NCBI GenBank assembly: GCA_051881815.1
Contig: JBJEQP010000038.1
Span: forward strand, 820-64,819
Origin: Oscillospiraceae bacterium
GTDB lineage: Bacteria; Bacillota; Clostridia; Oscillospirales; Ruminococcaceae
DNA: 64,000 bases
Reading direction: 5' to 3'
The position numbers were made by a program, and so were the translations under genes. Position 1 is the first letter of the stretch, and each line of letters opens with the position of its first letter. The notes under the pieces were generated by a model. The model saw only the letters and a list, made by a program, of their open reading frames with translations. It was not told the origin of the DNA and did not search any database. Shown one piece after another: positions 1-64,000 of the stretch.

Positions 1-1
1 C

Positions 2-925
2 GGCGCAAACGCTAACGCTGTTAAGGAGCTTGTTATCGCAGGTCTTCTCCTTACATCAAGAAAGATCCCCGACGCTATGGCATGGGCACAGACCCTCAAG
101 GGCAACGGCGCAGAGGTCGGAAAGATGGTTGAAAAGGGCAAGTCCCAGTTCGCAGGTCCCGAGATCATGGGCAAGACACTCGGTATTATCGGTCTTGGCG
201 CTATCGGCGTTCTCGTTGCAAATGCTGCTATCGCACTCGGCATGAAGGTTGTCGGCTACGATCCGTTCCTTTCCGTTAAGGCTGCTTTGAGCCTTGATCC
301 TTCGGTAAAGACTGTTTCGGATGTAAAGGAGCTTTACGCTGCTTCCGATTATATCACTATCCATGTTCCTTACAATGCAGATACGAAGGGTACTATCAAT
401 GCTGACGCTATCGCAGCAATGAAGGACGGCGTTCGTGTACTTAACTTTGCAAGAGGTGAGCTCGTTGACAACGCTGCTATCCTTCCTGCACTCGAAAGTG
501 GCAAGGTAGCTGCATACATCACAGACTTCCCGTCCGATGAGGTTCTTGGCGCAAAGGGCGTTATCGCTGTTCCTCACCTTGGTGCATCCACTCCCGAATC
601 GGAGGATAACTGCGCAAAGATGGCTGCTCTTGAGCTTATCGACTACATTGAAAACGGCAATATCAAGAACTCCGTAAACTATCCCGACGCTGCAATGAAC
701 GCTGCCGGAACAAAGATATGCGTAATGCACAAGAATGTTCCTGCTGTTATCTCCGCACTCACGACAGCTCTCGGCGATGCAGGACTCAACATTGACAATA
801 TGCTCAACAAGTCTAAGAAGGACTACGCTTATACTCTCCTCGATGTTGCAGGCGATGTAAGCGACGATGTTGTTGCAAAGCTTACTGCTGTTGATACTAT
901 TATCAAGGTAAGAGTTATCAAGTAA
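2..925 (+). CDS. serA: D-3-phosphoglycerate dehydrogenase-type 2-hydroxyacid dehydrogenase, 5'-truncated by window edge, C-terminal ACT-like domain
   Basis: Frame is open to the window edge. NAD-binding GxGxxG 'GIIGLGAIGVLVA', 'RGELVD', and an ACT-like tail 'MHKNVPAVISALTTALGDAGLNIDNM'. Confidence 0.8.
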   Translation, partial: GANANAVKELVIAGLLLTSRKIPDAMAWAQTLKGNGAEVGKMVEKGKSQFAGPEIMGKTLGIIGLGAIGVLVANAAIALGMKVVGYDPFLSVKAALSLDPSVKTVSDVKELYAASDYITIHVPYNADTKGTINADAIAAMKDGVRVLNFARGELVDNAAILPALESGKVAAYITDFPSDEVLGAKGVIAVPHLGASTPESEDNCAKMAALELIDYIENGNIKNSVNYPDAAMNAAGTKICVMHKNVPAVISALTTALGDAGLNIDNMLNKSKKDYAYTLLDVAGDVSDDVVAKLTAVDTIIKVRVIK

Positions 926-985
926 GAGGGGATGCTCGCAGGCAGCTTTGCGTTAAGCCGAGTTAGTTTTTTATAAAAAAGCAAG

Positions 986-1027
986 ATCACCCTGTCATAG
1001 CACAAATTGTTATGACGGGTGATTTTT
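986..1027 (+). terminator. Rho-independent terminator after serA
   Basis: Stem atcaccctgtcata / tatgacgggtgat followed by TTTTT. Confidence 0.75.
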
Positions 1028-1083
1028 GTTTCCCGTGTTGCAGTTTGCACAAAAAGAAGCAAGCAAAATCGGGGATGTAAACG

Positions 1084-1113
1084 TTGACATAAGCAAGTCT
1101 TATTTGATATAAT
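1084..1113 (+). promoter_or_regulatory. sigma-A-type promoter
   Basis: TTGACA (1084-1089), 18-nt spacer, TGATATAAT (-10 at 1108-1113), 30 nt upstream of the next CDS. Confidence 0.6.
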
Positions 1114-1143
1114 ATAGAAAATGAAAACTGACGGAGGGTTTTT

Positions 1144-2571
1144 ATGGCAAATTACAAAAAGATCACTGCAGCTGCGCTGGCTGTACTTATGGCTTCGGGT
1201 CTTGCAGCCTGCGGAAGCGGTTCGGATATCCCCGAGGAAACTACCACACAGGCGACAGTTCCGATAAATACTGCAGAGCTTTCCGAAGAAGAAGCAGAGC
1301 AGGTCAAGGGCGTTGCCGATCTTCTTACGGGTGAGCTTGAAAACAAGACGATCAAGTGGTTCTCGTTCTATGATCCTTTCCATGCTACGACTTCGGGCAA
1401 CACAAAGGCTCTTTCACTTGAACTTTTTGAAGAAAAGTATGACGGTGTTATCGAATATATCCCGACAACATGGGATAAGCGTTTCGACGACCTTTCCACG
1501 AAGATCATCGGCGGCGAAGGTCTTGACTTTATCGCAGGCGGCGACCTTGACTCATTCCCGAACGGTGTAACGAACGGTATGTTTGAGCCTGTTGACAGCC
1601 TCATCGACTATGACAGCGACCTCTGGGCACCGGTAAAGGAGCTCAACGATATGTTCTTCCTCGGCGGAAAGCACTACCTCATCGCAACCGCTGCAACAAC
1701 GGGTCAGGTCGTTTACTACAACCGCCAGACTATCGAAGCATACGGTCTGGACGACCCTGCAGATCAGCTTGAAGAAGGCACTTGGACTTGGGATACCTTT
1801 AAGCAGGATCTTCTCGAATTCTGCGATCCCGATGCAGGCAACTTCGGCCTTGACGGATGGTTCAACGAAAAGCCGCTCATGATGACATCGGGCGCTCCCG
1901 CTCTCGAGATCAAGGACGGAAAGCTTTCCGATAATTTCTACAGCGCCGATCTTGAACGTGCAATGAATTTCCAGAGAGAACTTTTTGACAACGGACTTAT
2001 CCTTGACAAGAATCTCACAGGCTGGAAAACTCATATCGAATATATCGGCGAAGGCAAGGAGCTTTTCTACATAAGCGGTCTTTATGAGATCAACTCTGCT
2101 CCCGATATCTGGACAAAGACCTTCGGCGAACCCGAGGATGTAATGTTCGTTCCGCTTCCGAAGGATCCGAACGCTGACGCTTACTATCTCCCTGCAGGTC
2201 TTGAAGCTTATATGCTCTGCAAGGGCGCGCAGAACCCCGAAGGCGTTATCAAGTTCATGGAATGTATCCTCGCAGCAAACAGCGATGACAGAACAAAGCA
2301 GATCAACCGCGACAAGAGCATCAACGACTTCGGCTGGACCGAGGAAATGCTCGCAATGCAGGACAAGATCAGCGAAATGACAGCAGAGCATCCTGTTTAT
2401 GATCTCTGCAACGGCGTTCAGCCCGACCTCAACTCCCTCGTTGACAGCGGTCAGACAGGTGTAAGAGCTGCATTCCAGGGCGGCGACTGGGCAACGGTAA
2501 GAGAGGCTCTCGAAACAGCTGCAAAGATCTACATTGATGAATTCAATGCCGAAATTGAAGCTATGCAGTAA
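1144..2571 (+). CDS. extracellular solute-binding lipoprotein (ABC-type substrate-binding protein family), orphan
   Basis: Signal peptide with lipobox 'LAACGSG'. Size and composition fit family-1 substrate-binding proteins. Clear paralogue of 2827-4290. No permease or ATPase gene adjacent. Confidence 0.75.
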   Translation: MANYKKITAAALAVLMASGLAACGSGSDIPEETTTQATVPINTAELSEEEAEQVKGVADLLTGELENKTIKWFSFYDPFHATTSGNTKALSLELFEEKYDGVIEYIPTTWDKRFDDLSTKIIGGEGLDFIAGGDLDSFPNGVTNGMFEPVDSLIDYDSDLWAPVKELNDMFFLGGKHYLIATAATTGQVVYYNRQTIEAYGLDDPADQLEEGTWTWDTFKQDLLEFCDPDAGNFGLDGWFNEKPLMMTSGAPALEIKDGKLSDNFYSADLERAMNFQRELFDNGLILDKNLTGWKTHIEYIGEGKELFYISGLYEINSAPDIWTKTFGEPEDVMFVPLPKDPNADAYYLPAGLEAYMLCKGAQNPEGVIKFMECILAANSDDRTKQINRDKSINDFGWTEEMLAMQDKISEMTAEHPVYDLCNGVQPDLNSLVDSGQTGVRAAFQGGDWATVREALETAAKIYIDEFNAEIEAMQ

Positions 2572-2623
2572 AACGGTAATAAATAGTTAACAAAAGATTT
2601 ACAAATAACTTAATCGTTTAAAA

Positions 2624-2665
2624 AGCAAATCGGGGCGAAAATCACCTCGATTTGCTAATTTTTTT
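2624..2665 (+). terminator. Rho-independent terminator
   Basis: agcaaatcgggg / cctcgatttgct stem followed by a T-run. Confidence 0.75.
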
Positions 2666-2711
2666 GTGAGAAACCACAAAAACGTTATAAATCAAATATT
2701 CAAATTCAACA

Positions 2712-2740
2712 TTGACTTGAAAAGCTGTTTTTGATATAAT
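2712..2740 (+). promoter_or_regulatory. sigma-A-type promoter
   Basis: TTGACT, 17-nt spacer, TGATATAAT. Confidence 0.6.
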
Positions 2741-2826
2741 ATATTTGCTAATATAAGGTGTACAAATTATCTCGTTGTACATTAGGTTTTATAGTCCCTT
2801 TCAAGGGAAATATTTGGAGGTTACAA

Positions 2827-4290
2827 ATGAAAAATACCAAGAAGATACTTGCAGGTATTATGGCTCTTTCAATGACTGCAGCTCTCACTGCCTGCGGCGA
2901 CAATGGAACAGAAGGCGGCAATACAGCAGAGGAAACAACAACCGTCACCACTACCACTGCCAAGACTGTTGCTATCAACGATGAAGGCCTTAAAGATGGC
3001 GAACAGGAAAGTCTTGATGCAGTTATGGAACAGCTTCAGGACGTTGAGATGGAAAACAAGACAGTCAAGTGGCTCGCTCACTATGACCTTAACCCCAGCA
3101 CTACCGGCGCAAGCAAGTCCGTTGGCCTTGAAATGTTTGAACAGAAGTACGGCGGAAAGCTTGAATGGATACCTACAACATGGAATTCTCGTTACGATGA
3201 CCTTTCCACACAGGTTCTCGGCGGCGGCGGCGTAGATATCTTCCCCGGCGACGATACAGCTAACTTCCCGAAGGGTATCATCAACGGAATGTTCCAGCCT
3301 GTTGACGATTATATCGACATCAACTCTGCTGTATGGCAGAATGTTTCAGCCGGAATGGATCTGTTCAAGTTCGGCGGAAAGCACTTTGAACTCGTTACAT
3401 CCATTACACCGGAAGCAATCGTAATTTATGATAAGTCCACTATCGAAGCACAGGGCTTTGACGATCCGTGGGAGCTTTATGAAAAGGGAGATTGGAACTG
3501 GGATACCTTCAAGTCCATGCTCTTTGAATTCGTTGATCCCGATTCCTCACAGTACGGTCTTGACGGCTACTGGAATGAAAAGGCTCTTCTTATGTCCGCA
3601 GGCGTTCCTATGGTTGGTCTTTCCGCTGACGGCGGCGTACAGAGCAATGTTAATGATCCTACAGTTGAAAAGGCAATGAACTTCCAGTATGAGCTCAATC
3701 AGAACGGCTGTAAGTTCCCGAAGGAACAGTTCAGCTGGAATGAGCAGCCGCAGATGCTCGGCGAGGGCGCAGAGCTGTTCTACATAGTTGGACCTTACTG
3801 CGTACAGGCCGCTCCCGAAACATGGTCTGTCGGCGTTGAGCCTGAAAACCTCGGTGTTGTTCCCGTTCCTTCTCCTGCAGGCTCCGATCCGTACCAGGGC
3901 GCAAAGATCAACGGTTTTGCTCTCTGTAAGGGTGCTGCTAATCCGCAGGGCGCTGCATTGTTCGCTGAATGTAATATCCTTGGTGCTGCTGACGAAAGAG
4001 CTATCGCAATTTCCGACAGAAAGGCTTCTGACGACTATAAGTGGAGCCAGGAGATCATCGACAAGATGAAGGAGATCGAAGAACTTGCAAGAAAGTATCC
4101 TGTTGTTGAATATGCTACAGGCTGCTCGTCCGATATCGCTTCCATCACTACAGACGGCGGCGATCAGATGGGTATGAGAGCTGCATTTGACGGCACAGAC
4201 TGGGCAACAATGAGGGAAACTATCGCTGATACAGTTAATATGCTCGTTGAGGAAGTTGACCAGAACCTCAAGACTGCTATCAATTCCTGA
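2827..4290 (+). CDS. extracellular solute-binding lipoprotein, paralogue of 1144-2571
   Basis: Start moved to 'MKNTKKILAG' behind GGAGG. Lipobox 'LTACGDN'. Shared blocks with the upstream gene include 'ENKT(I/V)KW', 'IPTTW', 'DDLST', 'FPxG(V/I)xNGMFxPVD'. Confidence 0.75.
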   Translation: MKNTKKILAGIMALSMTAALTACGDNGTEGGNTAEETTTVTTTTAKTVAINDEGLKDGEQESLDAVMEQLQDVEMENKTVKWLAHYDLNPSTTGASKSVGLEMFEQKYGGKLEWIPTTWNSRYDDLSTQVLGGGGVDIFPGDDTANFPKGIINGMFQPVDDYIDINSAVWQNVSAGMDLFKFGGKHFELVTSITPEAIVIYDKSTIEAQGFDDPWELYEKGDWNWDTFKSMLFEFVDPDSSQYGLDGYWNEKALLMSAGVPMVGLSADGGVQSNVNDPTVEKAMNFQYELNQNGCKFPKEQFSWNEQPQMLGEGAELFYIVGPYCVQAAPETWSVGVEPENLGVVPVPSPAGSDPYQGAKINGFALCKGAANPQGAALFAECNILGAADERAIAISDRKASDDYKWSQEIIDKMKEIEELARKYPVVEYATGCSSDIASITTDGGDQMGMRAAFDGTDWATMRETIADTVNMLVEEVDQNLKTAINS

Positions 4291-4317
4291 TTTTATTCTA
4301 ATAAATAAAAAACACGA

Positions 4318-4345
4318 CCGCTGTTCCGATTTTTCGGAGCAGCGG
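4318..4345 (+). terminator. hairpin terminator after second solute-binding protein gene
   Basis: ccgctgttccga / tcggagcagcgg stem; weak U tract. Confidence 0.5.
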
Positions 4346-4350
4346 TATTA

Positions 4351-4509
4351 TACTAATCCCCATTTAACCTGTAGATAAATTAGGCAGCTATAATTGCGCC
4401 ACTCGTCGTCAAGCTCCCTTGACAGGCGGCAAGCCTGCCTGCGGTCGCTTACCTTGATTGGTGCAATTCTATCTGCCGACTTTATCTACAGAACAAATGG
4501 GGATTAGTA
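4351..4509 (+). repeat. structured dispersed repeat, copy 1 (TACTAAT...ATTAGTA hairpin element)
   Basis: 159 nt. Ends TACTAATCCCCATTT / AAATGGGGATTAGTA. Nested arms CTGTAGATAAA/TTTATCTACAG, GGCAG/CTGCC and AATTGCGCC/GGTGCAATT. Core GTCAAGCTCCCTTGAC hairpin. Related copies at 14783, 15755, 21890 and 58492. Confidence 0.85.
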
Positions 4510-4629
4510 TTAATTTATTACAAAATGGATAAAAATTTCATTTACCACTTCCATTTGCGGCTGAAATTTGGTATAATATAATGTGCATATATCTGAATAA
4601 TTTTTCTCCCGAAAGGAATGGTAATATAT

Positions 4630-5982
4630 ATGAAGAAAATAGCGGTTTTGTTGTCCGTTCTGCTGCTTCTTCCGCTGCTTATGCCGATAAAAGCCGACGC
4701 AGTAACATTTACGCCGAATTTCACCGTCAACAGTGAAGCTGCGGTGCTGATAAACCTTGATAAGGATATCGTTGTATATGAGAAAAATCCGACAAAGAAG
4801 ATATATCCTGCTTCTTTGACAAAAATAATGACGGCGATAGTCGTTCTCGACCATGTCAAGGATCTCGACAATACCGAGTTTGAAGCTCCGCTCGTTGTTT
4901 TTGACGAGCTTTACGGTCAGGGTGCGTCCGCAGTAGGCTTCTCACGAGGAGAGGTTGCAACGGTCACCGATCTTATGTACTCAATGCTTATGTATTCGGC
5001 GTGTGAGTCGGCAGGCATCCTTGCTTACAATGTCGGAAACGAAAGCATCCCGAACTTTGTTGATATGATGAACGAGAAGGCAAAGGAGATCGGCTGCACG
5101 GGTACAAGCTTTGCAAATCCGCATGGACTTTTCGACGAAAACCAGTACACAAACGCCCGTGATATGGCGCTTATCGCAAAGTACGCCGTTGAAAATTATC
5201 CGAAATTCGTTGAGATCGCCTGCACGACCGAATATACGATGAAAGCGACAAACTACCAGGCAGAAGGCTGGGCAACGATCTATCACACGAATAAAATGCT
5301 CCGTCCGAGCTCCGATTACTATTATCAGTATGCAAGAGGACTGAAAACGGGTACTCTTGACGAATCGGGAAGAAACCTTGTTTCTATGGCTCGTAAGGAC
5401 GGCAACAACTACCTCCTCGTTACAATGGGTGCGCCTATGTATGATGCCGACGGAAACGCCGTCAACGGTCAGTTCGAGGATCACAAGAACATCTATGAAT
5501 GGGCATTCGAGAATTTTTCCTACGAAAAGATACTTTCAACAGGTCAGGAAATAACCGAGCTCCCCGTTAAGCTCGGTCAGGATCAGGATCACGTTCTCCT
5601 CGTTCCCTCGGAGGATTTCTATACGCTCTGGCCGAAAACGCTTGATACCTCCAACCTCAAGACCGAGATAAACACCTCGGAAGCGCTCGATGAGGACGGA
5701 ATGGTGATGGCTCCCGTTGAAAAGGGTCAGAAGCTCGGCACATATACGCTCTCGCTTTCGGGAGAAATACTCTGTACGGTCGATCTTGTTGCAAAGGACG
5801 GTGTAGAGCTTTCTCGCATCGACTATAATATACTTAAAGCCAAAGCGTTCGTGAACTCGTTCTGGTTCAAGCTTGCGGCAGGCATTGCGGTTGCTCTTAT
5901 CGTGATATATACGGTGCTTCTTGCAATTGCAGCCAAGAAACGCAAGCGCAGAAAGCACGTCAACGGAAAAAGAAGATTTTAA
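4630..5982 (+). CDS. dacB: D-alanyl-D-alanine carboxypeptidase (S11 penicillin-binding protein), C-terminal membrane anchor
   Basis: Signal peptide, SxxK 'SLTK', KTG 'LKTGT'. The SxN position reads 'SAC'. C-terminal TM helix plus basic tail. Confidence 0.8.
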   Translation: MKKIAVLLSVLLLLPLLMPIKADAVTFTPNFTVNSEAAVLINLDKDIVVYEKNPTKKIYPASLTKIMTAIVVLDHVKDLDNTEFEAPLVVFDELYGQGASAVGFSRGEVATVTDLMYSMLMYSACESAGILAYNVGNESIPNFVDMMNEKAKEIGCTGTSFANPHGLFDENQYTNARDMALIAKYAVENYPKFVEIACTTEYTMKATNYQAEGWATIYHTNKMLRPSSDYYYQYARGLKTGTLDESGRNLVSMARKDGNNYLLVTMGAPMYDADGNAVNGQFEDHKNIYEWAFENFSYEKILSTGQEITELPVKLGQDQDHVLLVPSEDFYTLWPKTLDTSNLKTEINTSEALDEDGMVMAPVEKGQKLGTYTLSLSGEILCTVDLVAKDGVELSRIDYNILKAKAFVNSFWFKLAAGIAVALIVIYTVLLAIAAKKRKRRKHVNGKRRF

Positions 5983-5994
5983 GGAGGCTTTTTT

Positions 5995-6270
5995 ATGGAA
6001 GAAAAGAAAAGGATCAGCATTTCAAGTCTTGTTCTCGGCATTGTCGGAACGGTTTTTGCGTTCTTTATCCCTGCTGTGACATACGGCTGTTCGATACCGG
6101 GTCTTGTACGGGGCGTAAAAAAGCGTAAGATCAAGAACTGTACAGCAGGCATCACGCTCAATATCGTGGCACTTGCGATAGCGGTGTTCAATTCGCTCGC
6201 AGGTATCCTTGTCACGTTAAAGGTCTACGGTTCGGAAAAGAGCGATGAAAGCTCCTGCGGAGAGGAATGA
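5995..6270 (+). CDS. small membrane protein (2 predicted TM helices)
   Basis: GGAGG 7 nt upstream; two hydrophobic helices; no recognisable family. Confidence 0.55.
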   Translation: MEEKKRISISSLVLGIVGTVFAFFIPAVTYGCSIPGLVRGVKKRKIKNCTAGITLNIVALAIAVFNSLAGILVTLKVYGSEKSDESSCGEE

Positions 6271-6279
6271 TCGTATCAG

Positions 6280-7149
6280 ATGAATAAGGTTATGGCGGTG
6301 CTGAAGAACAAGTGGTTCATACTGTTCATAAGCATTCTCAACGGCGCATATACGATAGGACTGCTCTATTTTGCGTATATTGCGGTGTTTTATAAGATCG
6401 AGTTTGAAAACACGGTGAAGTTTGCGGTCGTTTATTCCGCTGTTTCCGTTATTATCGGACTTTTTATGTATTATACAAGGCGTTCTGCGCTCACAGCGGT
6501 GTTCAATATTCTGAACCTTGCGGCATTTCTGCCGTCGCTGCTGCTCAACTGGGGAAACTGGCCGCTGCTTATACCGGCTGCGATAGTAACGCTGTTCGGT
6601 TTTTTCTCCTGCAAGATGAACGAAACGGTCAAAACGGTGTTCGGAACGATCTTTCTGCTGGTATATATTATCGGCTGTATAATTTTCTTCCTTGTGATGA
6701 ATGTCTTTGTTGTAAAAACGACCGATACGGTGCTTGAAAATGGCGTTTCGCCTTCGGGAAATTTCCGTTACTACGTTCTTAACGTTGAAAACAAGTCATC
6801 GGGAAAAACTGCGGTATATATCGAGCCTAACACGATAGATATTGATGTTATGGGAATGTTCAAGCTTGATACGACTGTAAAGAAGCTTGTCAAGCAGGCG
6901 AACAACCCGACAACAATGGAGCTTCGCTGGGACGGCGATCTGCTCTATATCAACAACGAGGAATACTTCGACGAAAAGGACTTCTATTCGTCCGAAGAAG
7001 GCTATGTCTTCACCGATGACAACTGGACGCACACCTACTTCAACGCCGATTATCCGATCTTCGATTCAATTTACACAATGGTCGAGGCGGTAAAGAAGTT
7101 CATCGCAAAGCTCAAAGGCGATCAGGCTGTGCTTATGCTTATCGGATAA
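6280..7149 (+). CDS. polytopic membrane protein, hypothetical
   Basis: About 5 N-terminal TM helices plus a soluble C-terminal domain. Terminator hairpin at about 7155-7195. Confidence 0.55.
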   Translation: MNKVMAVLKNKWFILFISILNGAYTIGLLYFAYIAVFYKIEFENTVKFAVVYSAVSVIIGLFMYYTRRSALTAVFNILNLAAFLPSLLLNWGNWPLLIPAAIVTLFGFFSCKMNETVKTVFGTIFLLVYIIGCIIFFLVMNVFVVKTTDTVLENGVSPSGNFRYYVLNVENKSSGKTAVYIEPNTIDIDVMGMFKLDTTVKKLVKQANNPTTMELRWDGDLLYINNEEYFDEKDFYSSEEGYVFTDDNWTHTYFNADYPIFDSIYTMVEAVKKFIAKLKGDQAVLMLIG

Positions 7150-7215
7150 ATGCTTTTTCGCCGCAAAGGGGTGACCCTTTTGCGGCGAAAATTTTTGATT
7201 TTTTTCAAAAAAGCC

Positions 7216-7244
7216 TTGACAAGAGGAAAATCGTGTGATATAAT
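7216..7244 (+). promoter_or_regulatory. rplJL promoter
   Basis: TTGACA (7216-7221), 17-nt spacer, TGATATAAT (-10 at 7239-7244). Confidence 0.7.
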
Positions 7245-7249
7245 ATGAG

Positions 7250-7390
7250 GGTTGTTTGACAACGGCTATCGTGTTCTAAAGACAGCAGGTGGTTTTTACC
7301 GTAAATCCTGCCGAGGAAAGATCGCTGAAGTATAAGATACTTTCGCCCTTTTCAGTCTTTGACCGAAAAGGTTTTTCTTTTTTCGGATCC
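7250..7390 (+). promoter_or_regulatory. ribosomal protein L10 leader (autoregulatory attenuator)
   Basis: Structured 5' UTR between the promoter and rplJ, ending in the hairpin cccttttcag...ccgaaaagg plus a U-run. Position and architecture fit the Firmicutes L10 leader. Not verified with a covariance model. Confidence 0.55.
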
Positions 7391-7498
7391 GGCAGCAATT
7401 GTTACCAACCGATCTATGATTTGATACCAAGCTGTCTTCAACGGGATTACGTTTATGACGGATAAGGTATTATGTACAATTACGGAGGTGAAAACATT

Positions 7499-8017
7499 AT
7501 GCCAAGCGCAAAGGTACTTGAATCCAAGAAGGCAAGAGTTGAAGAGCTTACCGAAATTATCAAGAACGCTGTATCGGGTGTTATCGTTGATTACAAGGGT
7601 ATTTCCGTTGCAGATGATACCAAGCTTCGTAAGGAACTCAGAGAAGCAGGCGTACAGTACTTTGTAGAGAAGAACTCTATGCTCCGTTTCGCTCTTAAGA
7701 ACGCAGGTATCGAGGGTCTTGATGATGTTCTCGAAGGAACAACATCTATCGCTCTTTCCAACGACGACCAGACTGCTCCTGCTCGTATCATCGGTAAGTA
7801 TATCGAAGGCGCAGACGAAAAGTCCACTTTCTCCATGAAGGCAGGCTTCATCGGCGGCGAGGTTTACGACAAGGCAGGCGTTACCGCTCTTTCCAAGATC
7901 CCTTCAAAGGAAGTTCTTCTTGCACAGCTTCTCGGTTCTCTCCAGAGCCCTCTTCAGAAGTTCGCTGCTACAGTTCAGGCAGTTGCAGACAAGAAGAAAG
8001 AGGAAGAAGTTGCTTAA
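7499..8017 (+). CDS. rplJ: 50S ribosomal protein L10
   Basis: Start at 'MPSAKVLESKK' behind GGAGGTG. L10-typical sequence, followed by rplL. Confidence 0.95.
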   Translation: MPSAKVLESKKARVEELTEIIKNAVSGVIVDYKGISVADDTKLRKELREAGVQYFVEKNSMLRFALKNAGIEGLDDVLEGTTSIALSNDDQTAPARIIGKYIEGADEKSTFSMKAGFIGGEVYDKAGVTALSKIPSKEVLLAQLLGSLQSPLQKFAATVQAVADKKKEEEVA

Positions 8018-8104
8018 TTGCAATAAGCTATGCGGCATGATATGTCCGCAGAAAAACAAATGCGCATAAGCGCAGAAAATCAAATTATAAAGGAGATTAT
8101 TATC

Positions 8105-8476
8105 ATGGCATCTGAGAAAATTACTAACATTTTAGATCTTATCGATTCCCTCACAATCCTTGAACTCAACGAACTCGTTGAAGGTGTTCAGGAGAAGTAC
8201 GGTGTATCCGCAGTTGTAGCTGCTGCTCCTGCTGCAGGCGCTGCAGGCGCTGCTGCTGCAGAAAAGACAGAATTTGACGTTGTTCTTGCTTCCTTCGGTG
8301 AGAAGAAGATGGACGTTATCAAGGCTGTTAAGGATATCTGCGGTCTTTCCCTTAAGGAAGCTAAGGAGCTCGTTGAAGCTGCTCCTAAGGCTCTCAAGGA
8401 AGGCGCTTCCAAGGCTGACGCTGAAGAGATCAAGACAAAGCTCGAAGCTGCAGGCGCTACAATCGAACTCAAGTAA
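8105..8476 (+). CDS. rplL: 50S ribosomal protein L7/L12
   Basis: '[17 protein letters not shown]', Ala-rich hinge, '[12 protein letters not shown]...[21 protein letters not shown]'. Confidence 0.95.
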
Positions 8477-8500
8477 GTTTGATACTTTCGTAACTATAAA

Positions 8501-8531
8501 ACCCGTTCTCTTTAGGGAGGACGGGTTTTTT
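8501..8531 (+). terminator. rplJL terminator
   Basis: acccgttctc / gaggacgggt stem followed by TTTTT. Confidence 0.8.
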
Positions 8532-8856
8532 ATTTTATCGGGGGATTAGTATTTGCCAGTCCCTTGATTATGTTTGCAATATTGTCAAGATGTTCGTCAT
8601 CGAGCTTTTTCAGATCTTCCAAAATATGCTGTATCTTTTCGGGGGCTTTGTTGTCGGTGTCGAAAAAATCCTTCGGGGATATGTTCAGATATTCGCATAT
8701 ATAGAAAAATCCTGCCATTGAGGGAAGAGCCTTGCCGTTTTCGATATTGTTTATATAGCTTGCGTTCTGACCGATAGATAAGCTCATATCTCTTGCCGAT
8801 ACGCCTTTTTCATTTCGGAGCTGTGCAAGACGCAGCGAAAATTCCTTTTCTGTCAT
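8530..8856 (-). CDS. XRE-family helix-turn-helix transcriptional regulator
   Basis: 'LAQLRNEKGVSARDMSLSIGQNASYINNIENG' HTH_3-type motif. The last codons overlap a solo end of the dispersed repeat. Confidence 0.8.
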   Translation of the reverse strand: MTEKEFSLRLAQLRNEKGVSARDMSLSIGQNASYINNIENGKALPSMAGFFYICEYLNISPKDFFDTDNKAPEKIQHILEDLKKLDDEHLDNIANIIKGLANTNPPIK

Positions 8857-8918
8857 ATTATACCACCTCTGTGTAATATTTTATCCTATATACAGGCGAT
8901 TTATATGTGATATAATCA

Positions 8919-8947
8919 TTGATTTGTTACATAATAAGTGATATAAT
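8919..8947 (+). promoter_or_regulatory. candidate sigma-A promoter with no downstream ORF
   Basis: TTGATT (8919-8924), 17-nt spacer, TGATATAAT (-10 at 8942-8947). A second TGATATAAT lies at 8908-8916. Confidence 0.4.
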
Positions 8948-9002
8948 ATGGTATAACGCAGAAAGATGCAGTATTAAAAGCTATAAATCGGTGAAAAAAG
9001 AA

Positions 9003-9041
9003 CCCTCACAGAGTTTGTGATTCTCTGTGAGGGATTTTTTT
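9003..9041. terminator. bidirectional terminator
   Basis: ccctcacagag / ctctgtgaggg stem flanked by an A-run (left) and a T-run (right). Confidence 0.75.
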
Positions 9042-9077
9042 GGCGAAATCGTTAAGAAAACAATCACTTTATCAAGA

Positions 9078-9356
9078 TCATTCTTTGCTTTTGTTGATAA
9101 TATTATCGGGAAAAACCGAAGCCGTAAGCAGATCGGAAGGCGAAACGTCAAGAGCGTCGGCAATATCAAACAGAGTTTCAAGAGAAAAGCTGTTTGCGGC
9201 ATTCGGTGCTTCAATAACGCTTAAAAGGGAACGGCTGATATTAGCATTTTCCGCAAGAGCCTCCTGCGACATTCCTCGAAGCTTTCGCAGGGAAGCTATT
9301 GCAATTCCAAGCTGTATAAAACGGTCACGGTTTTTGAAAGCGACCTCTTTTCGCAT
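9078..9356 (-). CDS. XRE-family HTH regulator (tandem paralogue 1)
   Basis: 'IASLRKLRGMSQEALAENANISRSLLSVIE' HTH. The C-terminal 'SPSDLLTASVFPDNIINKSKE' is nearly identical to the neighbour's. Confidence 0.75.
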   Translation of the reverse strand: MRKEVAFKNRDRFIQLGIAIASLRKLRGMSQEALAENANISRSLLSVIEAPNAANSFSLETLFDIADALDVSPSDLLTASVFPDNIINKSKE

Positions 9357-9409
9357 ATTACACACCCTTTCGACATCTTTTTTAGATGGCTCGAATCTGT
9401 GGGGGACTT

Positions 9410-9688
9410 TTATTCCTTATTTTTATTGATAATATTATCGGGAAAAACCGAAGCCGTAAGCAGATCGGAAGGCGAAATTTCAAGAGCGTCGGCAATGTTA
9501 TAGAATACTTCCATAGAAAAGCAATGAGCAGTGTTCGGTGCTTCAATAACGCTCAAAAGGGAACGGCTTATGCCGGCTTTTTCGGCAAGCTTTTCCTGCG
9601 ATAAGCCTCTGATCCTTCTCAATGTTGAAATTGCGACGCCCAACTGTATGAAGCGGTCGTGATTTTTAAATGATACTTCTTTACTCAT
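9410..9688 (-). CDS. XRE-family HTH regulator (tandem paralogue 2)
   Basis: Start at 'MSKEVSFKN' behind GGAGAAGG. Same architecture and near-identical 3' end as 9078-9356. Confidence 0.75.
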   Translation of the reverse strand: MSKEVSFKNHDRFIQLGVAISTLRRIRGLSQEKLAEKAGISRSLLSVIEAPNTAHCFSMEVFYNIADALEISPSDLLTASVFPDNIINKNKE

Positions 9689-9967
9689 ATTTCCTTCTCC
9701 GTTTAATAAAGGGAAACTCAAAATATATTCTGTATATAATTATAGCCAAAGATAAATAATTATTCAGTATCAAACAGATAGCTATTGATTATTTTAGCAA
9801 GCAACTATATAATATAATTGAGCAATTGTATAGAAAAAAGTGTGTGTTATTAAAATGCCTTAACACAAATACACGATAAAGAGGTGAAACATATTGATAT
9901 AATTGCCAAAAGCGTGTATAATATAGATATACCCCAATACAGAGTATTAATAAGAGGAGGAAATTAT

Positions 9968-11092
9968 ATGAGAAAACCAAAAAGCATATTCCTGTGCCTG
10001 CTGATGGCATTGAGCTTGGTGTTAAGTGTATCGGTTCCTGCATCGGCGGCAGCGAAGAAGATAACGCTCTCCAACCTGCCTGCATATTCGGGAGAAGCGT
10101 ATGTTGAACTGAACGATAATGTTCCAAGCTTCAAGAAGTCCGATCTGACAACGAAAGCCTTTGAGAAGTACAGCAAGCTTGATGACCTCGGTCGGTGCGG
10201 TGCTGCTTATGCAAATGTATGCACGGAAACCATGCCGACGGAAGAACGCGGAAACATAGGAATGATAAAACCGTCGGGCTGGCAGACGGTAAAGTATGAC
10301 AACGTTGACGGAAAGTATCTTTACAACCGATGTCATCTTATCGGCTATCAGCTGACAGCCGAAAATGCTAATGAGAAAAACCTGATAACGGGCACACGTT
10401 ATATGAATGTCGAGGGTATGCTTCCGTTTGAAAACAAGGTTGCCGACTATGTTGAAGATACCGGCAACCACGTTCTGTATCGTGTAACGCCGATATTTAA
10501 GGACGATAACCTGCTTGCAAGCGGCGTGCAGATGGAAGCGTATTCCGTTGAGGATAAGGGCAAGGGCGTTTCCTTCAATGTTTACTGCTATAATGTTCAG
10601 CCGGGAATAACGATAGACTATAAGGACGGCTCCAGCAGGCTTTCTGACGGTACAATTGCTTCGATAAAGCTCAACTATACAAAATACACGCTTGAAGTCG
10701 GACAATCAAAGACACTTACTGCAGCAACTTCGCCCGAATCGGCAGCTAAATCTGTAAAATGGTATTCAAGCAACAATAAGATAGCGTCCGTAAGCAGCAG
10801 CGGAAAGGTAACAGCATTAAAAGCAGGAACAGTTACCATTACAGCAAAGACGACAAACGGCTTAAAGGCTGCCTGCAAGGTTACAGTAAAGGCTAAATCC
10901 GGCTCAAAGGTGACAAATAAGGCTCAAACGGGAAATGTTACCTATGTTTTGAACACAAACACGAAAAAGTTCCATTATCCGTCCTGTTCAAGCGTAGATC
11001 AGATGAAGGACAAGAACAAGAAGGAAGTAACTTGCTCCCGTGATGAGGTCATAAATATGGGTTATGACCCGTGCAAGAGATGCGACCCGTAA
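9968..11092 (+). CDS. secreted DNA/RNA non-specific endonuclease (DNA-entry-nuclease type) with Big_2-like Ig domain and Cys-rich C-terminal module
   Basis: Signal peptide 'SVSVPASAAAKK'. Nuclease core 'LYNRCHLIGYQLTAENANEKNLITGTRYMN'. Big_2-like 'SVKWYSSNNKIASVSSSGKVTALKAGTVTITAKT'. Tail 'KFHYPSCSS...CSRD...CKRCDP'. Confidence 0.75.
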   Translation: MRKPKSIFLCLLMALSLVLSVSVPASAAAKKITLSNLPAYSGEAYVELNDNVPSFKKSDLTTKAFEKYSKLDDLGRCGAAYANVCTETMPTEERGNIGMIKPSGWQTVKYDNVDGKYLYNRCHLIGYQLTAENANEKNLITGTRYMNVEGMLPFENKVADYVEDTGNHVLYRVTPIFKDDNLLASGVQMEAYSVEDKGKGVSFNVYCYNVQPGITIDYKDGSSRLSDGTIASIKLNYTKYTLEVGQSKTLTAATSPESAAKSVKWYSSNNKIASVSSSGKVTALKAGTVTITAKTTNGLKAACKVTVKAKSGSKVTNKAQTGNVTYVLNTNTKKFHYPSCSSVDQMKDKNKKEVTCSRDEVINMGYDPCKRCDP

Positions 11093-11327
11093 CGTAGATT
11101 CAAATTGTACGTTTTTTAACAAAGCTTAAACGTTTAACGCCAAAGTTGTAGATTATTGGGTAAATTTATATTTAAGGTCAAAGAATATGGCTATATTTGT
11201 TTAAAATTACGATTGTTTATTTTAAGAAAATATTGTATAATAAAACGGTAATATGCAGCATTGTATCTTGATGGAATAAGATGAGTGCGCAGATTTCAAG
11301 TTTATGATAAGAAAGGATCAGTGTGTT

Positions 11328-13724
11328 ATGCAGCCGGTAATCAATAAGGCGGATCTTGAAGAAAGAATCCGCAGCGTTCTCCAGACAGAATATAACGTTA
11401 CCCCGATCGACGCATCGGACAATCAGATCTATAAGGCACTCTCAACAGTCGTTGTTGAGCTTCTCCGCGAAAAGCGCAGAAAGTTCCGCAATCAGGTTCA
11501 TTCCGAGGGAAGAAAGGAAGTTTATTACCTTTCAATGGAATTCCTTATGGGACGTTCGCTCAAGACAAGCCTTTTTAACCTCAGGATCAATGATATCGCT
11601 GAAGAGATCATGAAGGCATGGGATGTCAATATCGACAGAATTTACGAATATGAGCCTGACGCAGGTCTTGGAAACGGCGGCCTCGGACGTCTTGCAGCTT
11701 GCTACCTTGACGGCCTTGCAACTGACGGTTATCCTGCAATGGGTTATTCTATCTGCTATGAGTACGGTATCTTCAAGCAGAAGATCGAAGACGGCTGGCA
11801 GACAGAGCTTCCCGATAACTGGCTCCCGGGCGGTGAAACATGGCTCGTTCCTAAAAAGGACAAGACCATCGAGGTTCACTTTGACGGTGAGGTTACCGAG
11901 CATTGGGATGATAAGTACCATCACATCTCCTATAACAACTACAGCACAGTTTATGCTGTTCCTTACGATATGTATGTTCCCGGCTACGACAGCGAGGGCG
12001 TTTCCGTTCTCCGTCTGTGGCAGGCAAAGGCTCCTTCCTTTGATATGCAGATGTTCAACCAGGGCGACTATGCAAAGTCACTCTCCCAGAACACCGTTGC
12101 ACAGGCTATCTCAAAGGTTCTTTACCCGAACGATAACCACCTCGAAGGCAAGTCCCTCCGTCTTCGTCAGCAGTACTTCATGTGTGCAGCTTCGATCGGC
12201 GATATCGTAAACCGCCACATGAGCATCTACGGCACACTTGACAACCTCCACGAAAAGGTTGCTATCCATATCAACGATACCCACCCGACTCTTGCTATCC
12301 CCGAGCTTATGAGAATACTTCTCGATGACTGCGGATACAACTGGAACAAGGCTTGGCATATCGTTACAAACACATTCGCTTACACAAACCACACAGTTCT
12401 TGCAGAAGCACTCGAAAAGTGGGATATGAACCTCGTTAAGCAGGTTATTCCGCGTATCTTCTCGATCATCGTTGAGATCAACAACCGTTACTGCGCAGAA
12501 CTCATGGAAAGGATCGGCGACAGCGCAAAGGTCACAAGAATGTCTATCATTCAGAACAACCAGATCCACATGGCTCTCCTCTGCGTATGCGCTTCTCACA
12601 GCGTAAACGGCGTTTCAAAGCTCCACTCCGATATCATCAAGCAGGACGTTTTCAGCAACGAGTATGCCGATACACCGTACAAGTTCAAGAATGTTACAAA
12701 CGGTATCGCTTACAGAAGATGGCTTCTCCAGGCTAACCCGGGACTTACAGAGCTTCTTTCCGATACTATCGGCGACGGCTTCAAGAAGAACGCTTCCGAG
12801 CTTGCAGACTTCAAAAAGTTTGAGGATGACAAGAAGGTTCTCGAAAAGCTTGGCAAGATCAAGCTCGACAACAAGAAGCGCTTTGCAAAGTATGTTAAGT
12901 CCAACTTCGGCGTTGTTCTCAACACGGACAGCATCTTCGACGTTCAGGTAAAGCGTCTGCACGAATACAAGCGTCAGCACCTCAACGCTCTCAATATCAT
13001 TGCAGAGTATCAGTATCTCCTTGATAATCCTAACGCAGATTTCGTTCCTAAGACATATATCTTCGCTGCAAAGGCTGCTCCCGGCTACTATCTTGCAAAG
13101 CAGATAATCAAGATGATCTGGGCACTCGGAGAAGAGATCAAGAAGAATCCTGTTGTAAACAAGAAGCTCCAGGTATTCTTCCTTGAAAACTACTGCGTAA
13201 GCCTTTCCGAGCTCCTTATGCCTGCTGCAGAAGTATCCGAGCAGATCTCCCTCGCAGGTAAGGAAGCGTCCGGTACGGGCAACATGAAGCTCATGCTCAA
13301 CGGTGCGCTCACACTCGGTACTCTTGACGGCGCTAATGTCGAGATCAAGGATCAGGTCGGCATCGACAACATCTTCATCTTCGGTATGAACGCTGACGAG
13401 GTTCTTGCAAAGCAGGCACAGGGCTATCATCCCGAGAGCTACTGCCAGAACAACGAAGTTATCGCAAGAGCTATCAACAAGATGTACACAGGCATCAATG
13501 GCTGCCAGTTTGAAGAGGTCGCAAACTCTCTCAAGTTTAAGGATCCTTACATGGTTCTTGCTGACTTTGACGCTTACCAGTCCGCACAGCAGTACGTTTC
13601 CGAATGCTACAAGGACAAGGAAAAGTGGAACAAGATGTCCCTCCACAACATCGCAGGTGCAGGCATCTTCTCTGCCGACAGAGCAGTTGAGGATTACGCT
13701 CGTGATATCTGGAAGCTTAAGTAA
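11328..13724 (+). CDS. glgP: glycogen/maltodextrin phosphorylase
   Basis: GT35 hallmarks 'GLGNGGLGRLAACYLD' and PLP-lysine block 'EASGTGNMKLMLNGALTLGTLDGANVE'. Confidence 0.95.
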   Translation: MQPVINKADLEERIRSVLQTEYNVTPIDASDNQIYKALSTVVVELLREKRRKFRNQVHSEGRKEVYYLSMEFLMGRSLKTSLFNLRINDIAEEIMKAWDVNIDRIYEYEPDAGLGNGGLGRLAACYLDGLATDGYPAMGYSICYEYGIFKQKIEDGWQTELPDNWLPGGETWLVPKKDKTIEVHFDGEVTEHWDDKYHHISYNNYSTVYAVPYDMYVPGYDSEGVSVLRLWQAKAPSFDMQMFNQGDYAKSLSQNTVAQAISKVLYPNDNHLEGKSLRLRQQYFMCAASIGDIVNRHMSIYGTLDNLHEKVAIHINDTHPTLAIPELMRILLDDCGYNWNKAWHIVTNTFAYTNHTVLAEALEKWDMNLVKQVIPRIFSIIVEINNRYCAELMERIGDSAKVTRMSIIQNNQIHMALLCVCASHSVNGVSKLHSDIIKQDVFSNEYADTPYKFKNVTNGIAYRRWLLQANPGLTELLSDTIGDGFKKNASELADFKKFEDDKKVLEKLGKIKLDNKKRFAKYVKSNFGVVLNTDSIFDVQVKRLHEYKRQHLNALNIIAEYQYLLDNPNADFVPKTYIFAAKAAPGYYLAKQIIKMIWALGEEIKKNPVVNKKLQVFFLENYCVSLSELLMPAAEVSEQISLAGKEASGTGNMKLMLNGALTLGTLDGANVEIKDQVGIDNIFIFGMNADEVLAKQAQGYHPESYCQNNEVIARAINKMYTGINGCQFEEVANSLKFKDPYMVLADFDAYQSAQQYVSECYKDKEKWNKMSLHNIAGAGIFSADRAVEDYARDIWKLK

Positions 13725-13735
13725 TGCTTGATTCG

Positions 13736-13755
13736 TAATGCGTAATGCGTAATTA
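13736..13755 (+). repeat. TAATGCGTAATGCGTAATTA 20-mer (copy 1)
   Basis: Exact 20-mer, also at 37838-37857 (+) and 38891-38910 (-). Lies 11 nt after the glgP stop, which itself reads TAATGC. Confidence 0.9.
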
Positions 13756-13798
13756 AAGGCACAACTCACAATAGCGTGGGTTGTGCCTTTGTTGTTTT
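13756..13798 (+). terminator. glgP terminator
   Basis: aaaggcacaac / gttgtgccttt stem followed by a T-rich tract. Confidence 0.75.
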
Positions 13799-13910
13799 AT
13801 CGGATTGTAAACCTACGGCTGACATTTTTTGCTTTAACTGCGTTTGCAGGGTGATGGACTTTCTTTTCGTAGTATGATATAATATAGAAAAATCCGAAGG
13901 GAGCGGTAGT

Positions 13911-14648
13911 ATGAGTTTAGGGAAAAACATTCAATTTCTTAGAAAGCAGAAGAAAATCACGCAGGAGCAGTTAGCCGGAATAATGTCCGTTTCACGTCAG
14001 ACAATATCAAGGTGGGAGGCAGATGAGATCGTTCCCGAGCTGAACAAGCTGGTCATTTTGAGCGATGTTTTTGCCTGCAAGCTGGACGCTTTAGTTAAAG
14101 AGGATATGGGGGATTTTGACAAGATTTATTCGGAGATAGTGATAAAGCGTGTCGGAGCGTTTAAAATGGCGAGATATGTCATGGTAACGCCGAAGCCGGA
14201 GGATGACGTGAATGAATATATGGACAACTGGGCGCAGCGTTCGGGGCTGCTGACGGCAAAGCCGGACGCAATAAAAATAGGCTGGGATTTTCCGTATGTT
14301 TCGTCCGAATTGCAGAACAGGTTCGGTCTGCGTGGGTATGTTGCGGCTTATGTTCTGCCGGATGGGTTTGAAACGGACTGCCCGGGAGTGGAATATGCCG
14401 ATCAGGAGGAAGCCGATTATGCGGTGATCACGATATACGACCCATTTGCGTCTGCTTTTGAACGCATACCGAATGCTTACAAAAAAGTATTGGAGTATCT
14501 TCAGGCAAACGGATTTCGCGAAAAGCCGAAAGAGGGGATATTGTCCTGTTTTGAGCGTGTTTATGAAAAAGACGGAGTCACCTGCATGGATGTATATCTC
14601 AATGTGGACAGCGTTTCCAAAACGGACAGCTTCACAAGTTTTTCGTAA
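13911..14648 (+). CDS. XRE-family HTH regulator fused to GyrI-like/effector-binding domain
   Basis: N-terminal 'LRKQKKITQEQLAGIMSVSRQTISRWE'. The roughly 160-aa C-terminal domain resembles GyrI-like small-molecule-binding domains; this is a low-resolution call. Confidence 0.65.
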   Translation: MSLGKNIQFLRKQKKITQEQLAGIMSVSRQTISRWEADEIVPELNKLVILSDVFACKLDALVKEDMGDFDKIYSEIVIKRVGAFKMARYVMVTPKPEDDVNEYMDNWAQRSGLLTAKPDAIKIGWDFPYVSSELQNRFGLRGYVAAYVLPDGFETDCPGVEYADQEEADYAVITIYDPFASAFERIPNAYKKVLEYLQANGFREKPKEGILSCFERVYEKDGVTCMDVYLNVDSVSKTDSFTSFS

Positions 14649-14782
14649 CGTAATACTAAGGAAACGCTGATTAATACGTTTCTGCCGTTTTTCAAAATGT
14701 CTATGTCAGAATGACATTAAAGGCAGGAAACTCGTACATTTCTCAAAACGGCGAAACGAACGCTGCGCTTTAATCAGCTTTT

Positions 14783-14962
14783 TTCTAATTCTTAATCAAC
14801 CTATAGACAAATCCTCGGCTATAATGCGCCCACTCTGCGTCAAACTCTTATGCAATGACGGCAGCCAAGCCTGTCTGTGGTCGCTCTCCAAGTTAAACAA
14901 GTTTACCTAATTGGAATTATTCTATCAGTCGGCTTTGTCTATAGAATGCTTAAAGATTAGTA
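14783..14962 (+). repeat. structured dispersed repeat, copy 2
   Basis: 180 nt. CTATAGACAAA / TTTGTCTATAG arms, conserved GGCTATAATGCGCCCACTCTGCGTCAA core, extra hairpin AGTTAAACAAGTTTACCT. The 5' half resembles copy 3 and the 3' half resembles copy 4. Confidence 0.8.
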
Positions 14963-15026
14963 AAAAATAGATAAACGGATTTTTCAACATGGAAATACAT
15001 ACTTCTTCAAACAGTTCTCTGTACTG

Positions 15027-15482
15027 TTAAGAAATTTCGATGTACTCATCATCGCCGCATTCGGCAGCTTTTTTCCAATCTATTGTCATATTAACTTGGA
15101 TATCTTCACTTTCATTTCCCGTTCCGCTGAAAGCAATAACGGTTTTGCTGCGGTCGTTTTGCGATAAATCTGCGCTGACGTTATATGACGAATATCTTTC
15201 TTCAAGATAATTATATATCTTTGACTCAATATCTTGATTAACGTCAAGTGCCATTTGTGCTATACTGCTGCAGTCATCGGTGCGTTCATAATTCCTTGCA
15301 ACATAAGCGTCACAGGGAGAAAACGACATACCGCTGAAGCTGTAAAAATCAATATGCTTATCTCCGTCCGCTCCCTTGGGATTAAGAAATCCCTCGAGCA
15401 TGACCGGTTTTGCCGTAAAAAAGAGAATGGCAAGCGCCGAAAGCAGGACGGTCAAAGCTGCCAAGACTGCTACAGTGATCAT
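15027..15482 (-). CDS. membrane-anchored hypothetical protein
   Basis: N-terminal TM helix 'ITVAVLAALTVLLSALAILFF'. No recognisable domain. Bracketed by repeat copies 2 and 3. Confidence 0.5.
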   Translation of the reverse strand: MITVAVLAALTVLLSALAILFFTAKPVMLEGFLNPKGADGDKHIDFYSFSGMSFSPCDAYVARNYERTDDCSSIAQMALDVNQDIESKIYNYLEERYSSYNVSADLSQNDRSKTVIAFSGTGNESEDIQVNMTIDWKKAAECGDDEYIEIS

Positions 15483-15754
15483 ATTTTTTGTTTTCGTATT
15501 AAAGCCCCCTCTTTTTTAGGAAAAACGCATTGTTTAGCAATTCTTCAAACACGGTTATTATGTTTGAACCCATTATACACCCAATATTTGGACTATGCAA
15601 GCAAATACTTACAAAATCGTGGTTATTTACAGTTTTATAGGATTTTTTTATTGACCTTGACGATTTTTGCCGCAGCAGATGTTGTTTTTATCATTCAATT
15701 GGAATAGGAGCAGAATACACTCTCTATTTTTTTCGCTGCTCATGTTACGTTTAA

Positions 15755-15879
15755 TACTAATAACCATTTAACCTATGGATAAAAGGCGGTGGCTATAATA
15801 CGCCCACTCTGCGTCAAACTTCCTTGATTGGTCGTATTCTATCCACCGTCTTTATTCATAGAACAAATGGTTATTAGAA
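15755..15879 (+). repeat. structured dispersed repeat, copy 3 (short form)
   Basis: 125 nt. TACTAATAACCATTT / AAATGGTTATTAGAA ends; GGTGG/CCACC and AATACGCC/GGTCGTATT arms. A G-U pair in CTATGGATAAA/TTTATTCATAG is allowed only in a plus-strand RNA. Confidence 0.8.
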
Positions 15880-15941
15880 TAAAAACACATTACTCAATAT
15901 TATAACCGTACAGCATTTTTGTAAAATGTAGAAGCATGGTA

Positions 15942-16199
15942 TTAATCGTAATGATAACGGCAGGAAATTATATACATATTTCCGTTTTCTATTTTATAAA
16001 CAAGGCGGTTAACTTCATCTATACGTCTGCTCCAGAAACCGCTGTAATTGTATTTTAGTGGTTCGGGTTTACCTATTCCGTCAAAGGGATCACGGTCAAT
16101 GTCTTTGACAAGTGCGTTGATACGCTTGATAGTTTTCTTATCTTGATTATACCAATACATATAATCTTCCCAAGCTTCATCCGTCCAGACCTTATTCAT
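15942..16199 (-). CDS. yoeB: YoeB/Txe-family type II toxin (mRNA interferase)
   Basis: 'WTDEAWEDYMYW...DKKTIKRINALVKDIDRDPFDGIGKPEPLKYNYSGFWSRRIDEVNRLVY' is a typical YoeB. Confidence 0.9.
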   Translation of the reverse strand: MNKVWTDEAWEDYMYWYNQDKKTIKRINALVKDIDRDPFDGIGKPEPLKYNYSGFWSRRIDEVNRLVYKIENGNMYIISCRYHYD

Positions 16200-16476
16200 C
16201 GTCGTTTTCCTCGATCAGCTCGTGAGCTTTTACCTTGCCCGAATTAAGCTGCGCAATAGAACGGTCAAGGTGTGCTGTATTTGATCTGCTGTAAAAAAAG
16301 TCATCGGGTGAGTTGTGAAGCGACACCGAAAAAGGAAGCCCCTCACACATAAGCGACTGTTTGATGAACATATTAAAAGCAGTTGTCATATTCAGACCGA
16401 GGGAATTGAAAAGCTGCTCTGCTTTGCGTTTATCCTCTGCGTCAAGGCGCACTGTTACACTTGTTGTTTCTGACAT
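16192..16476 (-). CDS. type II antitoxin, RelB/DinJ-like RHH N-terminus with YefM-like C-terminal toxin-binding tail
   Basis: 'VTVRLDAEDKRKAEQLFNSLGLNMTTAFNMFIKQS' is DinJ-like. 8-nt overlap with yoeB. Direct repeats TTACAYTGT in the upstream region. Confidence 0.8.
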   Translation of the reverse strand: MSETTSVTVRLDAEDKRKAEQLFNSLGLNMTTAFNMFIKQSLMCEGLPFSVSLHNSPDDFFYSRSNTAHLDRSIAQLNSGKVKAHELIEENDDE

Positions 16477-16555
16477 AAGATCATCTCCTGTTTGTATTTG
16501 CTTACATTGTACATCAAAATAATTACACTGTCAATATATTTTGCATAAAATATCG

Positions 16556-16600
16556 CAAAAATCCCTCTCCAAATCACTTTCGGGGAGGGATAGTTTTTTT
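16556..16600 (-). terminator. rnf operon terminator
   Basis: tccctctcc / ggggaggga stem flanked by A/T runs, immediately downstream of rnfB. Confidence 0.65.
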
Positions 16601-16606
16601 AGCAAA

Positions 16607-17482
16607 TTACTTTGTTTCTTCTGCCTTTGCTTCGGGTTTTGTTTCCGACTTTGGAGCAGGCTTCGGAGCGGCAGGCTTTACCGTTACAACGCCGTCACAG
16701 CGGTGGATAGCGTGTGTGGGACAGCCTTCTGCGCACTTTCCGCAGTTTGTACACTTGCTGTAATCAATGTGTGCATTGTTGTTTTCAACGGTGATAGCAC
16801 CGAATTCGCAGACCTTTTCACACTTCTTGCAGCCGATACAGCCGTTCTTGCAGGCTGCACGGGTGTTTTTGCCTATATCCTGCGATGAGCAAAGAACGTC
16901 AACGTGATTTGTAATATCGTGGACTACAATAAGTTGGTTCGGACAAGCCTTTGCGCAGAGTCCGCAGCCGCTGCACTTTGAGCGGTCGATCCTTGCAACG
17001 CCGTCTGCAATGGAAATAGCGTCATGCTCGCATACACTAATGCAGTCGCCGTAGCCGAGGCAGCCGTAAGCGCAGGCGATCTGTCCGTTGTAGAAACGCT
17101 TTGCAGCCTTACAGGACTGTACGCCGTCAAACTCGAACTTGTCGGCGGAACGGGCATTGCAGTCGCCGCTGCAGCGAACAACTGCGATCTTCGGGATAGC
17201 TTCCATTGCGGCAACGCCCATAACAGCGGCGATCTTTTCGGATGCTTCCTTGCCGCCCGGGGCACAGAGGTTTGTTGCGACTCCGTTTTTTACGATAGCT
17301 TCCGCATAAGCGGCACAGCCCGAATATCCGCATGCGCCGCAGTTTACCTGCGGAAGAGCTTCATTTACCTTGTCGATCCTTTCGTCTGTCTTGACTTCAA
17401 AAACCTTTGAGCACACTGTAAGAAGCACGCCTGCAAGAAGTCCGATAGCCGCAAAAACAAGGGCAGGAATAATAAATGTCAT
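16607..17482 (-). CDS. rnfB: Rnf complex subunit B (polyferredoxin type)
   Basis: N-terminal TM, '[16 protein letters not shown]', several CxxCxxCxxxCP 4Fe-4S motifs, Pro/Lys-rich tail. Confidence 0.9.
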
Positions 17483-17499
17483 ATTTCCGTTCCTCCTTT

Positions 17500-18078
17500 T
17501 TAGCTGAACATTCCCGAGAAGCCCATGAAGCTTACGGAAACGATCGAAGCAGCGATAAGTGTTGCGGGAACACCCTTGAACATTGCAGGTGTATCGGCAG
17601 CATTGACTCTCTGACGAACACCGCTGAAAATGATGAGTGCAAGGGAGAATCCAAGTCCTGCACCGACAGCGTTTACAAGCGACTGACCGAGGTTGTAGCT
17701 GTTGTCGATATTGAGGATAGTTACGCCGAGAACTGCACAGTTGGTCGTAATGAGCGGAAGGAACACGCCGAGAGTCTTATAAAGCGGCGGAACGGCTTTT
17801 TTCAGGAACATTTCAACTATCTGAACGAAAAGTGCGATGATAAGGATGAATGCAACCGTTTTAAGGTATGTCAATCCGAGCGGAACAAGGATAAACATAT
17901 AGATAGGGTATGTAACGAGAGTTGCACACGCCATAACGAAGGTCACGGCAGCACCCATTCCGACTGCGCTGTCAAATTTCTTTGAAACGCCGAGGAATGG
18001 ACAGATACCCATGAACTTTGAAAGAACGAAGTTGTCAACGAGCATTGCGCTCAATAAAATTACAAGCATAGATCTCAT
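17500..18078 (-). CDS. rnfA: Rnf complex subunit A
   Basis: Six-TM RnfA/NqrE-like sequence; 1-nt overlap with rnfE. Confidence 0.9.
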
Positions 18079-18761
18079 TAGTCGTTACCTCCTTCATCCT
18101 TTTTATTGTAGGACAGGCAGCTTGCGGCATTCGGGCAGCCTGCGCAGCCGAGCTCCTGCGGAGGATCCTTCTTTGCGAGCTTGTTTACAACTGCAATGAT
18201 AACGCCGAGTGCGAAGAAGCCGCCTGCAGGCATGATGAATACTGTCATTGTAACGGGAAGATGGAGGTCGATGCCGAACCACTGACCCGAACCGAGTATC
18301 TCACGGATGCTTCCCATGAGGAAGAGAGCAAGGGTAAAGCCGATGCCGTTTCCAAGACCGTCAAGAATGGACTTCCACGGGTTGTTCTTGGAAGCGAAGG
18401 CCTCTGCACGGCCGAGGATGATACAGTTAACGGTGATAAGCGAAAGGAAAAGTCCGAGGCTGTCGTAAAGCGCAGGGATATAGCCCTTTAGAAGGAACTC
18501 GATAAGCGTTACGAAGCTTGCGATAACAACGATAAAGCAAGGAAGACGTACAGCCTTCGGGATGATATTTTTAAGCAGGGAGATAACGAGGTTGGAGCAT
18601 ACGAGAACGAAGGTAGTCGCAAGTCCCATACCGATGCCGTTAGAAGCCATTGTTGTAACGGCGAGAGTCGGACACATACCGAGCAGGGTAACGAATACGG
18701 GGTTTTCCTTGATTATGCCCTTTACAAGCTCGAAGGTGCTGCTTTTTTTATTCTCACTCAC
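18078..18761 (-). CDS. rnfE: Rnf complex subunit E
   Basis: RnfE/NqrD-like polytopic protein ('NPVFVTLLGMCPTLAVTT'). Confidence 0.9.
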   Translation of the reverse strand: MSENKKSSTFELVKGIIKENPVFVTLLGMCPTLAVTTMASNGIGMGLATTFVLVCSNLVISLLKNIIPKAVRLPCFIVVIASFVTLIEFLLKGYIPALYDSLGLFLSLITVNCIILGRAEAFASKNNPWKSILDGLGNGIGFTLALFLMGSIREILGSGQWFGIDLHLPVTMTVFIMPAGGFFALGVIIAVVNKLAKKDPPQELGCAGCPNAASCLSYNKKDEGGND

Positions 18762-19410
18762 TTGCGGTCACTCCTTCCATTTCATTGTAGGCATTAAGAG
18801 CGATCGTAACAGCTCTGTATGTGCCCTTTGAAGATAATGTTGCGCCTGTGATAGCGTCAAGCTCAAATTCATCGCTTACGGGAGCGGCAGCTGCTTCTGC
18901 TTTGAGAGCTTCGATCTCTTCCGCACTGCCCCATACGAACTTCTTGGGGGAATTGTCTTCCTCAACAGCCTTCGGGAGCTTGTCAAAGGTAAGTCCCTTA
19001 AACTGGTCACGGAATTCGGGGAGATCCTTTATCTTTGTACCAAGACCGGGTGTTTCTCCGAGTGAAAGCACGGAAACGCCAATAACTGCGCCGCTTGCGT
19101 CCATACCGACGAGAACGTGGATACCGCCGCTTGAGTAGCCGTCAGTTGTGATCTCGAAGGCTGCATTGCCGTTTGCGTCGGTGAGAACGCAGGTAACGCC
19201 TTCGGGAGCATAGATATTGTTGTTTTCGTCAAGCTTCATCTCAAAGCCTTCCGAAGTGCCGTAGATCTCTTCAAGTCCTGCTGTCATAGCTTCCGTAACA
19301 ACGCCCGTGTTGTCAACGTAGGTTGCATTATAAGCGATAACAAGAAGCGCGCAGGTGATAAGGCAGATAAGAGTAAGCACGAGCGAAGGCTGTATCTTTT
19401 CTTTAAACAT
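18754..19410 (-). CDS. rnfG: Rnf complex subunit G (FMN-binding)
   Basis: N-terminal anchor and flavinylation motif 'DAITGATLSS'. Confidence 0.9.
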   Translation of the reverse strand: MFKEKIQPSLVLTLICLITCALLVIAYNATYVDNTGVVTEAMTAGLEEIYGTSEGFEMKLDENNNIYAPEGVTCVLTDANGNAAFEITTDGYSSGGIHVLVGMDASGAVIGVSVLSLGETPGLGTKIKDLPEFRDQFKGLTFDKLPKAVEEDNSPKKFVWGSAEEIEALKAEAAAAPVSDEFELDAITGATLSSKGTYRAVTIALNAYNEMEGVTASE

Positions 19411-20366
19411 TACTTTGCAGCCTCCTTTACGGGTTTATTGGCACCGAGCGGCTTTGTTCTGCAAAGCTTGTCGATGTAAGGAGTAAGAAGGTTCATAAGG
19501 AGGATTGAGAAGGATACGCCCTCGGGGAATGAACCGAACTGACGGATAACGAATGTGATGATCGCACAGCCTGTGCCGAATACGATCTTGCCCTTTGTTG
19601 TGAGCGGAGTTGTAGCATAGTCGGTAGCCATAAAGAACGCACCGATCATAAGACCGCCTGCAAGGAGCTGGTAAACGGTGACCGTAAGGCTGCCTGTGTA
19701 GATAAGTGTAAGAGCGCCGAAAACGCCGATGAAAGCGATCGGAGTTGCAGGAGAGATTATCCTTGTAACGATAAGGAAGATGCCGCCGATGATAAGTGCA
19801 AGCGCACAGGTCTCACCGATGCAGCCGCCTGTGCTGCCGAGGAGCATATCCTTGAAGGTGAACGGAGAAACCATAGCAGAACCGTTGTCGTACCAGCCTG
19901 CTGCGAGCGGTGTAGCGCCCGTTGCTGTATCAAACGGAAGTACCCAGTTTGTCATCTCCGACGAGAATGATACCATAAGTACGATCCTTGCTGCGATAGC
20001 AGGGTTAGCAAAGTTCTGACCGATACCGCCGAAAAGCTGCTTAACGATAACGATAGCGAAGAAGCTTCCGATGAGCGGAATATAGAACGGCACAGTCGCA
20101 GGAAGGTTCATTCCGAGAAGAAGACCCGTAACAACTGCGGAGAGGTCGGAAACCGTCTGCTGTTTCTTTGCAGCGACTGCGAAAAGCCATTCAAAAGCAA
20201 CGCAGTAGATGATACATTGTATAAGAACAAGAGCGGCTTTCACGCCGAAGTAAACGCAGCCCATAACAGCTGCAGGCAGAAGAGCAATGATGACCATGAG
20301 CATGATCTTCTGCGTAGTAAGTCCGGCACTTCTGTGAGGTGACGGAGAAACTCTTAAACCTGTCAT
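19410..20366 (-). CDS. rnfD: Rnf complex subunit D
   Basis: Start chosen at 'MTGLRVSPSPH' behind AAGGAG; a GTG 18 nt upstream is also possible. Flavinylation motif 'TATGATPLA'. Confidence 0.9.
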   Translation of the reverse strand: MTGLRVSPSPHRSAGLTTQKIMLMVIIALLPAAVMGCVYFGVKAALVLIQCIIYCVAFEWLFAVAAKKQQTVSDLSAVVTGLLLGMNLPATVPFYIPLIGSFFAIVIVKQLFGGIGQNFANPAIAARIVLMVSFSSEMTNWVLPFDTATGATPLAAGWYDNGSAMVSPFTFKDMLLGSTGGCIGETCALALIIGGIFLIVTRIISPATPIAFIGVFGALTLIYTGSLTVTVYQLLAGGLMIGAFFMATDYATTPLTTKGKIVFGTGCAIITFVIRQFGSFPEGVSFSILLMNLLTPYIDKLCRTKPLGANKPVKEAAK

Positions 20367-20380
20367 AATATTCTCCTTTC

Positions 20381-21682
20381 TCACTTCTTTGGTGCAGGTC
20401 GGGGCAGAAGTCCCTTTGCAAGCTGATTTGATTCTGCGAGCGGCTTGTGTGCAGGACAGATATACGAGCAGCAGCCGCAGTTCATGCAGAGCGATACTTT
20501 AAGCTCCAGGAGAGCTTCAACATCCTTTGACTTGTAAGCGCGGAGAATAAGATTCGGCATAAGGTTCATAGGACAGACCTTTATGCAGTTTCCGCAGCGG
20601 ATACAAGCGGTTTCCTTTTCTTCCTTGACTTCATTGAAAGCAAGAACAGCGTTTGTTGTTTTAAGAACGGGCTGATCTGTGTCATAAACTGGGAAGCCCA
20701 TCATAGGCCCGCCGTAGAGGACCTTTTTCGGGTTTTCTGCGCCGCCGAATTCAAGAAGATCGGAAAGTCTTGTTCCGATAGGAACGATGTAGTTGCCGTT
20801 GTTCTTCGTTACAGCGTCGCCGTCAAGCGTAAGTCGCTTTGCAACGAGCGGCATACCCGTCTTGCAGTAGGTGCTTACGAAAGCGGCGGAAGAAACGTTC
20901 ATTACCATAACGCCCTGATTTGCGGGGAGCTCGCCTTCCTCAACGACTCTCCCCGTAGCGGAGAAAATGATGACCTTTTCTGCGCCCTGCGGATAGGTAG
21001 AGGGAAGAGTTACGATTTCAACGGCTTTGTTGTCGGCTGTCTTATGCTTCAAAAGAGTGATAGCCTCGGGCTTGTTGCTTTCGATGCAAATTTTGCAGTT
21101 GGGTATTTCGAGCCATTTCTGAACGAGTGCGATACCGTCAAGAACATCATCGGGAGCTTCTACCATCTGGCGGAAGTCGGATGTGATGAAGGGTTCACAC
21201 TCTGCTGCGTTGATAACGAGAGTGTCGATAGGCGTCTTTGAGGGGTCAAATCCCATTTTTACGTGTGCAGGGAAGCCTGCGCCGCCAAGACCTGCAAGAC
21301 CGCTCTCACGCATAGCAGCGATAAAGGACTTTCGGTCGGTGATAACGGGAGCTTTTACGCTCTCATCGGGCTTCTGCTCTCCGTCTGTGTCGATAACAGC
21401 AGCCTTGCAGGTGCCGCCGCCCGGAAGAAGGTAGTCTGTGACAGCGTTTACCGTACCCGAAACGGGCGAATGGATCGGAACGGACATAAAAGCGTCCGTG
21501 TCACCGATCTTCTGACCGACGAAAACGGCATCTCCTGCCTTGACAAGACAATTGCATGGCGCTCCCATCGACTGTGACATCGGAACCATGACCTGCTTCG
21601 GCAGCGGAAAAGCCGCTGTTGCGCAGTCCTGCGTTCTTTTGTCATGCGACAGATGTACACCGTTAAGTTTTTTCATCTGCAT
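20381..21682 (-). CDS. rnfC: Rnf complex subunit C
   Basis: 'GLAGLGGAGFPAHVK' plus two 4Fe-4S motifs, 'CIRCGNCIKVCP' and 'CMNCGCCSYICP'. Confidence 0.9.
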   Translation of the reverse strand: MQMKKLNGVHLSHDKRTQDCATAAFPLPKQVMVPMSQSMGAPCNCLVKAGDAVFVGQKIGDTDAFMSVPIHSPVSGTVNAVTDYLLPGGGTCKAAVIDTDGEQKPDESVKAPVITDRKSFIAAMRESGLAGLGGAGFPAHVKMGFDPSKTPIDTLVINAAECEPFITSDFRQMVEAPDDVLDGIALVQKWLEIPNCKICIESNKPEAITLLKHKTADNKAVEIVTLPSTYPQGAEKVIIFSATGRVVEEGELPANQGVMVMNVSSAAFVSTYCKTGMPLVAKRLTLDGDAVTKNNGNYIVPIGTRLSDLLEFGGAENPKKVLYGGPMMGFPVYDTDQPVLKTTNAVLAFNEVKEEKETACIRCGNCIKVCPMNLMPNLILRAYKSKDVEALLELKVSLCMNCGCCSYICPAHKPLAESNQLAKGLLPRPAPKK

Positions 21683-21889
21683 ATTCCTCCATGATCAAAA
21701 AATGCTTTTTATACTAATAATCGGGGATCAGTATAAGATATTTATATCGGTTCGGGAAAATATCCCTATTTGATAAACAAATTTCAATGCAGGGGCAGGG
21801 TCTACCTGCCCGTTTTACAAATGATATGTTTGGGTGGGACGGGAAACCCGTCATTTACAAGTTGTATTTGTATTATAAAGAAATTTTTA

Positions 21890-21988
21890 TACTAATCCCG
21901 ATTATAAAGTGTACAAAAAATCAAGCAAAATCTCGCATATATGGATTTTGCGCAGATTTTTTGTCTACACTTTAATGAGGGATTAGTA
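21890..21988 (+). repeat. structured dispersed repeat, copy 5 (minimal form)
   Basis: 99 nt. TACTAATCCCGATTATAAAGTGTAC ... GTCTACACTTTAATGAGGGATTAGTA. Abuts the stop codon of the Gx-transporter gene and lies upstream of rnfC. Confidence 0.75.
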
Positions 21989-22504
21989 TTAAAGCCGTGA
22001 AATGCGGTTTTTCAGCTGCGGAACGAGCCTTCCCGAAACCGCACCGGTGAAAAAGCCCGAAGCTGTTGCAGTAACAAGCAGCAGCGGAGCATAATATAAG
22101 GTATAAGCGCTGCCCGTGAAAAAACAGGCTGCGGTAAGCTGACCGAATATATGAAGCACCGCTCCCGAAACGCTCACTCCGATGTAGGAAGCATTCGTTT
22201 TTTTCAGCAGGAGCACCGTTGCCGCAAACGCAGGAAGCCCTCCGCAGAGCGACATAACGCCTGCTGTAAAGCCTCTTGTCAGCAGCACGAACGCCGATTT
22301 CAGCACCGTAATTATAAGTGCTGTCGGGGCGTTTATACATTCCGCCGCACAAAGCACAACGATGTTCGCAAGTCCTATCCTCACTCCTGCAGGCAGGAAT
22401 GCCGAAAGCAGGCTTTCTATCGTTGTAAGTGCGACCGCAAGCGCAAGCAGTATCCCCGTTACCGAAGCATAGCTTGCCGACGATCTGAATGGATTAAGCT
22501 TCAT
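21989..22504 (-). CDS. Gx transporter family membrane protein (heptaprenyl diphosphate synthase component I-like)
   Basis: Five-TM protein with 'IESLLSAFLPAGVRIGLANIVVL' typical of this family. Confidence 0.7.
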   Translation of the reverse strand: MKLNPFRSSASYASVTGILLALAVALTTIESLLSAFLPAGVRIGLANIVVLCAAECINAPTALIITVLKSAFVLLTRGFTAGVMSLCGGLPAFAATVLLLKKTNASYIGVSVSGAVLHIFGQLTAACFFTGSAYTLYYAPLLLVTATASGFFTGAVSGRLVPQLKNRISRL

Positions 22505-22515
22505 TACTTTTCCTT

Positions 22516-22914
22516 TTAGTTTAAAACTACATCTATATTACTGTCTGTATTGACGTTCTCATCAATTATGCGAACAGAGATACGGTTCGGAAGACAGACT
22601 ATCGCCTGCATCGGAGAGGTGATAAAGCCTGTTTTTTCGCATATCTTATCGGGACAGTCCGAGTCGGATATCCTGACCCTTCCGTCCTTTATCTCAACGG
22701 TCACGCCGTATTCCTCAAACGGATAGATACCGTCCTTATTAAGCGGAAGCAGAGCAGTCTGTTCTCCGCTGTGAAAAACGGCGGCGTTTGAACCGCTTTT
22801 TGCCGAAGCTCCCCGAAATATCAGCGTCAGCGCAAAAACAGCCAGCGCTGCTATAACAATTATTATGTCGGTCGGTTTAAAGGTTTTCCGTGAGGGTGAA
22901 GCCTGAATTTTCAT
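22516..22914 (-). CDS. NusG domain II-containing protein (DUF1312-like), membrane anchored
   Basis: TM anchor then 'VEIKDGRVRISDSDCPDKICEKTGFITSPMQAIVCLPNRISVRI'. Start uncertain: the ORF is open to 23022 but that stretch overlaps apbE. Confidence 0.65.
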   Translation of the reverse strand: MKIQASPSRKTFKPTDIIIVIAALAVFALTLIFRGASAKSGSNAAVFHSGEQTALLPLNKDGIYPFEEYGVTVEIKDGRVRISDSDCPDKICEKTGFITSPMQAIVCLPNRISVRIIDENVNTDSNIDVVLN

Positions 22915-23902
22915 AAAGGGTAAAATCAACTCCTGCGCTGACATAGACGTTGTTGTTTTTGTCTGCCGCAACAATTCCAAACTTGGCATCATCAAATTCG
23001 TTTTCCTGCGACATAAACTCACGGAGAGCGGATGTTCCGCCGCTGTAGATCGCAGTTGCGAGCAGGTCGGTATAGATGCCGCCGTTTTCCGTTTCCGCAG
23101 ATGTGATGACCGTCACCGAGCAGAGGTCGGTCTGTACGGGCATTCCCGTTTCGGGCGAAAGGATATGTTCATATTTAACGCCATTTTCCTCGAAGTAACG
23201 CTCATAGCCGCCGCTTGTTGAGATAAATGCGGCGTCCGTGGTTATCGTTCCGAGGTAGGCGGATGGTGAAGTCGGGTCCTTTACGGCTGCTCTGAACTTT
23301 GAGCGGTCGGGTTTAACGCCATAGAGAAGCGTTGACGAGCCGAGCGAAACGATCTGACAGCCTGCGTTCGCTTTGTCAAGACGGTCTTTCACCTTGTCGC
23401 AGGCGAAGCCCTTGGCAGAAGCACCGAAGTCGAGCATCGTTCCTTCGGGCATTGATGAAAACAGCGTTCCTTCGCCCGTTATGGTTTCAAGCGCAGCGGA
23501 AAGCTCACTCTCATCGGGGACATGAGGATGTTCGCCCGATATCCCCCAGAGCTTTGTAAGTGCGCCACAGGTGAAGTTTATGCTTTCGCCGAAAATGCCG
23601 TCAAAGCGATCGCCCCATTCACGGCAGATATCTGCACATTCAAGTATATTCGCATACTTTTCATCGGTAAGCTCGTTCGCTTTTTTATTGTATGTTTCGC
23701 TGAATTCCTCGTCCAGGGCGGTCAGAAGATCCCTTGTTCCGCTGTCCGAGCAGTCGTAGCAGGTTATGCTGACGTATGTATCGAACAGGAACAGCTCCGT
23801 TGTCCGGGGCTTTTGTACGGATCTTGCCGAGCAGGAGCAGAGCAGAAAACAGGAGAGTAAAACGCACAGAAAACGTTTAAGTTTAAAATTTAAAATACTC
23901 AT
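22877..23902 (-). CDS. apbE: FAD:protein FMN transferase (ApbE/Ftp), lipoprotein
   Basis: Lipobox 'LLCSCSA'. ApbE-type blocks 'LDFGASAKGFA', 'ISTSGGYERYF', 'HILSPETGMP'. Confidence 0.85.
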   Translation of the reverse strand: MSILNFKLKRFLCVLLSCFLLCSCSARSVQKPRTTELFLFDTYVSITCYDCSDSGTRDLLTALDEEFSETYNKKANELTDEKYANILECADICREWGDRFDGIFGESINFTCGALTKLWGISGEHPHVPDESELSAALETITGEGTLFSSMPEGTMLDFGASAKGFACDKVKDRLDKANAGCQIVSLGSSTLLYGVKPDRSKFRAAVKDPTSPSAYLGTITTDAAFISTSGGYERYFEENGVKYEHILSPETGMPVQTDLCSVTVITSAETENGGIYTDLLATAIYSGGTSALREFMSQENEFDDAKFGIVAADKNNNVYVSAGVDFTLYENSGFTLTENL

Positions 23903-24110
23903 ACATACTAATTTTATCTCAATTATTTCTTTACGTCAAGTGATTTCAAAATTTACCGTAAAATACGGCGTTTCGTACAAAACTTTTGCACGACACAACA
24001 TTTGTTTTATAATTTTGTATCGGAATTTTACCGACATTTAAATTAATAATAAAAAATCCCGCTTTTTGTTCAAAAGCGGAATTCTGTCTTGATTTTCGGA
24101 TATAAAAAGC

Positions 24111-24818
24111 TTATTTTGAGCTGTCGCTTATGATCTTTATCCTTGCTTCGCTGTTCTTCACAACGTTGAGAAGCGAAGAAGCCGAGCCTGCATATTCCTC
24201 CGAAAGCGTTGAAGCGGTGATGATGTTGCTGTCGCTTTCCGAAGCAATGTCATTTTCACCGAACACGACTCCTTTAGCCGCTGCGGAAGCCTCTGCTTCG
24301 CACATTGCCATTGCAGCCGAAGCAGAACCCGAAGCCGCGATCTCGGGGATAGTGAAGAAGCGCTGGTCGTTCTTCGTGTTTGAGGAATATACTATGCGGA
24401 ACATTTTGTATATTGCAAGCATCATATACGAAGAAACAGCTTTCATAATGGTATTGCTGCCCGTTTTCTGGATAAGAGAGAACAGGACATTGAGCGAATT
24501 TACGATGAGCTTTCTGTTGAAGGCTGCCATCATGCTGCCGCCTGCTGCGATCTTTCCCGAGTTTGAATCCTGCTCGGGGATATCTTCGTATGATATTGTC
24601 TTTCCTGCAGGTTCGGGCGAGCGTCCGAGCAGATAGTCGCAGGAAACGTTATAATAGTCTGCAGCCTTGACAAGAAATTCAAGACCGCATTCACGGATAC
24701 CTTTTTCATAATGTGAAAGCAGCGCTTGTGATATTCCCAGATCCGCTGCTGCGTTTTTTTGACTGATGCCTCGTTCTTTCCTTAAAAGGGTAATGATTCT
24801 TGGAAAGTCGGAATTCAT
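24111..24818 (-). CDS. XRE-family HTH regulator with unknown C-terminal domain
   Basis: 'LLRKERGISQKNAAADLGISQALLSHYEKG'. Confidence 0.7.
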   Translation of the reverse strand: MNSDFPRIITLLRKERGISQKNAAADLGISQALLSHYEKGIRECGLEFLVKAADYYNVSCDYLLGRSPEPAGKTISYEDIPEQDSNSGKIAAGGSMMAAFNRKLIVNSLNVLFSLIQKTGSNTIMKAVSSYMMLAIYKMFRIVYSSNTKNDQRFFTIPEIAASGSASAAMAMCEAEASAAAKGVVFGENDIASESDSNIITASTLSEEYAGSASSLLNVVKNSEARIKIISDSSK

Positions 24819-25206
24819 CTTGTCACCTCCCGATCGTTCTCATAACATAATTATCAATATTTCTCTCTTTTGTGACAATTACATACAGTAAATTATATCC
24901 TACAACGTACAATTTGTAAAGAGGATTTGCAGAAAAAACTCGATAAATGTTATAAATGTTTTTTGTGGATGTTACATAATGGTAAAACAGGCGTTTCATA
25001 CGCAGAATCGGCAAAATACAAGATATTGTGGCATATTTTCAATGTATTGTCAAGATGTTGAAAAGCTGTAATTTTGTGAATAATTGGATAAAATGTAAAT
25101 TTTGTTTGTATAAATTATACTGCCGCAAGGGTCTTATTGACAAAGAACCGGGCGTGGGATATACTATTATTATCTTACAATGATTTGGAAAACAAGGAAG
25201 GCTCGT

Positions 25207-25845
25207 ATGAACGGATATAAGATAACATTTATACGCAACGGCATGACCGAAGCGAATGAAAAAGGAATATATATAGGAAAGTCCGACTGGCCGCTCTCCG
25301 ACAAGGGCAGGGAGGAGCTTGAGGAAAAAGCAAAGGTCTACGCTTACCCGAAGGTGAACAGAGTCTATTCGAGTCCGCTCACCCGTGCGCTGCAGACGGC
25401 GGAGATAATCTTCCCCGACCGTGAGATCGTTATTTGCGACGAGATGACCGAGATGGATTTCGGCGTTTTTGAGGGGATCGAGCTCAAGGAGCTGCTTGAG
25501 CTGGACAGCTACCACAACTGGATAAAGGGCGGTCTTGACAATCCTCCGCCGAACGGTGAAAGCCTGCGCAATATGATAAACCGCAGCCTTTCGGGACTTA
25601 ACCTTATTATAATGGATATGATGAAGGAAAATATTCACGAAGCCGGAGTTGTGACTCATTCGGGGATACTGATGAACCTTATGTCCTGCTTCGGGCTGCC
25701 GAAGATGAAGCCGATGGAGTTTGCCTGCGAACCGGGCGAGGGATATATGGTCAATGTATCGGCTATGCTCTGGCAGAACGGCGGTGTGTTTGAGATACTC
25801 GGCAAAGTGCCGTTCGAGAATGCCGCAGATTACAATGAATTTTAA
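25207..25845 (+). CDS. histidine-phosphatase (phosphoglycerate mutase) superfamily protein with RNG in place of the RHG motif
   Basis: 'ITFIRNGMTEANEKGIYIGKSDWPLSDKG' and 'VVTHSGIL'. The catalytic His position reads Asn. Confidence 0.7.
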   Translation: MNGYKITFIRNGMTEANEKGIYIGKSDWPLSDKGREELEEKAKVYAYPKVNRVYSSPLTRALQTAEIIFPDREIVICDEMTEMDFGVFEGIELKELLELDSYHNWIKGGLDNPPPNGESLRNMINRSLSGLNLIIMDMMKENIHEAGVVTHSGILMNLMSCFGLPKMKPMEFACEPGEGYMVNVSAMLWQNGGVFEILGKVPFENAADYNEF

Positions 25846-25857
25846 GGAGATCGGGCA

Positions 25858-26703
25858 ATGAAAAGCTTTGATAACGAGCGCTACAGACATCAGGCGGCTG
25901 AAAGGCTCAAATTCTGCTGGGGCGAATGCGTCGGAGAGGTATTGGTCATTACTGCGATAATTACCATAGCTGCGATACTGTTTCTTATAGCGGTGGAATG
26001 TCTTTTCAGGGCAGGCGTCATAAGCTTCGGTATAAGCGATCTCGGCTCGGGCGGAAGTAAGCTCGCAGCTGCGGCGGCGATATACATTTTACTGCTTTAT
26101 ATTGTGCTTATTCCGTTAAAATACGGTGCAGCTTGGTTCTATTTTCAGGAGGCTTGCTCAACGACAGTTCCCGGCTCGGGATTTTTCAGCTGCTATATGC
26201 ACGGAAAGCACATAAAGGACACACTCGGATTGGAATTCATGGTAATAGCAAGAAGAGTTGGAGTCGCTGCTTTTCCGATAGCATTCATAGTTTTTATGGT
26301 TATGCATTTCAGATGGCTGGTTGAAGTGGATCCGTCAATGGCGGCGGCATCTCTTGCAGTTCTGACTATTGTCGGCGCGCTGCTTGTTTTTATGTACATA
26401 ATCTTTCACCTGCGGTATATTTTCGTACCGTATCTTTATGCATCCGACCCCGAAAAATCGCCGAAAGAGATAATTGCCGAAAGCGTAAGAGTGGCGAAGG
26501 GCAGCAGGTTCGGAATAATTAAGCTGGTATTCTCGCTGGCTCCGTTCTGGATAAGCTGCGTTCTGGTATTTCCGCTGATATTTGTTATACCATATACAAA
26601 GATGACGTTTGCGTCGGCGGCTGCGGAGATATTTTATTCGTACCGTTCGGATGAACAGCATATCGAAAAAGCCGAGAGCGGCAAGGAGGAAGCGCTTGTC
26701 TGA
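25858..26703 (+). CDS. polytopic membrane protein, hypothetical
   Basis: About 6 TM helices; no motif recognised. Confidence 0.5.
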   Translation: MKSFDNERYRHQAAERLKFCWGECVGEVLVITAIITIAAILFLIAVECLFRAGVISFGISDLGSGGSKLAAAAAIYILLLYIVLIPLKYGAAWFYFQEACSTTVPGSGFFSCYMHGKHIKDTLGLEFMVIARRVGVAAFPIAFIVFMVMHFRWLVEVDPSMAAASLAVLTIVGALLVFMYIIFHLRYIFVPYLYASDPEKSPKEIIAESVRVAKGSRFGIIKLVFSLAPFWISCVLVFPLIFVIPYTKMTFASAAAEIFYSYRSDEQHIEKAESGKEEALV

Positions 26704-27562
26704 TATTATATCCGAAAGAAAGATTGAATTTACCGTCACCGCCGAGGATGATGGAAAGAATGTCGGGGAGTTCCTGCGTAAAAGCGGAGCTTCCCGTCGT
26801 CTTATTACAAAGCTTAAAAGGGTGAGCGGAGGAATAACGCTCAACGGTGCGCCTGCACGAACTGTGGATATCGTCCGTGAGGGCGACACTGCGGCTATTG
26901 AAATGCAGAGCGGCGAACCGCTTGACGAAAATCCCGATCTGAATGCGCCGATCATTTACGAGGATGATGATGTCGTTGTATATGACAAGCCTGTCGATAT
27001 GCCCGTTCATCCGTCGCATCGGCACAGGCTTGACACGCTCGGGAATCTTTTTGCCGCACAGCACGGAGATATGACGTTCCGCCCGATAAACCGCCTTGAC
27101 AAAGACACATCGGGGCTTTGCGCCGTTGCGAAGAATTCATTTTCGGCGTCGGTGCTTTCGGGAAATATCGAAAAAACGTATTTCGCTGTAGTCTGTGGAA
27201 GGCTCTCGGGCAGCGGAAGGATAGACGCTCCGATAGGCCGCTGCGACGGTTCGGTGATAACGAGAGAGATCCGTTCCGACGGTCAGCAGGCTGTTACGAA
27301 TTATACCGTTCTTGACGGAAATGAAGAATACACGCTTGTCCGAATAAAGCTTGAAACGGGAAGAACGCACCAGATAAGAGTGCATTTTGCCCATATCGGA
27401 CACCCTCTTGCAGGGGATGATATGTACGGCGGCGATGTTACCGACATTGCACACCAGGCTCTCCACTGCGGCGAGCTGGAATTTACGCTTCCCGTTACGC
27501 TCGAAAAAATATGTCTTTCCTCACCGATAAGAGAGGATATGCTTTCTTTATTGAGAAAATAG
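26696..27562 (+). CDS. RluA-family pseudouridine synthase
   Basis: S4-like N-terminus, catalytic 'NRLDKDTSGL', 'GRTHQIRVHFAHIGHPLAGDDMYGG'. Start uncertain: TTG at 26696 overlaps the upstream stop, and ATG at 26609 or 26651 is also possible. Confidence 0.8.
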   Translation: MSDIISERKIEFTVTAEDDGKNVGEFLRKSGASRRLITKLKRVSGGITLNGAPARTVDIVREGDTAAIEMQSGEPLDENPDLNAPIIYEDDDVVVYDKPVDMPVHPSHRHRLDTLGNLFAAQHGDMTFRPINRLDKDTSGLCAVAKNSFSASVLSGNIEKTYFAVVCGRLSGSGRIDAPIGRCDGSVITREIRSDGQQAVTNYTVLDGNEEYTLVRIKLETGRTHQIRVHFAHIGHPLAGDDMYGGDVTDIAHQALHCGELEFTLPVTLEKICLSSPIREDMLSLLRK

Positions 27563-27978
27563 TGTAATGGAAACGGTAACGATTGTAACCGTTTTGTAAC
27601 CTTTGGCAAAATGACGTATCTGCGCGGTTTATGGCGGTTTTTATACGTTTTGTAAAAATCGTGGATCATTTTTTGAAAACGTTATTAAGAGAGGTCTTGA
27701 AGCAAATATTTCACTGCTTTGAGCGAAAAAACGGACCTTTGAAAACGATTTTTGCTTGTCATTTTGCATAAAATGTACAAACAAAAGTGAATATAATTGT
27801 TAAAAAGGCAGATTAATTGTTACTATTTTTTTATTACCCTTGAATTTTTCGGGAAAATTCGTATAATTATTATTGGTGTAACTGAATTGTAACTAATTCA
27901 GCCGTAATTCTATTTGAAATTACTTTATCTGATATATAAAAACGACAGCCGGAGCTGTCGGGGAAAGGAGATGTTCCG

Positions 27979-29850
27979 ATGAAAAGCAGAAACGGTGAAA
28001 ACGGCAAGCAGAATAACTGCGTTGACTTCGTGCCGCCGGTTTCTATAAGCGAGAGCAGCAGTAAAAAATCAAAGCTTGAAGGCGCTGTTGTAAATATGGG
28101 AGCGCTTATTGCATATACATTTTCATATGGTGCGTCAAGGACTGCTAATTATATAGCATATATCGCAGGATGTGTAAAAAATGCGATCGGACCTGCACAC
28201 CACAAGGCAGCAAATGCAGTTAAGTCGGCGACAGGAAAGATCGCGGCGACTTTTGCCGATGCCGCAGCAAAGGTAAGAGAAGGATCCAAAGTGTTTGCGG
28301 AAAACGTAAGGACGAACGGCTTCGGCTTTGCGGTCAGAACAATGCTTTCAAATGCCGTTGAAGCTGCAAAGCGCGAGAAGAATTTGTTCAAGAAGATCCT
28401 CAACTATGCGTTCCCTGCCGCTTCGGTCGCATTCCTCTTCACCGTCGTTTACGGCACTGCTTCGACAAGCTACGGTATCGCAGTTGAATGCAACGGAACG
28501 GAGCTCGGCGTTGTTTCCGCAGAGTCGGTTATCACAGACGCACAGCAGTCCATTTCAGACAAGAATGTTTACTATTCCACAGATGATACAGCACTCGTAA
28601 GCACAAACCTTTCGATCAAGCCTATAAACTCTATGGACGAGATCATAGATGAAGTTGAGCTTATCGAAAAGATGCAGGAGCAGATAGATATCACGCTCCC
28701 CGAAGAAGATCAGCAGCCTGCTCCGGCTTCCATTGAGGAAGAAGCAGAGGAAGCTGCAAATGCGCTTACCTCCGATGAGCTTGACGGAAAGGTCAGAGCT
28801 TATACCGTAATGATAAACGGCAGCTACTATGCCGCTGTTGAATCAACCGATCAGATCGAAGAATACATTGAGGATCTGAAGGGACCCTACATGGAAGACC
28901 CCGATGTTGTTTCGGTCGGCTTTGATAAGTCGGTCGAATACACATACGAGCAGTTCGTTTATCCTACCGAGATAGTTTCACAGCAGGATATCATCGACAA
29001 GCTTGGCTCTATCGCTGCAGAACCCGTTTACTATGAGGTTCAGAGCGGTGATAACCCGTGGAACATCGCATCGCACAATGACATCTCACTTGATGAGCTT
29101 CTTGCTTGTCCTGCGGTTTTTGAGGGCGATCCGATACAGGATATCACATCATTCTGTCCCGTGGGTGCTGTAATTGAGCTTTCTGCCGAGGTTCCTTATC
29201 TCCAGACGCTCGTTACAAAGACAGAAACTTACAATGTTCCTATTGATTATGAAATAGTCAAGACCGAGGATGACGACCTTTACAAGGGCGAAACGAAGGT
29301 CGATGTTGCCGGTGTTGAAGGCGAAGCAGAGGTCACAGCGCTTGTTACATATAAAAACGGCATTGCGATCTCAAGAAATGAACAGAGCCGAATCGTTCTT
29401 TCCGAACCTGTTACAAAGCAGGTCAGAGTCGGAACAAGACCTACAAGCACAGCAGTAAGCACAGGCAGCGGCGGCTCGGGCGAATACTTCTGGCCGGTTG
29501 ACGGCGGTTACATCTCCGCTTACAAGGGCGACGGAAGAGGTCATAAGGGCATCGACATCGCAGCTCCTTACGGAACTCCGATCTACGCTGCAGCTTCGGG
29601 TACAGTTACAAGAGCCTCAAATAAATATGACGGCTACGGCAACAGCGTAATGATTGCGAACGATGACGGAAACGTTACAATGTATGCTCACATGAGCAGC
29701 ATCGCAATAAGCTATGGTGAATATGTTGTAAAGGGACAGCTCATCGGATATGTCGGAGCTACCGGATATGCAACAGGTAATCATCTCCACTTTGAGGTTC
29801 GTTCAAACGGTTATTACCTTGATCCTACGGACTATGTTTCACAGTATTGA
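27979..29850 (+). CDS. M23 family metallopeptidase with LysM and G5 domains
   Basis: LysM 'YYEVQSGDNPWNIASHNDISLDELL'. G5-like 'YKGETKVDVAGVEGEAEVTALVTYKNG...VRVGTRP'. M23 'GHKGIDIAAPYGTPIYAAASGTV' and 'GNHLHFEVR'. Confidence 0.8.
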   Translation: MKSRNGENGKQNNCVDFVPPVSISESSSKKSKLEGAVVNMGALIAYTFSYGASRTANYIAYIAGCVKNAIGPAHHKAANAVKSATGKIAATFADAAAKVREGSKVFAENVRTNGFGFAVRTMLSNAVEAAKREKNLFKKILNYAFPAASVAFLFTVVYGTASTSYGIAVECNGTELGVVSAESVITDAQQSISDKNVYYSTDDTALVSTNLSIKPINSMDEIIDEVELIEKMQEQIDITLPEEDQQPAPASIEEEAEEAANALTSDELDGKVRAYTVMINGSYYAAVESTDQIEEYIEDLKGPYMEDPDVVSVGFDKSVEYTYEQFVYPTEIVSQQDIIDKLGSIAAEPVYYEVQSGDNPWNIASHNDISLDELLACPAVFEGDPIQDITSFCPVGAVIELSAEVPYLQTLVTKTETYNVPIDYEIVKTEDDDLYKGETKVDVAGVEGEAEVTALVTYKNGIAISRNEQSRIVLSEPVTKQVRVGTRPTSTAVSTGSGGSGEYFWPVDGGYISAYKGDGRGHKGIDIAAPYGTPIYAAASGTVTRASNKYDGYGNSVMIANDDGNVTMYAHMSSIAISYGEYVVKGQLIGYVGATGYATGNHLHFEVRSNGYYLDPTDYVSQY

Positions 29851-29908
29851 TCTTGTTTAAAGAAAATACAATGCACACAATACCGAAAAGTGTTGTGTGC
29901 ATTTTTTG

Positions 29909-30478
29909 TTATGAATCGTTTTCGGAAACGGCGACTTCATCCGAAACGAGATCGCAGAAGGATGAAATGCTTACAGTTATCCCATCGGAAAATGTGATCA
30001 TGGTCGGGATAAGCGTTTCCTTGTCGAAGGCGATCGTGCAGTCTGCACCGTTGTAGACAGCAGCTTCGCCGTTATCGTAAAGCTCTGCACCGCGCATTGC
30101 CGCACAGGAGTCAAAAGCGTCAAAGATGCGCTTGAACATAGCCGAATCGTTAAGCTTGCCGCTCTCGATATCAAGTGTAAGGCTGCCGAGAGTTACAGTT
30201 GTGCTGCCCTCGTTGTATTTGATGTTCAGTCCTTTGACAGTATCGGGCGAAAGAATATTCATCTCCCAGATCCCCGTGCCGTATCGGGTCAGATCGCCCG
30301 AAACGGTCATTTTGCTGTCACGGTCATCCTCGAATGCCGTTAGCTCAAAATTGCAGGAGAAAGCCTTGTCGAGCTGCGGCTTCTTCGGGATTATGGTGTC
30401 TTTAATAAATTTACAGCCTGTAAATAATACAATAGAAGTTACAATCAGTATTGCAAAACATCTGATGCGTGATGACAT
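29909..30478 (-). CDS. hypothetical lipoprotein
   Basis: Start set at 'MSSRIRCFAILIVTSIVLFTGC' (lipobox LFTGC). Confidence 0.5.
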   Translation of the reverse strand: MSSRIRCFAILIVTSIVLFTGCKFIKDTIIPKKPQLDKAFSCNFELTAFEDDRDSKMTVSGDLTRYGTGIWEMNILSPDTVKGLNIKYNEGSTTVTLGSLTLDIESGKLNDSAMFKRIFDAFDSCAAMRGAELYDNGEAAVYNGADCTIAFDKETLIPTMITFSDGITVSISSFCDLVSDEVAVSENDS

Positions 30479-30632
30479 AAATAAAACCCTCCGTCTTTTA
30501 TTCACTATCGATAAAGCAGTATTTATCGATACCGAGCCGCCAACTTTGGGCATTTCGCAAAGTGACCTGCGAACCGGCAAATGGGGCTCCCTTTGAAACA
30601 GAGGGTTTTGATTGCAGCAGCAAACCTGTATC

Positions 30633-32180
30633 CTATCTGTTCCAAGCCTTGAACACATAGGGGAGAGCTTCTATTACATCGCGCGGCAGCATACCCGTTT
30701 CGGATAGCTTGTCACGGGCGATATCCGCAGCTTTGCCGTGGATGAATACTCCTGCCGCAGCGGCGTCCGACGGTGCAAGTCCCACCGCCGCAAATGCGCC
30801 GATGATACCTGCGAGGACATCGCCGCTTCCGCCCTTGGCAAGACCGGGGTTCCCTGCCCTGCAGATGAAAAGTCTGTCATTTCCGACGATATAGTTCGGA
30901 ACGCCCTTCGCTGCAACGATAACGTCAAATTCACGGGCGATCTTCAGCGCCATTGTGAGTCTGTCGGGGAAATCGCTGTCGAAGGCTGCCGCATAAAGGC
31001 GTTTCAGCTCGCCGAGGTGCGGAGTGAGGATAAGCCTGCCCTTTGTGTTTCTGATAATATCTATGCAGGAACATACGCAGTTTATGCCGTCTGCGTCAAT
31101 AATTACGGGGCAGTCGGTGTTTTCGATAACAGCCTTGACGATCGCTTCGGTATCCTTTGTATGGGACAAGCCGCTGCCGACCGATACAGCTGCTGCGTTT
31201 TTCAGCTCGTTTATAAGCGTATCGGCTGCTTTAGCGGAAACAGAGCCGTCCTTGGCGGTTTCAAGGGGGAGAAAGGTTGCTTCAAAGACGAAAGGGGCAA
31301 GGCGGTTCGTTACTTCGCTTGTAGAGGCTAAAGTAAGACGTCCGACTCCGCTTCGTAGTGCAGCAAGTGTAGACATCTGCGCAGCGCCGCTCATTTTTCC
31401 GCAGCCCGCAACGTTAAAAAGGTGTCCGAATTGGTTTTTATAGCAGTTTTCGGCACGTTTTGGGAAAAGTGACTTTACATATTCTTCGTCAAGCTGCTTC
31501 GCAACATAGGGGACAGACTCAAAGCATTCCTCGGTAAAGCCGATATCCGCAACGGTTATCCTGCCGCAGAGCGAACGAAGCGGTTCGCAGAGCATTCCAG
31601 TTTTTACACAGCCGAAGGTGATAGTGTGGTCGCATTTGAGAACGTCCTCCTCCGCTTCACCTGTAAGGCAGTTTCCGCCCGAGGGAGTATCAAGCGCAAC
31701 GATCGGCTTTTTGCAGCGCTTTGCAAAGCTGAAGCAAGCTTTTATCTCGGGTGGAAGTTCGCCGTGAAAGCCTGTGCCGTAGACGGCGTCAACGATCAGC
31801 GAGCAGGACGAGAACAGCGAGAACACCTTGTCGATGTTGTCATTGAGGTCGAGAACGTCTATGCCGCATTCGCCGAGCTGACAGTATTCATAGCCTGCAA
31901 GCTCGGTCGCAGGGTCGCCGCTCGTGAGGACGACATAGACCGGTGTTCCGATGCTGAAAAGATCACGGGCGAGCACAAAGCCGTCGCCGCCGTTGTTGCC
32001 CTTTCCGCAGAGTATCATAACTCCGCCGCTAAGGTCATATTCCGATGAAAGCTTGCAGACAAGCTCGGCTGCGGCAGCGCCTGCGTTTTCCATAAGCTCA
32101 CGGTAGGAAACGCCGTGTTCGTCCGAATAACGTTCGATATCCTTCATCTGATGCGGTGTTGCATAGTAAATTCCGTTCAT
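30633..32180 (-). CDS. nnr: bifunctional NAD(P)H-hydrate repair enzyme (epimerase/ADP-dependent dehydratase)
   Basis: YjeF_N 'GKGNNGGDGFV' plus C-terminal carbohydrate-kinase 'GGSGDVLAGIIGA'. Confidence 0.85.
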   Translation of the reverse strand: MNGIYYATPHQMKDIERYSDEHGVSYRELMENAGAAAAELVCKLSSEYDLSGGVMILCGKGNNGGDGFVLARDLFSIGTPVYVVLTSGDPATELAGYEYCQLGECGIDVLDLNDNIDKVFSLFSSCSLIVDAVYGTGFHGELPPEIKACFSFAKRCKKPIVALDTPSGGNCLTGEAEEDVLKCDHTITFGCVKTGMLCEPLRSLCGRITVADIGFTEECFESVPYVAKQLDEEYVKSLFPKRAENCYKNQFGHLFNVAGCGKMSGAAQMSTLAALRSGVGRLTLASTSEVTNRLAPFVFEATFLPLETAKDGSVSAKAADTLINELKNAAAVSVGSGLSHTKDTEAIVKAVIENTDCPVIIDADGINCVCSCIDIIRNTKGRLILTPHLGELKRLYAAAFDSDFPDRLTMALKIAREFDVIVAAKGVPNYIVGNDRLFICRAGNPGLAKGGSGDVLAGIIGAFAAVGLAPSDAAAAGVFIHGKAADIARDKLSETGMLPRDVIEALPYVFKAWNR

Positions 32181-32277
32181 TTTGTTTGATCCTTTCGCAA
32201 ATAATTACAAAAATAGCCGCACAGATATTCTGCACGGCATCAAAATAGCGTTTGCTTTGCCGCGGCAATGAACGGCG

Positions 32278-32646
32278 TCAGAATTCTATCAGTACCGTTG
32301 CCATTGCCATGGTCTTTGAATGTGAGCAGGAAACGCTGATCTTCATTTTTGTGGAAACGAGTCTTTTTTTCGCTTCTCCCGACAGGCTTACATAGTATGT
32401 TCCCGAATAATCGGTAAGGACGGAGATCTCCTGGATGCTGCAGCCTCTGAAACGTGCTCCGATTGCCTTTTTCATTGCGATCTTTGCGCAGTACATTTCA
32501 GCCATGGTGTTCGGGGAGAAATTTTTCCCCATGATGAATTTCATTTCCTGCGGAGAATATACTCTTGAAATGAATTTCGGTTTTTTTACAAGCTCTTTCA
32601 TGTGGGGCATATCAGCATGGTAAGCTTCCATTATCATAAAATACAC
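32278..32646 (-). CDS. acpS: holo-ACP synthase-like 4'-phosphopantetheinyl transferase (divergent)
   Basis: Aligns by eye to AcpS ('RVYSPQEM', 'YCAKIAMKKAIG', 'VSCSHSKTMAMATVLIE'). Sits upstream of nnr, as in many Firmicutes. The AKEA acidic residue reads Ile. Confidence 0.55.
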   Translation of the reverse strand: MYFMIMEAYHADMPHMKELVKKPKFISRVYSPQEMKFIMGKNFSPNTMAEMYCAKIAMKKAIGARFRGCSIQEISVLTDYSGTYYVSLSGEAKKRLVSTKMKISVSCSHSKTMAMATVLIEF

Positions 32647-32674
32647 TCCTTATACCGATTTGTGCAAAATCATA

Positions 32675-33199
32675 TCAGCTTCTGTATTTCTTGTCGTATT
32701 CTACCTTGACAGGACGGGGGAGAAACGGGGTTATAGCTTCAATGGTGCGTTCGGTAGGGGTGAAAACAAGTCTTACCTTTCCGAAGGACTCATGTGTGAA
32801 GTCGATATAGTAGTCCTCTGCGTCCTCATCGGCGATACCGCTCGCTTCGACAATGGTTATACCAGATACGGGAGCGGCGTCCGCAAGCTTTCCGAAGGCT
32901 TCAAACTTTGACGGCTTTGCGGTGATAAGGCGCTTTCTCTTGCGCTGTGCGATTATCTTGTCAATGTCGATCTCACCGTTGGTGACGATGTACTCATATT
33001 CGGCGTTAAGTCCCGATATCAGGTAAATTCCGCCGTATATAGCCGCAAAGACGAGCAGCAGCGCCACAACTATTCCGAGCAGGGTAAGATAAAGGCAGAA
33101 CGATGAAACGATCACGATGCCGAGAACGATAAGGATCTTCAAAGCGAGGGTTTTTCCGTTCGCAGGTTTTTTTACAAGCTGTTCAACAAAAACGTCCAT
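32675..33199 (-). CDS. hypothetical membrane protein (2 TM)
   Basis: Two adjacent TM helices, then a soluble domain; no family recognised. Confidence 0.5.
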   Translation of the reverse strand: MDVFVEQLVKKPANGKTLALKILIVLGIVIVSSFCLYLTLLGIVVALLLVFAAIYGGIYLISGLNAEYEYIVTNGEIDIDKIIAQRKRKRLITAKPSKFEAFGKLADAAPVSGITIVEASGIADEDAEDYYIDFTHESFGKVRLVFTPTERTIEAITPFLPRPVKVEYDKKYRS

Positions 33200-33461
33200 A
33201 AAACAAAATGCCCGGAGATTTTCGGGCAGCTCCTTTCCGATAAAAAAACGATGTTATTTCAGCCGATCTATGATATAAACCGACAAAATAACGATCCGAC
33301 TTGATTCTTTTATACATTATAACATAGAAATTATTTATTTTCAAGTAAAAATACTTGCTTTTTTTGAAAATATGTTATATAATAAAAATGCTGACAGCAG
33401 TTTTACGTTTTGTCAGTGATTTTATAAAAAATACATCTGTAAATAAACACGTTTAAAGAGT

Positions 33462-33688
33462 TGTAGGCTTTGCAAAAAGCAGTTCAAAGAGAGAGGGTTT
33501 AAGGCTGGAAGACCCTTAGCTGCTGTAAGGCTGAAATTTCGCTCCGTGAGTGGCAGCGGCGAAGGCGCAAAAAGCGCTTGTAGCCGATGACGTATGCTGC
33601 GTTAAGGCAAGGGGAATGATAGTTCCTTTATAAAAATGGGTGGTTATAAGCAGGCTATGGCTTGTCCCGATGAGGGGCAGGCTTTTTT
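33462..33688 (+). promoter_or_regulatory. T-box leader (Phe specifier UUC) controlling pheST
   Basis: AGAGAG box, specifier loop 'GAAAUUUCG' (UUC at 33538-33540), T-box sequence 'AAAAUGGGUGGUUAU', terminator ggcttgtccc/ggggcaggc plus a U-run. Confidence 0.75.
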
Positions 33689-33754
33689 AGTTGGCGAAAT
33701 TATGAATCAACAGTTCCGCAGGAGAGCGGAACACGGAAAGGAATGGTCAAATTT

Positions 33755-34774
33755 ATGAAAGAGCAGCTTGAAAAGATCAGGAATCTTGCGCATGAGGAGC
33801 TTGACAAGTGCGAAAGCCTTGATGTGCTGGAAACCCTCCGAGTAAAATTCCTCGGCAAAAAAGGCGAGCTTACGGGAATTTTAAAGCAGATGGGCGGACT
33901 TTCCGCAGAGGAGCGTCCTGTTATCGGACAGCTTGCAAACAAGGTTCGTTCCGATATCGAGGAGAACATTTCCGCTCGTATGCAGGCACTCAAAACAGAG
34001 CTTGCGAAGAAGCAGCTTGAAGCTGAAACGCTTGACGTTACAATGCCGGGAACAAAGCAGAAGGTCGGCAAGCTTCATCCTCTCACAGCTACACTCAACG
34101 ATATCAAGGAAGTTTTCCTCGGAATGGGCTTTGAGATCGCAGAAGGTCCCGAGGTCGAAACAGACCACTATTGCTTCGAGGCACTCAATATGCCGAAGCA
34201 TCACCCTGCAAGAGATACGCAGGACACATTCTACATCAACGACAACGTTGTTCTCCGTACACAGACTTCCTCCGTTCAGATAAGAACTATGGAAAACAAG
34301 AAGCCCCCTATCAGGATCATCTCCCCGGGCAGAGTTTACCGCTCCGACACGGTAGACGCAACACATTCGCCGCTTTTCCACCAGATCGAGGGACTTGTTG
34401 TTGACAAGGGCATCACAATGGCTGACCTCAACGGCACGCTTGAACTGCTTATGAAGAGAATTTACGGCGAGGATTGTCAGATCAGACTCCGCCCTCACCA
34501 CTTCCCCTATACAGAGCCTTCTGCAGAAGTTGATATGATGTGCTTCAACTGCCACGGCGCAGGCTGTCCTCTCTGCAAGAACGAGGGTTATATCGAGCTG
34601 CTCGGCGCAGGAATGGTTCACCCGAAGGTACTCGAAGGCTGCGGCATCGACCCCGAGGTTTACAGCGGCTTTGCGTTCGGCATCGGTCTTGAAAGAATCA
34701 CAATGGGTCGCTACAAGATCGGTGATATGAGATTGCTTTATGAGAACGATATGAGATTCTTGGGTCAGTTCTGA
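33755..34774 (+). CDS. pheS: phenylalanine--tRNA ligase alpha subunit
   Basis: Class II motifs '[16 protein letters not shown]' and '[13 protein letters not shown]'. Confidence 0.95.
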
Positions 34775-34777
34775 TAA

Positions 34778-35389
34778 ATGGAAAACACAGACAAGAATAC
34801 ATTGTTCCTGCGATATAAAAAGCGTTTTCAGCACAAACAGCGCTTATGGAACATTCTCAGTATTGTCTATACATTTTTGCTTATTCCGCTTTTAAAGCTG
34901 CTGGACGGAACCGATTACAGCACATTATGGAGAATAATTTCCGTAGCAACGAGTGCTGCTTTGATAGGGCTCAATATAAAGCAGAGCAGATCGATGAAAA
35001 AACAGCTTGAAGGCTTGTCCGAAAATGCGGCTGACAAAATTGCCGCAGAGCTTGAAAGCTGCAAAAATTTCAGAAGCTTTTATTTCACTTCGGAGTATCT
35101 TTTCTCGGTTGAGGGACTTATTCTTCCCTATTATGAGATCGATGAAGTGAAAACAAACACTTATGTCGCTTCACCCACGGCAACAAACATTGTTTTTAAA
35201 ACAAAAAGCTACGGAAAATGCACAGTTACCGTTGGCTGGGGATATATGAATGAAGATTTTTACAATTGCTTGATGCAAAAATGTCCGTCGGCAGAGATGA
35301 TATTTCGTGTGAATTATCAGAAAGCGGATATGAGCGAGTATTTTAATACAGTCAGGGCGGAAAGCATTATTGTTATCAGAAAAAAATAA
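34778..35389 (+). CDS. hypothetical 2-TM protein inserted between pheS and pheT
   Basis: ATG 3 nt after the pheS stop (stop ends 34774, ATG 34778). Ends 15 nt before pheT. Two TM helices plus a roughly 110-aa C-terminal domain. Confidence 0.55.
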   Translation: MENTDKNTLFLRYKKRFQHKQRLWNILSIVYTFLLIPLLKLLDGTDYSTLWRIISVATSAALIGLNIKQSRSMKKQLEGLSENAADKIAAELESCKNFRSFYFTSEYLFSVEGLILPYYEIDEVKTNTYVASPTATNIVFKTKSYGKCTVTVGWGYMNEDFYNCLMQKCPSAEMIFRVNYQKADMSEYFNTVRAESIIVIRKK

Positions 35390-35404
35390 GGAGGAAAATT
35401 CTAA

Positions 35405-37834
35405 ATGGATCTTTCAATGAAATGGCTCTCCGATTATGTTGATATCGGAGATATGAGTATAAAGGAATTCTGCTCGGGTCTTACAATTAGCGGCTCTAAG
35501 GTTGAGCGTTATGAGACCGAGGGTGAAGAGATAAGCAAGGTTGTTGTCGGAAAGCTTCTTTCCGTCGTTCCGCACGAAAACTCCGACCACCTTGTCGTAT
35601 GTCAGGTCGATGTAGGCACAGCAGGAAACGGCGAGCCTATACAGATCGTTACGGGTGCGCCTAACGTTAAGGCAGGCGATATCGTTCCCGTTGCAATGGA
35701 CGGCTCAACACTTCCCGGCGGCGTTAAGATCAAGAAGGGCAAGCTCCGCGGCGTTGAATCGAACGGTATGCTCTGCTCACTCGGCGAGCTCGGACTTACA
35801 ACTCACGATTTCCCCTACGCTATTGCAGACGGCATCTTCCTTTTACAGCAGGAAGAGGGCTGCCCCGAGCTTAAACTCGGTATGGATATAAAGGAAGCTA
35901 TCGGTCTTGGCGATACAGCTGTTGAATTCGAGATCACTTCCAATCGTCCCGACTGCATGAGCGTTATCGGTCTTGCCCGTGAAACTGCGGCTACGTTCGA
36001 TCTTCCCTTAAAGCTCCACGAACCCGTAATAAAGGGCATCGGCGGCAGCGCAAAGGACAGCTTAAAGAGCGTTATCATCTCCGACAAGGAAAAATGCTCG
36101 ACATATATCGCTGCTGTTGTAAAGAACGTAAAGATCGGAATGTCCCCACGCTGGATGCGTGAGCGTCTTCGTGCAAGCGGCGTTCGTCCTATCAATAATT
36201 TTGTCGATATCACAAACTATGTAATGCTTGAATACGGTCAGCCTATGCACGCTTTCGATATCCGTTACCTTGAAGGCTCGTCGATCGACGTTCGCCGTGC
36301 AAAGAGCGGTGAAAAGATCACAACTCTTGACGGTGTTGAACGTGAGCTTACAGAAAATATGCTCGTTATCGCAGACGCCCGGAAGCCTGTTGCAGTTGCA
36401 GGCGTAATGGGCGGCGAATACAGTGGGATCATGGACGATACAGTCGATGTTGTGTTTGAAGCAGCCTGCTTTGACGGTGCATCCGTGCGTACAACGGCAA
36501 AGGCTCTCGGCATGAGAACAGACGCTTCCTCACGCTTTGAAAAGGGTCTTGACCCGAGAATGGCTGAACCTGCACTCAAACGTGCTCTTGAGCTCGTTGA
36601 AATGCTCGGCTGCGGCGAAGTTGTAACGGAGTATATCAAGGTTTCAAACGGCGTTGACACACAGAAGTCCGCTCCGTTCAGCGCAGAATGGATAAACAAG
36701 TTCCTCGGCACCGATATCCCCGAAAAAAAGATGATAAGCTATCTCAACAAGCTTGATTTCACCGTAAAGGACGGCGTTGCTTACGCTCCCGCATACAGAG
36801 TTGATATCGAGTGCAAGTCGGATATCGCAGAGGAGGTTGCCCGTCTTTACGGCTACAACAACATCCCGAAGACCGTTATCAGAGGTGTTGCACAGGCGCA
36901 GCTCACACCGAAGCAGAAGTTTGAGCGCAAGCTTGCCAACACAATGACAGCTCTCGGCTGCTACGAGATCTCGACTTACTCTTTCGTAAGCCCGAAGTAC
37001 TTCGACAAGATCAATCTTCCTGCCGACAGCACACTCCGCAAGACGGTCACTATCACAAATCCTCTCGGCGAAGATACCTCTGTAATGAGAACAACTATCA
37101 TTCCTTCAATGTGTGAAGTTCTCGCAAGAAACTACAACAACCGAAACGCCGAAGCTTACCTCTTTGAGATCGGCAACGAGTATATCCCCGTTTCGGGCAA
37201 GGAACTCCCCGAAGAGCCTGCAAGACTTGCAGTTGGTATGTACGGAAAGGACGCAGATTTCTTCCTCCTCAAGGGCAAGCTCGAAGCTGTTCTTGATGAA
37301 ATGGGTCTGGGCGAATGTGACTTTGAGGCTTGCACAGATACTGCAGTTTACCCCGAAGCAAGCGCTTTCCACCCCGGCAGATGTGCAGTTGTCAGCAAGA
37401 ACGGCAAGGTTTTCGGTATCCTCGGCGAGCTTGCTCCCGTTGTTCTTGAAAACTACGGTATCGGCGTAAAGGCTTATGCCGCAAAGCTTGAAGTCCCCGA
37501 AATGATGGAAATTGCAGCAGAGGTCGGCGACAAGGTTTATAAGCCGCTGCCGAAGTTCCCTGCAACTACCCGTGATATCGCAGTTGTATGCGAAGATAAG
37601 CTTGCAGTCGCAGTGCTTGAAAAGGCAATCAAGAGCGCAGTAGGAAACATCCTTGAAACGGTAGAGCTTTTCGACGTATACAAGGGCAAGCAGGTAGGCG
37701 AAGGCAAAAAGTCCGTAGCATTTGCCATTTCGATGCGTTCGCACGAAGGCACTCTCACCGATGAGCAGGCAGACGCAGCAATGAAGCGTGTACTCAAAGA
37801 GCTTGCAAAGCTTGGAGCAGAGCTCAGAGCGTAA
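35405..37834 (+). CDS. pheT: phenylalanine--tRNA ligase beta subunit
   Basis: 'MKWLSDYV', tRNA-binding domain 'VVGKLLSVVPHENSDHLVVCQVDVG', B3/4, B5 and C-terminal FDX-ACB domains. Confidence 0.95.
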   Translation: MDLSMKWLSDYVDIGDMSIKEFCSGLTISGSKVERYETEGEEISKVVVGKLLSVVPHENSDHLVVCQVDVGTAGNGEPIQIVTGAPNVKAGDIVPVAMDGSTLPGGVKIKKGKLRGVESNGMLCSLGELGLTTHDFPYAIADGIFLLQQEEGCPELKLGMDIKEAIGLGDTAVEFEITSNRPDCMSVIGLARETAATFDLPLKLHEPVIKGIGGSAKDSLKSVIISDKEKCSTYIAAVVKNVKIGMSPRWMRERLRASGVRPINNFVDITNYVMLEYGQPMHAFDIRYLEGSSIDVRRAKSGEKITTLDGVERELTENMLVIADARKPVAVAGVMGGEYSGIMDDTVDVVFEAACFDGASVRTTAKALGMRTDASSRFEKGLDPRMAEPALKRALELVEMLGCGEVVTEYIKVSNGVDTQKSAPFSAEWINKFLGTDIPEKKMISYLNKLDFTVKDGVAYAPAYRVDIECKSDIAEEVARLYGYNNIPKTVIRGVAQAQLTPKQKFERKLANTMTALGCYEISTYSFVSPKYFDKINLPADSTLRKTVTITNPLGEDTSVMRTTIIPSMCEVLARNYNNRNAEAYLFEIGNEYIPVSGKELPEEPARLAVGMYGKDADFFLLKGKLEAVLDEMGLGECDFEACTDTAVYPEASAFHPGRCAVVSKNGKVFGILGELAPVVLENYGIGVKAYAAKLEVPEMMEIAAEVGDKVYKPLPKFPATTRDIAVVCEDKLAVAVLEKAIKSAVGNILETVELFDVYKGKQVGEGKKSVAFAISMRSHEGTLTDEQADAAMKRVLKELAKLGAELRA

Positions 37835-37837
37835 AAT

Positions 37838-37857
37838 TAATGCGTAATGCGTAATTA
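37838..37857 (+). repeat. TAATGCGTAATGCGTAATTA 20-mer (copy 2)
   Basis: Exact 20-mer, 3 nt after the pheT stop. Confidence 0.9.
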
Positions 37858-37880
37858 TTTTGAAAACCATAGATATAATA

Positions 37881-37926
37881 AAAAGGAACTATTCACGAAA
37901 GCAAAACGTGAATAGTTCTTTTTTTA
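37881..37926. terminator. bidirectional terminator between pheT and the GNAT gene
   Basis: ggaactattcacg / cgtgaatagttc stem flanked by A5 and T7. Confidence 0.8.
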
Positions 37927-37948
37927 AACAAATTATAGCGATTTATTA

Positions 37949-37962
37949 ATTACGCATTAATT
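37949..37962 (-). repeat. single TAATGCGTAAT unit overlapping the GNAT stop codon
   Basis: ATTACGCATTAATT is the exact inverted complement of AATTAATGCGTAAT at 37835-37848. Confidence 0.85.
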
Positions 37963-38724
37963 GATGTTTTGTGCAAACATTTCCGTCCATACGGGTCTGT
38001 ATCCGGATGATTTTGCTACGTTCTGCGAAGCGATGTTTCCGCTCCATGTTCCGTAGTAGGGGATAGCTCCGTGCGCCATTATTTCGTATGTAAGCGCTTT
38101 TACGCACTCCGAGCCTATCCCAAGTCCACGGAATTCCTTCTTTACGTCAATGCCGATCTGCCAGAAACGTTCGCTGTCGCTGCTTGCGCCTGCCATTGCG
38201 ATGATATCGTTCCCGTTAAGTGCGCAGACTGCGACTTTATCGGTTCTTTTGCCCTGATCCTTATATAAAAGTGCGTTGGTGAACTCCTTATACTGATAAA
38301 GCTCCGATTTTATCTCGTTTTCTTCAAAAACTTTTAGGTTCACTCCGCTTTTGGAATGGTATTTATAGGGAATATCGGGGAGAAAGTAGATGTTTACATC
38401 GCCGATCGACTTGTTGTATTCGGCAAGCTTGCAGTTTATAAGGTACTGAACCTTTCCGCTGAACAATTCCGCTCCCGAATACTTGGAACAAAGCTGCTCA
38501 AAGAAAGGGATTAGCCTTTCATCTGCGGAGATCACTGCGTTCCTGCCCATTGTTGCCATACGGAAGAACGGAGTTTCGTCAAAGAGCGTTCTGCTGCCGA
38601 TTTTCGGCTTGTTCGGGGCAACGATATTCTCTTCTCCGGAAAAATCATTTTTATAGCAGCCGTAATCGGCGGCAAGCTGTTCGGCGGCTGCTTCTGTAAA
38701 TTCACTTTGGTACAAATATATCAT
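37957..38724 (-). CDS. GNAT-family N-acetyltransferase
   Basis: Acetyl-CoA motif 'FRGLGIGSECVKAL' near the C-terminus. Start uncertain: the ORF is open to 38757 but that stretch overlaps the typA terminator. Confidence 0.7.
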   Translation of the reverse strand: MIYLYQSEFTEAAAEQLAADYGCYKNDFSGEENIVAPNKPKIGSRTLFDETPFFRMATMGRNAVISADERLIPFFEQLCSKYSGAELFSGKVQYLINCKLAEYNKSIGDVNIYFLPDIPYKYHSKSGVNLKVFEENEIKSELYQYKEFTNALLYKDQGKRTDKVAVCALNGNDIIAMAGASSDSERFWQIGIDVKKEFRGLGIGSECVKALTYEIMAHGAIPYYGTWSGNIASQNVAKSSGYRPVWTEMFAQNIN

Positions 38725-38741
38725 CTCCCTGTATGCTTTTT

Positions 38742-38780
38742 GATAAAAACACCGCACACACGGTCGGTTGTGTGTGCGGT
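38742..38780 (-). terminator. typA terminator
   Basis: accgcacaca / tgtgtgcggt stem with a T-run on the minus strand. Confidence 0.75.
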
Positions 38781-38890
38781 AAAAACGTTGATCTGGTACA
38801 AGAAACCCATTCCTGCAATATGTTTAGGATTTGTAACGGGCGGATATAGAATCCGCCCCTACAGATCAAAAATTAATTCACGAAACACAA

Positions 38891-38910
38891 TAATTACGCA
38901 TTACGCATTA
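38891..38910 (-). repeat. TAATGCGTAATGCGTAATTA 20-mer (copy 3)
   Basis: Exact 20-mer on the minus strand, 2 nt after the typA stop. Confidence 0.9.
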
Positions 38911-38912
38911 AT

Positions 38913-40736
38913 TTACTGTCCGAGCTTCGCTCTTGTCTTTGCACGGAGAGAGTTGTCAAGTATTCTCTTTCTGATGCGGATGCTCTTCGGAGTAATTTCA
39001 AGAAGCTCGTCATCGGCGATGAATTCAAGGCTGTCTTCAAGAGAGAGGATCCTCGGCGGAATAAGGCGAAGTGCGTCGTCCGAACCGCTTGCACGGGTGT
39101 TTGTGAGGTGCTTCTTCTTGCAGACATTGATTACAAGGTCTTCTGCCTTCGGCGACTGACCAACGATCATACCCTCGTAAACGGGAACGCCTGCACCGAT
39201 GAAGAGTGTACCTCTTTCCTGTGCGTTGTAAAGACCGTAGGTGATGGATTCGCCTGTTTCAAAGCAAACGAGAGAGCCTGTGTTTCTTCTCGGGATATCG
39301 CCCTTATACGGCTGGTAGCTGTCGAAAACGCTGTTCATAACGCCTTCGCCCTTTGTGTCGGTGAGGAATTCGGACTTGTAGCCGAAAAGTCCTCTTGAAG
39401 GGATAAGGAACTCTATTCTCATTCTGCTGCCCGACGGGTGCATGGTCTGAAGCTCTGCCTTTCTGCTGCCGAGCTTTTCCATAACTGCGCCTACGCCGTC
39501 CTCGGGAACGTCGATAACAAGGCGTTCGATAGGTTCGCACATAACGCCGTCGATCTCCTTCATGAGAACCTTCGGTGTGGAAACGGAGAGCTCGTAGCCC
39601 TCACGGCGCATATTTTCGATAAGGATGGAAAGGTGCATTTCACCTCTGCCCGCAACACGGAAAGCATCTGTGTTCTCTGTTTCGGAAACACGGAGGGAAA
39701 CGTCACGGAGAGTTTCCTTGAAAAGACGCTCACGGAGCTGTCTGGAAGTAACGAATTTACCCTCGCGGCCTGCAAAGGGGCTGTCATTTACGGAGAAGGT
39801 CATCTCAACGGTAGGTTCGGAGATCTTTACGAACGGGAGCGGTTCAAATTTGGAGCTGTCGCAGAGCGTATCGCCGATAGTGATATCCTCGATACCCGAG
39901 ATCCACACGATATCGCCGACGGAAGCTTCCTGAACGGGAACCTTGTTGAGTCCTTCGATCTGGTAGATAGTGACGATCTTGCTGTTGTAGGGCTTGCGGT
40001 TCTCGTGGTAATCGCCGACTGTAACAGCTTCGTTTACTCTGATCGTACCTCTTTCAATTCTGCCGATTCCTGTTCTGCCGACATAATCATTATAGTCGAT
40101 AGAGGAAATGAGCATCTGCATCGGTCCTTCGGGGTCGCCCTCGGGAGCAGGGATATAGTTTACGATAGTTTCAAAGAGCGGAACAAGGTCGGTTCCTGCT
40201 TCATACTGGCTGAGCGAAGCTGTGCCTGCACGGCCGGAGCAGAAGAGGACGGGGCTTTCGAGCTGCTCGTCGCTTGCGTCAAGGTCGAGGAGGAGCTCGA
40301 GTATCTCGTCGCCGATCTCGTCAAGACGTGCGTCGGGACGGTCGATCTTATTAACGACAACGATGATCTTGTGACCCATTTCAAGTGCCTTCTGGAGAAC
40401 GAAACGAGTCTGCGGCATACAGCCTTCCGCTGCATCGACAAGGAGAACAACGCCGTCAACCATTTTTAGAACACGCTCAACCTCTCCGCCAAAGTCTGCG
40501 TGACCCGGAGTGTCGATGATGTTGATCTTGATGCCGTTGTAGTTTACTGCGGTGTTTTTTGCAAGGATCGTGATTCCGCGCTCACGCTCGATATCGTTTG
40601 AGTCCATTACACGGTCTGCAACTTCCTGATTTTCACGGAAAGCGCCGCCCTGCTTTAACATTTCGTCAACAAGGGTGGTTTTGCCGTGGTCAACGTGAGC
40701 AATGATCGCAACGTTTCTTAAATCTTCTCTTACCAT
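38913..40736 (-). CDS. typA: translational GTPase TypA/BipA
   Basis: '[17 protein letters not shown]', '[11 protein letters not shown]', 'NKID'. Full-length at 607 aa. Confidence 0.95.
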
Positions 40737-40874
40737 AAGAATCCCTTCCTTAATTTTGTCGGTGATTCATTCCGACAGATTTTCCTTTGATTTTCTTGAA
40801 AAAGTTGGTATTGCCTATATATTTTTAACACTACTATATATAATATATTTATTATACACAAATATATTATGGTA

Positions 40875-40904
40875 CAAAAAAACCTTGCAGACGAATCTGC
40901 AAGG
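40875..40904 (-). terminator. tRNA operon terminator
   Basis: ccttgcaga / tctgcaagg stem followed by a T-run on the minus strand. Confidence 0.7.
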
Positions 40905-40912
40905 TATTTACA

Positions 40913-40996
40913 TGGTGGAGGAGGGTGGATTCGAACCACCGAAGCCGAAGCAACAGATTTACAGTCTGCCCCCTTTGGCCACTCGGGAACTCCTCC
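40913..40996 (-). tRNA. tRNA-Tyr (GUA)
   Basis: Reverse complement GGAGGAG...CAGACTGTAAATCTG...GGTTCGAATCC...CTCCTCCACCA. Long variable arm, encoded CCA. Confidence 0.9.
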
Positions 40997-41034
40997 AAAA
41001 AAATATCTAAACAGTTTTAAAGCTGTTTAGAAAT

Positions 41035-41110
41035 TGGAGCTGGTGGACGGACTCGAACCCCCGACCTGCTGATTACAAATCAGCTGCTCTACCAACTGAG
41101 CTACACCAGC
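41035..41110 (-). tRNA. tRNA-Thr (UGU)
   Basis: Reverse complement GCTGGTGTAGCTCAGTTGGTAGAGC...CTGATTTGTAATCAG...GGTTCGAGTCC...CCAGCTCCA. Confidence 0.9.
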
Positions 41111-41240
41111 TTGAATCTGATCTTTTTTGTTATCGTTTCAAGCGACTATTACATTCTAACACAAGATGCTTTATTTGTCAATAGGAATTTGCATTATTTA
41201 CAAATCGTTCACATTCTCTGCTTTTCTGACGAAAAATGAA

Positions 41241-41317
41241 TGGTCGGGGCGACAGGACTCGAACCTGCGGCATCTTGGTCCCAAACCAAGCACTCTACCA
41301 AACTGAGTTACGCCCCG
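41241..41317 (-). tRNA. tRNA-Pro (UGG)
   Basis: Reverse complement CGGGGCGTAACTCAGTTTGGTAGAGT...CTTGGTTTGGGACCAAG...GGTTCGAGTCC...GCCCCGACCA. Confidence 0.9.
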
Positions 41318-41331
41318 AATTCAGCCTTATT

Positions 41332-41361
41332 ATTATACCGTACGGGCATACTGTTTGTCAA
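41332..41361 (-). promoter_or_regulatory. tRNA operon promoter
   Basis: Minus strand: TTGACA, 18-nt spacer, TATAAT, about 15 nt upstream of tRNA-Pro. Confidence 0.6.
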
Positions 41362-41586
41362 GGGTCAATTATCGCTAAATCCGTATGCTTTTAGTTAGCT
41401 GTTTTGTTTATTATGACATAAATCGGGCATTTTAAACATAAGCTGTGGGATTATAGGTTGTTACATTCTGTTTTTTGTTGAAGTATAATTGAGGTTAAGA
41501 TCATTTTTTTGCAAATTGCACTACAAAAACCCATTATATTTAATCATATTTTTTAGACATATTTATTAAATGCTTGTTGCAAATTT

Positions 41587-41615
41587 ATGCGTTTTATGGT
41601 ATAATACTATAAGTT
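41587..41615 (+). promoter_or_regulatory. atp operon promoter
   Basis: TTGCAA, 17-nt spacer, TGGTATAAT. Confidence 0.65.
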
Positions 41616-41637
41616 TATTATGCCGGAGGTGAAAAGT

Positions 41638-42038
41638 GTGAGGATAAAGCTGTTCAGTGCCATGATAAATAAGGAACTGTCCTTCCTTTTGCCGCGCACT
41701 TTGATATTTGACGGCATCTTATACTTAATCACGCTGCCGTTCTTCGGGTTTCGGGTGGATATGCTGCTCGGACTGCTGCTTGGAACGTTCGTTATGCTGC
41801 TCAATTTCGTGATACTCGGGATATCCTCCGAGCACGCCGTTGAAAGACAGGTCGGCGCCGCAAAAAGGCTCATGGCTTTTTCCTACATCGGCAGATTTGC
41901 GATAATGGGCTGCCTTTTCGCTTTTTGCGTACTGACAGGGTGGGCGAACGTTGTTATGGCTGCGATCCCGACTATGTATCCGCGCTGGAGCTACACTCTT
42001 GATGCGGCGGTGAAAAAACGGAAGGAGGGGAAAGATCT

Positions 42039-42042
<4 letters not shown>
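41638..42042 (+). CDS. atpI: ATP synthase protein I
   Basis: Small 4-TM protein at the head of the atp operon. GTG start behind GGAGGTG; ATG at 41620 is possible. ATGA overlap with atpB. Confidence 0.7.
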
Positions 42043-43078
<1,036 letters not shown>

Positions 43079-43116
43079 GATTAAAAGAATTTTAGAACGG
43101 GAGGCAGAATAAGCCT

Positions 43117-43617
43117 ATGTCAACTAATTTGGAATTTTTCTCAATTGATCTGACCACGATCGTAGGCACTCTGGCTAACCTTTTGATCCTGTTTCTTGTT
43201 GTCAAGCATTTTCTTTTTGACAAGGTGAACGCTATTCTTGAAGCGAGAAAGACGGAAGTCGAAAAAACATACGAGGAAGCTGACGAAAAGCTGAAAAACG
43301 CCAAGGAGCTTGAGGCTGAATACACCGAAAAGCTTGCAGGCGCAAAGGAAGAGTCGGCTGAAATAATCAAGAATGCCACCAAAAAGGCGCAGAAGCGCTC
43401 CGACGAGATCATTTCCGAGGCTCAGGACGAGGCTCGTGCGATCACGGTCAAGGCTAATGCTGACATCGAAAAGGAAAAGAAACGCGCTGTTAATCAGATA
43501 AAGGACGATATTTCCGATATTGCGATCTCGATCGCAGAAAAGGTCGTTTCTAAAGAGATCGACCCCAAGACCCACGATGAGCTTATTGACAGCTTTATCG
43601 ACGGCATCGGAGAATAA
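43117..43617 (+). CDS. atpF: F0F1 ATP synthase subunit b
   Basis: N-terminal TM plus a long charged helix; operon position. Confidence 0.9.
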   Translation: MSTNLEFFSIDLTTIVGTLANLLILFLVVKHFLFDKVNAILEARKTEVEKTYEEADEKLKNAKELEAEYTEKLAGAKEESAEIIKNATKKAQKRSDEIISEAQDEARAITVKANADIEKEKKRAVNQIKDDISDIAISIAEKVVSKEIDPKTHDELIDSFIDGIGE

Positions 43618-43637
43618 TCGGGAAAGGTCAGGTTCTT

Positions 43638-44180
43638 ATGGCAGGTTCGGTTGGAAATGTGTACTCCGAAGCTTTGTTTGAACTTGCCGCCGAGCAGAAC
43701 TGCGCAGAGGAGACCTTTAACGAGCTTATGGCTCTTAAAAAGATATGGCAGGAAACCCCCGAGGTATCAAAGCTTCTGAAATCCCCTACATTAAGTGTTG
43801 CGGAAAGGCTCGAAGCTGCTGAAAAGATCTTCAAGGGCAGAGTTTCCGACCAGATGTTCAACTTCCTTTGCGTTTTGACCGAAAAGAGCCGTGCGGATCA
43901 TCTCCCGGAGATAGCGGACTGCTACAAGGAGAGATGGTACGACAAGAGCGGAATTGCCGAAGTAACGGTGACTTCCGACAGACCTCTTTCGGACAAACAG
44001 CGGGACAAGCTTATCGACAAGCTTGAAAAGGTCTATGGCAAGAAGATCATTCTTGAAGAAAAGACCGACAGCTCCCTTATCGGCGGAATGAAGGTCAGCT
44101 ACAACGGAACGCTCCTTGACGGTACTGTAAAGAATCGTCTTGAATCGCTCCGCAAACAGATAAAGGGTACGATCGCTTAA
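43638..44180 (+). CDS. atpH: F0F1 ATP synthase subunit delta
   Basis: OSCP/delta-like sequence ('YSEALFELA', 'LIGGMKV'); operon position. Confidence 0.9.
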   Translation: MAGSVGNVYSEALFELAAEQNCAEETFNELMALKKIWQETPEVSKLLKSPTLSVAERLEAAEKIFKGRVSDQMFNFLCVLTEKSRADHLPEIADCYKERWYDKSGIAEVTVTSDRPLSDKQRDKLIDKLEKVYGKKIILEEKTDSSLIGGMKVSYNGTLLDGTVKNRLESLRKQIKGTIA

Positions 44181-44212
44181 AGATCAAAGCATTAAAATTT
44201 AAGCATAAATAA

Positions 44213-45751
<1,539 letters not shown>

Positions 45752-45791
45752 ACCGCTGACTGAAAAAAGGTAAAGAAAGGATGGATTTTGT

Positions 45792-46661
45792 ATGGCTTCG
45801 GGCAATATGAAAAGCATAAAAAGGCGTATCAAGAGCGTTGAGTCCACTCTGCAGATAACCAAAGCCATGGAAGTAGTTTCGTCCTCGAAGCTGCGAAAGG
45901 CAAAGGAAAAAGCAGACAAGGCTCGTCCGTTCTATAAAGCGCTGCATGAAACAATGTGCGAGATCCAATCCGAAAATGAGAACTTCTTTTCTCCCTTCAC
46001 CCGTAAGCAGCAGGGCGCAGGCACGGTAATGCTTGTCGTTATCGCAGGCGACCGAGGTCTTGCAGGCGGCTTTAACTCAAATATCACAAAGCTTGCAGCA
46101 GCTCGTATAAAAGAGCTTACGGAAGAGGGCAGCAAGGTCAAGGTTCTTGCTGTCGGCAAAAAATCAGCCGAATATTTCACCAAGCACGGCTATGACGTTG
46201 TACAGACCTATGTCAATGTCGGTCAGGATCTGCGCATAAACGGCGCAGCTGCCATTGCCGATGATATAGTTGTACCGTATCTTAAAGGCGAGGTCACATC
46301 GGTGGAGCTTGTTTCGACAGAGTTCGTTTCAACGCTCTCACAGGTCGCAAAGTTCAGCCCTATCCTTCCGCTCGATATTCCGAAGCAGGAAAAGAGGGTG
46401 CGTGAGCTTCCGATATATGAACCGTCGCCCGAGGCTGTTTTTAACGCCATTGTTCCCAAATATATCACAGGCGTTGTTTATTCTGCGATAGTCGAAAGCT
46501 TTGCCGCAGAGCAGGCTGCAAGAAGAAGCGCTATGGAAAACGCTTCGGACAACGCAGGAGAGATGATCTCCAATCTTTCGCTCGTTTACAACAGAGCGCG
46601 TCAGTCCGCGATCACTCAGGAGATCACGGAGATCGTCGGCGGTGCTTCCGCACAGGAATGA
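45792..46661 (+). CDS. atpG: F0F1 ATP synthase subunit gamma
   Basis: 'IKRRIKSVESTLQITKAMEVVSSSKL' and C-terminal 'RQSAITQEITEIVGGA'. Confidence 0.95.
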   Translation: MASGNMKSIKRRIKSVESTLQITKAMEVVSSSKLRKAKEKADKARPFYKALHETMCEIQSENENFFSPFTRKQQGAGTVMLVVIAGDRGLAGGFNSNITKLAAARIKELTEEGSKVKVLAVGKKSAEYFTKHGYDVVQTYVNVGQDLRINGAAAIADDIVVPYLKGEVTSVELVSTEFVSTLSQVAKFSPILPLDIPKQEKRVRELPIYEPSPEAVFNAIVPKYITGVVYSAIVESFAAEQAARRSAMENASDNAGEMISNLSLVYNRARQSAITQEITEIVGGASAQE

Positions 46662-46694
46662 CCGTCCGTTTAAACGCCCGATCGCAATTTTTGA

Positions 46695-48134
<1,440 letters not shown>

Positions 48135-48148
48135 TCGGAGGTGGAATA

Positions 48149-48556
48149 ATGGCTGCAGAGTTCAGACTCTCGATCATTACTCCCGAAAAGACGTTTTATG
48201 ACGATGAAACTTCAATGGTCATCGTCAGAACAACGGAGGGAGATATCGGTATCCTCGCAAATCATACAAGCCTTGTGGCAAGCCTTCCGTCAGGCCCCGT
48301 AAAGATCAAAAATCAGGACGGGACCTTCAGGATCGCAGCGCTTTCGTCGGGTATAATCAAGGTCGGCGGAAATAAGGTTTCGATCATCGCAAATGCTGTT
48401 GAATGGGCGGATGAAATTGATCTTGACTGGGCGAAACGCTCCGAAGCGGAAGCAAGAGAAAAGCTCCAACAGCTTGAAGATAAGCACGAGCTTGACATTG
48501 CGGAAGCAAAGCTGCGCAGAGCACTCAACAGAATCAGTGTACATTCGATGAAATAA
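48149..48556 (+). CDS. atpC: F0F1 ATP synthase subunit epsilon
   Basis: Start at 'MAAEFRLSIITPEK' behind GGAGGTGG; epsilon-like beta-sandwich plus helical tail. Confidence 0.9.
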   Translation: MAAEFRLSIITPEKTFYDDETSMVIVRTTEGDIGILANHTSLVASLPSGPVKIKNQDGTFRIAALSSGIIKVGGNKVSIIANAVEWADEIDLDWAKRSEAEAREKLQQLEDKHELDIAEAKLRRALNRISVHSMK

Positions 48557-48978
48557 AAAGCCGCAGTGCTGCGAAGCCAAGCAGCTGGTCAAGCTGAGCA
48601 CAGCTTGCGGGGTCGAGGGGCGGAGCCCTCGTCGCTTCCGCAGAAGCGAAACATCCTAAACTTTAGCGAATAATCTGCCGCAAAAGCAAAATCACTAACA
48701 AATAAAAAAGCGCAATTCACGATAAAAAGGTGAAACAGAACGTGAGAAATCATTCTGAAAACCCAAAAATCGTGAATTGCGCTTATTCTTTATTAGTGGA
48801 ACAACTATCCTTGAAGTGTAAATACACGAACAAAGAGAGTGTATTTACGCTTCAACTCAATATGAATAGCTATTCAATATGAAGTGAAAAAATGTCATAA
48901 ATGAATTTTTTGGTGTTTTTTACGGTAAAATCACAGTTCTATGCAGAAATGTTCAGCTTATGTCTGTGCAATTCGTTA

Positions 48979-49007
48979 TTGACATTTTTTTACCGATGAT
49001 TTATAAT
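48979..49007 (+). promoter_or_regulatory. promoter of chemoreceptor gene
   Basis: TTGACA, 17-nt spacer, TATAAT. Confidence 0.6.
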
Positions 49008-49033
49008 ATAAATATAATATTTGAAGCAAGGGC

Positions 49034-49084
49034 GCTCCGTAATAAAGAGACCGTTTGAACGGTTCTTTATTGACGGAGCTTTTT
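49034..49084 (+). promoter_or_regulatory. terminator-like hairpin in the 5' leader (candidate attenuator)
   Basis: About 18-bp stem gctccgtaataaagagaccg / cggttctttattgacggagc followed by TTTTT. Located between the promoter and the RBS of the chemoreceptor gene. Confidence 0.5.
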
Positions 49085-49108
49085 ATTTAATGGAAAGGCG
49101 GCGTCACA

Positions 49109-51073
49109 ATGAAAAAAACACATTCAATACAATCAAAAATAATACTTCTTGCAATTGTTCCGATGCTTTTTATCGCAATTCTTCTGCTTGGGTATGAATT
49201 TTGGGGCGGAACGACGAATATGGCAGCCGCACTTAAAAGCAGTATAAATGAAACCGCCAAAATTTCCGCACAGGCAATAACGAACCGGCTTGTAATATAC
49301 GAAACTGCGGTCAACGAAGCGGCTTCAAACGAATTGTTCACGAACGGGGATATTGACGCTGATAAAGCTGCGGCATTTCTTGAAGAGGTAAAGGAACGAA
49401 ACGGCTTTCTGCGCATAGGCTACACCGATGAAAACGGTGTGAACCAGAACGGCAGCGATTTTTCCGAAAGGCAGTATTTCAAAGACTGCCGTGAAAGCAT
49501 GGCGCCCGTTACATCCGACCCTTATTCTTCAAAGGACGGCAACGGAGCGCTGTCGGTGCTGTTTTGTGCGCCTATCGTCCGCAGCGGAGAATTCTGCGGA
49601 ATTGTTTACGGCGCAGCTGACGCAAAGCTTTTCACCGATATTATAAGCAGCGTTCTTGTAGGCGAAAACGGAATGAACTTTATTATCGACAGCACGGGAA
49701 CATTTATTGCGCACAACGATTTTTCCCATGCAAGCGAGCTTGAAAATCTTATATCCGAAGCCGAAGCGGATCCGTCCTTGTCGGAACAGGCAGCCGTTAT
49801 ATCCGAAATGCTTGAAAATGAGTCAGGCTCGCTTATTTACAACGACGGAGAAACGAAGCGTATTGCTTGCTATGTTCCGATAGAAAAGGGCAGCAGCTGG
49901 GTACTTGCGGTTACGGTAAGCTATGCGGAGTTTATGAAAAATCAGCTTATGGGACTTGCGGTACTGGCAGTATGCACCGCTGCGGTCATAGTTTTAAGCA
50001 TACTTCTGATACTTAAATACTCCGCAAGAATTGTAAAGCCCGTACAGAGCTGCACAAAGAGGATAGAGCTCCTTGCGGAAGGCGATCTGAAATCCGATAT
50101 TGAAGCCTGCACCTCAAATGATGAAACAAGAGTGCTTGTTGAATCTGCAAGACGGACGATAAAGCATCTCAACAGTATGATAAAGCATATTTCCGAAACA
50201 CTTGAGCAGATGGCGGAAGGGGATTTTACCCATGAAGCCGAGGGAAAGTTCAGAGGGGATTTTGAACCGATCAAAGCGTCGCTTAACAATATCATGATCT
50301 CGCTGCGGTCGGTGCTTGCGGATATAGACGGGGCTTCTGCGTGCGTTTCCGAAATATCGGAGCAGGTCGTTGACACTTCCCGTCATCTTGCCGAGGGCGT
50401 AAATCATCAGACTGCGCTGATAAACGAGATAAGCAGCACCTTTGAAAGCATGAAGGAAAGCGTCAAACTCAATGCCGATAATACCTCGGCTGTTCTTGAG
50501 CTTGCATTAAAGACAAAGGACGGGGTAAAAACGAGCGGCGAGCAGATGGATATGCTTCTTTCCGCTATGAAGGAAATGTCCGATTCCTCAAAGGAGATAC
50601 AGTCGATAAACGATACAATAGGCGATATTGCTTTCCAGACTCATATACTTGCGCTGAACGCTTCCATTGAAGCTGCGGCTGCAGGGGAAGCAGGTAAGGG
50701 ATTTTCCGTTGTTGCGGCAGAGGTCGGCGAGCTTGCTTCAAAATGCGGAGAAGCGGCTTCACGTACTACCTCGCTTATCGAACGAACGGTACATGCTATC
50801 TGTACAGGAATGGAGCTTGCTCAAAAGGTATCGGGTTCCTTCGGAGAGGTTGAAAAGGACACAGATGAAATGGAGAAGGACATTGCGGATGTTTCTGCTT
50901 CGTCCGAGGAACAGGCAGCCTGCATAACAAGCGTAAGCGACAAGATGGATATGATATCATCCGTAGTGGAAAGCACCTCGGCTTCGGCAGACAGAGCTGC
51001 GGAAATCAGCGAAAAGCTGAAAAATGAAGCAGAGGCTCTAAAGGATCTTGTTGCAAAATTCTCTCTGACATAA
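49109..51073 (+). CDS. methyl-accepting chemotaxis protein with double-Cache-like sensor and HAMP
   Basis: TM1, periplasmic Cache-like domain, TM2, HAMP, and signalling hairpin 'DIAFQTHILALNASIEAAAAGEAGKGFSVVAAEVGELA'. Confidence 0.85.
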   Translation: MKKTHSIQSKIILLAIVPMLFIAILLLGYEFWGGTTNMAAALKSSINETAKISAQAITNRLVIYETAVNEAASNELFTNGDIDADKAAAFLEEVKERNGFLRIGYTDENGVNQNGSDFSERQYFKDCRESMAPVTSDPYSSKDGNGALSVLFCAPIVRSGEFCGIVYGAADAKLFTDIISSVLVGENGMNFIIDSTGTFIAHNDFSHASELENLISEAEADPSLSEQAAVISEMLENESGSLIYNDGETKRIACYVPIEKGSSWVLAVTVSYAEFMKNQLMGLAVLAVCTAAVIVLSILLILKYSARIVKPVQSCTKRIELLAEGDLKSDIEACTSNDETRVLVESARRTIKHLNSMIKHISETLEQMAEGDFTHEAEGKFRGDFEPIKASLNNIMISLRSVLADIDGASACVSEISEQVVDTSRHLAEGVNHQTALINEISSTFESMKESVKLNADNTSAVLELALKTKDGVKTSGEQMDMLLSAMKEMSDSSKEIQSINDTIGDIAFQTHILALNASIEAAAAGEAGKGFSVVAAEVGELASKCGEAASRTTSLIERTVHAICTGMELAQKVSGSFGEVEKDTDEMEKDIADVSASSEEQAACITSVSDKMDMISSVVESTSASADRAAEISEKLKNEAEALKDLVAKFSLT

Positions 51074-51123
51074 ACAAGGCTGAAAAGAATCGGAAAATAT
51101 TACCCAAAAATATATAACAAACC

Positions 51124-51166
51124 GGAGCCGCTGCAGGAGCTCACATACTGCAGCGGCTCTGTTTTT
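51124..51166 (+). terminator. chemoreceptor gene terminator
   Basis: agccgctgcag / ctgcagcggct stem followed by TTTTT. Confidence 0.8.
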
Positions 51167-51420
51167 AGCAATATTTATCGACATATATTTCCAAAAAATT
51201 CATATATTTGCTTTAAAGGGATAATATATGCGATTATGTATATGTTATAATTAAAGTGTTATCATTATTTGTATATGGCTTGTTAAAAAAATATCAATAT
51301 CCGCTTTGGTATTGCAGCAATTTTTCTAAAGAAAAAGCTCTGACGGGATTTTATTTTTGAGCCGATGGGTATTGCTGCGAAAAAAGCAAAGTTTACATTA
51401 TACATACAGGAGGAAAAAAT

Positions 51421-52638
51421 ATGGCTTTTATTGATGTAGTTGAATGGTCGCCTAAGGATAACAGCGAATATGCGCACCGTTTTCCCCACGACAACCTCAG
51501 CACAGGAACCCAGCTTATCGTAAGGGAGTCGCAGGAGGCGGTCTTCTTCTCAAAGGGACAGATCCTCGGCAAATTCGGTCCGGGCAAGCATACTCTTTCC
51601 ACCGAGAACCTTCCCTTGCTGCGCAACCTTTTCGGAATTCCGTTCGGAGGCAAAAATCCGTTCTTTGCAGAGGTATGGTTCGTCAACAAGACAGCTCCGC
51701 TTAACATCGACTGGAAAACGACCTCGATGCGTTTTATGGATCCCGATTACGGTCAGATGATCCCTCTGGTCGCAAGCGGCAGATACGGACTAAAGGTGAG
51801 CGACGCCGAGCGCTTCCTCGTTCGTCTTGTCGGAACGATGCAGTCCTTTACGGCTCGTGAACTGACCGATCATTTTCAGGGTGCGATGATCGCAAAGACA
51901 AATTCATCAATAATGTCCTTTATGAATACGAACAGGGTCGGCATAAATCAGATAGCGGCTTATCTCGACGATCTTTCCAAGTTTATAAAAATGCCGATGG
52001 CTGAATTCTGGGAGGATTACGGATTCGATCTTGAAGGCTTCTATATCACGGGTGTCGATCTTGACACATCCACTCCCGAGGGCAGGAAGATATCGGAAGC
52101 GCTTTCCGACCGTTCCGCACAGGCTATTGCAGGCTATACATGGCAGCAGAAGCAGACCTTTGCGACCGCAAACAATGCTGCAAACAACAATTCCTCGATG
52201 GGCATTCTCGGGGTGGCAATGATGACGGGTGCTTTATCGAACGGCGGCGGAGTAAATGCCGCAATGCAGCCGCCCCCGAATAATCAGTATCAGTTCGGCA
52301 ATCAGAATATGGGAAATCCGAACTTCGGCGGTCAGAATTACACAGGAGCGCCGACTTATGCTCATGCCAGAAATGAAGTATTCTGCTCGAACTGCAGCAG
52401 AAAATTCTCTGCGACTGCGGCTTTCTGCCCTCATTGCGGAAATAAATACAATCCTTGTCCTTCCTGCGGAGCGGATAATGCGCAGAGCGCTTCAAGATGC
52501 GTTACCTGCGGAGCAATGCTCGTTTCACAGAACAGCTGCGGCGATGTTTGCGGCAAGTGCCATACGCCTGTTCAGCCGGGACTGAAATTCTGTCCGAACT
52601 GCGGCAGCAAGCTTCAGGCTGACAGCTTCAGGATGTAA
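51421..52638 (+). CDS. SPFH/Band-7 domain protein of the YdjI/COG4260 type with Q/N/G-rich linker and three C-terminal zinc ribbons
   Basis: 'FIDVVEW...LIVRESQEAVFFSKGQILGKFGPGKH...FAEVWFVNK' resembles 'virion core protein-like' SPFH proteins. C-terminus has CSNC..CPHC, CPSC..CVTC and CGKC..CPNC. AGGAGG RBS. Confidence 0.75.
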   Translation: MAFIDVVEWSPKDNSEYAHRFPHDNLSTGTQLIVRESQEAVFFSKGQILGKFGPGKHTLSTENLPLLRNLFGIPFGGKNPFFAEVWFVNKTAPLNIDWKTTSMRFMDPDYGQMIPLVASGRYGLKVSDAERFLVRLVGTMQSFTARELTDHFQGAMIAKTNSSIMSFMNTNRVGINQIAAYLDDLSKFIKMPMAEFWEDYGFDLEGFYITGVDLDTSTPEGRKISEALSDRSAQAIAGYTWQQKQTFATANNAANNNSSMGILGVAMMTGALSNGGGVNAAMQPPPNNQYQFGNQNMGNPNFGGQNYTGAPTYAHARNEVFCSNCSRKFSATAAFCPHCGNKYNPCPSCGADNAQSASRCVTCGAMLVSQNSCGDVCGKCHTPVQPGLKFCPNCGSKLQADSFRM

Positions 52639-52650
52639 AGGGGCGGCAGT

Positions 52651-53358
52651 ATGAAGAAAAACAGTAATTCGTCCTTTCTGCTTGTTATCTTCTGCTTCGG
52701 CTTGATAATTGCCGGGGGAGCTTTGTTCCTTATAAAGGATATGTTTGAAGGCAGAACGGGGACATATATTTTTACCTGCACAAGTGTGATCCTTGTTTAT
52801 ATTGCGGCTTTTCTGCCGTTTATATCGGGACTTATTTCCGGGAATACGGCACAGCTCGTTGTGAGCGGTGCGGTCTACTACAAGGGAATGTCCGCTTATG
52901 CGGTGGTTTCTGCCGCTGCGGTGTATCTTGCATTTTCGGTGATACCTTTGAAATTTGCGGTTGCGATCCAGCTTGTGGCGCTGTTCGTTTTCATTATCTA
53001 TGTCTTTATGTCGAAGGTGACATCCGATACGATAGGCGGCGTTGAAGAGGAGGAAGCGGCAAAGAAGTCGATGATCTCCGATATGCGCAGCAAGGCTTAT
53101 CAGCTCTCGCTTATGACAGAGAATCAGGACAGCAAAAAGGTCAAGGATGCGGTCAAGAGGATGAACGATGATCTGAGATATCTTTCTCCGAACGGTTCGC
53201 AGGAGGCCTATGACCTTGAATGCAGAATGTCCGCTGTTATCGACAGTATGATCTCGGACGCATATTTCCGATCGGCAGGGGTCATGTCGTCGGAAGCGCT
53301 TGAAACAAAGTTCGAGGATTTTGAATTCTTATATAAGCAGAGAAAAAATATTTATTAA
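52651..53358 (+). CDS. 4-TM membrane protein with helical cytoplasmic tail, unknown family (operon gene 2)
   Basis: Four hydrophobic helices in residues about 8-125, then a charged helical region. 12 nt after gene 1. Confidence 0.6.
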   Translation: MKKNSNSSFLLVIFCFGLIIAGGALFLIKDMFEGRTGTYIFTCTSVILVYIAAFLPFISGLISGNTAQLVVSGAVYYKGMSAYAVVSAAAVYLAFSVIPLKFAVAIQLVALFVFIIYVFMSKVTSDTIGGVEEEEAAKKSMISDMRSKAYQLSLMTENQDSKKVKDAVKRMNDDLRYLSPNGSQEAYDLECRMSAVIDSMISDAYFRSAGVMSSEALETKFEDFEFLYKQRKNIY

Positions 53359-53373
53359 GAGAGGGATAAAGCT

Positions 53374-55359
53374 ATGACTGGAAAGATATTTGAAAATTCT
53401 TCCAATATTTATCAGGATCAGGCGAAGATTCTTTTTAATTATTACAAGACCGCTGCCGAAACGATCGTATCTGCCCAGATGAAGGAGGAGCAGAACAAAG
53501 CCGATCTTATAAAGCAGCGTGATGAATGTATCCAAAATTTTAATAAAACAAAGACGATATTCATTATATCATTTATTGCCGCAGGTCTTGGATTGCTGCT
53601 CACATTTGTATTTCCTTTTTTTGGACTGGTGTTTGTAGCAGGTCTTGTTGTCGGCATTATTAATGTTGTCAAAAATCAAAAGATGAAAAGGTCAACGGAG
53701 GATTTTGAAAAGCTTATCAAAGAATCGGATCAGCGATATGCAAATATCAGAATGGATTACAAGGTAGATAAGATCGGCGTTGTGTATGTACCCGTTGCAA
53801 CGAGAGTGCCTTTCGAGGATCAGAGCTTTGTGCTTGACCATACGGGTGAAACGACCGACACGGGCTTCAAGCTTACGGTTTTAAGGCAGCCCGATGAGTT
53901 CCAGGATTCTGTTCGTCAGCTCACCGAAACGCTTGATACGCTCCCTGTTGTCGAGGACAACGATCAGACCGAATCTATCAACACATCGGAGTATTCTACC
54001 TCCGTTCAGTCGCTTACACTTAACGATTATATGGGAAATATTGACCGTCAGGTGAGAAATATCAGCTATCTTCTCGGAGATAACGACGATGTTTCCGTTA
54101 ATATCCCCGTAATCACACCGCAGAGCAATACAGCAAACTACCTTAAAGAGTTTTCGACCGATGATACCAACGGACATCCCGTTGTAAAGGTGTTCGATGT
54201 ATCCTTTGAAGACAGACTGGAGAAGTTTGCGTCCCTCAACGCCTTAAAGGATCAGATAAAGAATTCCGATGACGCTGACAGCAATGAATATATGAAGCAT
54301 CTCATGCAGAAGATCGCCGAATCCGTTCAGCTTTTCACCCAGACAAAGGTTTCCGGCTCTGCAAAGCTTGCCGATTATACAACTTCAATTTTCAACACCG
54401 TTCTCAAAGCAGGCTATACGCAGTATTCACCGAATCTTGAAGCGGAAGAGATCGAAAGAGTACGAGCTGCCGACTTTGACTACCGTTCTTCCGTAAATGA
54501 ATACACTCCGTTCTCCCTTAAAGCAAGCTCTATCGTAAAATATGAGCTTTTCTCCAAGAGCTGGGTCGCAGAGGACGGTTCAAGAACCTCCATGCCGTTC
54601 GGTATGCACCAGATCGACGAGGAGATCTTTATGCCTGTCATTGCTGCTCTTATGGAGGAAACAAGAGTTGAAAGATTAAAGATCTACAACAACATCGAAG
54701 ATCAGAAGAGAATGTATCTTGAAAGATGGTCTTCCGAAACGGGCAATTATTTCCGTGATAACAGAAAGACCGCCGATGAGCTTATCACTCATATGCGTGA
54801 AACCTATGCCGATTATATGAATGCGTATAATATGTATAAGTCGCTCACCGATACGAGCGGTACGATGAAGCAGAGCGGCAGGCTTGAAGACGGCGAGGTC
54901 AAGGAGATAGATTCCCAGGCTGAAATGATCGCAGGCTTTGAAGCGCAGGCTGCACAATGCAACCGGCAGCAGGAAGAATTTGCCGACTTCATGGATCGCA
55001 TCCAGGAAAATATCGAAATGAGCACCCGTGAGTTCTCTCACATTGAATATTACGAGGGTTCACTCCGTGATACCGTTCCTCACGAAACAGCCGTTGCATT
55101 CTCGAATATACGCGGTCTTGATTACAGACACAGAAAGCTCGTCGGTATCAATCCTTACGTTGCAAACCGTGCGGAGCTGCCGCCCGAGCCGATAACGAGT
55201 CCCGATATCATTGAACATATCAACATCGACCTTATAAAGCAGGTCGAAGAGGATGTAGGTCAGGCTGTTGCCAATGCTGCCGATCACAGCGAAGTTCCTG
55301 CAGATGAAGCAGCAGCGACCGCCGAGCAGGATCAGGAAAAGATCCCCGTGACAGTATGA
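53374..55359 (+). CDS. 661-aa TM-hairpin protein with large acidic cytoplasmic domain, unknown family (operon gene 3)
   Basis: N-terminal helix, two adjacent TM helices ('IFIISFIAAGLGLLLTFVFPFFGLVFVAGLVVGIINVV'), then about 550 aa with no motif I recognise. Confidence 0.6.
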   Translation: MTGKIFENSSNIYQDQAKILFNYYKTAAETIVSAQMKEEQNKADLIKQRDECIQNFNKTKTIFIISFIAAGLGLLLTFVFPFFGLVFVAGLVVGIINVVKNQKMKRSTEDFEKLIKESDQRYANIRMDYKVDKIGVVYVPVATRVPFEDQSFVLDHTGETTDTGFKLTVLRQPDEFQDSVRQLTETLDTLPVVEDNDQTESINTSEYSTSVQSLTLNDYMGNIDRQVRNISYLLGDNDDVSVNIPVITPQSNTANYLKEFSTDDTNGHPVVKVFDVSFEDRLEKFASLNALKDQIKNSDDADSNEYMKHLMQKIAESVQLFTQTKVSGSAKLADYTTSIFNTVLKAGYTQYSPNLEAEEIERVRAADFDYRSSVNEYTPFSLKASSIVKYELFSKSWVAEDGSRTSMPFGMHQIDEEIFMPVIAALMEETRVERLKIYNNIEDQKRMYLERWSSETGNYFRDNRKTADELITHMRETYADYMNAYNMYKSLTDTSGTMKQSGRLEDGEVKEIDSQAEMIAGFEAQAAQCNRQQEEFADFMDRIQENIEMSTREFSHIEYYEGSLRDTVPHETAVAFSNIRGLDYRHRKLVGINPYVANRAELPPEPITSPDIIEHINIDLIKQVEEDVGQAVANAADHSEVPADEAAATAEQDQEKIPVTV

Positions 55360-55378
55360 GGCGGAGGTGAAGCAATAA

Positions 55379-56284
55379 ATGCCAAGTTTTGATTTTGTTG
55401 TTGACACAAAGCCGATGGCTGATTCTGTCGATAAGGTTTCGGGTCACGTTGACGCTACGACAGCTGCTGTTGTTGCTATGCAGGCGGCAGTTATCCGTTC
55501 GGAAGAAAAGGCTGCGGAAAAAATATGCGAAAACGTTGACAGCGGCTTTTATAACCTTATCCGCTCACAGATAAGCATGAAGCTTGCTACATATTTTACG
55601 GAAATGAACGCAAAGCTTGCACTGCTTATGGAATATGCAAAGGCGCTCGGCAAATCTAAAGATCGTATGGAAAACGATTATAATCGTTTGAGAAGAGAGT
55701 ATCTGAAGTTTTTCCGCGGACTTGACGCTTCGCTCGAAACCCGTGTTGCACAGCTGGACAAGGCTGCAATGGAGCTTGCGGATACAAGAAAAAGAGTCAT
55801 TCTCGGCAAGTTCCTTCGTGAAGTTCCCGAAACCATGACTCTTTCCGAAGAAGCAGACGCAGCGGAACAGCGCATCGTTTCGGCAAGATTAAAGAGCAAA
55901 ACGAGCAGGTCGCTGAAATTCCTCGGAAACAAGGTGCACGAGAACCTTGAATATGCTTCACTTATGGATTCTCTTATGGAGAAAAAGCCCGTTGAAAAAG
56001 AGTATGAAGAATACATCCCTGTCGTTTATTCTTCCGAGCAGAGTATGCTTATGAGCGAATCCTTCGTGCTGCAGCTCTATTACCCCGAATATCTCTCCGA
56101 CTCGGTCAAAAACAGCATTGGTCTTGATGTCCTTAATCAGATAGATTCTTTAACGGAAAAGCCTTCGCCCGAATTTGAAAAGCAGGAAATATCGAAGGAA
56201 TTCTGCAATATTGCCGCTTCCGCTCCGCTTGACCCGAGAGTTTCAAAGGTGATGATGGAGTTATTTGAAAGAGGTGGCTGCTGA
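55379..56284 (+). CDS. helical protein, unknown family, paralogue of next gene (operon gene 4)
   Basis: Shares blocks with gene 5: 'V(D/E)TxP..(D/S)SV', 'VDAxTAxVxAMxAA', 'GFYNLI', 'RLRxxY...FxGLDxxLxxR', 'IPVxY'. Confidence 0.6.
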   Translation: MPSFDFVVDTKPMADSVDKVSGHVDATTAAVVAMQAAVIRSEEKAAEKICENVDSGFYNLIRSQISMKLATYFTEMNAKLALLMEYAKALGKSKDRMENDYNRLRREYLKFFRGLDASLETRVAQLDKAAMELADTRKRVILGKFLREVPETMTLSEEADAAEQRIVSARLKSKTSRSLKFLGNKVHENLEYASLMDSLMEKKPVEKEYEEYIPVVYSSEQSMLMSESFVLQLYYPEYLSDSVKNSIGLDVLNQIDSLTEKPSPEFEKQEISKEFCNIAASAPLDPRVSKVMMELFERGGC

Positions 56285-57342
56285 TGAGCTATACCAGATC
56301 ATATTCCTCCTCCGTTACTGTAAGCGGTTCAAAATCGGTTTCTTACCCTGCGAGCCAGTACGGCGGCACGACAACCGTAAGCTACTCCGAAACTGTACCC
56401 ATTAACATTAATATCACCGTTGAAACAAGTCCGTTCGACAGCAGCGTTAACAGAGCAGGCAGAAACGTTGATGCGCTGACGGCTTCCGTTGCGGCAATGA
56501 ATGCTGCAAACTGCGCCGCTATAAAGGCAAACTCCGAGAAGGTATCTCAAAGCCTTGTCAAGGGCTTTTACAACCTTATCAACAACGATATTGCGCTGAA
56601 AAAATCGGAAAATAACAGCCAGCTTCAGTCCAAGATCGCTCTTCTCAATGCTCTCGCCAACGACACACGGGACAAACACGCAAGAATGTCCGAGGATATT
56701 GAAAGGTTAAGGGCGCACTACAATACGATATTCAAGGGACTTGACGAGGACCTTGCAAAGCGTATAAAGGAGATCGACAAGCCTGCCTTCAACCTCAGCG
56801 AAAACATCCGCAAGGGAGTTATCCTGAAGCCGTATCTTTCTATGGCGGCATCTACCGTCAGCGACGCCGATACGGATCAGCAGACAAAGAGCAGCATAAC
56901 GATAGCACGCATACGCCGCAAGGTTTCCGAGGTCATAGAAACTATGGCAGATTCGCTCGGAAAAAACCTTTTGTATCGCCGTATGATGAAGGACACCTTA
57001 TGGCATACACGGGCGGATGAAGCGGCGCCGATATATATTCCCGTTGCATATATGCTGTCGGATGGCATAAACAGCGCAGGAAAAACGGATGAATATTATT
57101 CTTCGGACAACGGCTGCAAGGATCGTATAATTTCTTCTGTAAGCTCATTCGTCCGCTCGAAGGACGGTGCTGAAGCAAGTGCTGTCCCCGAGGAAGAGCT
57201 AAAGCTCATAGATCAGGCTTTTTCAAGTATGGTCGAGGAAAGCTTTTTAAATCAGGATAACACGGACAGCTATAATGAACGCGTCTATTCCGAGATACTT
57301 CGGTTATGGCACAGCGGAAAAGCGGAACTGAAACAGATATAA
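56284..57342 (+). CDS. helical protein with S/T-rich N-terminal extension, paralogue of previous gene (operon gene 5)
   Basis: The ATG overlaps the gene 4 stop (TGATG). Same conserved blocks as gene 4. Confidence 0.6.
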   Translation: MSYTRSYSSSVTVSGSKSVSYPASQYGGTTTVSYSETVPININITVETSPFDSSVNRAGRNVDALTASVAAMNAANCAAIKANSEKVSQSLVKGFYNLINNDIALKKSENNSQLQSKIALLNALANDTRDKHARMSEDIERLRAHYNTIFKGLDEDLAKRIKEIDKPAFNLSENIRKGVILKPYLSMAASTVSDADTDQQTKSSITIARIRRKVSEVIETMADSLGKNLLYRRMMKDTLWHTRADEAAPIYIPVAYMLSDGINSAGKTDEYYSSDNGCKDRIISSVSSFVRSKDGAEASAVPEEELKLIDQAFSSMVEESFLNQDNTDSYNERVYSEILRLWHSGKAELKQI

Positions 57343-57363
57343 ATATGAATGTGGGTGAAACAA

Positions 57364-58341
57364 ATGCAGGAATTAAATGAAATAAGGATAGGGGATCAGG
57401 AGATCGTCCTTAACAATAATCTTGTAAAAACAAGTATTCTGCCGCAAGGCTCAAAAGACCTCGGCAGAAACATAAAGATCCAGGGCAACACCGTAGTTGA
57501 AGGCAGTACATTCGGCAATAATATCAGCATCAAGGACGGAAAGGTACAAATGATGGGTGCGGTGTACGCAAACAAGGAGCTTCATATCGAAAATGATATC
57601 TCGGGAACGGTAGTTTTCAACAAAGCCGTTGCAAGCGCCGAGAGCATAGCGTCTTTTGTCGTATCGGGCAGAGTTATATACGGCTCGGATGTCAACGCAC
57701 CGCAGATAAAGCTGAAAAACTGCTATATAGGCGGAAGCGTTTTCGGAGCAGAGGTGTACCTTGAAAACTGCGTAGTGCTCGGAGGAATTTTTGCGTCAAA
57801 AAGCGCTATCATTTCCGACTGTATTTTCGGAACCTTCAATGCGCCGAGCGTTGAGCTTGCAGGCGTAAACTATATGCTTTATCCTGCGGCATTTTCGGTA
57901 GAGCCGCTGACATATCTTCCGCAGGCAGAGCTTTATAACATTTCGTTGGCGCATCTCGGAGCTTTATTCAAGGGCGAAAAAGAAGATCCCAACACAGGCA
58001 AGATCAAAATGAACCTTGAAACGGACAGCCAGCGTACAGTTCTTGTCGATGAAAGCGGTGCGACCATCACGGTAAACAGCTATTCGATATCGGGAAGAGT
58101 GCTTGTTGCGGATGTGATAGACTTTGAAAAGCTGGAAAACCACTTCCTTATCGGTGCAGGAGCACTTAACAGCCAGATACTAAAGGTTTACTCCTTGACA
58201 AAGGAGGACGGAACAAGATCGGAAGAGCTTACTATCGAAAACATTTCCGAATTCTTCTTCAAAATTCTCAGCGGTGCTGTTCAGATACAGGATGTATCGG
58301 GAAATATCAGCTTCAGTGAATTGAAAAAATCATTTGAATAA
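57364..58341 (+). CDS. beta-helix repeat protein (bactofilin-like N-terminal half) with unknown C-terminal domain (operon gene 6)
   Basis: Repetitive roughly 18-20-aa units, e.g. 'IKIQGNTVVEGSTFGNNISIKDGKVQMMGAVYANKELHIENDISGTVVFNK...'. An alternative ATG lies at 57349. Confidence 0.55.
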   Translation: MQELNEIRIGDQEIVLNNNLVKTSILPQGSKDLGRNIKIQGNTVVEGSTFGNNISIKDGKVQMMGAVYANKELHIENDISGTVVFNKAVASAESIASFVVSGRVIYGSDVNAPQIKLKNCYIGGSVFGAEVYLENCVVLGGIFASKSAIISDCIFGTFNAPSVELAGVNYMLYPAAFSVEPLTYLPQAELYNISLAHLGALFKGEKEDPNTGKIKMNLETDSQRTVLVDESGATITVNSYSISGRVLVADVIDFEKLENHFLIGAGALNSQILKVYSLTKEDGTRSEELTIENISEFFFKILSGAVQIQDVSGNISFSELKKSFE

Positions 58342-58345
58342 AAAA

Positions 58346-58389
58346 AGTCCATAGAGATCCCGTATAAAGGGTTTTCTATGGACTTTTGT
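58346..58389 (+). terminator. terminator of the six-gene operon
   Basis: agtccatagag / ttctatggact stem followed by TTTT, 5 nt after the stop. Confidence 0.8.
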
Positions 58390-58491
58390 GCTGTTGAAGG
58401 AGAATGACCATGAATGTATGACAGATACAGAATATGCGTTAGATCATTCGCTGAACTTAAGGAGTTTCGCTCTACTGCCAAAGATCATTCA

Positions 58492-58665
58492 TACTAATAT
58501 CAAATCAACCGTAAGACTAAATCCTCGGATATAATAATCCAATTCTGTGTCAAGCTCCCTTGACAGGCGGCAGCCTGCCTGCGGTCGCCCTCCAAGGTAA
58601 ACAAGTTTACCTACTTGGATTATTCTATCTGTCGGCTTTGTCTATAGAACGATTTGATATTAGTA
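58492..58665 (+). repeat. structured dispersed repeat, copy 4
   Basis: 174 nt. TACTAATATCAAATC / GATTTGATATTAGTA ends, AATAATCCAA/TTGGATTATT arm, GTCAAGCTCCCTTGACAGGCGGCAGCCTGCCTGCGGTCGC core identical to copy 1 apart from one deleted base, extra AGGTAAACAAGTTTACCT hairpin. Confidence 0.85.
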
Positions 58666-58686
58666 TCAGACCTGCGGCAAGCTTTG

Positions 58687-60006
58687 TTATGATTCGTCTA
58701 AATCAAGGGTAAGCTCGATATCGACATCTCCGTCGCTTCTTGCAATGGTAAGAGTCATATTTTCTCCTGCCTTATGCTTATTCTTGATCTTTACAAGCTC
58801 ATCCATTGTGGAGATGCTTTTTCCGTCTGCCTTTACAATGACATCGCCTGCTTCAAGTCCTGCAGCTTCTGCGCATGAGCCCGGCTCAACGGATGCAACG
58901 AGAACGCCGCTGTCAACGGGGAGATTATAGTAACGCTTTACTGCGGCGGTTATCTCGGTTCCCGTGATGCCGATCTTCGGAGTTGTGTTCTTTACTTCGC
59001 CTGTTGTCATAAGCTCATTAAGGATAGGAAGCGCGTCTGTGATCGGTATTGCAAAGCCTACACCGTCAACCTCGGAGCTTGCGATCTTTGAAGAAGTTAT
59101 TCCGACAACCTGACCTATGCTGTTAAGGAGCGGACCGCCGGAGTTGCCGGGGTTGATCGCTGCATCGGTCTGGAGAAGGGTCATTGTTGCTGTGCCGCCT
59201 GCGATCTCAACACTCATTTCCTTATTCAGTCCCGAAATGATACCATCCGAAGCGGAAAGTCCAAGCCCGAGAGGATATCCGAGCGTTATAGCCTTATCGC
59301 CCATTTCAAGCACGGACGAGTCGCCGATCTCTGCAGGGGTAAGTCCGCTTGCATCAATTTTAAGAACTGCAAGGTCTGTGTTCGAGTCGCAGCCGATGAT
59401 CTTTGCTTCATATTCGGTATCGTCGCTTAATGTAACGGTGACCTTATCAGCCTTTATGACCTCGGTCTGGCTTCCGGAATTATTGAAGTTGTTATAGAAA
59501 TTATCGAAGAAATTGCTGAACGGGTCAAAACCGCCGTTGTTTATGCTTGTTCTGACTTCAGTCGTGATAACGTGCGCATTTGTAACGATATAGCCGTCTG
59601 CGCTGAACACGATGCCTGTGCCTGTGCTTGCGCCGCCTGCGGATGAAAATGCTGCGGAAACAAGGACAACGGAAGGCTTGACCTTATCAATTACATCCTT
59701 TGTTGTCATTTCGCCGCCCGTATTTGAAGCCGAGCCGAGAGCCGATACCTTGTTGGAGCTGCCGCTGTCCGAAGCTGTCGTCTGGCTCTGTGTGAAAGCA
59801 GGAGCGGTTGTCTGTACCGAAGTGCTTACGTTGTCATTTGAACGTGCAAGATATGCTCCGCCGTAACCCGATGCACCGCCGACAAGAACTACCGCAAGAA
59901 GACCTGCGATTATTTTTCCTGCGCCCGACTTCTTCGGGGGCTTCTGTTCGGGATCGTTTGGTGTGAAACCGCCGTTTGAATAAGTATAGTTATCTGAATC
60001 GTACAT
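58687..60006 (-). CDS. htrA: HtrA/DegP-family serine protease with PDZ domain, membrane anchored
   Basis: 'TNAHV', 'DLAVLKI', 'GNSGGPLLN' triad context plus a C-terminal PDZ. Start at 'MYDSDNY'; the ORF is open to 60033. Confidence 0.85.
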   Translation of the reverse strand: MYDSDNYTYSNGGFTPNDPEQKPPKKSGAGKIIAGLLAVVLVGGASGYGGAYLARSNDNVSTSVQTTAPAFTQSQTTASDSGSSNKVSALGSASNTGGEMTTKDVIDKVKPSVVLVSAAFSSAGGASTGTGIVFSADGYIVTNAHVITTEVRTSINNGGFDPFSNFFDNFYNNFNNSGSQTEVIKADKVTVTLSDDTEYEAKIIGCDSNTDLAVLKIDASGLTPAEIGDSSVLEMGDKAITLGYPLGLGLSASDGIISGLNKEMSVEIAGGTATMTLLQTDAAINPGNSGGPLLNSIGQVVGITSSKIASSEVDGVGFAIPITDALPILNELMTTGEVKNTTPKIGITGTEITAAVKRYYNLPVDSGVLVASVEPGSCAEAAGLEAGDVIVKADGKSISTMDELVKIKNKHKAGENMTLTIARSDGDVDIELTLDLDES

Positions 60007-60137
60007 ATAAATGCCGCCTTTCTGTATTTTCATCTCGGGAGTGCTGTTCCCGATTACAGTTATTATTTTAAAGCGTCAATGTGTGAATGATGTGAAATCA
60101 ATTTGAAAATGGAATAAAAGAACAAATCGCATTTTTA

Positions 60138-60824
60138 TCAAACAATAGAAGCGATATCCACAAGGTTTTCACAAACCCTGCAATCCATGCCCTGCGCATT
60201 GTTATTATGTACAAGAATTGCCGGAATACCAACGGAAAGCGCACCTTTTATATCGCTCTGCGGATTATCGCCGACCATAAAGCAACGCTCGGGATATCCT
60301 GCCACTTTCAGAGCCGCTTCAAAGATCTCACGCCTCGGCTTGTCATAGCCGATCTGCGCAGATATTATCATTCCGTCAAAATACTGTGCAAGCCCTATTT
60401 TCTCCATAGTTTTATCAAGCTCGGGGTAATTGTTTGAAAGGAGAAAATGCTTATATCCCTTTTCACGGAGCATTTCAAGCGTTTTTACCGTATCATCATA
60501 TAAATGATAGTTCTCGGGTTCAAGCAGAAGCTTTCGGAACAACGGAAGCAGCTTTTTCACTTCACTTTCCGTAATACCAACAGCTTTATATACTTTTTGT
60601 ATATGTTCAAAGGTATAATCCCACCATTTTTCACCCGTTAATTCGTGCAGATCCTCATAGTAAAAATCCCATGAGAAGCCGTGCGACATCGGCGGCCGAA
60701 TGTCTTCAAGCGTTATATCCTTGTGTTCGGTATAACGCTGCAAACTGCGGTAGAGCGAGCCGCTCCAGAGGTGTTCGGAGTGGACGAGCGTTCCGTCAAA
60801 GTCCCAGAAGATCGTTTTGTTCAT
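60138..60824 (-). CDS. HAD-superfamily hydrolase (phosphatase)
   Basis: Motif I 'FWDFDGTLV', motif IV 'VGDNPQSDIKG'. Starts about 12 nt after the TerD-fusion gene stop. Confidence 0.8.
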   Translation of the reverse strand: MNKTIFWDFDGTLVHSEHLWSGSLYRSLQRYTEHKDITLEDIRPPMSHGFSWDFYYEDLHELTGEKWWDYTFEHIQKVYKAVGITESEVKKLLPLFRKLLLEPENYHLYDDTVKTLEMLREKGYKHFLLSNNYPELDKTMEKIGLAQYFDGMIISAQIGYDKPRREIFEAALKVAGYPERCFMVGDNPQSDIKGALSVGIPAILVHNNNAQGMDCRVCENLVDIASIV

Positions 60825-60836
60825 AGTTTTCACCGA

Positions 60837-62105
60837 TCAATTCAGAATATTAAGTCCGTAGTTCCTGCAAAGATCCTCAAGTCCCCTCGGATAGATCATT
60901 CCGAGCGGAGAGATACGGAAGCCGTCCTCGCTGCGGATAAGCTCAATGCCCACAACAGTTCCGACGTCGAGCGGCTTCGGCAGCATAAAGATATAGTTTG
61001 TTCCGTCTTCAAGCGTTATTGAAACGGCAGGATTGGAAAGATCGCTGAAATTGAGGTTCAGCGGATTGTTATAGATAGAATATGCAATGTCTATCTCCGC
61101 AACATCATGCGGTATCATATCGAAGTTTATGTGGAAGACCTTTTTGTCGGGGGCGTTAAGAAGCTTGACTCCGCCGCCGATAGAGTGGTCGTTGCCGAAG
61201 AAAACGAACCTGTCGTTCTGTGTGACGGTTCCCTCCTCGTTCGTCAGGAATGCAAACGCATCGACCTCCATAGGGAAGTCCTTGTTGTCGTAGAGAAGCT
61301 CTATCTGCGCAGAGGGGGAATCCGCCTTGACGAGCATTCCACGTTCAATTATGAGAAGCTCATGGGGTTTCTTTTCATCATCATAAGGCATCGGCGCAAG
61401 AAGTGCGGCTTCGATGTCCTCCTCTTCCTCCTCGGGATAGATCATACCCTGCTCGCTGACCTCTTCATCGGTCGGCGCAGGCTCCGCTTCATAAACGAGA
61501 GCGCCGTCCTCAAAGCCGTAAGCGTTTTCCGCAGCTTCGCCCGAAATATATATCCTTCGTTTAACGCCAGTTTCAAAAGAAAGCTCACCATAAAGCAGAG
61601 TTCCGCTTTTCATCGGCTCGATCTCAATAAGGACGGTGTTTTCGCCTGCCGAAAGCTCGGGTTCGGGGATAGTTACTCCGCTCGATTCGGAAACGAGCCT
61701 TGCTGCGGTCGGGAGCATTACAAGGATGCGCACCGAGCAGCCTTTATCGGCAGGAAATACGCCGACATTTATCACGGTCGGTATGCCGAAATAGCCTTCC
61801 TCGCCGTCAATGCCCGTGACCTTTCCGCTGACGGTCACATTGTTAAGGATGGTGCCTTTGCAGGACGAACAAACCGCCGTTCCCGTTCTCGGGTCAAGAT
61901 GCTCGGCAAGCAGGTCGTTTATCTCAACATCGGGTGCGTTTATCGTCAGCGCAGTTCCTCTGCCGCACAGAAGCAAAGCGCCGTTCCCGTATATCGTGCA
62001 GGGAACGCTGACGGTAAAATTGCCCTCGTATTCGCCGTGAGGGATCCTCACTTCACCGTTCAATTCAACAGAATCAAGCCTTTTCTGAAGCTCCGTTGCG
62101 TTCAC
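60837..62105 (-). CDS. TerD-domain fusion protein (unknown beta-rich N-terminal region, acidic linker, C-terminal TerD-like domain)
   Basis: C-terminal about 160 aa: 'VDAFAFLTNEEGTVTQNDRFVFFGNDHS...FHINFDMIPHDVAEIDIAYSIYN...NFSDLSNPAVSI...GIELIRSEDGFRISPLG...GLEDLCRNYGLNI' follows the TerD/CAPAB pattern. GTG start behind AAGGAGG overlaps the upstream stop (GTGA). Confidence 0.7.
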   Translation of the reverse strand: MNATELQKRLDSVELNGEVRIPHGEYEGNFTVSVPCTIYGNGALLLCGRGTALTINAPDVEINDLLAEHLDPRTGTAVCSSCKGTILNNVTVSGKVTGIDGEEGYFGIPTVINVGVFPADKGCSVRILVMLPTAARLVSESSGVTIPEPELSAGENTVLIEIEPMKSGTLLYGELSFETGVKRRIYISGEAAENAYGFEDGALVYEAEPAPTDEEVSEQGMIYPEEEEEDIEAALLAPMPYDDEKKPHELLIIERGMLVKADSPSAQIELLYDNKDFPMEVDAFAFLTNEEGTVTQNDRFVFFGNDHSIGGGVKLLNAPDKKVFHINFDMIPHDVAEIDIAYSIYNNPLNLNFSDLSNPAVSITLEDGTNYIFMLPKPLDVGTVVGIELIRSEDGFRISPLGMIYPRGLEDLCRNYGLNILN

Positions 62106-64000
62106 GAACGCACCTCCTTTGAGCCGCATTCAGCACAGCGCTTTTGGCATACTTTTCCTAACTGCAGCGCTGTTATCCCGGTCAATAAAGCGTCCACTGC
62201 CGCAGAGCCGATAATAACGGCGACGCTCAAAGCAGGGGAAGCAATACCGATGCCGAAAAACATTGACGCAGCGTTAAGGACAAGCAGAACTATTCGTATA
62301 ATATCATAGATCGAAGCGCATTTTTTGATCTCTTTGGAGCAGCCCATTCCGACTGCCGCAGAATATATGCCGTCGGAAGCTATGCAGTCAGCGATCTCCT
62401 TTGCGGCAATGCAGCTTTCGGCAGCCGCAAAAACTGTGTTTGCTTCCTCACATTCGAGCGCATCATGAACATCGACCGCAGTTGTTCCAACCGTTTTCCC
62501 TGCCGACCTTGCGATACCGATGAGCTTGCTCTTATCGCATCTGCCCGTGATGATCTTTACCCTTTTAAGAGTCTTTGCCGCTTCGGCACGCCCCATTTCG
62601 GCAAGCTCCTTGTATGAGATAACATCGTCTGCTCCTGCGCTTGTGACAGCCTTGTCGGGAAGAGCGGCTTCATCATACGGAACAAGAAGTATCGGTCTGC
62701 TGCCGTGTTCCGTGAGTTTTTTGAACGCAGTTTCGGCAATGCCGCGGTATTTTTCACGAATCGTCATCATTCCGATGAAGACCTTTCTGCCGTCCCAAAG
62801 CTCGGCAGCGTAGGCGATAACAGAGTTGCCCTGGAAAATAAGCTCCTCCGCAAGTGCATTTACTGCCGCAGCGGAGGAAAATTCCTTTTCCTTGCCCGTT
62901 CCGTCAAAAAAGCTTTTGCAGCCGCTTATAATGCTGCCCGGGTCGCCTCTTAAAAAGCGTTTATAGCCGTTTGCAGGAAGGTCGCCCTTTACAAGTCCTG
63001 CGTTTATTTCAAGCTCGACTGTACTTTTGAGCCTATCTGCCATAAAGGTCATTTCAGCGGCTTCGTATGGGTCAGCACTTATTATCCTGCCCTTGTTTAT
63101 AAGAGCAGAGGTGTTTTCCGCAGCCGCATTTGCTGCGATCGTTCCAAGCGGATAAGGGATCTCGTAAAATTTCTGTACCATTGAGCCGCTTCCGTCCGTG
63201 AAGCCGACAGCAACAGGCTTTCCGTCCGTTACAAATCCGCTTCTGTCAACGAAAAGCACATCTCGCTTCGGCGTGAGAGTTCTCAGATCTGCGCCGCTGC
63301 GGCGTATCTCGGTTCTGCTTGCGGTGAGGAATTCTGCAAGCGGGTCTTTAAGTCCTGCTCCTGCGATTAAAATAAGCGATGCAAACAGAGCCGTTTTCAT
63401 CGGGAGTAAGCTCATTCCCTCTCCGATTTTTTCAGCACGGTAAGCTGTCCATAATGTAAGCGCAGCCGTCAGAACCGAGGCAATTATTATACAAACAGTA
63501 TATCCTTTCAAAGATATTACAAGAGGTTTGGCAAATTTCTCCTCAACACGGGTGACCTTCATTACAGCGTGACCCGATGTGACGAGTGTTCCCTTCTCGA
63601 GTGTGTACTCGCCCGTGATATCTTCGTCGATCTCTTCTTTAAGATCTCTGCGCACAAGGTCGGTCCTGCCGTCTGTGTCGATGGTGATATCGCCCGTCTG
63701 GACTATACCCTCGGCAGGAACGATATCCCCTGCGGTGAGCAGAACATAGTCGCCCTTTACGATATCCCCCGTTTTGACCTCTGCAACAGAGTTGCCGCAG
63801 CGGTAGACCTTGCATTTACTGTCGTTTCGGAGCGAATGGGACTTCCCTTTTCGGCGCAGAAGTGCGCTTTCCCATACACAGACAATAAACAGAGCCGCAG
63901 CGTTGGCAATGACCGACATAACGCAGGGCAATATGCTACGAAGTCCGCTGCCCGAGGAAAAGATTATCCCGAAGCCGATGCAGCAAAGCACGATTATTAT
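62102..64000 (-). CDS. P-type ATPase-like membrane protein with degenerate catalytic motifs; 5' end outside window
   Basis: A-domain pattern 'VKTGDIVKGDYVLLTAGDIVPAEGIV' and P-domain 'VLFVDRSGFVTDGKP' where DKTGT is expected. No TGES. GDGxND region reads 'TTAVDVHDAL'. Frame open to the window edge. Confidence 0.7.
   Translation of the reverse strand: MIIVLCCIGFGIIFSSGSGLRSILPCVMSVIANAAALFIVCVWESALLRRKGKSHSLRNDSKCKVYRCGNSVAEVKTGDIVKGDYVLLTAGDIVPAEGIVQTGDITIDTDGRTDLVRRDLKEEIDEDITGEYTLEKGTLVTSGHAVMKVTRVEEKFAKPLVISLKGYTVCIIIASVLTAALTLWTAYRAEKIGEGMSLLPMKTALFASLILIAGAGLKDPLAEFLTASRTEIRRSGADLRTLTPKRDVLFVDRSGFVTDGKPVAVGFTDGSGSMVQKFYEIPYPLGTIAANAAAENTSALINKGRIISADPYEAAEMTFMADRLKSTVELEINAGLVKGDLPANGYKRFLRGDPGSIISGCKSFFDGTGKEKEFSSAAAVNALAEELIFQGNSVIAYAAELWDGRKVFIGMMTIREKYRGIAETAFKKLTEHGSRPILLVPYDEAALPDKAVTSAGADDVISYKELAEMGRAEAAKTLKRVKIITGRCDKSKLIGIARSAGKTVGTTAVDVHDALECEEANTVFAAAESCIAAKEIADCIASDGIYSAAVGMGCSKEIKKCASIYDIIRIVLLVLNAASMFFGIGIASPALSVAVIIGSAAVDALLTGITALQLGKVCQKRCAECGSKEVRS

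What the first reader, a model, noticed from the sequence alone, without database searches (positions are those of the whole stretch)
4351..4509. Dispersed family of 100-180-nt hairpin elements with compensatory arm changes (unclassified structured RNA or MITE)
Seen: five copies sit in intergenic DNA, at 4351-4509, 14783-14962, 15755-15879, 21890-21988 and 58492-58665. The four long copies (1-4) share the same core orientation; the minimal copy 5 lacks that core. They share TACTAAT...ATTAGTA termini, the CTATAGAyAAA/TTTrTCTATAG arm and a conserved CTATAAT box. Copies 1 and 4 also share the core GTCAAGCTCCCTTGAC(AGGCGGCA(A)GCCTGCCTGCGGTCGC). Between copies the outer arms differ but remain complementary: CCCCATTT/AAATGGGG, AACCATTT/AAATGGTT, ATCAAATC/GATTTGAT. 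The inner arm does the same: AATTGCGCC/GGTGCAATT, AATACGCC/GGTCGTATT, AATAATCCAA/TTGGATTATT. Copy 3 contains a G-U pair tolerated only in a plus-strand RNA. Inference: selection acts on structure rather than on a transposase-binding sequence. That points to a structured RNA or an ssDNA hairpin element. The flanking TA dinucleotides could alternatively be TA target duplications of an IS630/Tc1-type MITE. I cannot match it to a named Rfam family from memory.
Basis: partly seen in the sequence, partly recalled or inferred. Interest (0 to 1): 0.65.

Follow-up and report, generated by a model that had tools for sequence, protein, structure and literature searches.

The report
Hairpin MITEs of an IS630-family transposon
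The five hairpin repeats are miniature non-coding transposons (MITEs) moved by an IS630-family insertion sequence of gut Oscillospiraceae; this is an ordinary kind of bacterial repeat, unusual only for its 3-base target duplication and its well-kept hairpin.

Summary
Five elements are at the stated coordinates, and their arms differ between copies while staying complementary. In 53 relatives, 97.6% of cells are paired against 83.4% in shuffles (0/500), and 28 of 48 pairs changed on both sides.

They are MITEs, not an RNA gene. The evidence:
- 131 hits in window plus 104 genome loci from Huintestinicola, Ruminococcus and other Oscillospiraceae MAGs, many at contig ends.
- Exact ends TACTAAT...ATTAGTA, flanked by a direct 3-bp duplication TNA in 63 of 71 copies.
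- An empty site and a nested insertion.
- A 1128-bp autonomous element with the same ends and the same duplication. It encodes an IS630-family transposase and its protein cluster is annotated in Huintestinicola.

The variable outer-arm block also differs between related IS lineages, so that part of the "compensation" tracks transposase lineages. The inner and apical stems lie beyond IS homology and still covary, so a fold-back structure is kept for an unresolved reason. G·U pairs (19 cells) are no commoner than A·C (27), and there is no Rfam match. Copy 21890-21988 belongs to a second, about 100-nt family with the same ends.

Verdict: a new member of a known kind; modest interest.

The parts
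4351..4509 (+). MITE copy, 159 nt, main family (arm block CCCCATTT). Flanked by the TTA target duplication at 4348-4350 and 4510-4512. It sits just after the terminator-like hairpin of the upstream gene.
14783..14962 (+). MITE copy, 180 nt, main family, long form with an extra hairpin AAGTTAAACAAGTTTACCT. It is decayed: 5' end TTCTAAT, imperfect arms, and the duplication is no longer recognisable (ttt/aaa).
15755..15879 (+). MITE copy, 125 nt, main family (arm block AACCATTT). It lacks the 35-nt apex through a deletion between CCTTGA repeats. TAA duplication at 15752-15754 and 15880-15882. The 3' end is mutated to ATTAGAA.
58492..58665 (+). MITE copy, 174 nt, main family (arm block ATCAAATC), long form with the extra hairpin AAGGTAAACAAGTTTACCT. 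TCA duplication at 58489-58491 and 58666-58668. It lies between convergent genes.
21890..21988 (+). Member of a second MITE family of about 100 nt. It has the same TACTAAT...TRTAGACAAA ends but a different interior. TTA duplication at 21887-21889 and 21989-21991.
21712..21733 (+). 22-nt remnant TACTAATAATCGGGGATCAGTA: the two element ends with almost nothing between them. It is flanked by TTA and TAA. Probably a deletion derivative.
   Evidence: similar mini-elements at L081 about 1723-1753 and L091 4737-4818

Best explanation
[quoted passage not shown] They are non-coding passengers of a clade of IS630-family insertion sequences that lives in gut Oscillospiraceae (Huintestinicola and relatives).

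Shown:
- The elements have exact ends TACTAAT...ATTAGTA and insert at T-N-A (mostly TAA/TTA), which they duplicate.
- They are dispersed in many copies, almost always between genes. They insert into other repeats and into each other.
- A 1128-bp IS carries the same 30-nt ends and makes the same duplication. It encodes orfA (helix-turn-helix domains) and orfB (DDE_3), separated by an A7 slippery run of the kind used for -1 frameshifting.

Inferred:
- The IS transposase binds the bipartite terminal repeat (TACTAAT, an 8-nt lineage-specific block, then TRTAGACAAA) on both MITE ends and moves the MITE by cut-and-paste with a 3-nt staggered target cut.
- The different outer-arm blocks mark MITE subfamilies that are matched to different IS lineages.
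- The rest of the element is kept as one long fold-back. Only copies whose arms still pair seem to found new subfamilies. The most likely reason is that a cruciform or single-strand snap-back brings the two ends of a 100-200-bp element together for synapsis, or serves as the substrate itself. The alternatives are arm-to-arm mismatch correction in the DNA hairpin, or a host-level effect of the RNA hairpin. Which of these applies is not resolved.
For: Copies:
- nhmmer finds 131 non-overlapping hits in the window plus 104 genome loci. 76 are full length, most 150-159 nt.
- Many hits are cut by contig ends, as expected of dispersed repeats.

Target duplication:
- 63 of 71 independent copies carry a direct 3-bp repeat: TAA 47, TTA 12, TGA 2, TCA 2.

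Mobility:
- Empty site: the copy at L007 831-989 splits another repeat. Three other copies of that repeat read TTTTCTGACGACGG uninterrupted, so exactly TGA was duplicated.
- Nested insertion at L003 1937-2177.

Genomic context:
- Only 4 of 106 hits overlap a called ORF.

Parent element:
- It appears in 8 human-gut contigs with different flanks.
- It is 1128 bp, with terminal repeats matching at 24 of 30 positions. Its duplications are TGA/TGA, TAA/TAA and TTA/TTA.
- orfB matches Pfam DDE_3 at E = 1e-22 and NCBIfam NF033545 (IS630 family) at 131.7 bits against a cutoff of 100.
- An A7 slippery site lies between orfA and orfB.
- The exact protein occurs on 214 contigs. A member of its 90% cluster is annotated 'IS630 family transposase [Huintestinicola sp.]'.
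- One IS end is identical over about 30 nt to the 5' arm of the TCCAAATC MITE subfamily.

Lineage matching:
- IS relatives at 79-87% identity carry other 8-nt blocks: CACCAATT, ACCTGATT, CCCCAAGT and TCATCATC.
- In two of these relatives, and in the reference IS, both ends carry near-identical blocks (6-7 of 8). In a third they match poorly (about 3 of 8). For TCATCATC only one end was seen.
- One of these blocks (CACCAATT) is found in arms of the short MITE family.

Hairpin:
- Covariation runs along the whole element, including stems beyond IS homology.
Against: - Mobilisation in trans was not demonstrated; it is inferred from shared ends and a shared duplication.
- The MITE interior has no homology to the IS interior, so it is not a simple deletion derivative.
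- No IS copy lies in the window or in the 104 genome loci sampled.
- Canonical IS630 members duplicate TA. A 40%-identical relative in Acidithiobacillus looks TA-flanked. The 3-bp duplication is therefore a departure from the family norm.
- 6 of 14 IS copies have flanks that differ in the middle base. I attribute this to chimeric assembly of a 1.1-kb repeat, because several contigs share one flank but not the other. This is an inference.
- The conserved asymmetries are not explained by a pure pairing constraint. These are AACC opposite GAAC, and TATAAT opposite TAGAAT.
- Two orientation biases also remain unexplained: TAA over TTA at 47:12, and the plus strand on the G-rich strand at 63:31.
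Confidence: 0.9

Rival explanations
1. A structured non-coding RNA, either a small RNA gene or a cis-regulatory hairpin, whose fold is under selection. The MITE-like spread is secondary, or the element has been exapted so that the RNA hairpin acts on neighbouring transcripts as a processing site, stabiliser or barrier.
For: - Very strong covariation in every helix, including the apical stems that have no counterpart in the IS.
- Long variants add modular extra hairpins at fixed points, as structured RNAs do.
- Sequence polarity is conserved: forward HMM hits score about 130 bits, reverse hits about 35.
- A CTATAAT box is conserved against its pairing partner.
- Orientation is biased 63:31 toward the G-rich strand.
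- Copies lie next to gene 3' ends more often than 5' ends.
Against: - No Rfam family matches, even at E <= 10.
- G·U cells (19) are not commoner than A·C cells (27), and together they are under 2% of cells. This is Watson-Crick-only pairing, as in DNA inverted repeats.
- In tandem-gene contexts the element is co-directional 21 times and opposite 15 times (p = 0.4).
- The consensus scan finds no promoter at the CTATAAT box and no terminator in or after the element.
- Target duplications, empty sites, nested copies and a transposase-bearing parent explain the spread without any RNA.
Confidence: 0.1
2. A MITE of the IS5 / PIF-Harbinger kind, suggested by the 3-bp TNA (TWA) duplication that is typical of those transposases.
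For: The duplication is TNA, with TAA or TTA in 59 of 63 cases. From general knowledge, this is the PIF/Harbinger signature and that of some IS5 groups.
Against: - The only full-length element found with these ends encodes HTH plus DDE_3 domains and scores as IS630 family, not DDE_Tnp_1 or DDE_Tnp_4.
- It makes the same TNA duplication itself.
- No IS5-type element with TACTAAT ends was seen in any locus.
Confidence: 0.02
3. A REP/PATE-like single-strand hairpin element moved by an HUH (IS200/IS605 or RAYT) transposase.
For: The whole element is a hairpin, and its orientation correlates with GC skew. This is what is seen for elements that use lagging-strand single-stranded DNA.
Against: From general knowledge, such elements have no terminal inverted repeats that reach the exact ends and make no target duplication. 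Here both are present, and a DDE parent exists.
Confidence: 0.01

Closest known systems
RUP (repeat unit of pneumococcus), thought to be mobilised by IS630-Spn1 in Streptococcus pneumoniae (from my own knowledge, not checked in a paper here)
   Same: Both are roughly 100-nt, non-coding, hairpin-forming MITEs in a Bacillota genome. Both share terminal repeats with an IS630-family element, occur in many intergenic copies and exist as several subtypes.
   Different: RUP duplicates TA; these elements duplicate TNA. Here the elements are longer (modal 157-159 nt), have an asymmetric apex and optional extra hairpins, and come in many arm subfamilies. The host is gut Oscillospiraceae.
Correia elements (NEMIS/CREE) of Neisseria and ERIC elements of enterobacteria (from my own knowledge)
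   Same: These are abundant intergenic imperfect palindromes of 100-160 nt. Their transcripts fold into long hairpins, and compensatory arm changes have been noted in them. Insertions can create promoter-like junctions.
   Different: Correia elements duplicate TA and have no known parent transposase. Here the parent IS was found. The RNase III processing and promoter activity shown for Correia elements are untested here.
Stowaway-type MITEs of Tc1/mariner in eukaryotes, and the fold-back amplification idea for the fish 'Angel' MITEs (Izsvak et al. 1999; from my own knowledge)
   Same: Both are MITEs of the IS630-Tc1-mariner superfamily with a marked potential to form DNA secondary structure. 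The hairpin has been proposed to matter for amplification.
   Different: Those are eukaryotic and duplicate TA. Here there is direct family-wide covariation evidence that the fold is kept.
Fot (pogo superfamily) and Zator elements of the IS630-Tc1-mariner group
   Same: These members of the same superfamily depart from TA. Most Fot elements have TAA duplications (PMC7386202, read). From my own knowledge, Zator makes 3-bp duplications.
   Different: Those are eukaryotic elements. The element here is a bacterial IS630-family IS with two ORFs separated by an A7 slippery run that suggests a frameshift.

Membership tests
Bacterial MITE (non-autonomous DDE transposon) | Small (under about 300 bp) with no coding capacity | tested here: met
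   Lengths are 99-215 nt. Only 4 of 106 hits overlap a called ORF.
Bacterial MITE (non-autonomous DDE transposon) | Terminal inverted repeats that reach the exact ends | tested here: met
   TACTAAT...ATTAGTA in nearly all copies. The arms are complementary over 50 nt or more.
Bacterial MITE (non-autonomous DDE transposon) | Direct target-site duplication of fixed length | tested here: met
   3-bp TNA in 63 of 71 copies. Confirmed by an empty site and a nested insertion.
Bacterial MITE (non-autonomous DDE transposon) | Many dispersed copies, with sites that are filled in one place and empty in another | tested here: met
131 hits. Empty paralogous sites.
Bacterial MITE (non-autonomous DDE transposon) | A transposase-encoding element with matching ends and the same duplication | tested here: met
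   A 1128-bp IS in gut metagenomes and Huintestinicola.
Bacterial MITE (non-autonomous DDE transposon) | Mobilisation in trans by that transposase | not testable with these tools
   Needs a transposition assay.
IS630 family (the parent element) | Transposase with N-terminal HTH domains and a DDE_3 catalytic domain that passes the family model | tested here: met
   orfB: PF13358 at E = 1.2e-22 and NF033545 at 131.7 bits (cutoff 100). orfA: HTH_33/HTH_29/HTH_23, plus the NF033545 N-terminal half at 55 bits.
IS630 family (the parent element) | Length of 1.0-1.4 kb with terminal inverted repeats | tested here: met
   1128 bp, with terminal repeats matching at 24 of 30 positions.
IS630 family (the parent element) | Insertion at TA with a 2-bp TA duplication | tested here: not met
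   The duplication is 3-bp TNA for both the MITEs and the IS. A TA model predicts an 8-bp TNATATNA empty site, and that is not what is seen.
Structured RNA family (Rfam-type) | Match to a curated covariance model | tested here: not met
   Nothing at gathering thresholds in the window. Only chance-level hits at E <= 10 on copy 1.
Structured RNA family (Rfam-type) | Covariation supporting a conserved fold | tested here: met
   The same pattern is expected of DNA inverted repeats, so this feature does not discriminate.
Structured RNA family (Rfam-type) | Strand-specific signature: G·U tolerated, A·C not | tested here: not met
   19 G·U cells against 27 A·C cells out of 2542 (binomial p = 0.30).
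Structured RNA family (Rfam-type) | Consistent orientation with respect to transcription, and its own promoter or terminator | tested here: inconclusive
   Tandem-gene contexts give 21 same against 15 opposite. The GC-skew test gives 63:31. No promoter or terminator is called inside the element.
Structured RNA family (Rfam-type) | A discrete stable transcript | not testable with these tools
   No expression data are available.
IS5 / PIF-Harbinger-derived MITE | Parent transposase of the DDE_Tnp_1 or DDE_Tnp_4 type | tested here: not met
   The parent is DDE_3 / IS630.

The most novel reading that the evidence does not exclude
The full-length fold-back may itself be part of the transposition mechanism of a previously unrecognised bacterial IS630 clade that cuts targets with a 3-nt stagger at TWA. 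A cruciform or single-strand snap-back would present the two ends of a 100-200-bp element as a ready-made paired-end substrate. Only lineages that keep the hairpin would then amplify. This would explain the covariation beyond the transposase-binding repeats, the orientation bias relative to GC skew, and the coupling between element orientation and the middle base of the target.
Probability: 0.2. Interest if true: 0.6.

Novelty: new member of a known kind. Interest (0 to 1): 0.3.

Why it matters
- For annotation: these elements break metagenome assemblies of common gut Oscillospiraceae, since many contigs end inside them. They should be masked as MITEs rather than reported as RNA candidates.
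- For transposon biology: the family pairs a large, diverse IS630 clade (4763 related transposases at E <= 1e-20) with several cognate MITE families. It also shows a clean 3-bp TNA duplication in a family known for TA.
- As a test case: the natural series of arm subfamilies is a ready-made data set for asking whether MITE hairpins are needed for transposition. That is an old, untested idea.
- The elements also occur in viral contigs, and the IS interrupts a restriction-enzyme gene. They are therefore an active source of variation in these genomes.

Tried and rejected
- Rfam at gathering thresholds on the whole window, and at E <= 10 on copy 1: only tRNAs, an L10 leader and chance hits.
- IS5 / PIF-Harbinger parent, my first guess from the TNA duplication: dropped once the parent proved to be IS630 family.
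- Search for a full-length IS among the window and 104 genome loci, by paired-end regex and by all-against-all blastn: none found. The only long shared segment was the rpsB gene.
- blastn of copy 1 against PLSDB plasmids: no match.
- Exact look-up of two window proteins, to fetch allelic loci for empty sites: not on record. Empty sites came from paralogous repeats instead.
- Extending viral locus L119 past its stored end, and scanning viral contigs for right ends: no extension. The metagenome scan solved it.
- Literature searches for MITEs in Ruminococcaceae, for IS630 with TNA, and for Huintestinicola: nothing describing this family.
- Internal promoter at the CTATAAT box, or a terminator function: the consensus scans do not support either. 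One outward promoter-like site at the left junction of copy 1 is within chance expectation.
- A stop-codon-targeting idea: only 9 of 74 copies use the stop codon of a long upstream ORF as their duplicated TAA or TGA.

Full report
**1. The observation**

- blastn shows that 4351-4509, 14783-14962, 15755-15879 and 58492-58665 are one family. They share 63-78% identity over their full length and lie in the same orientation.
- 15755-15879 is the same element without a 35-nt apex. The deletion lies between two CCTTGA repeats and recurs in other subfamilies.
- 21890-21988 shares only the ends.
- Each copy folds into one long hairpin much better than shuffled sequence, with z from -3.8 to -11.3.
- Rfam has nothing for them, either at gathering thresholds or at E <= 10.

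**2. Relatives**

All came from Huintestinicola, 'uncultured Ruminococcus' and other Oscillospiraceae/Ruminococcaceae MAGs.
- An HMM built from the four window copies finds 131 non-overlapping hits in the window plus these loci. 76 are full length and most are 150-159 nt.
- Most partial hits are cut by contig ends. This is the usual mark of a dispersed repeat that breaks assemblies.
- Forward hits score about 130 bits and reverse hits about 35, so the element has a conserved polarity and is not a plain palindrome.

**3. They are mobile, and the ends are exact**

Lining up the flanks shows a direct 3-bp repeat immediately outside TACTAAT...ATTAGTA.
- It is present in 63 of 71 independent copies: TAA 47, TTA 12, TGA 2, TCA 2.
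- In the window the repeats are TTA (4351), TAA (15755), TCA (58492) and TTA (21890). Copy 14783 is decayed.
- The middle base is the same on both sides (tga...tga, tca...tca). This is therefore a duplication and not a palindromic target.

Two natural experiments fix the boundaries.
- The copy at L007 831-989 interrupts another 150-nt repeat. Three other copies of that repeat read TTTTCTGACGACGG without interruption, so exactly TGA was duplicated.
- At L003 1937-2177 one element sits inside the arm of another, with TAA duplicated.

Both cases exclude that.

The elements are almost always intergenic: 4 of 106 overlap a called ORF. They lie more often in convergent than in divergent gaps (21 against 5).

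**4. The parent element**

My first guess from the TNA duplication was an IS5 or Harbinger-type transposase. None was present in the loci.

The lead came from a scan of viral contigs with a generic end pattern. In one case (L119) the terminal repeat was followed by unrelated sequence. A 22-mer from that junction then found eight human-gut metagenome contigs, each with different flanks.

The complete element has these features:
- It is 1128 bp long and its terminal repeats match at 24 of 30 positions. It is flanked by TGA/TGA, TAA/TAA or TTA/TTA.
- orfA (165 aa) carries HTH_33/HTH_29/HTH_23 domains.
- orfB (166 aa) matches Pfam DDE_3 at E = 1e-22 and NCBIfam NF033545 (IS630 family transposase) at 131.7 bits against a cutoff of 100.
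- An A7 run (TCAAAAAAATTAAAG) lies where orfB's frame opens. This suggests a programmed -1 frameshift giving a transposase of about 340 aa.
- The exact orfB protein is on 214 contigs. A member of its 90% cluster is annotated 'IS630 family transposase [Huintestinicola sp.]'. This is the genus in which the MITEs abound.
- The IS end downstream of the transposase gene is identical over about 30 nt to the 5' arm of the TCCAAATC MITE subfamily. Beyond about 32 nt there is no homology, so the MITE is not a simple deletion derivative.

Some IS copies have flanks that differ in the middle base. Several contigs share one flank but not the other (L141/L146, L140/L142), so I read these as chimeric assemblies of a 1.1-kb repeat. 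This is an inference.

A 40%-identical IS630 relative on an Acidithiobacillus plasmid appears TA-flanked. The 3-bp duplication therefore looks like a property of this clade. Within the wider IS630-Tc1-mariner group, TAA duplications are reported for fungal Fot elements (PMC7386202).

**5. What the compensatory changes mean**

The covariation is real.
- On 53 distinct copies, 97.6% of cells are paired, against 83.4% in shuffles (0 of 500) and 30-39% with slid partners.
- 28 of 48 pairs changed on both sides, in 383 cells.

It has two parts.

(a) *The outer arms.* The 8-nt block at positions 8-15 (CCCCATTT, AACCATTT, ATCAAATC and others) lies inside the terminal repeat. That repeat is bipartite: TACTAAT, the block, then TRTAGACAAA.
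- IS relatives at 79-87% protein identity carry other blocks: CACCAATT, ACCTGATT, CCCCAAGT and TCATCATC.
- The block is near-identical at both ends in the reference IS and in two of the three relatives with both ends recovered (6-7 of 8). It matches poorly in the third (about 3 of 8).
- One of these blocks, CACCAATT, appears in arms of the short MITE family.
- This part of the 'compensation' therefore tracks transposase lineages.

(b) *The inner and apical stems.* Alignment columns 43-55/108-121, 62-69/95-102 and 74-78/84-91 lie beyond any IS homology, yet 15 of their 23 pairs changed on both sides. A fold-back is therefore kept.

The pairing is almost purely Watson-Crick.
- G·U cells (19) are not commoner than A·C cells (27).
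- Many switches are transversions, such as A-U to U-A.

This fits DNA-level complementarity better than an RNA read from one strand.

Several conserved asymmetries persist in most subfamilies: AACC opposite GAAC, TATAAT opposite TAGAAT, and the asymmetric apex. Wholesale arm-to-arm copying is therefore not the main process, although a few copies with a reversed left arm do exist (L070, L035, L098). Long variants add discrete extra hairpins at fixed points.

**6. Mechanism and rivals**

*Best supported:* cut-and-paste mobilisation in trans by the IS630-family transposase. It would recognise both MITE ends and cut the target with a 3-nt stagger at TNA.

*Why the hairpin is kept is inferred.* I favour a role in transposition of very short elements, in which a cruciform or snap-back brings the ends together. 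This is an old proposal for eukaryotic MITEs, recalled from my own knowledge. The alternatives are mismatch correction within the DNA hairpin, or an RNA-level effect on neighbouring genes.

*The RNA rival.* Several points count against it:
- No Rfam match and no G·U signature.
- The consensus scan calls no promoter at the CTATAAT box and no terminator.
- Orientation in tandem-gene contexts is 21:15.

Some points remain in its favour:
- The conserved polarity of the element.
- An orientation bias of 63:31 toward the G-rich strand, p = 0.001.

*Unexplained:* in element orientation the duplication reads TAA far more often than TTA, on both skew classes (17:1 and 30:10).

**7. Comparison and novelty**

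The closest known things are RUP/IS630-Spn1 in pneumococcus, Correia and ERIC elements, and Stowaway-type MITEs.

This is a new member of that kind, in a poorly studied gut lineage. It has three slightly unusual features: a 3-bp TNA duplication in an IS630-family clade, many arm subfamilies matched to IS lineages, and unusually clean covariation along the whole hairpin. I found no paper describing it.

It is not a new class of RNA. Interest is modest.

Noticed in passing
window 21890-21988; L072 252-351, L104 3447-3546, L034 7162-7260, L004 572-670, L026 1105-1203; viral contigs L106 539-638, L112 3414-3513, L117 109-208, L120 9613-9712: A second MITE family of about 100 nt has the same TACTAAT...TRTAGACAAA ends and the same TNA duplication, with its own covarying arms and inner hairpin. 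It gives 21 hits in the loci held, including several IMG/VR viral contigs, so these elements also sit in phage-like DNA.
   Followed up: partly
window 21712-21733: TACTAATAATCGGGGATCAGTA is two element ends with almost nothing between them. It lies 156 nt upstream of the copy at 21890. Similar mini-elements are at L081 about 1723-1753 (31 nt) and L091 4737-4818 (82 nt).
   Followed up: partly
L003 165-269 and 5499-5657; L007 2932-3096 and 730-1090: Huintestinicola MAGs carry another, unrelated palindromic repeat of about 150 nt (ATTGCTCCGCCAATTAAC...GTTAATTGGGGGAGCAAT). One copy of it is the target of a MITE insertion. It was not classified.
   Followed up: no
all full-length copies (window and L001-L104): Read in element orientation, the duplicated triplet is TAA 47 times and TTA 12 times (p = 5e-6), on both GC-skew classes. 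The element's plus strand lies on the locally G-rich strand 63 times against 31 (p = 0.001). No explanation tested accounts for this coupling of orientation to the middle target base.
   Followed up: partly
L034 5559-5766, L102 3046-3253, L039 5754-5968, L096 56-270, L046 1226-1401, L011 4894-5083: Long variants of the main family carry modular additions at fixed points. Examples are a 56-nt insertion with two hairpins in the apical loop, a tandem 17-nt repeat (GTCCACGCAGTGACCTT x3), and extra small hairpins.
   Followed up: no
L141 995-3082 (also L146): The 1128-bp IS interrupts a HaeIII-type restriction endonuclease gene next to its methylase, with a TAA duplication.
   Followed up: no
window 37834-37862 and 38886-38914: A 29-nt inverted repeat, 97% complementary (AAATTAATGCGTAATGCGTAATTATTTTG), brackets a 1-kb segment that holds only a GNAT acetyltransferase gene (37957-38757, minus strand).
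   Followed up: partly
window 9080-9359 and 9412-9691: A 280-nt segment is repeated in tandem at 76% identity, downstream of the L10/L7-L12 region. It matches no Rfam family at gathering threshold.
   Followed up: no
window 1144-2571 and 2758-4290: Two adjacent ORFs (475 and 510 aa) share several in-register DNA segments at a constant 1710-1713-nt offset, so they look like tandem paralogues. The one tested, 2758-4290, has no Pfam match.
   Followed up: no
window 7258-7386; 40913-41317: An L10 leader (RF00557, 60.7 bits) lies upstream of the rplJ-like ORF. A tRNA-Tyr/Thr/Pro cluster lies on the minus strand. GC skew is mostly positive along the window (cumulative skew rises until about 60 kb), which suggests one replication arm.
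   Followed up: no

Follow-up and report, generated by a model that had tools for sequence, protein, structure and literature searches.

We have analyzed a stretch of 64,000 nucleotides from the genome of a gut member of the Oscillospiraceae, which we term the window. Six co-directional open reading frames lie on its + strand at positions 51421-58341, flanked by two strong terminators. The features of the locus are as follows.

51125..51167, + strand: upstream terminator, the hairpin and T-run of a chemoreceptor (MCP) gene, read from the sequence
51168..51420, + strand: AT-rich intergenic region, ~35% GC; presumed promoter and 5′ UTR
51421..52638, + strand: gene 1, YdjI/SamI-type SPFH protein, 405 aa (Pfam Band_7_1, E = 6.6e-38)
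52651..53358, + strand: gene 2, polytopic membrane protein, 235 aa (from hydropathy)
53374..55359, + strand: gene 3, membrane-anchored long-helix protein, 661 aa (net charge −41)
55379..56284, + strand: gene 4, soluble helical protein, 301 aa (paralogue of gene 5)
56284..57342, + strand: gene 5, soluble helical protein, 352 aa (paralogue of gene 4)
57364..58341, + strand: gene 6, bactofilin-like protein, 325 aa (sub-threshold Pfam Bactofilin matches, periodicity)
58343..58389, + strand: terminator closing the operon, of the intrinsic type (15+3-bp hairpin, then a U-run)

All six reading frames are present where an earlier sequence-only reading had placed them. The junctions of 12, 15, 19 and −1 nt that it had listed are also as described; in the last of these the start of gene 5 overlaps the stop of gene 4 (TGATG), implying translational coupling, and the median gap between these two genes is −1 nt over 79 loci. 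With 21 nt before gene 6, the gaps within the operon run from −1 to 21 nt. The start of gene 6 at 57364 was assigned from the N termini of homologues, a GGGTGA Shine-Dalgarno (SD)-like element and the NCBI gene call. The other five genes are likewise preceded by SD-like elements, in line with the claim that each gene has its own ribosome-binding site.

On the 5′ side lies the MCP gene (49109-51073; MCPsignal, dCache and HAMP domains), whose terminator marks the boundary of the unit. The AT-rich stretch that had been noted beyond it is indeed ~250 bp in length and ~35% GC, and ends in AGGAGG, which serves gene 1 as ribosome-binding site. A promoter scan of this region gave no match above shuffle expectation, and a search for a conserved stress-type promoter upstream of the operon found none; the region is conserved in the closest relative (L006) only. 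At the 3′ end, the strong hairpin and U-run expected of a terminator are borne out, the hairpin (58343-58387) having ΔG = −26.3 kcal/mol and z = −8.72, with 0 of 200 shuffled sequences folding as well. The proposed lack of internal terminators also holds. On the + strand there are two internal matches, at 51528 and 52899, both weak, and the scan returned four matches in total compared with 7.5 expected from shuffled sequence, i.e., fewer than in the shuffled case. The window is core chromosome, with an adjoining ATP synthase operon, tRNAs and htrA. The operon had been placed in a block with a Ter-like operon, htrA and a dispersed repeat; TerD, HtrA and repeat elements are indeed neighbors, but they are not partners conserved across the loci.

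The six proteins

Gene 1 proves to be an SPFH/Band-7 protein of the YdjI type with three zinc ribbons, as had been recognized. The Band_7_1 domain occupies residues 19-216 (51475-52068), and is connected by a Q/N/G-rich linker to the ribbons at residues 318-400 (52372-52620), where DZR and Zn_Ribbon_1 match in three stretches. YdjI has the same architecture of band-7 domain and C-terminal zinc ribbon (PMC11237479). The Bacteroidota homologues of gene 1 have four ribbons, those of Clostridia, Spirochaetes and Coriobacteriia three. Hydropathy analysis revealed no hydrophobic segment, and the product is predicted to be cytosolic. NCBI names it 'SPFH domain-containing protein'.

Gene 2 had been described as a four-TM protein with a helical tail. 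Hydropathy gives three to four hydrophobic spans within residues 4-126, followed by a polar helical tail that would be cytoplasmic. In an alignment of 35 members with 14-37% identity the tail bears an LRYLSPS motif that is almost invariant (R176, P180), and it ends in RK. We propose that gene 2 is the membrane tether for the SPFH protein.

The TM hairpin and acidic character ascribed to gene 3 are both found, with a single, poorly conserved hydrophobic hairpin at residues 58-102 (53545-53679). Conservation is highest in the N-terminal 40 residues, and a GV.YVPVA motif at residues 135-142 is invariant. The beta hairpins at 388-399 lie where distant relatives have a zinc ribbon, which is intact there (CPxC...CPLC) but degenerate in the window copy. 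Very long helices follow at 412-501 and 515-555. The family is represented by 382 matches among 1.84e9 representatives.

Genes 4 and 5 are paralogous over their full length, confirming an earlier suggestion. They share 31% identity over 216 aa by BLASTP (E = 2e-30), and hhalign aligns them over 303 columns with a probability of 100% (E = 5e-57). The N-terminal 130 residues of gene 4 are conserved, including VDT.PMA and GFY.LIRSQISQK, as is an IPV motif near residue 214; we propose that it is an adaptor subunit. Gene 5 has a conserved Ser/Tyr/Gly-rich N-terminal extension of 40 residues. The one PADLOC match listed for the six proteins, of gene 5 to Cas5 (E = 0.04), was judged to be noise.

Gene 6 had been called a beta-helix repeat protein, and a period of ~17 residues is found over residues 12-170 (57397-57873); beyond these, the C terminus forms a conserved domain of ~150 residues. 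It is the most evenly conserved of the subunits. The Pfam Bactofilin model gave sub-threshold matches to 20 of 41 family members (best E = 1.1e-4), with scores of 12-23 bits compared with a cutoff of 27.9, covering positions 6-88 of the 98 in the model. Gene 6 thus seems to be a diverged bactofilin-like beta-helix protein that falls below the Pfam threshold.

Do these proteins belong to any characterized system? Profile HMMs built from 41 diverse members were searched against all PDB sequences, and AlphaFold2 and Foldseek were applied to genes 3 and 4. None of genes 2-5 has a counterpart among solved structures or among the models of Pfam, NCBIfam, PADLOC and PHROGs; genes 3 and 4 had no significant Foldseek match, and the gene 6 family HMM found no PDB sequence, bactofilins included. 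The AlphaFold2 models of gene 3 (pLDDT 65, pTM 0.27) and gene 4 (pLDDT 63) contain long helices, but they are only moderately confident (pLDDT 63-65, pTM 0.23-0.27), so the extended helical form could be in part a modeling artefact. No enzymatic domain was detected in 35-41 diverse members of each of the gene 2, 3, 4 and 6 families, nor in gene 5 of the window. All six products are cytoplasmic or anchored in the inner membrane, and none has a recognizable catalytic domain. These searches place genes 2-6 in no characterized system, as the sequence-only reading had anticipated, and its view that the five partners belong to no nameable family stands for genes 2-5 but not for the bactofilin-like gene 6. 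No paper describing an operon of this kind was found. The operon appears to encode an undescribed protein scaffold at the inner face of the cell membrane.

Conservation and the core of the operon

The identical order of six genes occurs in 62 of 85 loci (a few of which are repeats of one contig), far beyond chance. These loci span Clostridia, Treponema, Coriobacteriia, Bacteroidota and Fibrobacteria. Conserved linkage, which the sequence-only reading had proposed to look for across Clostridia, is very strong and reaches well beyond them. The flanking genes vary, and no seventh conserved gene was found in the 85 loci. The pairwise identities of genes 3, 4, 5 and 6 are correlated, with r = 0.93-0.97. 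The six genes are translationally packed and, across at least five phyla, co-evolve and are passed on as one block.

Genes 3-6 occur without genes 1 and 2 in five genomes, and a distant subgroup (L086, L089 and L090) retains nothing but gene 3, one gene of the 4/5 type and gene 6. This triad is the ancestral core. In the six-gene form the helical protein has been duplicated into genes 4 and 5, and the SPFH gene and gene 2 have been added as a pair. The description of the operon as SPFH-led is therefore correct for gene order, but not in evolutionary terms.

The distribution is patchy, with 113 matches in 185,579 species genomes in a motif-limited search. Treponema and Clostridial copies are 53% identical, compared with 58% among the Clostridial copies themselves. 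This closeness suggests horizontal transfer, which is commoner in accessory or conflict systems than in housekeeping membrane maintenance.

Possible functions and comparison with known systems

We tentatively prefer the reading that the products of the six genes assemble, on the cytoplasmic side of the cell membrane, into a single non-enzymatic scaffold of several subunits, a good possibility if somewhat short of probable. We infer the roles of the subunits from composition and analogy. Gene 3 would be the membrane anchor of the assembly, and would use its highly conserved N-terminal peptide together with its long coiled-coil arms to engage a heterodimeric adaptor of genes 4 and 5; this adaptor would recruit or nucleate nucleotide-independent polymers of gene 6 under the membrane. 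Bactofilin filaments are nucleotide-independent and in most cases membrane-associated (PMC12448750). Gene 2 would tether the SPFH protein via the LRYLSPS tail, and the SPFH oligomer would then confine or stabilize a membrane patch. The output is likely to be local stabilization or organization of the cytoplasmic membrane, in envelope stress or as a microdomain, rather than a chemical reaction. The patchy distribution, the suggested horizontal transfer and the want of a conserved stress-type promoter count against this reading, as do the sub-threshold bactofilin scores of gene 6 and the moderate confidence of the helical models.

Besides membrane remodeling and envelope stress, an anti-phage role had been suggested, in which a membrane-anchored sensing complex would cause abortive infection, gene 2 or gene 3 depolarizing or disrupting the membrane upon infection in the manner of Zorya. 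Like Zorya and other membrane-anchored anti-phage complexes, the operon is a self-contained multi-gene cassette with membrane-anchored and long coiled-coil parts, patchy distribution and variable flanks. Cross-phylum transfer between gut and rumen Treponema and Clostridia is likely, the distant triad of L089 adjoins a TPR-caspase gene and a Lon-like gene, and a weak coiled-coil similarity links gene 4 with the tail of ZorA (E = 0.003 in NCBIfam, well short of the cutoff). However, none of the six proteins has a significant PADLOC match, so that no homology to Zorya was found, and there is no MotAB-like channel, helicase, nuclease, NTPase, protease or other domain typical of sensors or effectors. 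No copy of gene 3 turned up in searches of 72,556 plasmids, 50,697 phage genomes and 2.9 million viral contigs. The 127 ORFs that most closely flank the loci give no defence-island signal, matches to generic PADLOC models being confined to scattered singletons, and the window is itself core chromosome. Cross-phylum conservation (42-55% for gene 6, 37-53% for gene 3) is unusually high for a defence system, and no paper was found linking SPFH-led operons of this type to defence. The proposal gains no support from these searches, and we consider it unlikely.

The bactofilin-like signal of gene 6 raises the somewhat less likely prospect of a morphogenetic or positioning cytoskeleton, in which a gene 6 filament, anchored by gene 3 and adapted by genes 4 and 5, would position wall synthesis, division or some other machine as classical bactofilins do, with the SPFH protein as an accessory organizer. 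Coiled-coil partners are typical of bacterial cytoskeletal adaptors. Bactofilins are established scaffolds for morphogenesis, chromosome organization and motility (PMC12448750; PMC10945521). Yet none of the 85 loci links the operon to a peptidoglycan enzyme (e.g., M23 peptidase), to ParA/B or to flagellar or division genes, the carriers are very diverse in shape and envelope (rods, spirochaetes, monoderms and diderms), and patchiness within carrier lineages is unexpected for a shape determinant. Least probable, in our view, is a membrane-remodeling apparatus for budding or shaping membrane structures inside or outside the cell, such as vesicles or an organelle-like compartment, with genes 3, 4 and 5 as curvature polymers of ESCRT-III or BAR type. 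The long-helix models point this way, their top, non-significant Foldseek neighbors being BAR domains, the PspA hairpin and alpha-pore-forming toxins, and links between SPFH proteins and ESCRT-III are known in B. subtilis and archaea (PMC10936438; 10.64898/2026.02.06.704340). Against this, every Foldseek match for genes 3 and 4 has E > 1 and TM < 0.2, no window protein or scanned family member matches PspA or Snf7 in Pfam, the profiles of genes 3-5 match no PspA, Vipp1 or CHMP chain in the PDB, and no AAA+ gene of Vps4 or PspF type is linked.

Returning to the scaffold, how does it compare with known systems? Gene 6 resembles the bactofilins (Pfam PF04519; BacA, CcmA) in its repeat, in being soluble and encoded alongside membrane anchors, and in that half of its family members align with nearly the whole Pfam model. 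It differs in its scores, in being missed by a profile comparison with PDB bactofilins, in a longer beta-helix (~160 compared with ~100 residues) and in the additional C-terminal domain. The operon further differs from Zorya-type complexes in that it was found neither on mobile elements nor in defence islands. In SPFH-NfeD operons (stomatin or flotillin with YuaF/YqiJ) the SPFH gene also lies directly 5′ of a small polytopic membrane gene, but gene 2 lacks an NfeD or OB-fold domain (no Pfam match), gene 1 is of the cytosolic Band_7_1 type whereas stomatin and flotillin are membrane-inserted, and four more conserved genes follow here.

The closest parallel to the tethering proposed for gene 2 is pspA-ydjGHI (samGHI) of B. 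subtilis, where SamI (YdjI) is brought in by SamG and SamH and in turn recruits PspA, a homologue of ESCRT-III (10.64898/2026.02.06.704340; PMC8581546). YdjI/SamI and gene 1 share Band_7_1, the lack of a TM segment and C-terminal zinc ribbons. As expected from the sequence-only reading, the present operon lacks PspA/IM30, the TPM-domain YdjH, the ZnR-NTF2-TM YdjG and any NfeD-like partner; its partners are four families without a model and a bactofilin-like protein. It is distributed mostly outside Bacilli, and the SPFH pair is evolutionarily dispensable, since triad-only loci exist. Gene 1 likewise shares its operon with a membrane protein that could serve as its recruiter, and the soluble helical proteins could be the recruited effectors. 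The logic that is likely to be shared leads from membrane protein to cytosolic SPFH protein to sub-membrane polymer, with a different effector here.

Operon structure and setting in the window

We have analyzed the six-gene cassette of the window, for which a sequence-only reading had proposed a single operon led by an SPFH protein. All six + strand open reading frames were found exactly where that reading had placed them, and the first four junctions (12, 15, 19 and -1 nt) have the lengths it gave. It had left gene 6 at about 325 amino acids with a gap of 6-21 nt. The start is now settled at 57364, giving 325 amino acids and a gap of 21 nt: homologue N-termini and the gene call of NCBI agree on it, as does a Shine-Dalgarno-like element, GGGTGA. 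The relevant features are as follows.

Features of the window (nucleotide positions)
7258-7386, ribosomal protein L10 leader
9080-9691, direct tandem repeat of a 280-nt unit (two copies with 76% identity, spacing 332 nt)
40916-41317, - strand, three tRNA genes
42039-48134, F-type ATP synthase operon (a, b, delta, alpha, gamma and beta subunits)
51125-51167, hairpin and T-run, terminator of the upstream chemoreceptor gene
51421-58341, + strand, operon of genes 1-6
51528 and 52899, + strand, weak terminator-like matches
58491-58666, dispersed element of ~176 nt, with further copies at 4350-4510, about 14868-14962 and 15833-15879
60837-62129, - strand, gene for a 430-amino acid TerD-domain protein

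The terminator of the preceding gene is followed by ~250 bp at 35% GC, in agreement with the AT-rich region that had been described. The strong terminator proposed at the 3′ end is supported by RNA folding (dG = -26.3 kcal/mol, z = -8.7). Internal terminators had been said to be absent, and the operon contains just the two weak matches listed, fewer than are found in shuffled sequence. With its co-directional genes, short or overlapping junctions, lack of an internal terminator and synteny across distant taxa, the cassette has the properties of a predicted operon. The proteins correspond to MGN0599037.1 to MGN0599042.1 in NCBI, from an Oscillospiraceae MAG on a 68-kb contig; the first is named 'SPFH domain-containing protein' and the remaining five 'hypothetical protein'.

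No promoter or operator 5′ of gene 1 is shared across loci, except for similarity in the closest relative, and Rfam reveals no RNA element in or adjoining the operon. Four homologous Clostridial loci from other genomes (L011, L012, L013 and L014) carry a stable-looking hairpin in the 40 nt 5′ of the ribosome binding site of gene 1, e.g., GACCTGCCGCGGCAGGTC. The sequences of these hairpins are unrelated from locus to locus, and they may be 5′-UTR stabilizers or regulators.

The surroundings of the cassette are of housekeeping character, including the nearby ATP synthase operon. A Ter-like operon, htrA and a dispersed repeat had been noted close to the cassette. A TerD-domain gene, htrA and the repeat are present in the window, but the association with TerD and HtrA is not conserved elsewhere; the TerD-domain gene shows no linkage to the cassette in other genomes, and a fixed linkage to TerD, HtrA or MCP was rejected on 85 loci, beside which there is no seventh conserved gene. 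The TerD domain (E = 3.6e-16) is confined to the C-terminal 150 residues of its protein, leaving the N-terminal 275 residues outside the match, and the gene is located downstream of those for HAD hydrolase and HtrA. The ~176-nt element stands between the operon terminator and htrA and has terminal inverted repeats of 52-55 nt (ATACTAAT...ATTAGTAT). It is unmatched in Rfam at gathering score, and might represent a MITE-like element or else a structured RNA.

The six gene products

Gene 1 clearly encodes an SPFH protein. Band_7_1 (PF13421) matches residues 19-216 with 130.9 bits (E = 6.6e-38) against a Pfam gathering cutoff of 24, and three C-terminal CxxC...CxxC zinc ribbons, preceded by a Q/N/G-rich linker, are matched by DZR and Zn_Ribbon_1. 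This is the YdjI/COG4260-type architecture that had been recognized by eye. Hydropathy analysis finds no hydrophobic 19-mer, giving a predicted cytosolic protein without a transmembrane segment. An SPFH domain plus zinc ribbon is also the architecture reported for YdjI/SamI of Bacillus subtilis (PMC11237479), and by its domain content gene 1 is assigned to the Band_7_1/YdjI kind. Searches of all PDB sequences with gene 1 by phmmer or family HMM returned nothing usable. In one Rikenellaceae genome (L042) additional Band_7_1-like open reading frames lie directly downstream of gene 6, at 15220-16350 and 17291-17953 of that locus, matching gene 1 by phmmer with E = 6e-37 and 3e-4.

Gene 2 had been described as a four-TM protein with a tail; hydropathy gives 3-4 TM spans followed by a polar tail. 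Identity across 35 homologues is merely 14-37%. Despite this low conservation of the family, the tail (53170-53358) keeps a nearly invariant LRYLSPS (R176, P180) and a C-terminal RK, and LRYLSPS is likely to be a short linear interaction motif. Pfam finds no NfeD or OB-fold domain in the window protein, and no NfeD match in 35 family members.

Gene 3 has, as expected, one hydrophobic hairpin (residues 58-102) in an acidic protein of net charge -41. Its first 40 residues are the best conserved and the hairpin the worst. An AlphaFold2 model from a 74-sequence alignment (pLDDT 65, pTM 0.27) consists of very long helices and a few small beta elements. The products of genes 4 and 5, which had been taken to be paralogous and helical, are full-length paralogues by hhalign (probability 100%, E = 5e-57) and are predicted to be helical. 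The AlphaFold2 model of gene 4 was built on a shallow alignment, its homologues collapsing into two clusters, and the gene 3 and gene 4 models are of low to moderate confidence (pLDDT 63-65). A relationship of gene 3 to genes 4 and 5 was rejected (hhalign probability <1%) apart from a short common motif, Y-[IV]-P-V. This strand-like motif follows a helical stretch at residues 135-142 of gene 3 (53776-53799), ~214 of gene 4 and ~253 of gene 5. It reads GV.YVPVA in gene 3, where it is invariant, and its proline is invariant in genes 4 and 5. It may act in all three proteins as a docking peptide for a single partner.

Gene 6 had been read as a beta-helix repeat protein. Autocorrelation of the profile across residues 26-175 is highest at an offset of 17, with offsets of 16, 18 and 34 likewise near the top, indicating windings of ~17 residues; residues 176-325 lack this signal, and the C-terminus is a conserved domain of ~150 residues after the beta-helix. 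The beta-helix windings of bactofilins are about 17-18 residues long. Is gene 6 then a bactofilin? The window protein is unmatched by Pfam Bactofilin (PF04519) at E ≤ 1. Within the family, 20 of the 41 members match the model below threshold, over positions 6-88 of 98, the best reaching 22.8 bits against a gathering cutoff of 27.9 (E = 1.1e-4), and the family HMM finds no bactofilin among the PDB sequences. From these profile comparisons gene 6 is bactofilin-like and a possible member of the bactofilins.

The claim that the five partners match no nameable family has held, with a refinement for gene 6, which is bactofilin-like. Single-sequence scans of genes 2-6 against Pfam, NCBIfam, PADLOC and PHROGs yielded noise, without a significant match, and genes 3-6 are unmatched among all PDB sequences even with family HMMs. 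PspA-, NfeD- and YdjG/H-like partners had likewise been reported absent; Pfam and NCBIfam find no PspA_IM30, TPM or related domain in genes 2-6 of the window, nor in 35-41 diverse members of the families of genes 2, 3, 4 and 6. A literature search found no paper describing the cassette, and none in which a bactofilin and an SPFH protein co-occur.

Conservation and a core triad

More than 1,400 relatives of gene 3 exist at 90% clustering, all unnamed, and three neighborhoods at 54-66% identity contain the same six genes in differing surroundings. When a single genome was scanned for each GTDB species, 113 relatives were found, from which 80 loci were retrieved; two peptide motifs served as a pre-filter, and this prevalence is therefore a lower bound. 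When the window proteins were mapped onto 85 loci, a few of which repeat one contig, 62 were seen to keep the order of genes 1 to 6 on one strand. In most of the others the locus is truncated at a contig end, or gene 2 has diverged beyond the reach of phmmer. The linkage to SPFH genes that had been put forward for checking in Clostridia is thus conserved, and extends beyond them. Median junction gaps are -1 to 19 nt, and genes 4 and 5 overlap by one base.

Carriers include Oscillospiraceae, Lachnospiraceae, Butyrivibrio, Treponema, Coriobacteriaceae/Olsenella, one Fibrobacteria genome, one Ignavibacteria genome and many Bacteroidota, among them Alistipes, Porphyromonas and the cultured Capnocytophaga granulosa ATCC 51502, Dysgonomonas termitidis and Labilibaculum filiforme; Bacteroidales bacterium CF is also a cultured carrier. 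The cassette is abundant in gut and rumen metagenomes. Pairwise identities of genes 3, 4, 5 and 6 across 41 genomes correlate with r = 0.93-0.97, and these genes therefore share one common history. Treponema and Clostridial copies of gene 3 are 53% identical, compared with 58% among the Clostridial copies themselves, and this near-equality suggests that the block was transferred horizontally as a whole. In one Bacteroidota MAG (L035, 8026-14903) all the cassette genes are split into fragments, reflecting either pseudogenization or long-read assembly errors that shift the frame.

Five genomes contain genes 3-6 with unrelated genes upstream. An exhaustive search of 1.84 billion representatives with the gene 3 profile HMM returned only 382 matches, mostly fragments, but also recovered a distinct and distant full-length subgroup with a gene 3-like layout, in which an intact CPxC...CPLC zinc ribbon occupies the place of two beta hairpins in the window protein. 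On metagenome contigs this gene is followed by a single gene 4/5-like gene and then a gene 6-like gene, among unrelated neighbors and with no SPFH or gene 2 gene. The genomes with genes 3-6 only, together with these distant loci, argue that the ancestral unit was a triad of gene 3, one gene 4/5 and gene 6. As reconstructed from these arrangements, it would have encoded a long-helix protein with TM and zinc-ribbon parts, a helical protein and a bactofilin-like one, and the six-gene form would have arisen by duplication of the helical gene and addition of the SPFH-gene 2 pair.

Zinc ribbons are always present on gene 1, in three or four copies. Additional ones occur on gene 6 in Coriobacteriia (L023, L025 and L026; 453-520 amino acids) and at the C-terminus of gene 3 in some Bacteroidota (L051, L055, L056, L058, L069 and L080). 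This recurrence, constant on gene 1 and occasional on genes 3 or 6, suggests that the complex uses them as a shared module for interactions. At a single locus, L089 (5869-15304), the context of a distant triad resembles that of a conflict system, with a TPR-caspase (Peptidase_C14) gene on one side and genes of sigma-70-like and Lon_C-like type on the other.

A proposed sub-membrane scaffold and its alternatives

All six products are cytoplasmic or anchored in the inner membrane, and none has an enzymatic signature. They look like membrane anchors (genes 2 and 3), coiled-coil adaptors (genes 4 and 5), a polymer (gene 6) and an SPFH organizer (gene 1), and we classify the cassette as a putative SPFH-organized sub-membrane scaffold. 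From the observed domain content and linkage we infer the contacts and the physiological output. Gene 2 would tether gene 1, gene 3 would anchor the gene 4/5 adaptor and the gene 6 filaments beneath the membrane, and the SPFH oligomer would stabilize or confine the resulting patch.

Might the cassette instead be an anti-phage or conflict system? It is patchy, transferable and self-contained, and one distant locus adjoins a TPR-caspase gene. However, PADLOC-DB 2.0 gives no significant match for any of the six proteins, and 127 flanking open reading frames carry just singleton generic PADLOC matches without an island signal. Copies of gene 3 are absent from the plasmid, phage and viral-contig collections searched, and for these mobile-element or prophage carriage was rejected. 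The cassette has a core-chromosome setting in the window, it lacks an effector-type domain, and its sequence conservation across phyla is high; we regard a role in defence as unlikely. A classical bactofilin role in morphogenesis appears quite unlikely, as no cell-wall, division or partition gene is linked at any of the 85 loci.

Membrane remodeling of ESCRT or BAR type by the helical proteins is very unlikely, its sole basis being non-significant fold neighbors. HMMs of 41 members of the gene 3-5 families run against all PDB sequences, including PspA chain 4whe, gave only noise (E > 0.1) and no similarity to PspA, Vipp1, Snf7 or CHMP, and genes 3, 4 and 5 have no ESCRT-III or PspA matches in Pfam. 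Comparison of the PspA hairpin 4whe with the gene 3 model (pLDDT 65) gave a Foldseek E of 2.6 and TMq of 0.12. Neither the gene 3 nor the gene 4 model has a match at E < 0.01 among PDB or viral (BFVD) structures, and the BAR, AhlB, PspA and tape-measure matches were dismissed as generic long-helix similarity.

SPFH proteins and bactofilins are among the most widespread bacterial membrane-scaffold families, and their functions are poorly understood. Whatever its output, the cassette provides a strictly conserved genetic link between SPFH and bactofilin-like proteins, together with four families that have no model in the libraries searched. We hold it possible, if doubtful, that the triad is an unrecognized nucleotide-independent, membrane-anchored cytoskeletal machine, in which a dedicated TM anchor and coiled-coil adaptors serve a bactofilin-like polymer, and that this machine has repeatedly been paired with an SPFH cage. 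If so, it would be a new class of bacterial sub-membrane organizer, spread horizontally through anaerobes of gut, rumen and sediment that belong to at least five phyla. Its cellular role, e.g., in membrane-damage containment or phage-exclusion patches, would differ from that of every SPFH or bactofilin system described so far. The cultured carriers and the abundance in metagenomes make the hypothesis directly testable.

How does the proposed scaffold compare with known systems? In B. subtilis, the membrane proteins SamG and SamH (YdjG and YdjH) recruit the cytosolic SPFH protein SamI/YdjI, which stabilizes the foci that PspA, an ESCRT-III homologue, forms at the membrane (10.64898/2026.02.06.704340; PMC8581546). 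The operon has no PspA (PF04012), no YdjH (TPM domain) and no YdjG (ZnR, NTF2-like and TM), and is therefore not a member of the Psp-linked ydjFGHI/samGHI group. By analogy, it could well follow the logic of SamG/SamH-SamI-PspA with a different effector, its output being membrane stabilization or organization, a reading that we put forward tentatively. A YdjI/SamI-type SPFH protein wired in this way to a non-PspA effector would offer a comparative handle on cytosolic SPFH function. Genes 1 and 2 are not an SPFH-NfeD pair either, since gene 2 lacks an NfeD or OB-fold domain. In relation to the bactofilins, the Pfam scores of the gene 6 family are sub-threshold, whereas beta-helix windings of ~17 residues are common to both.
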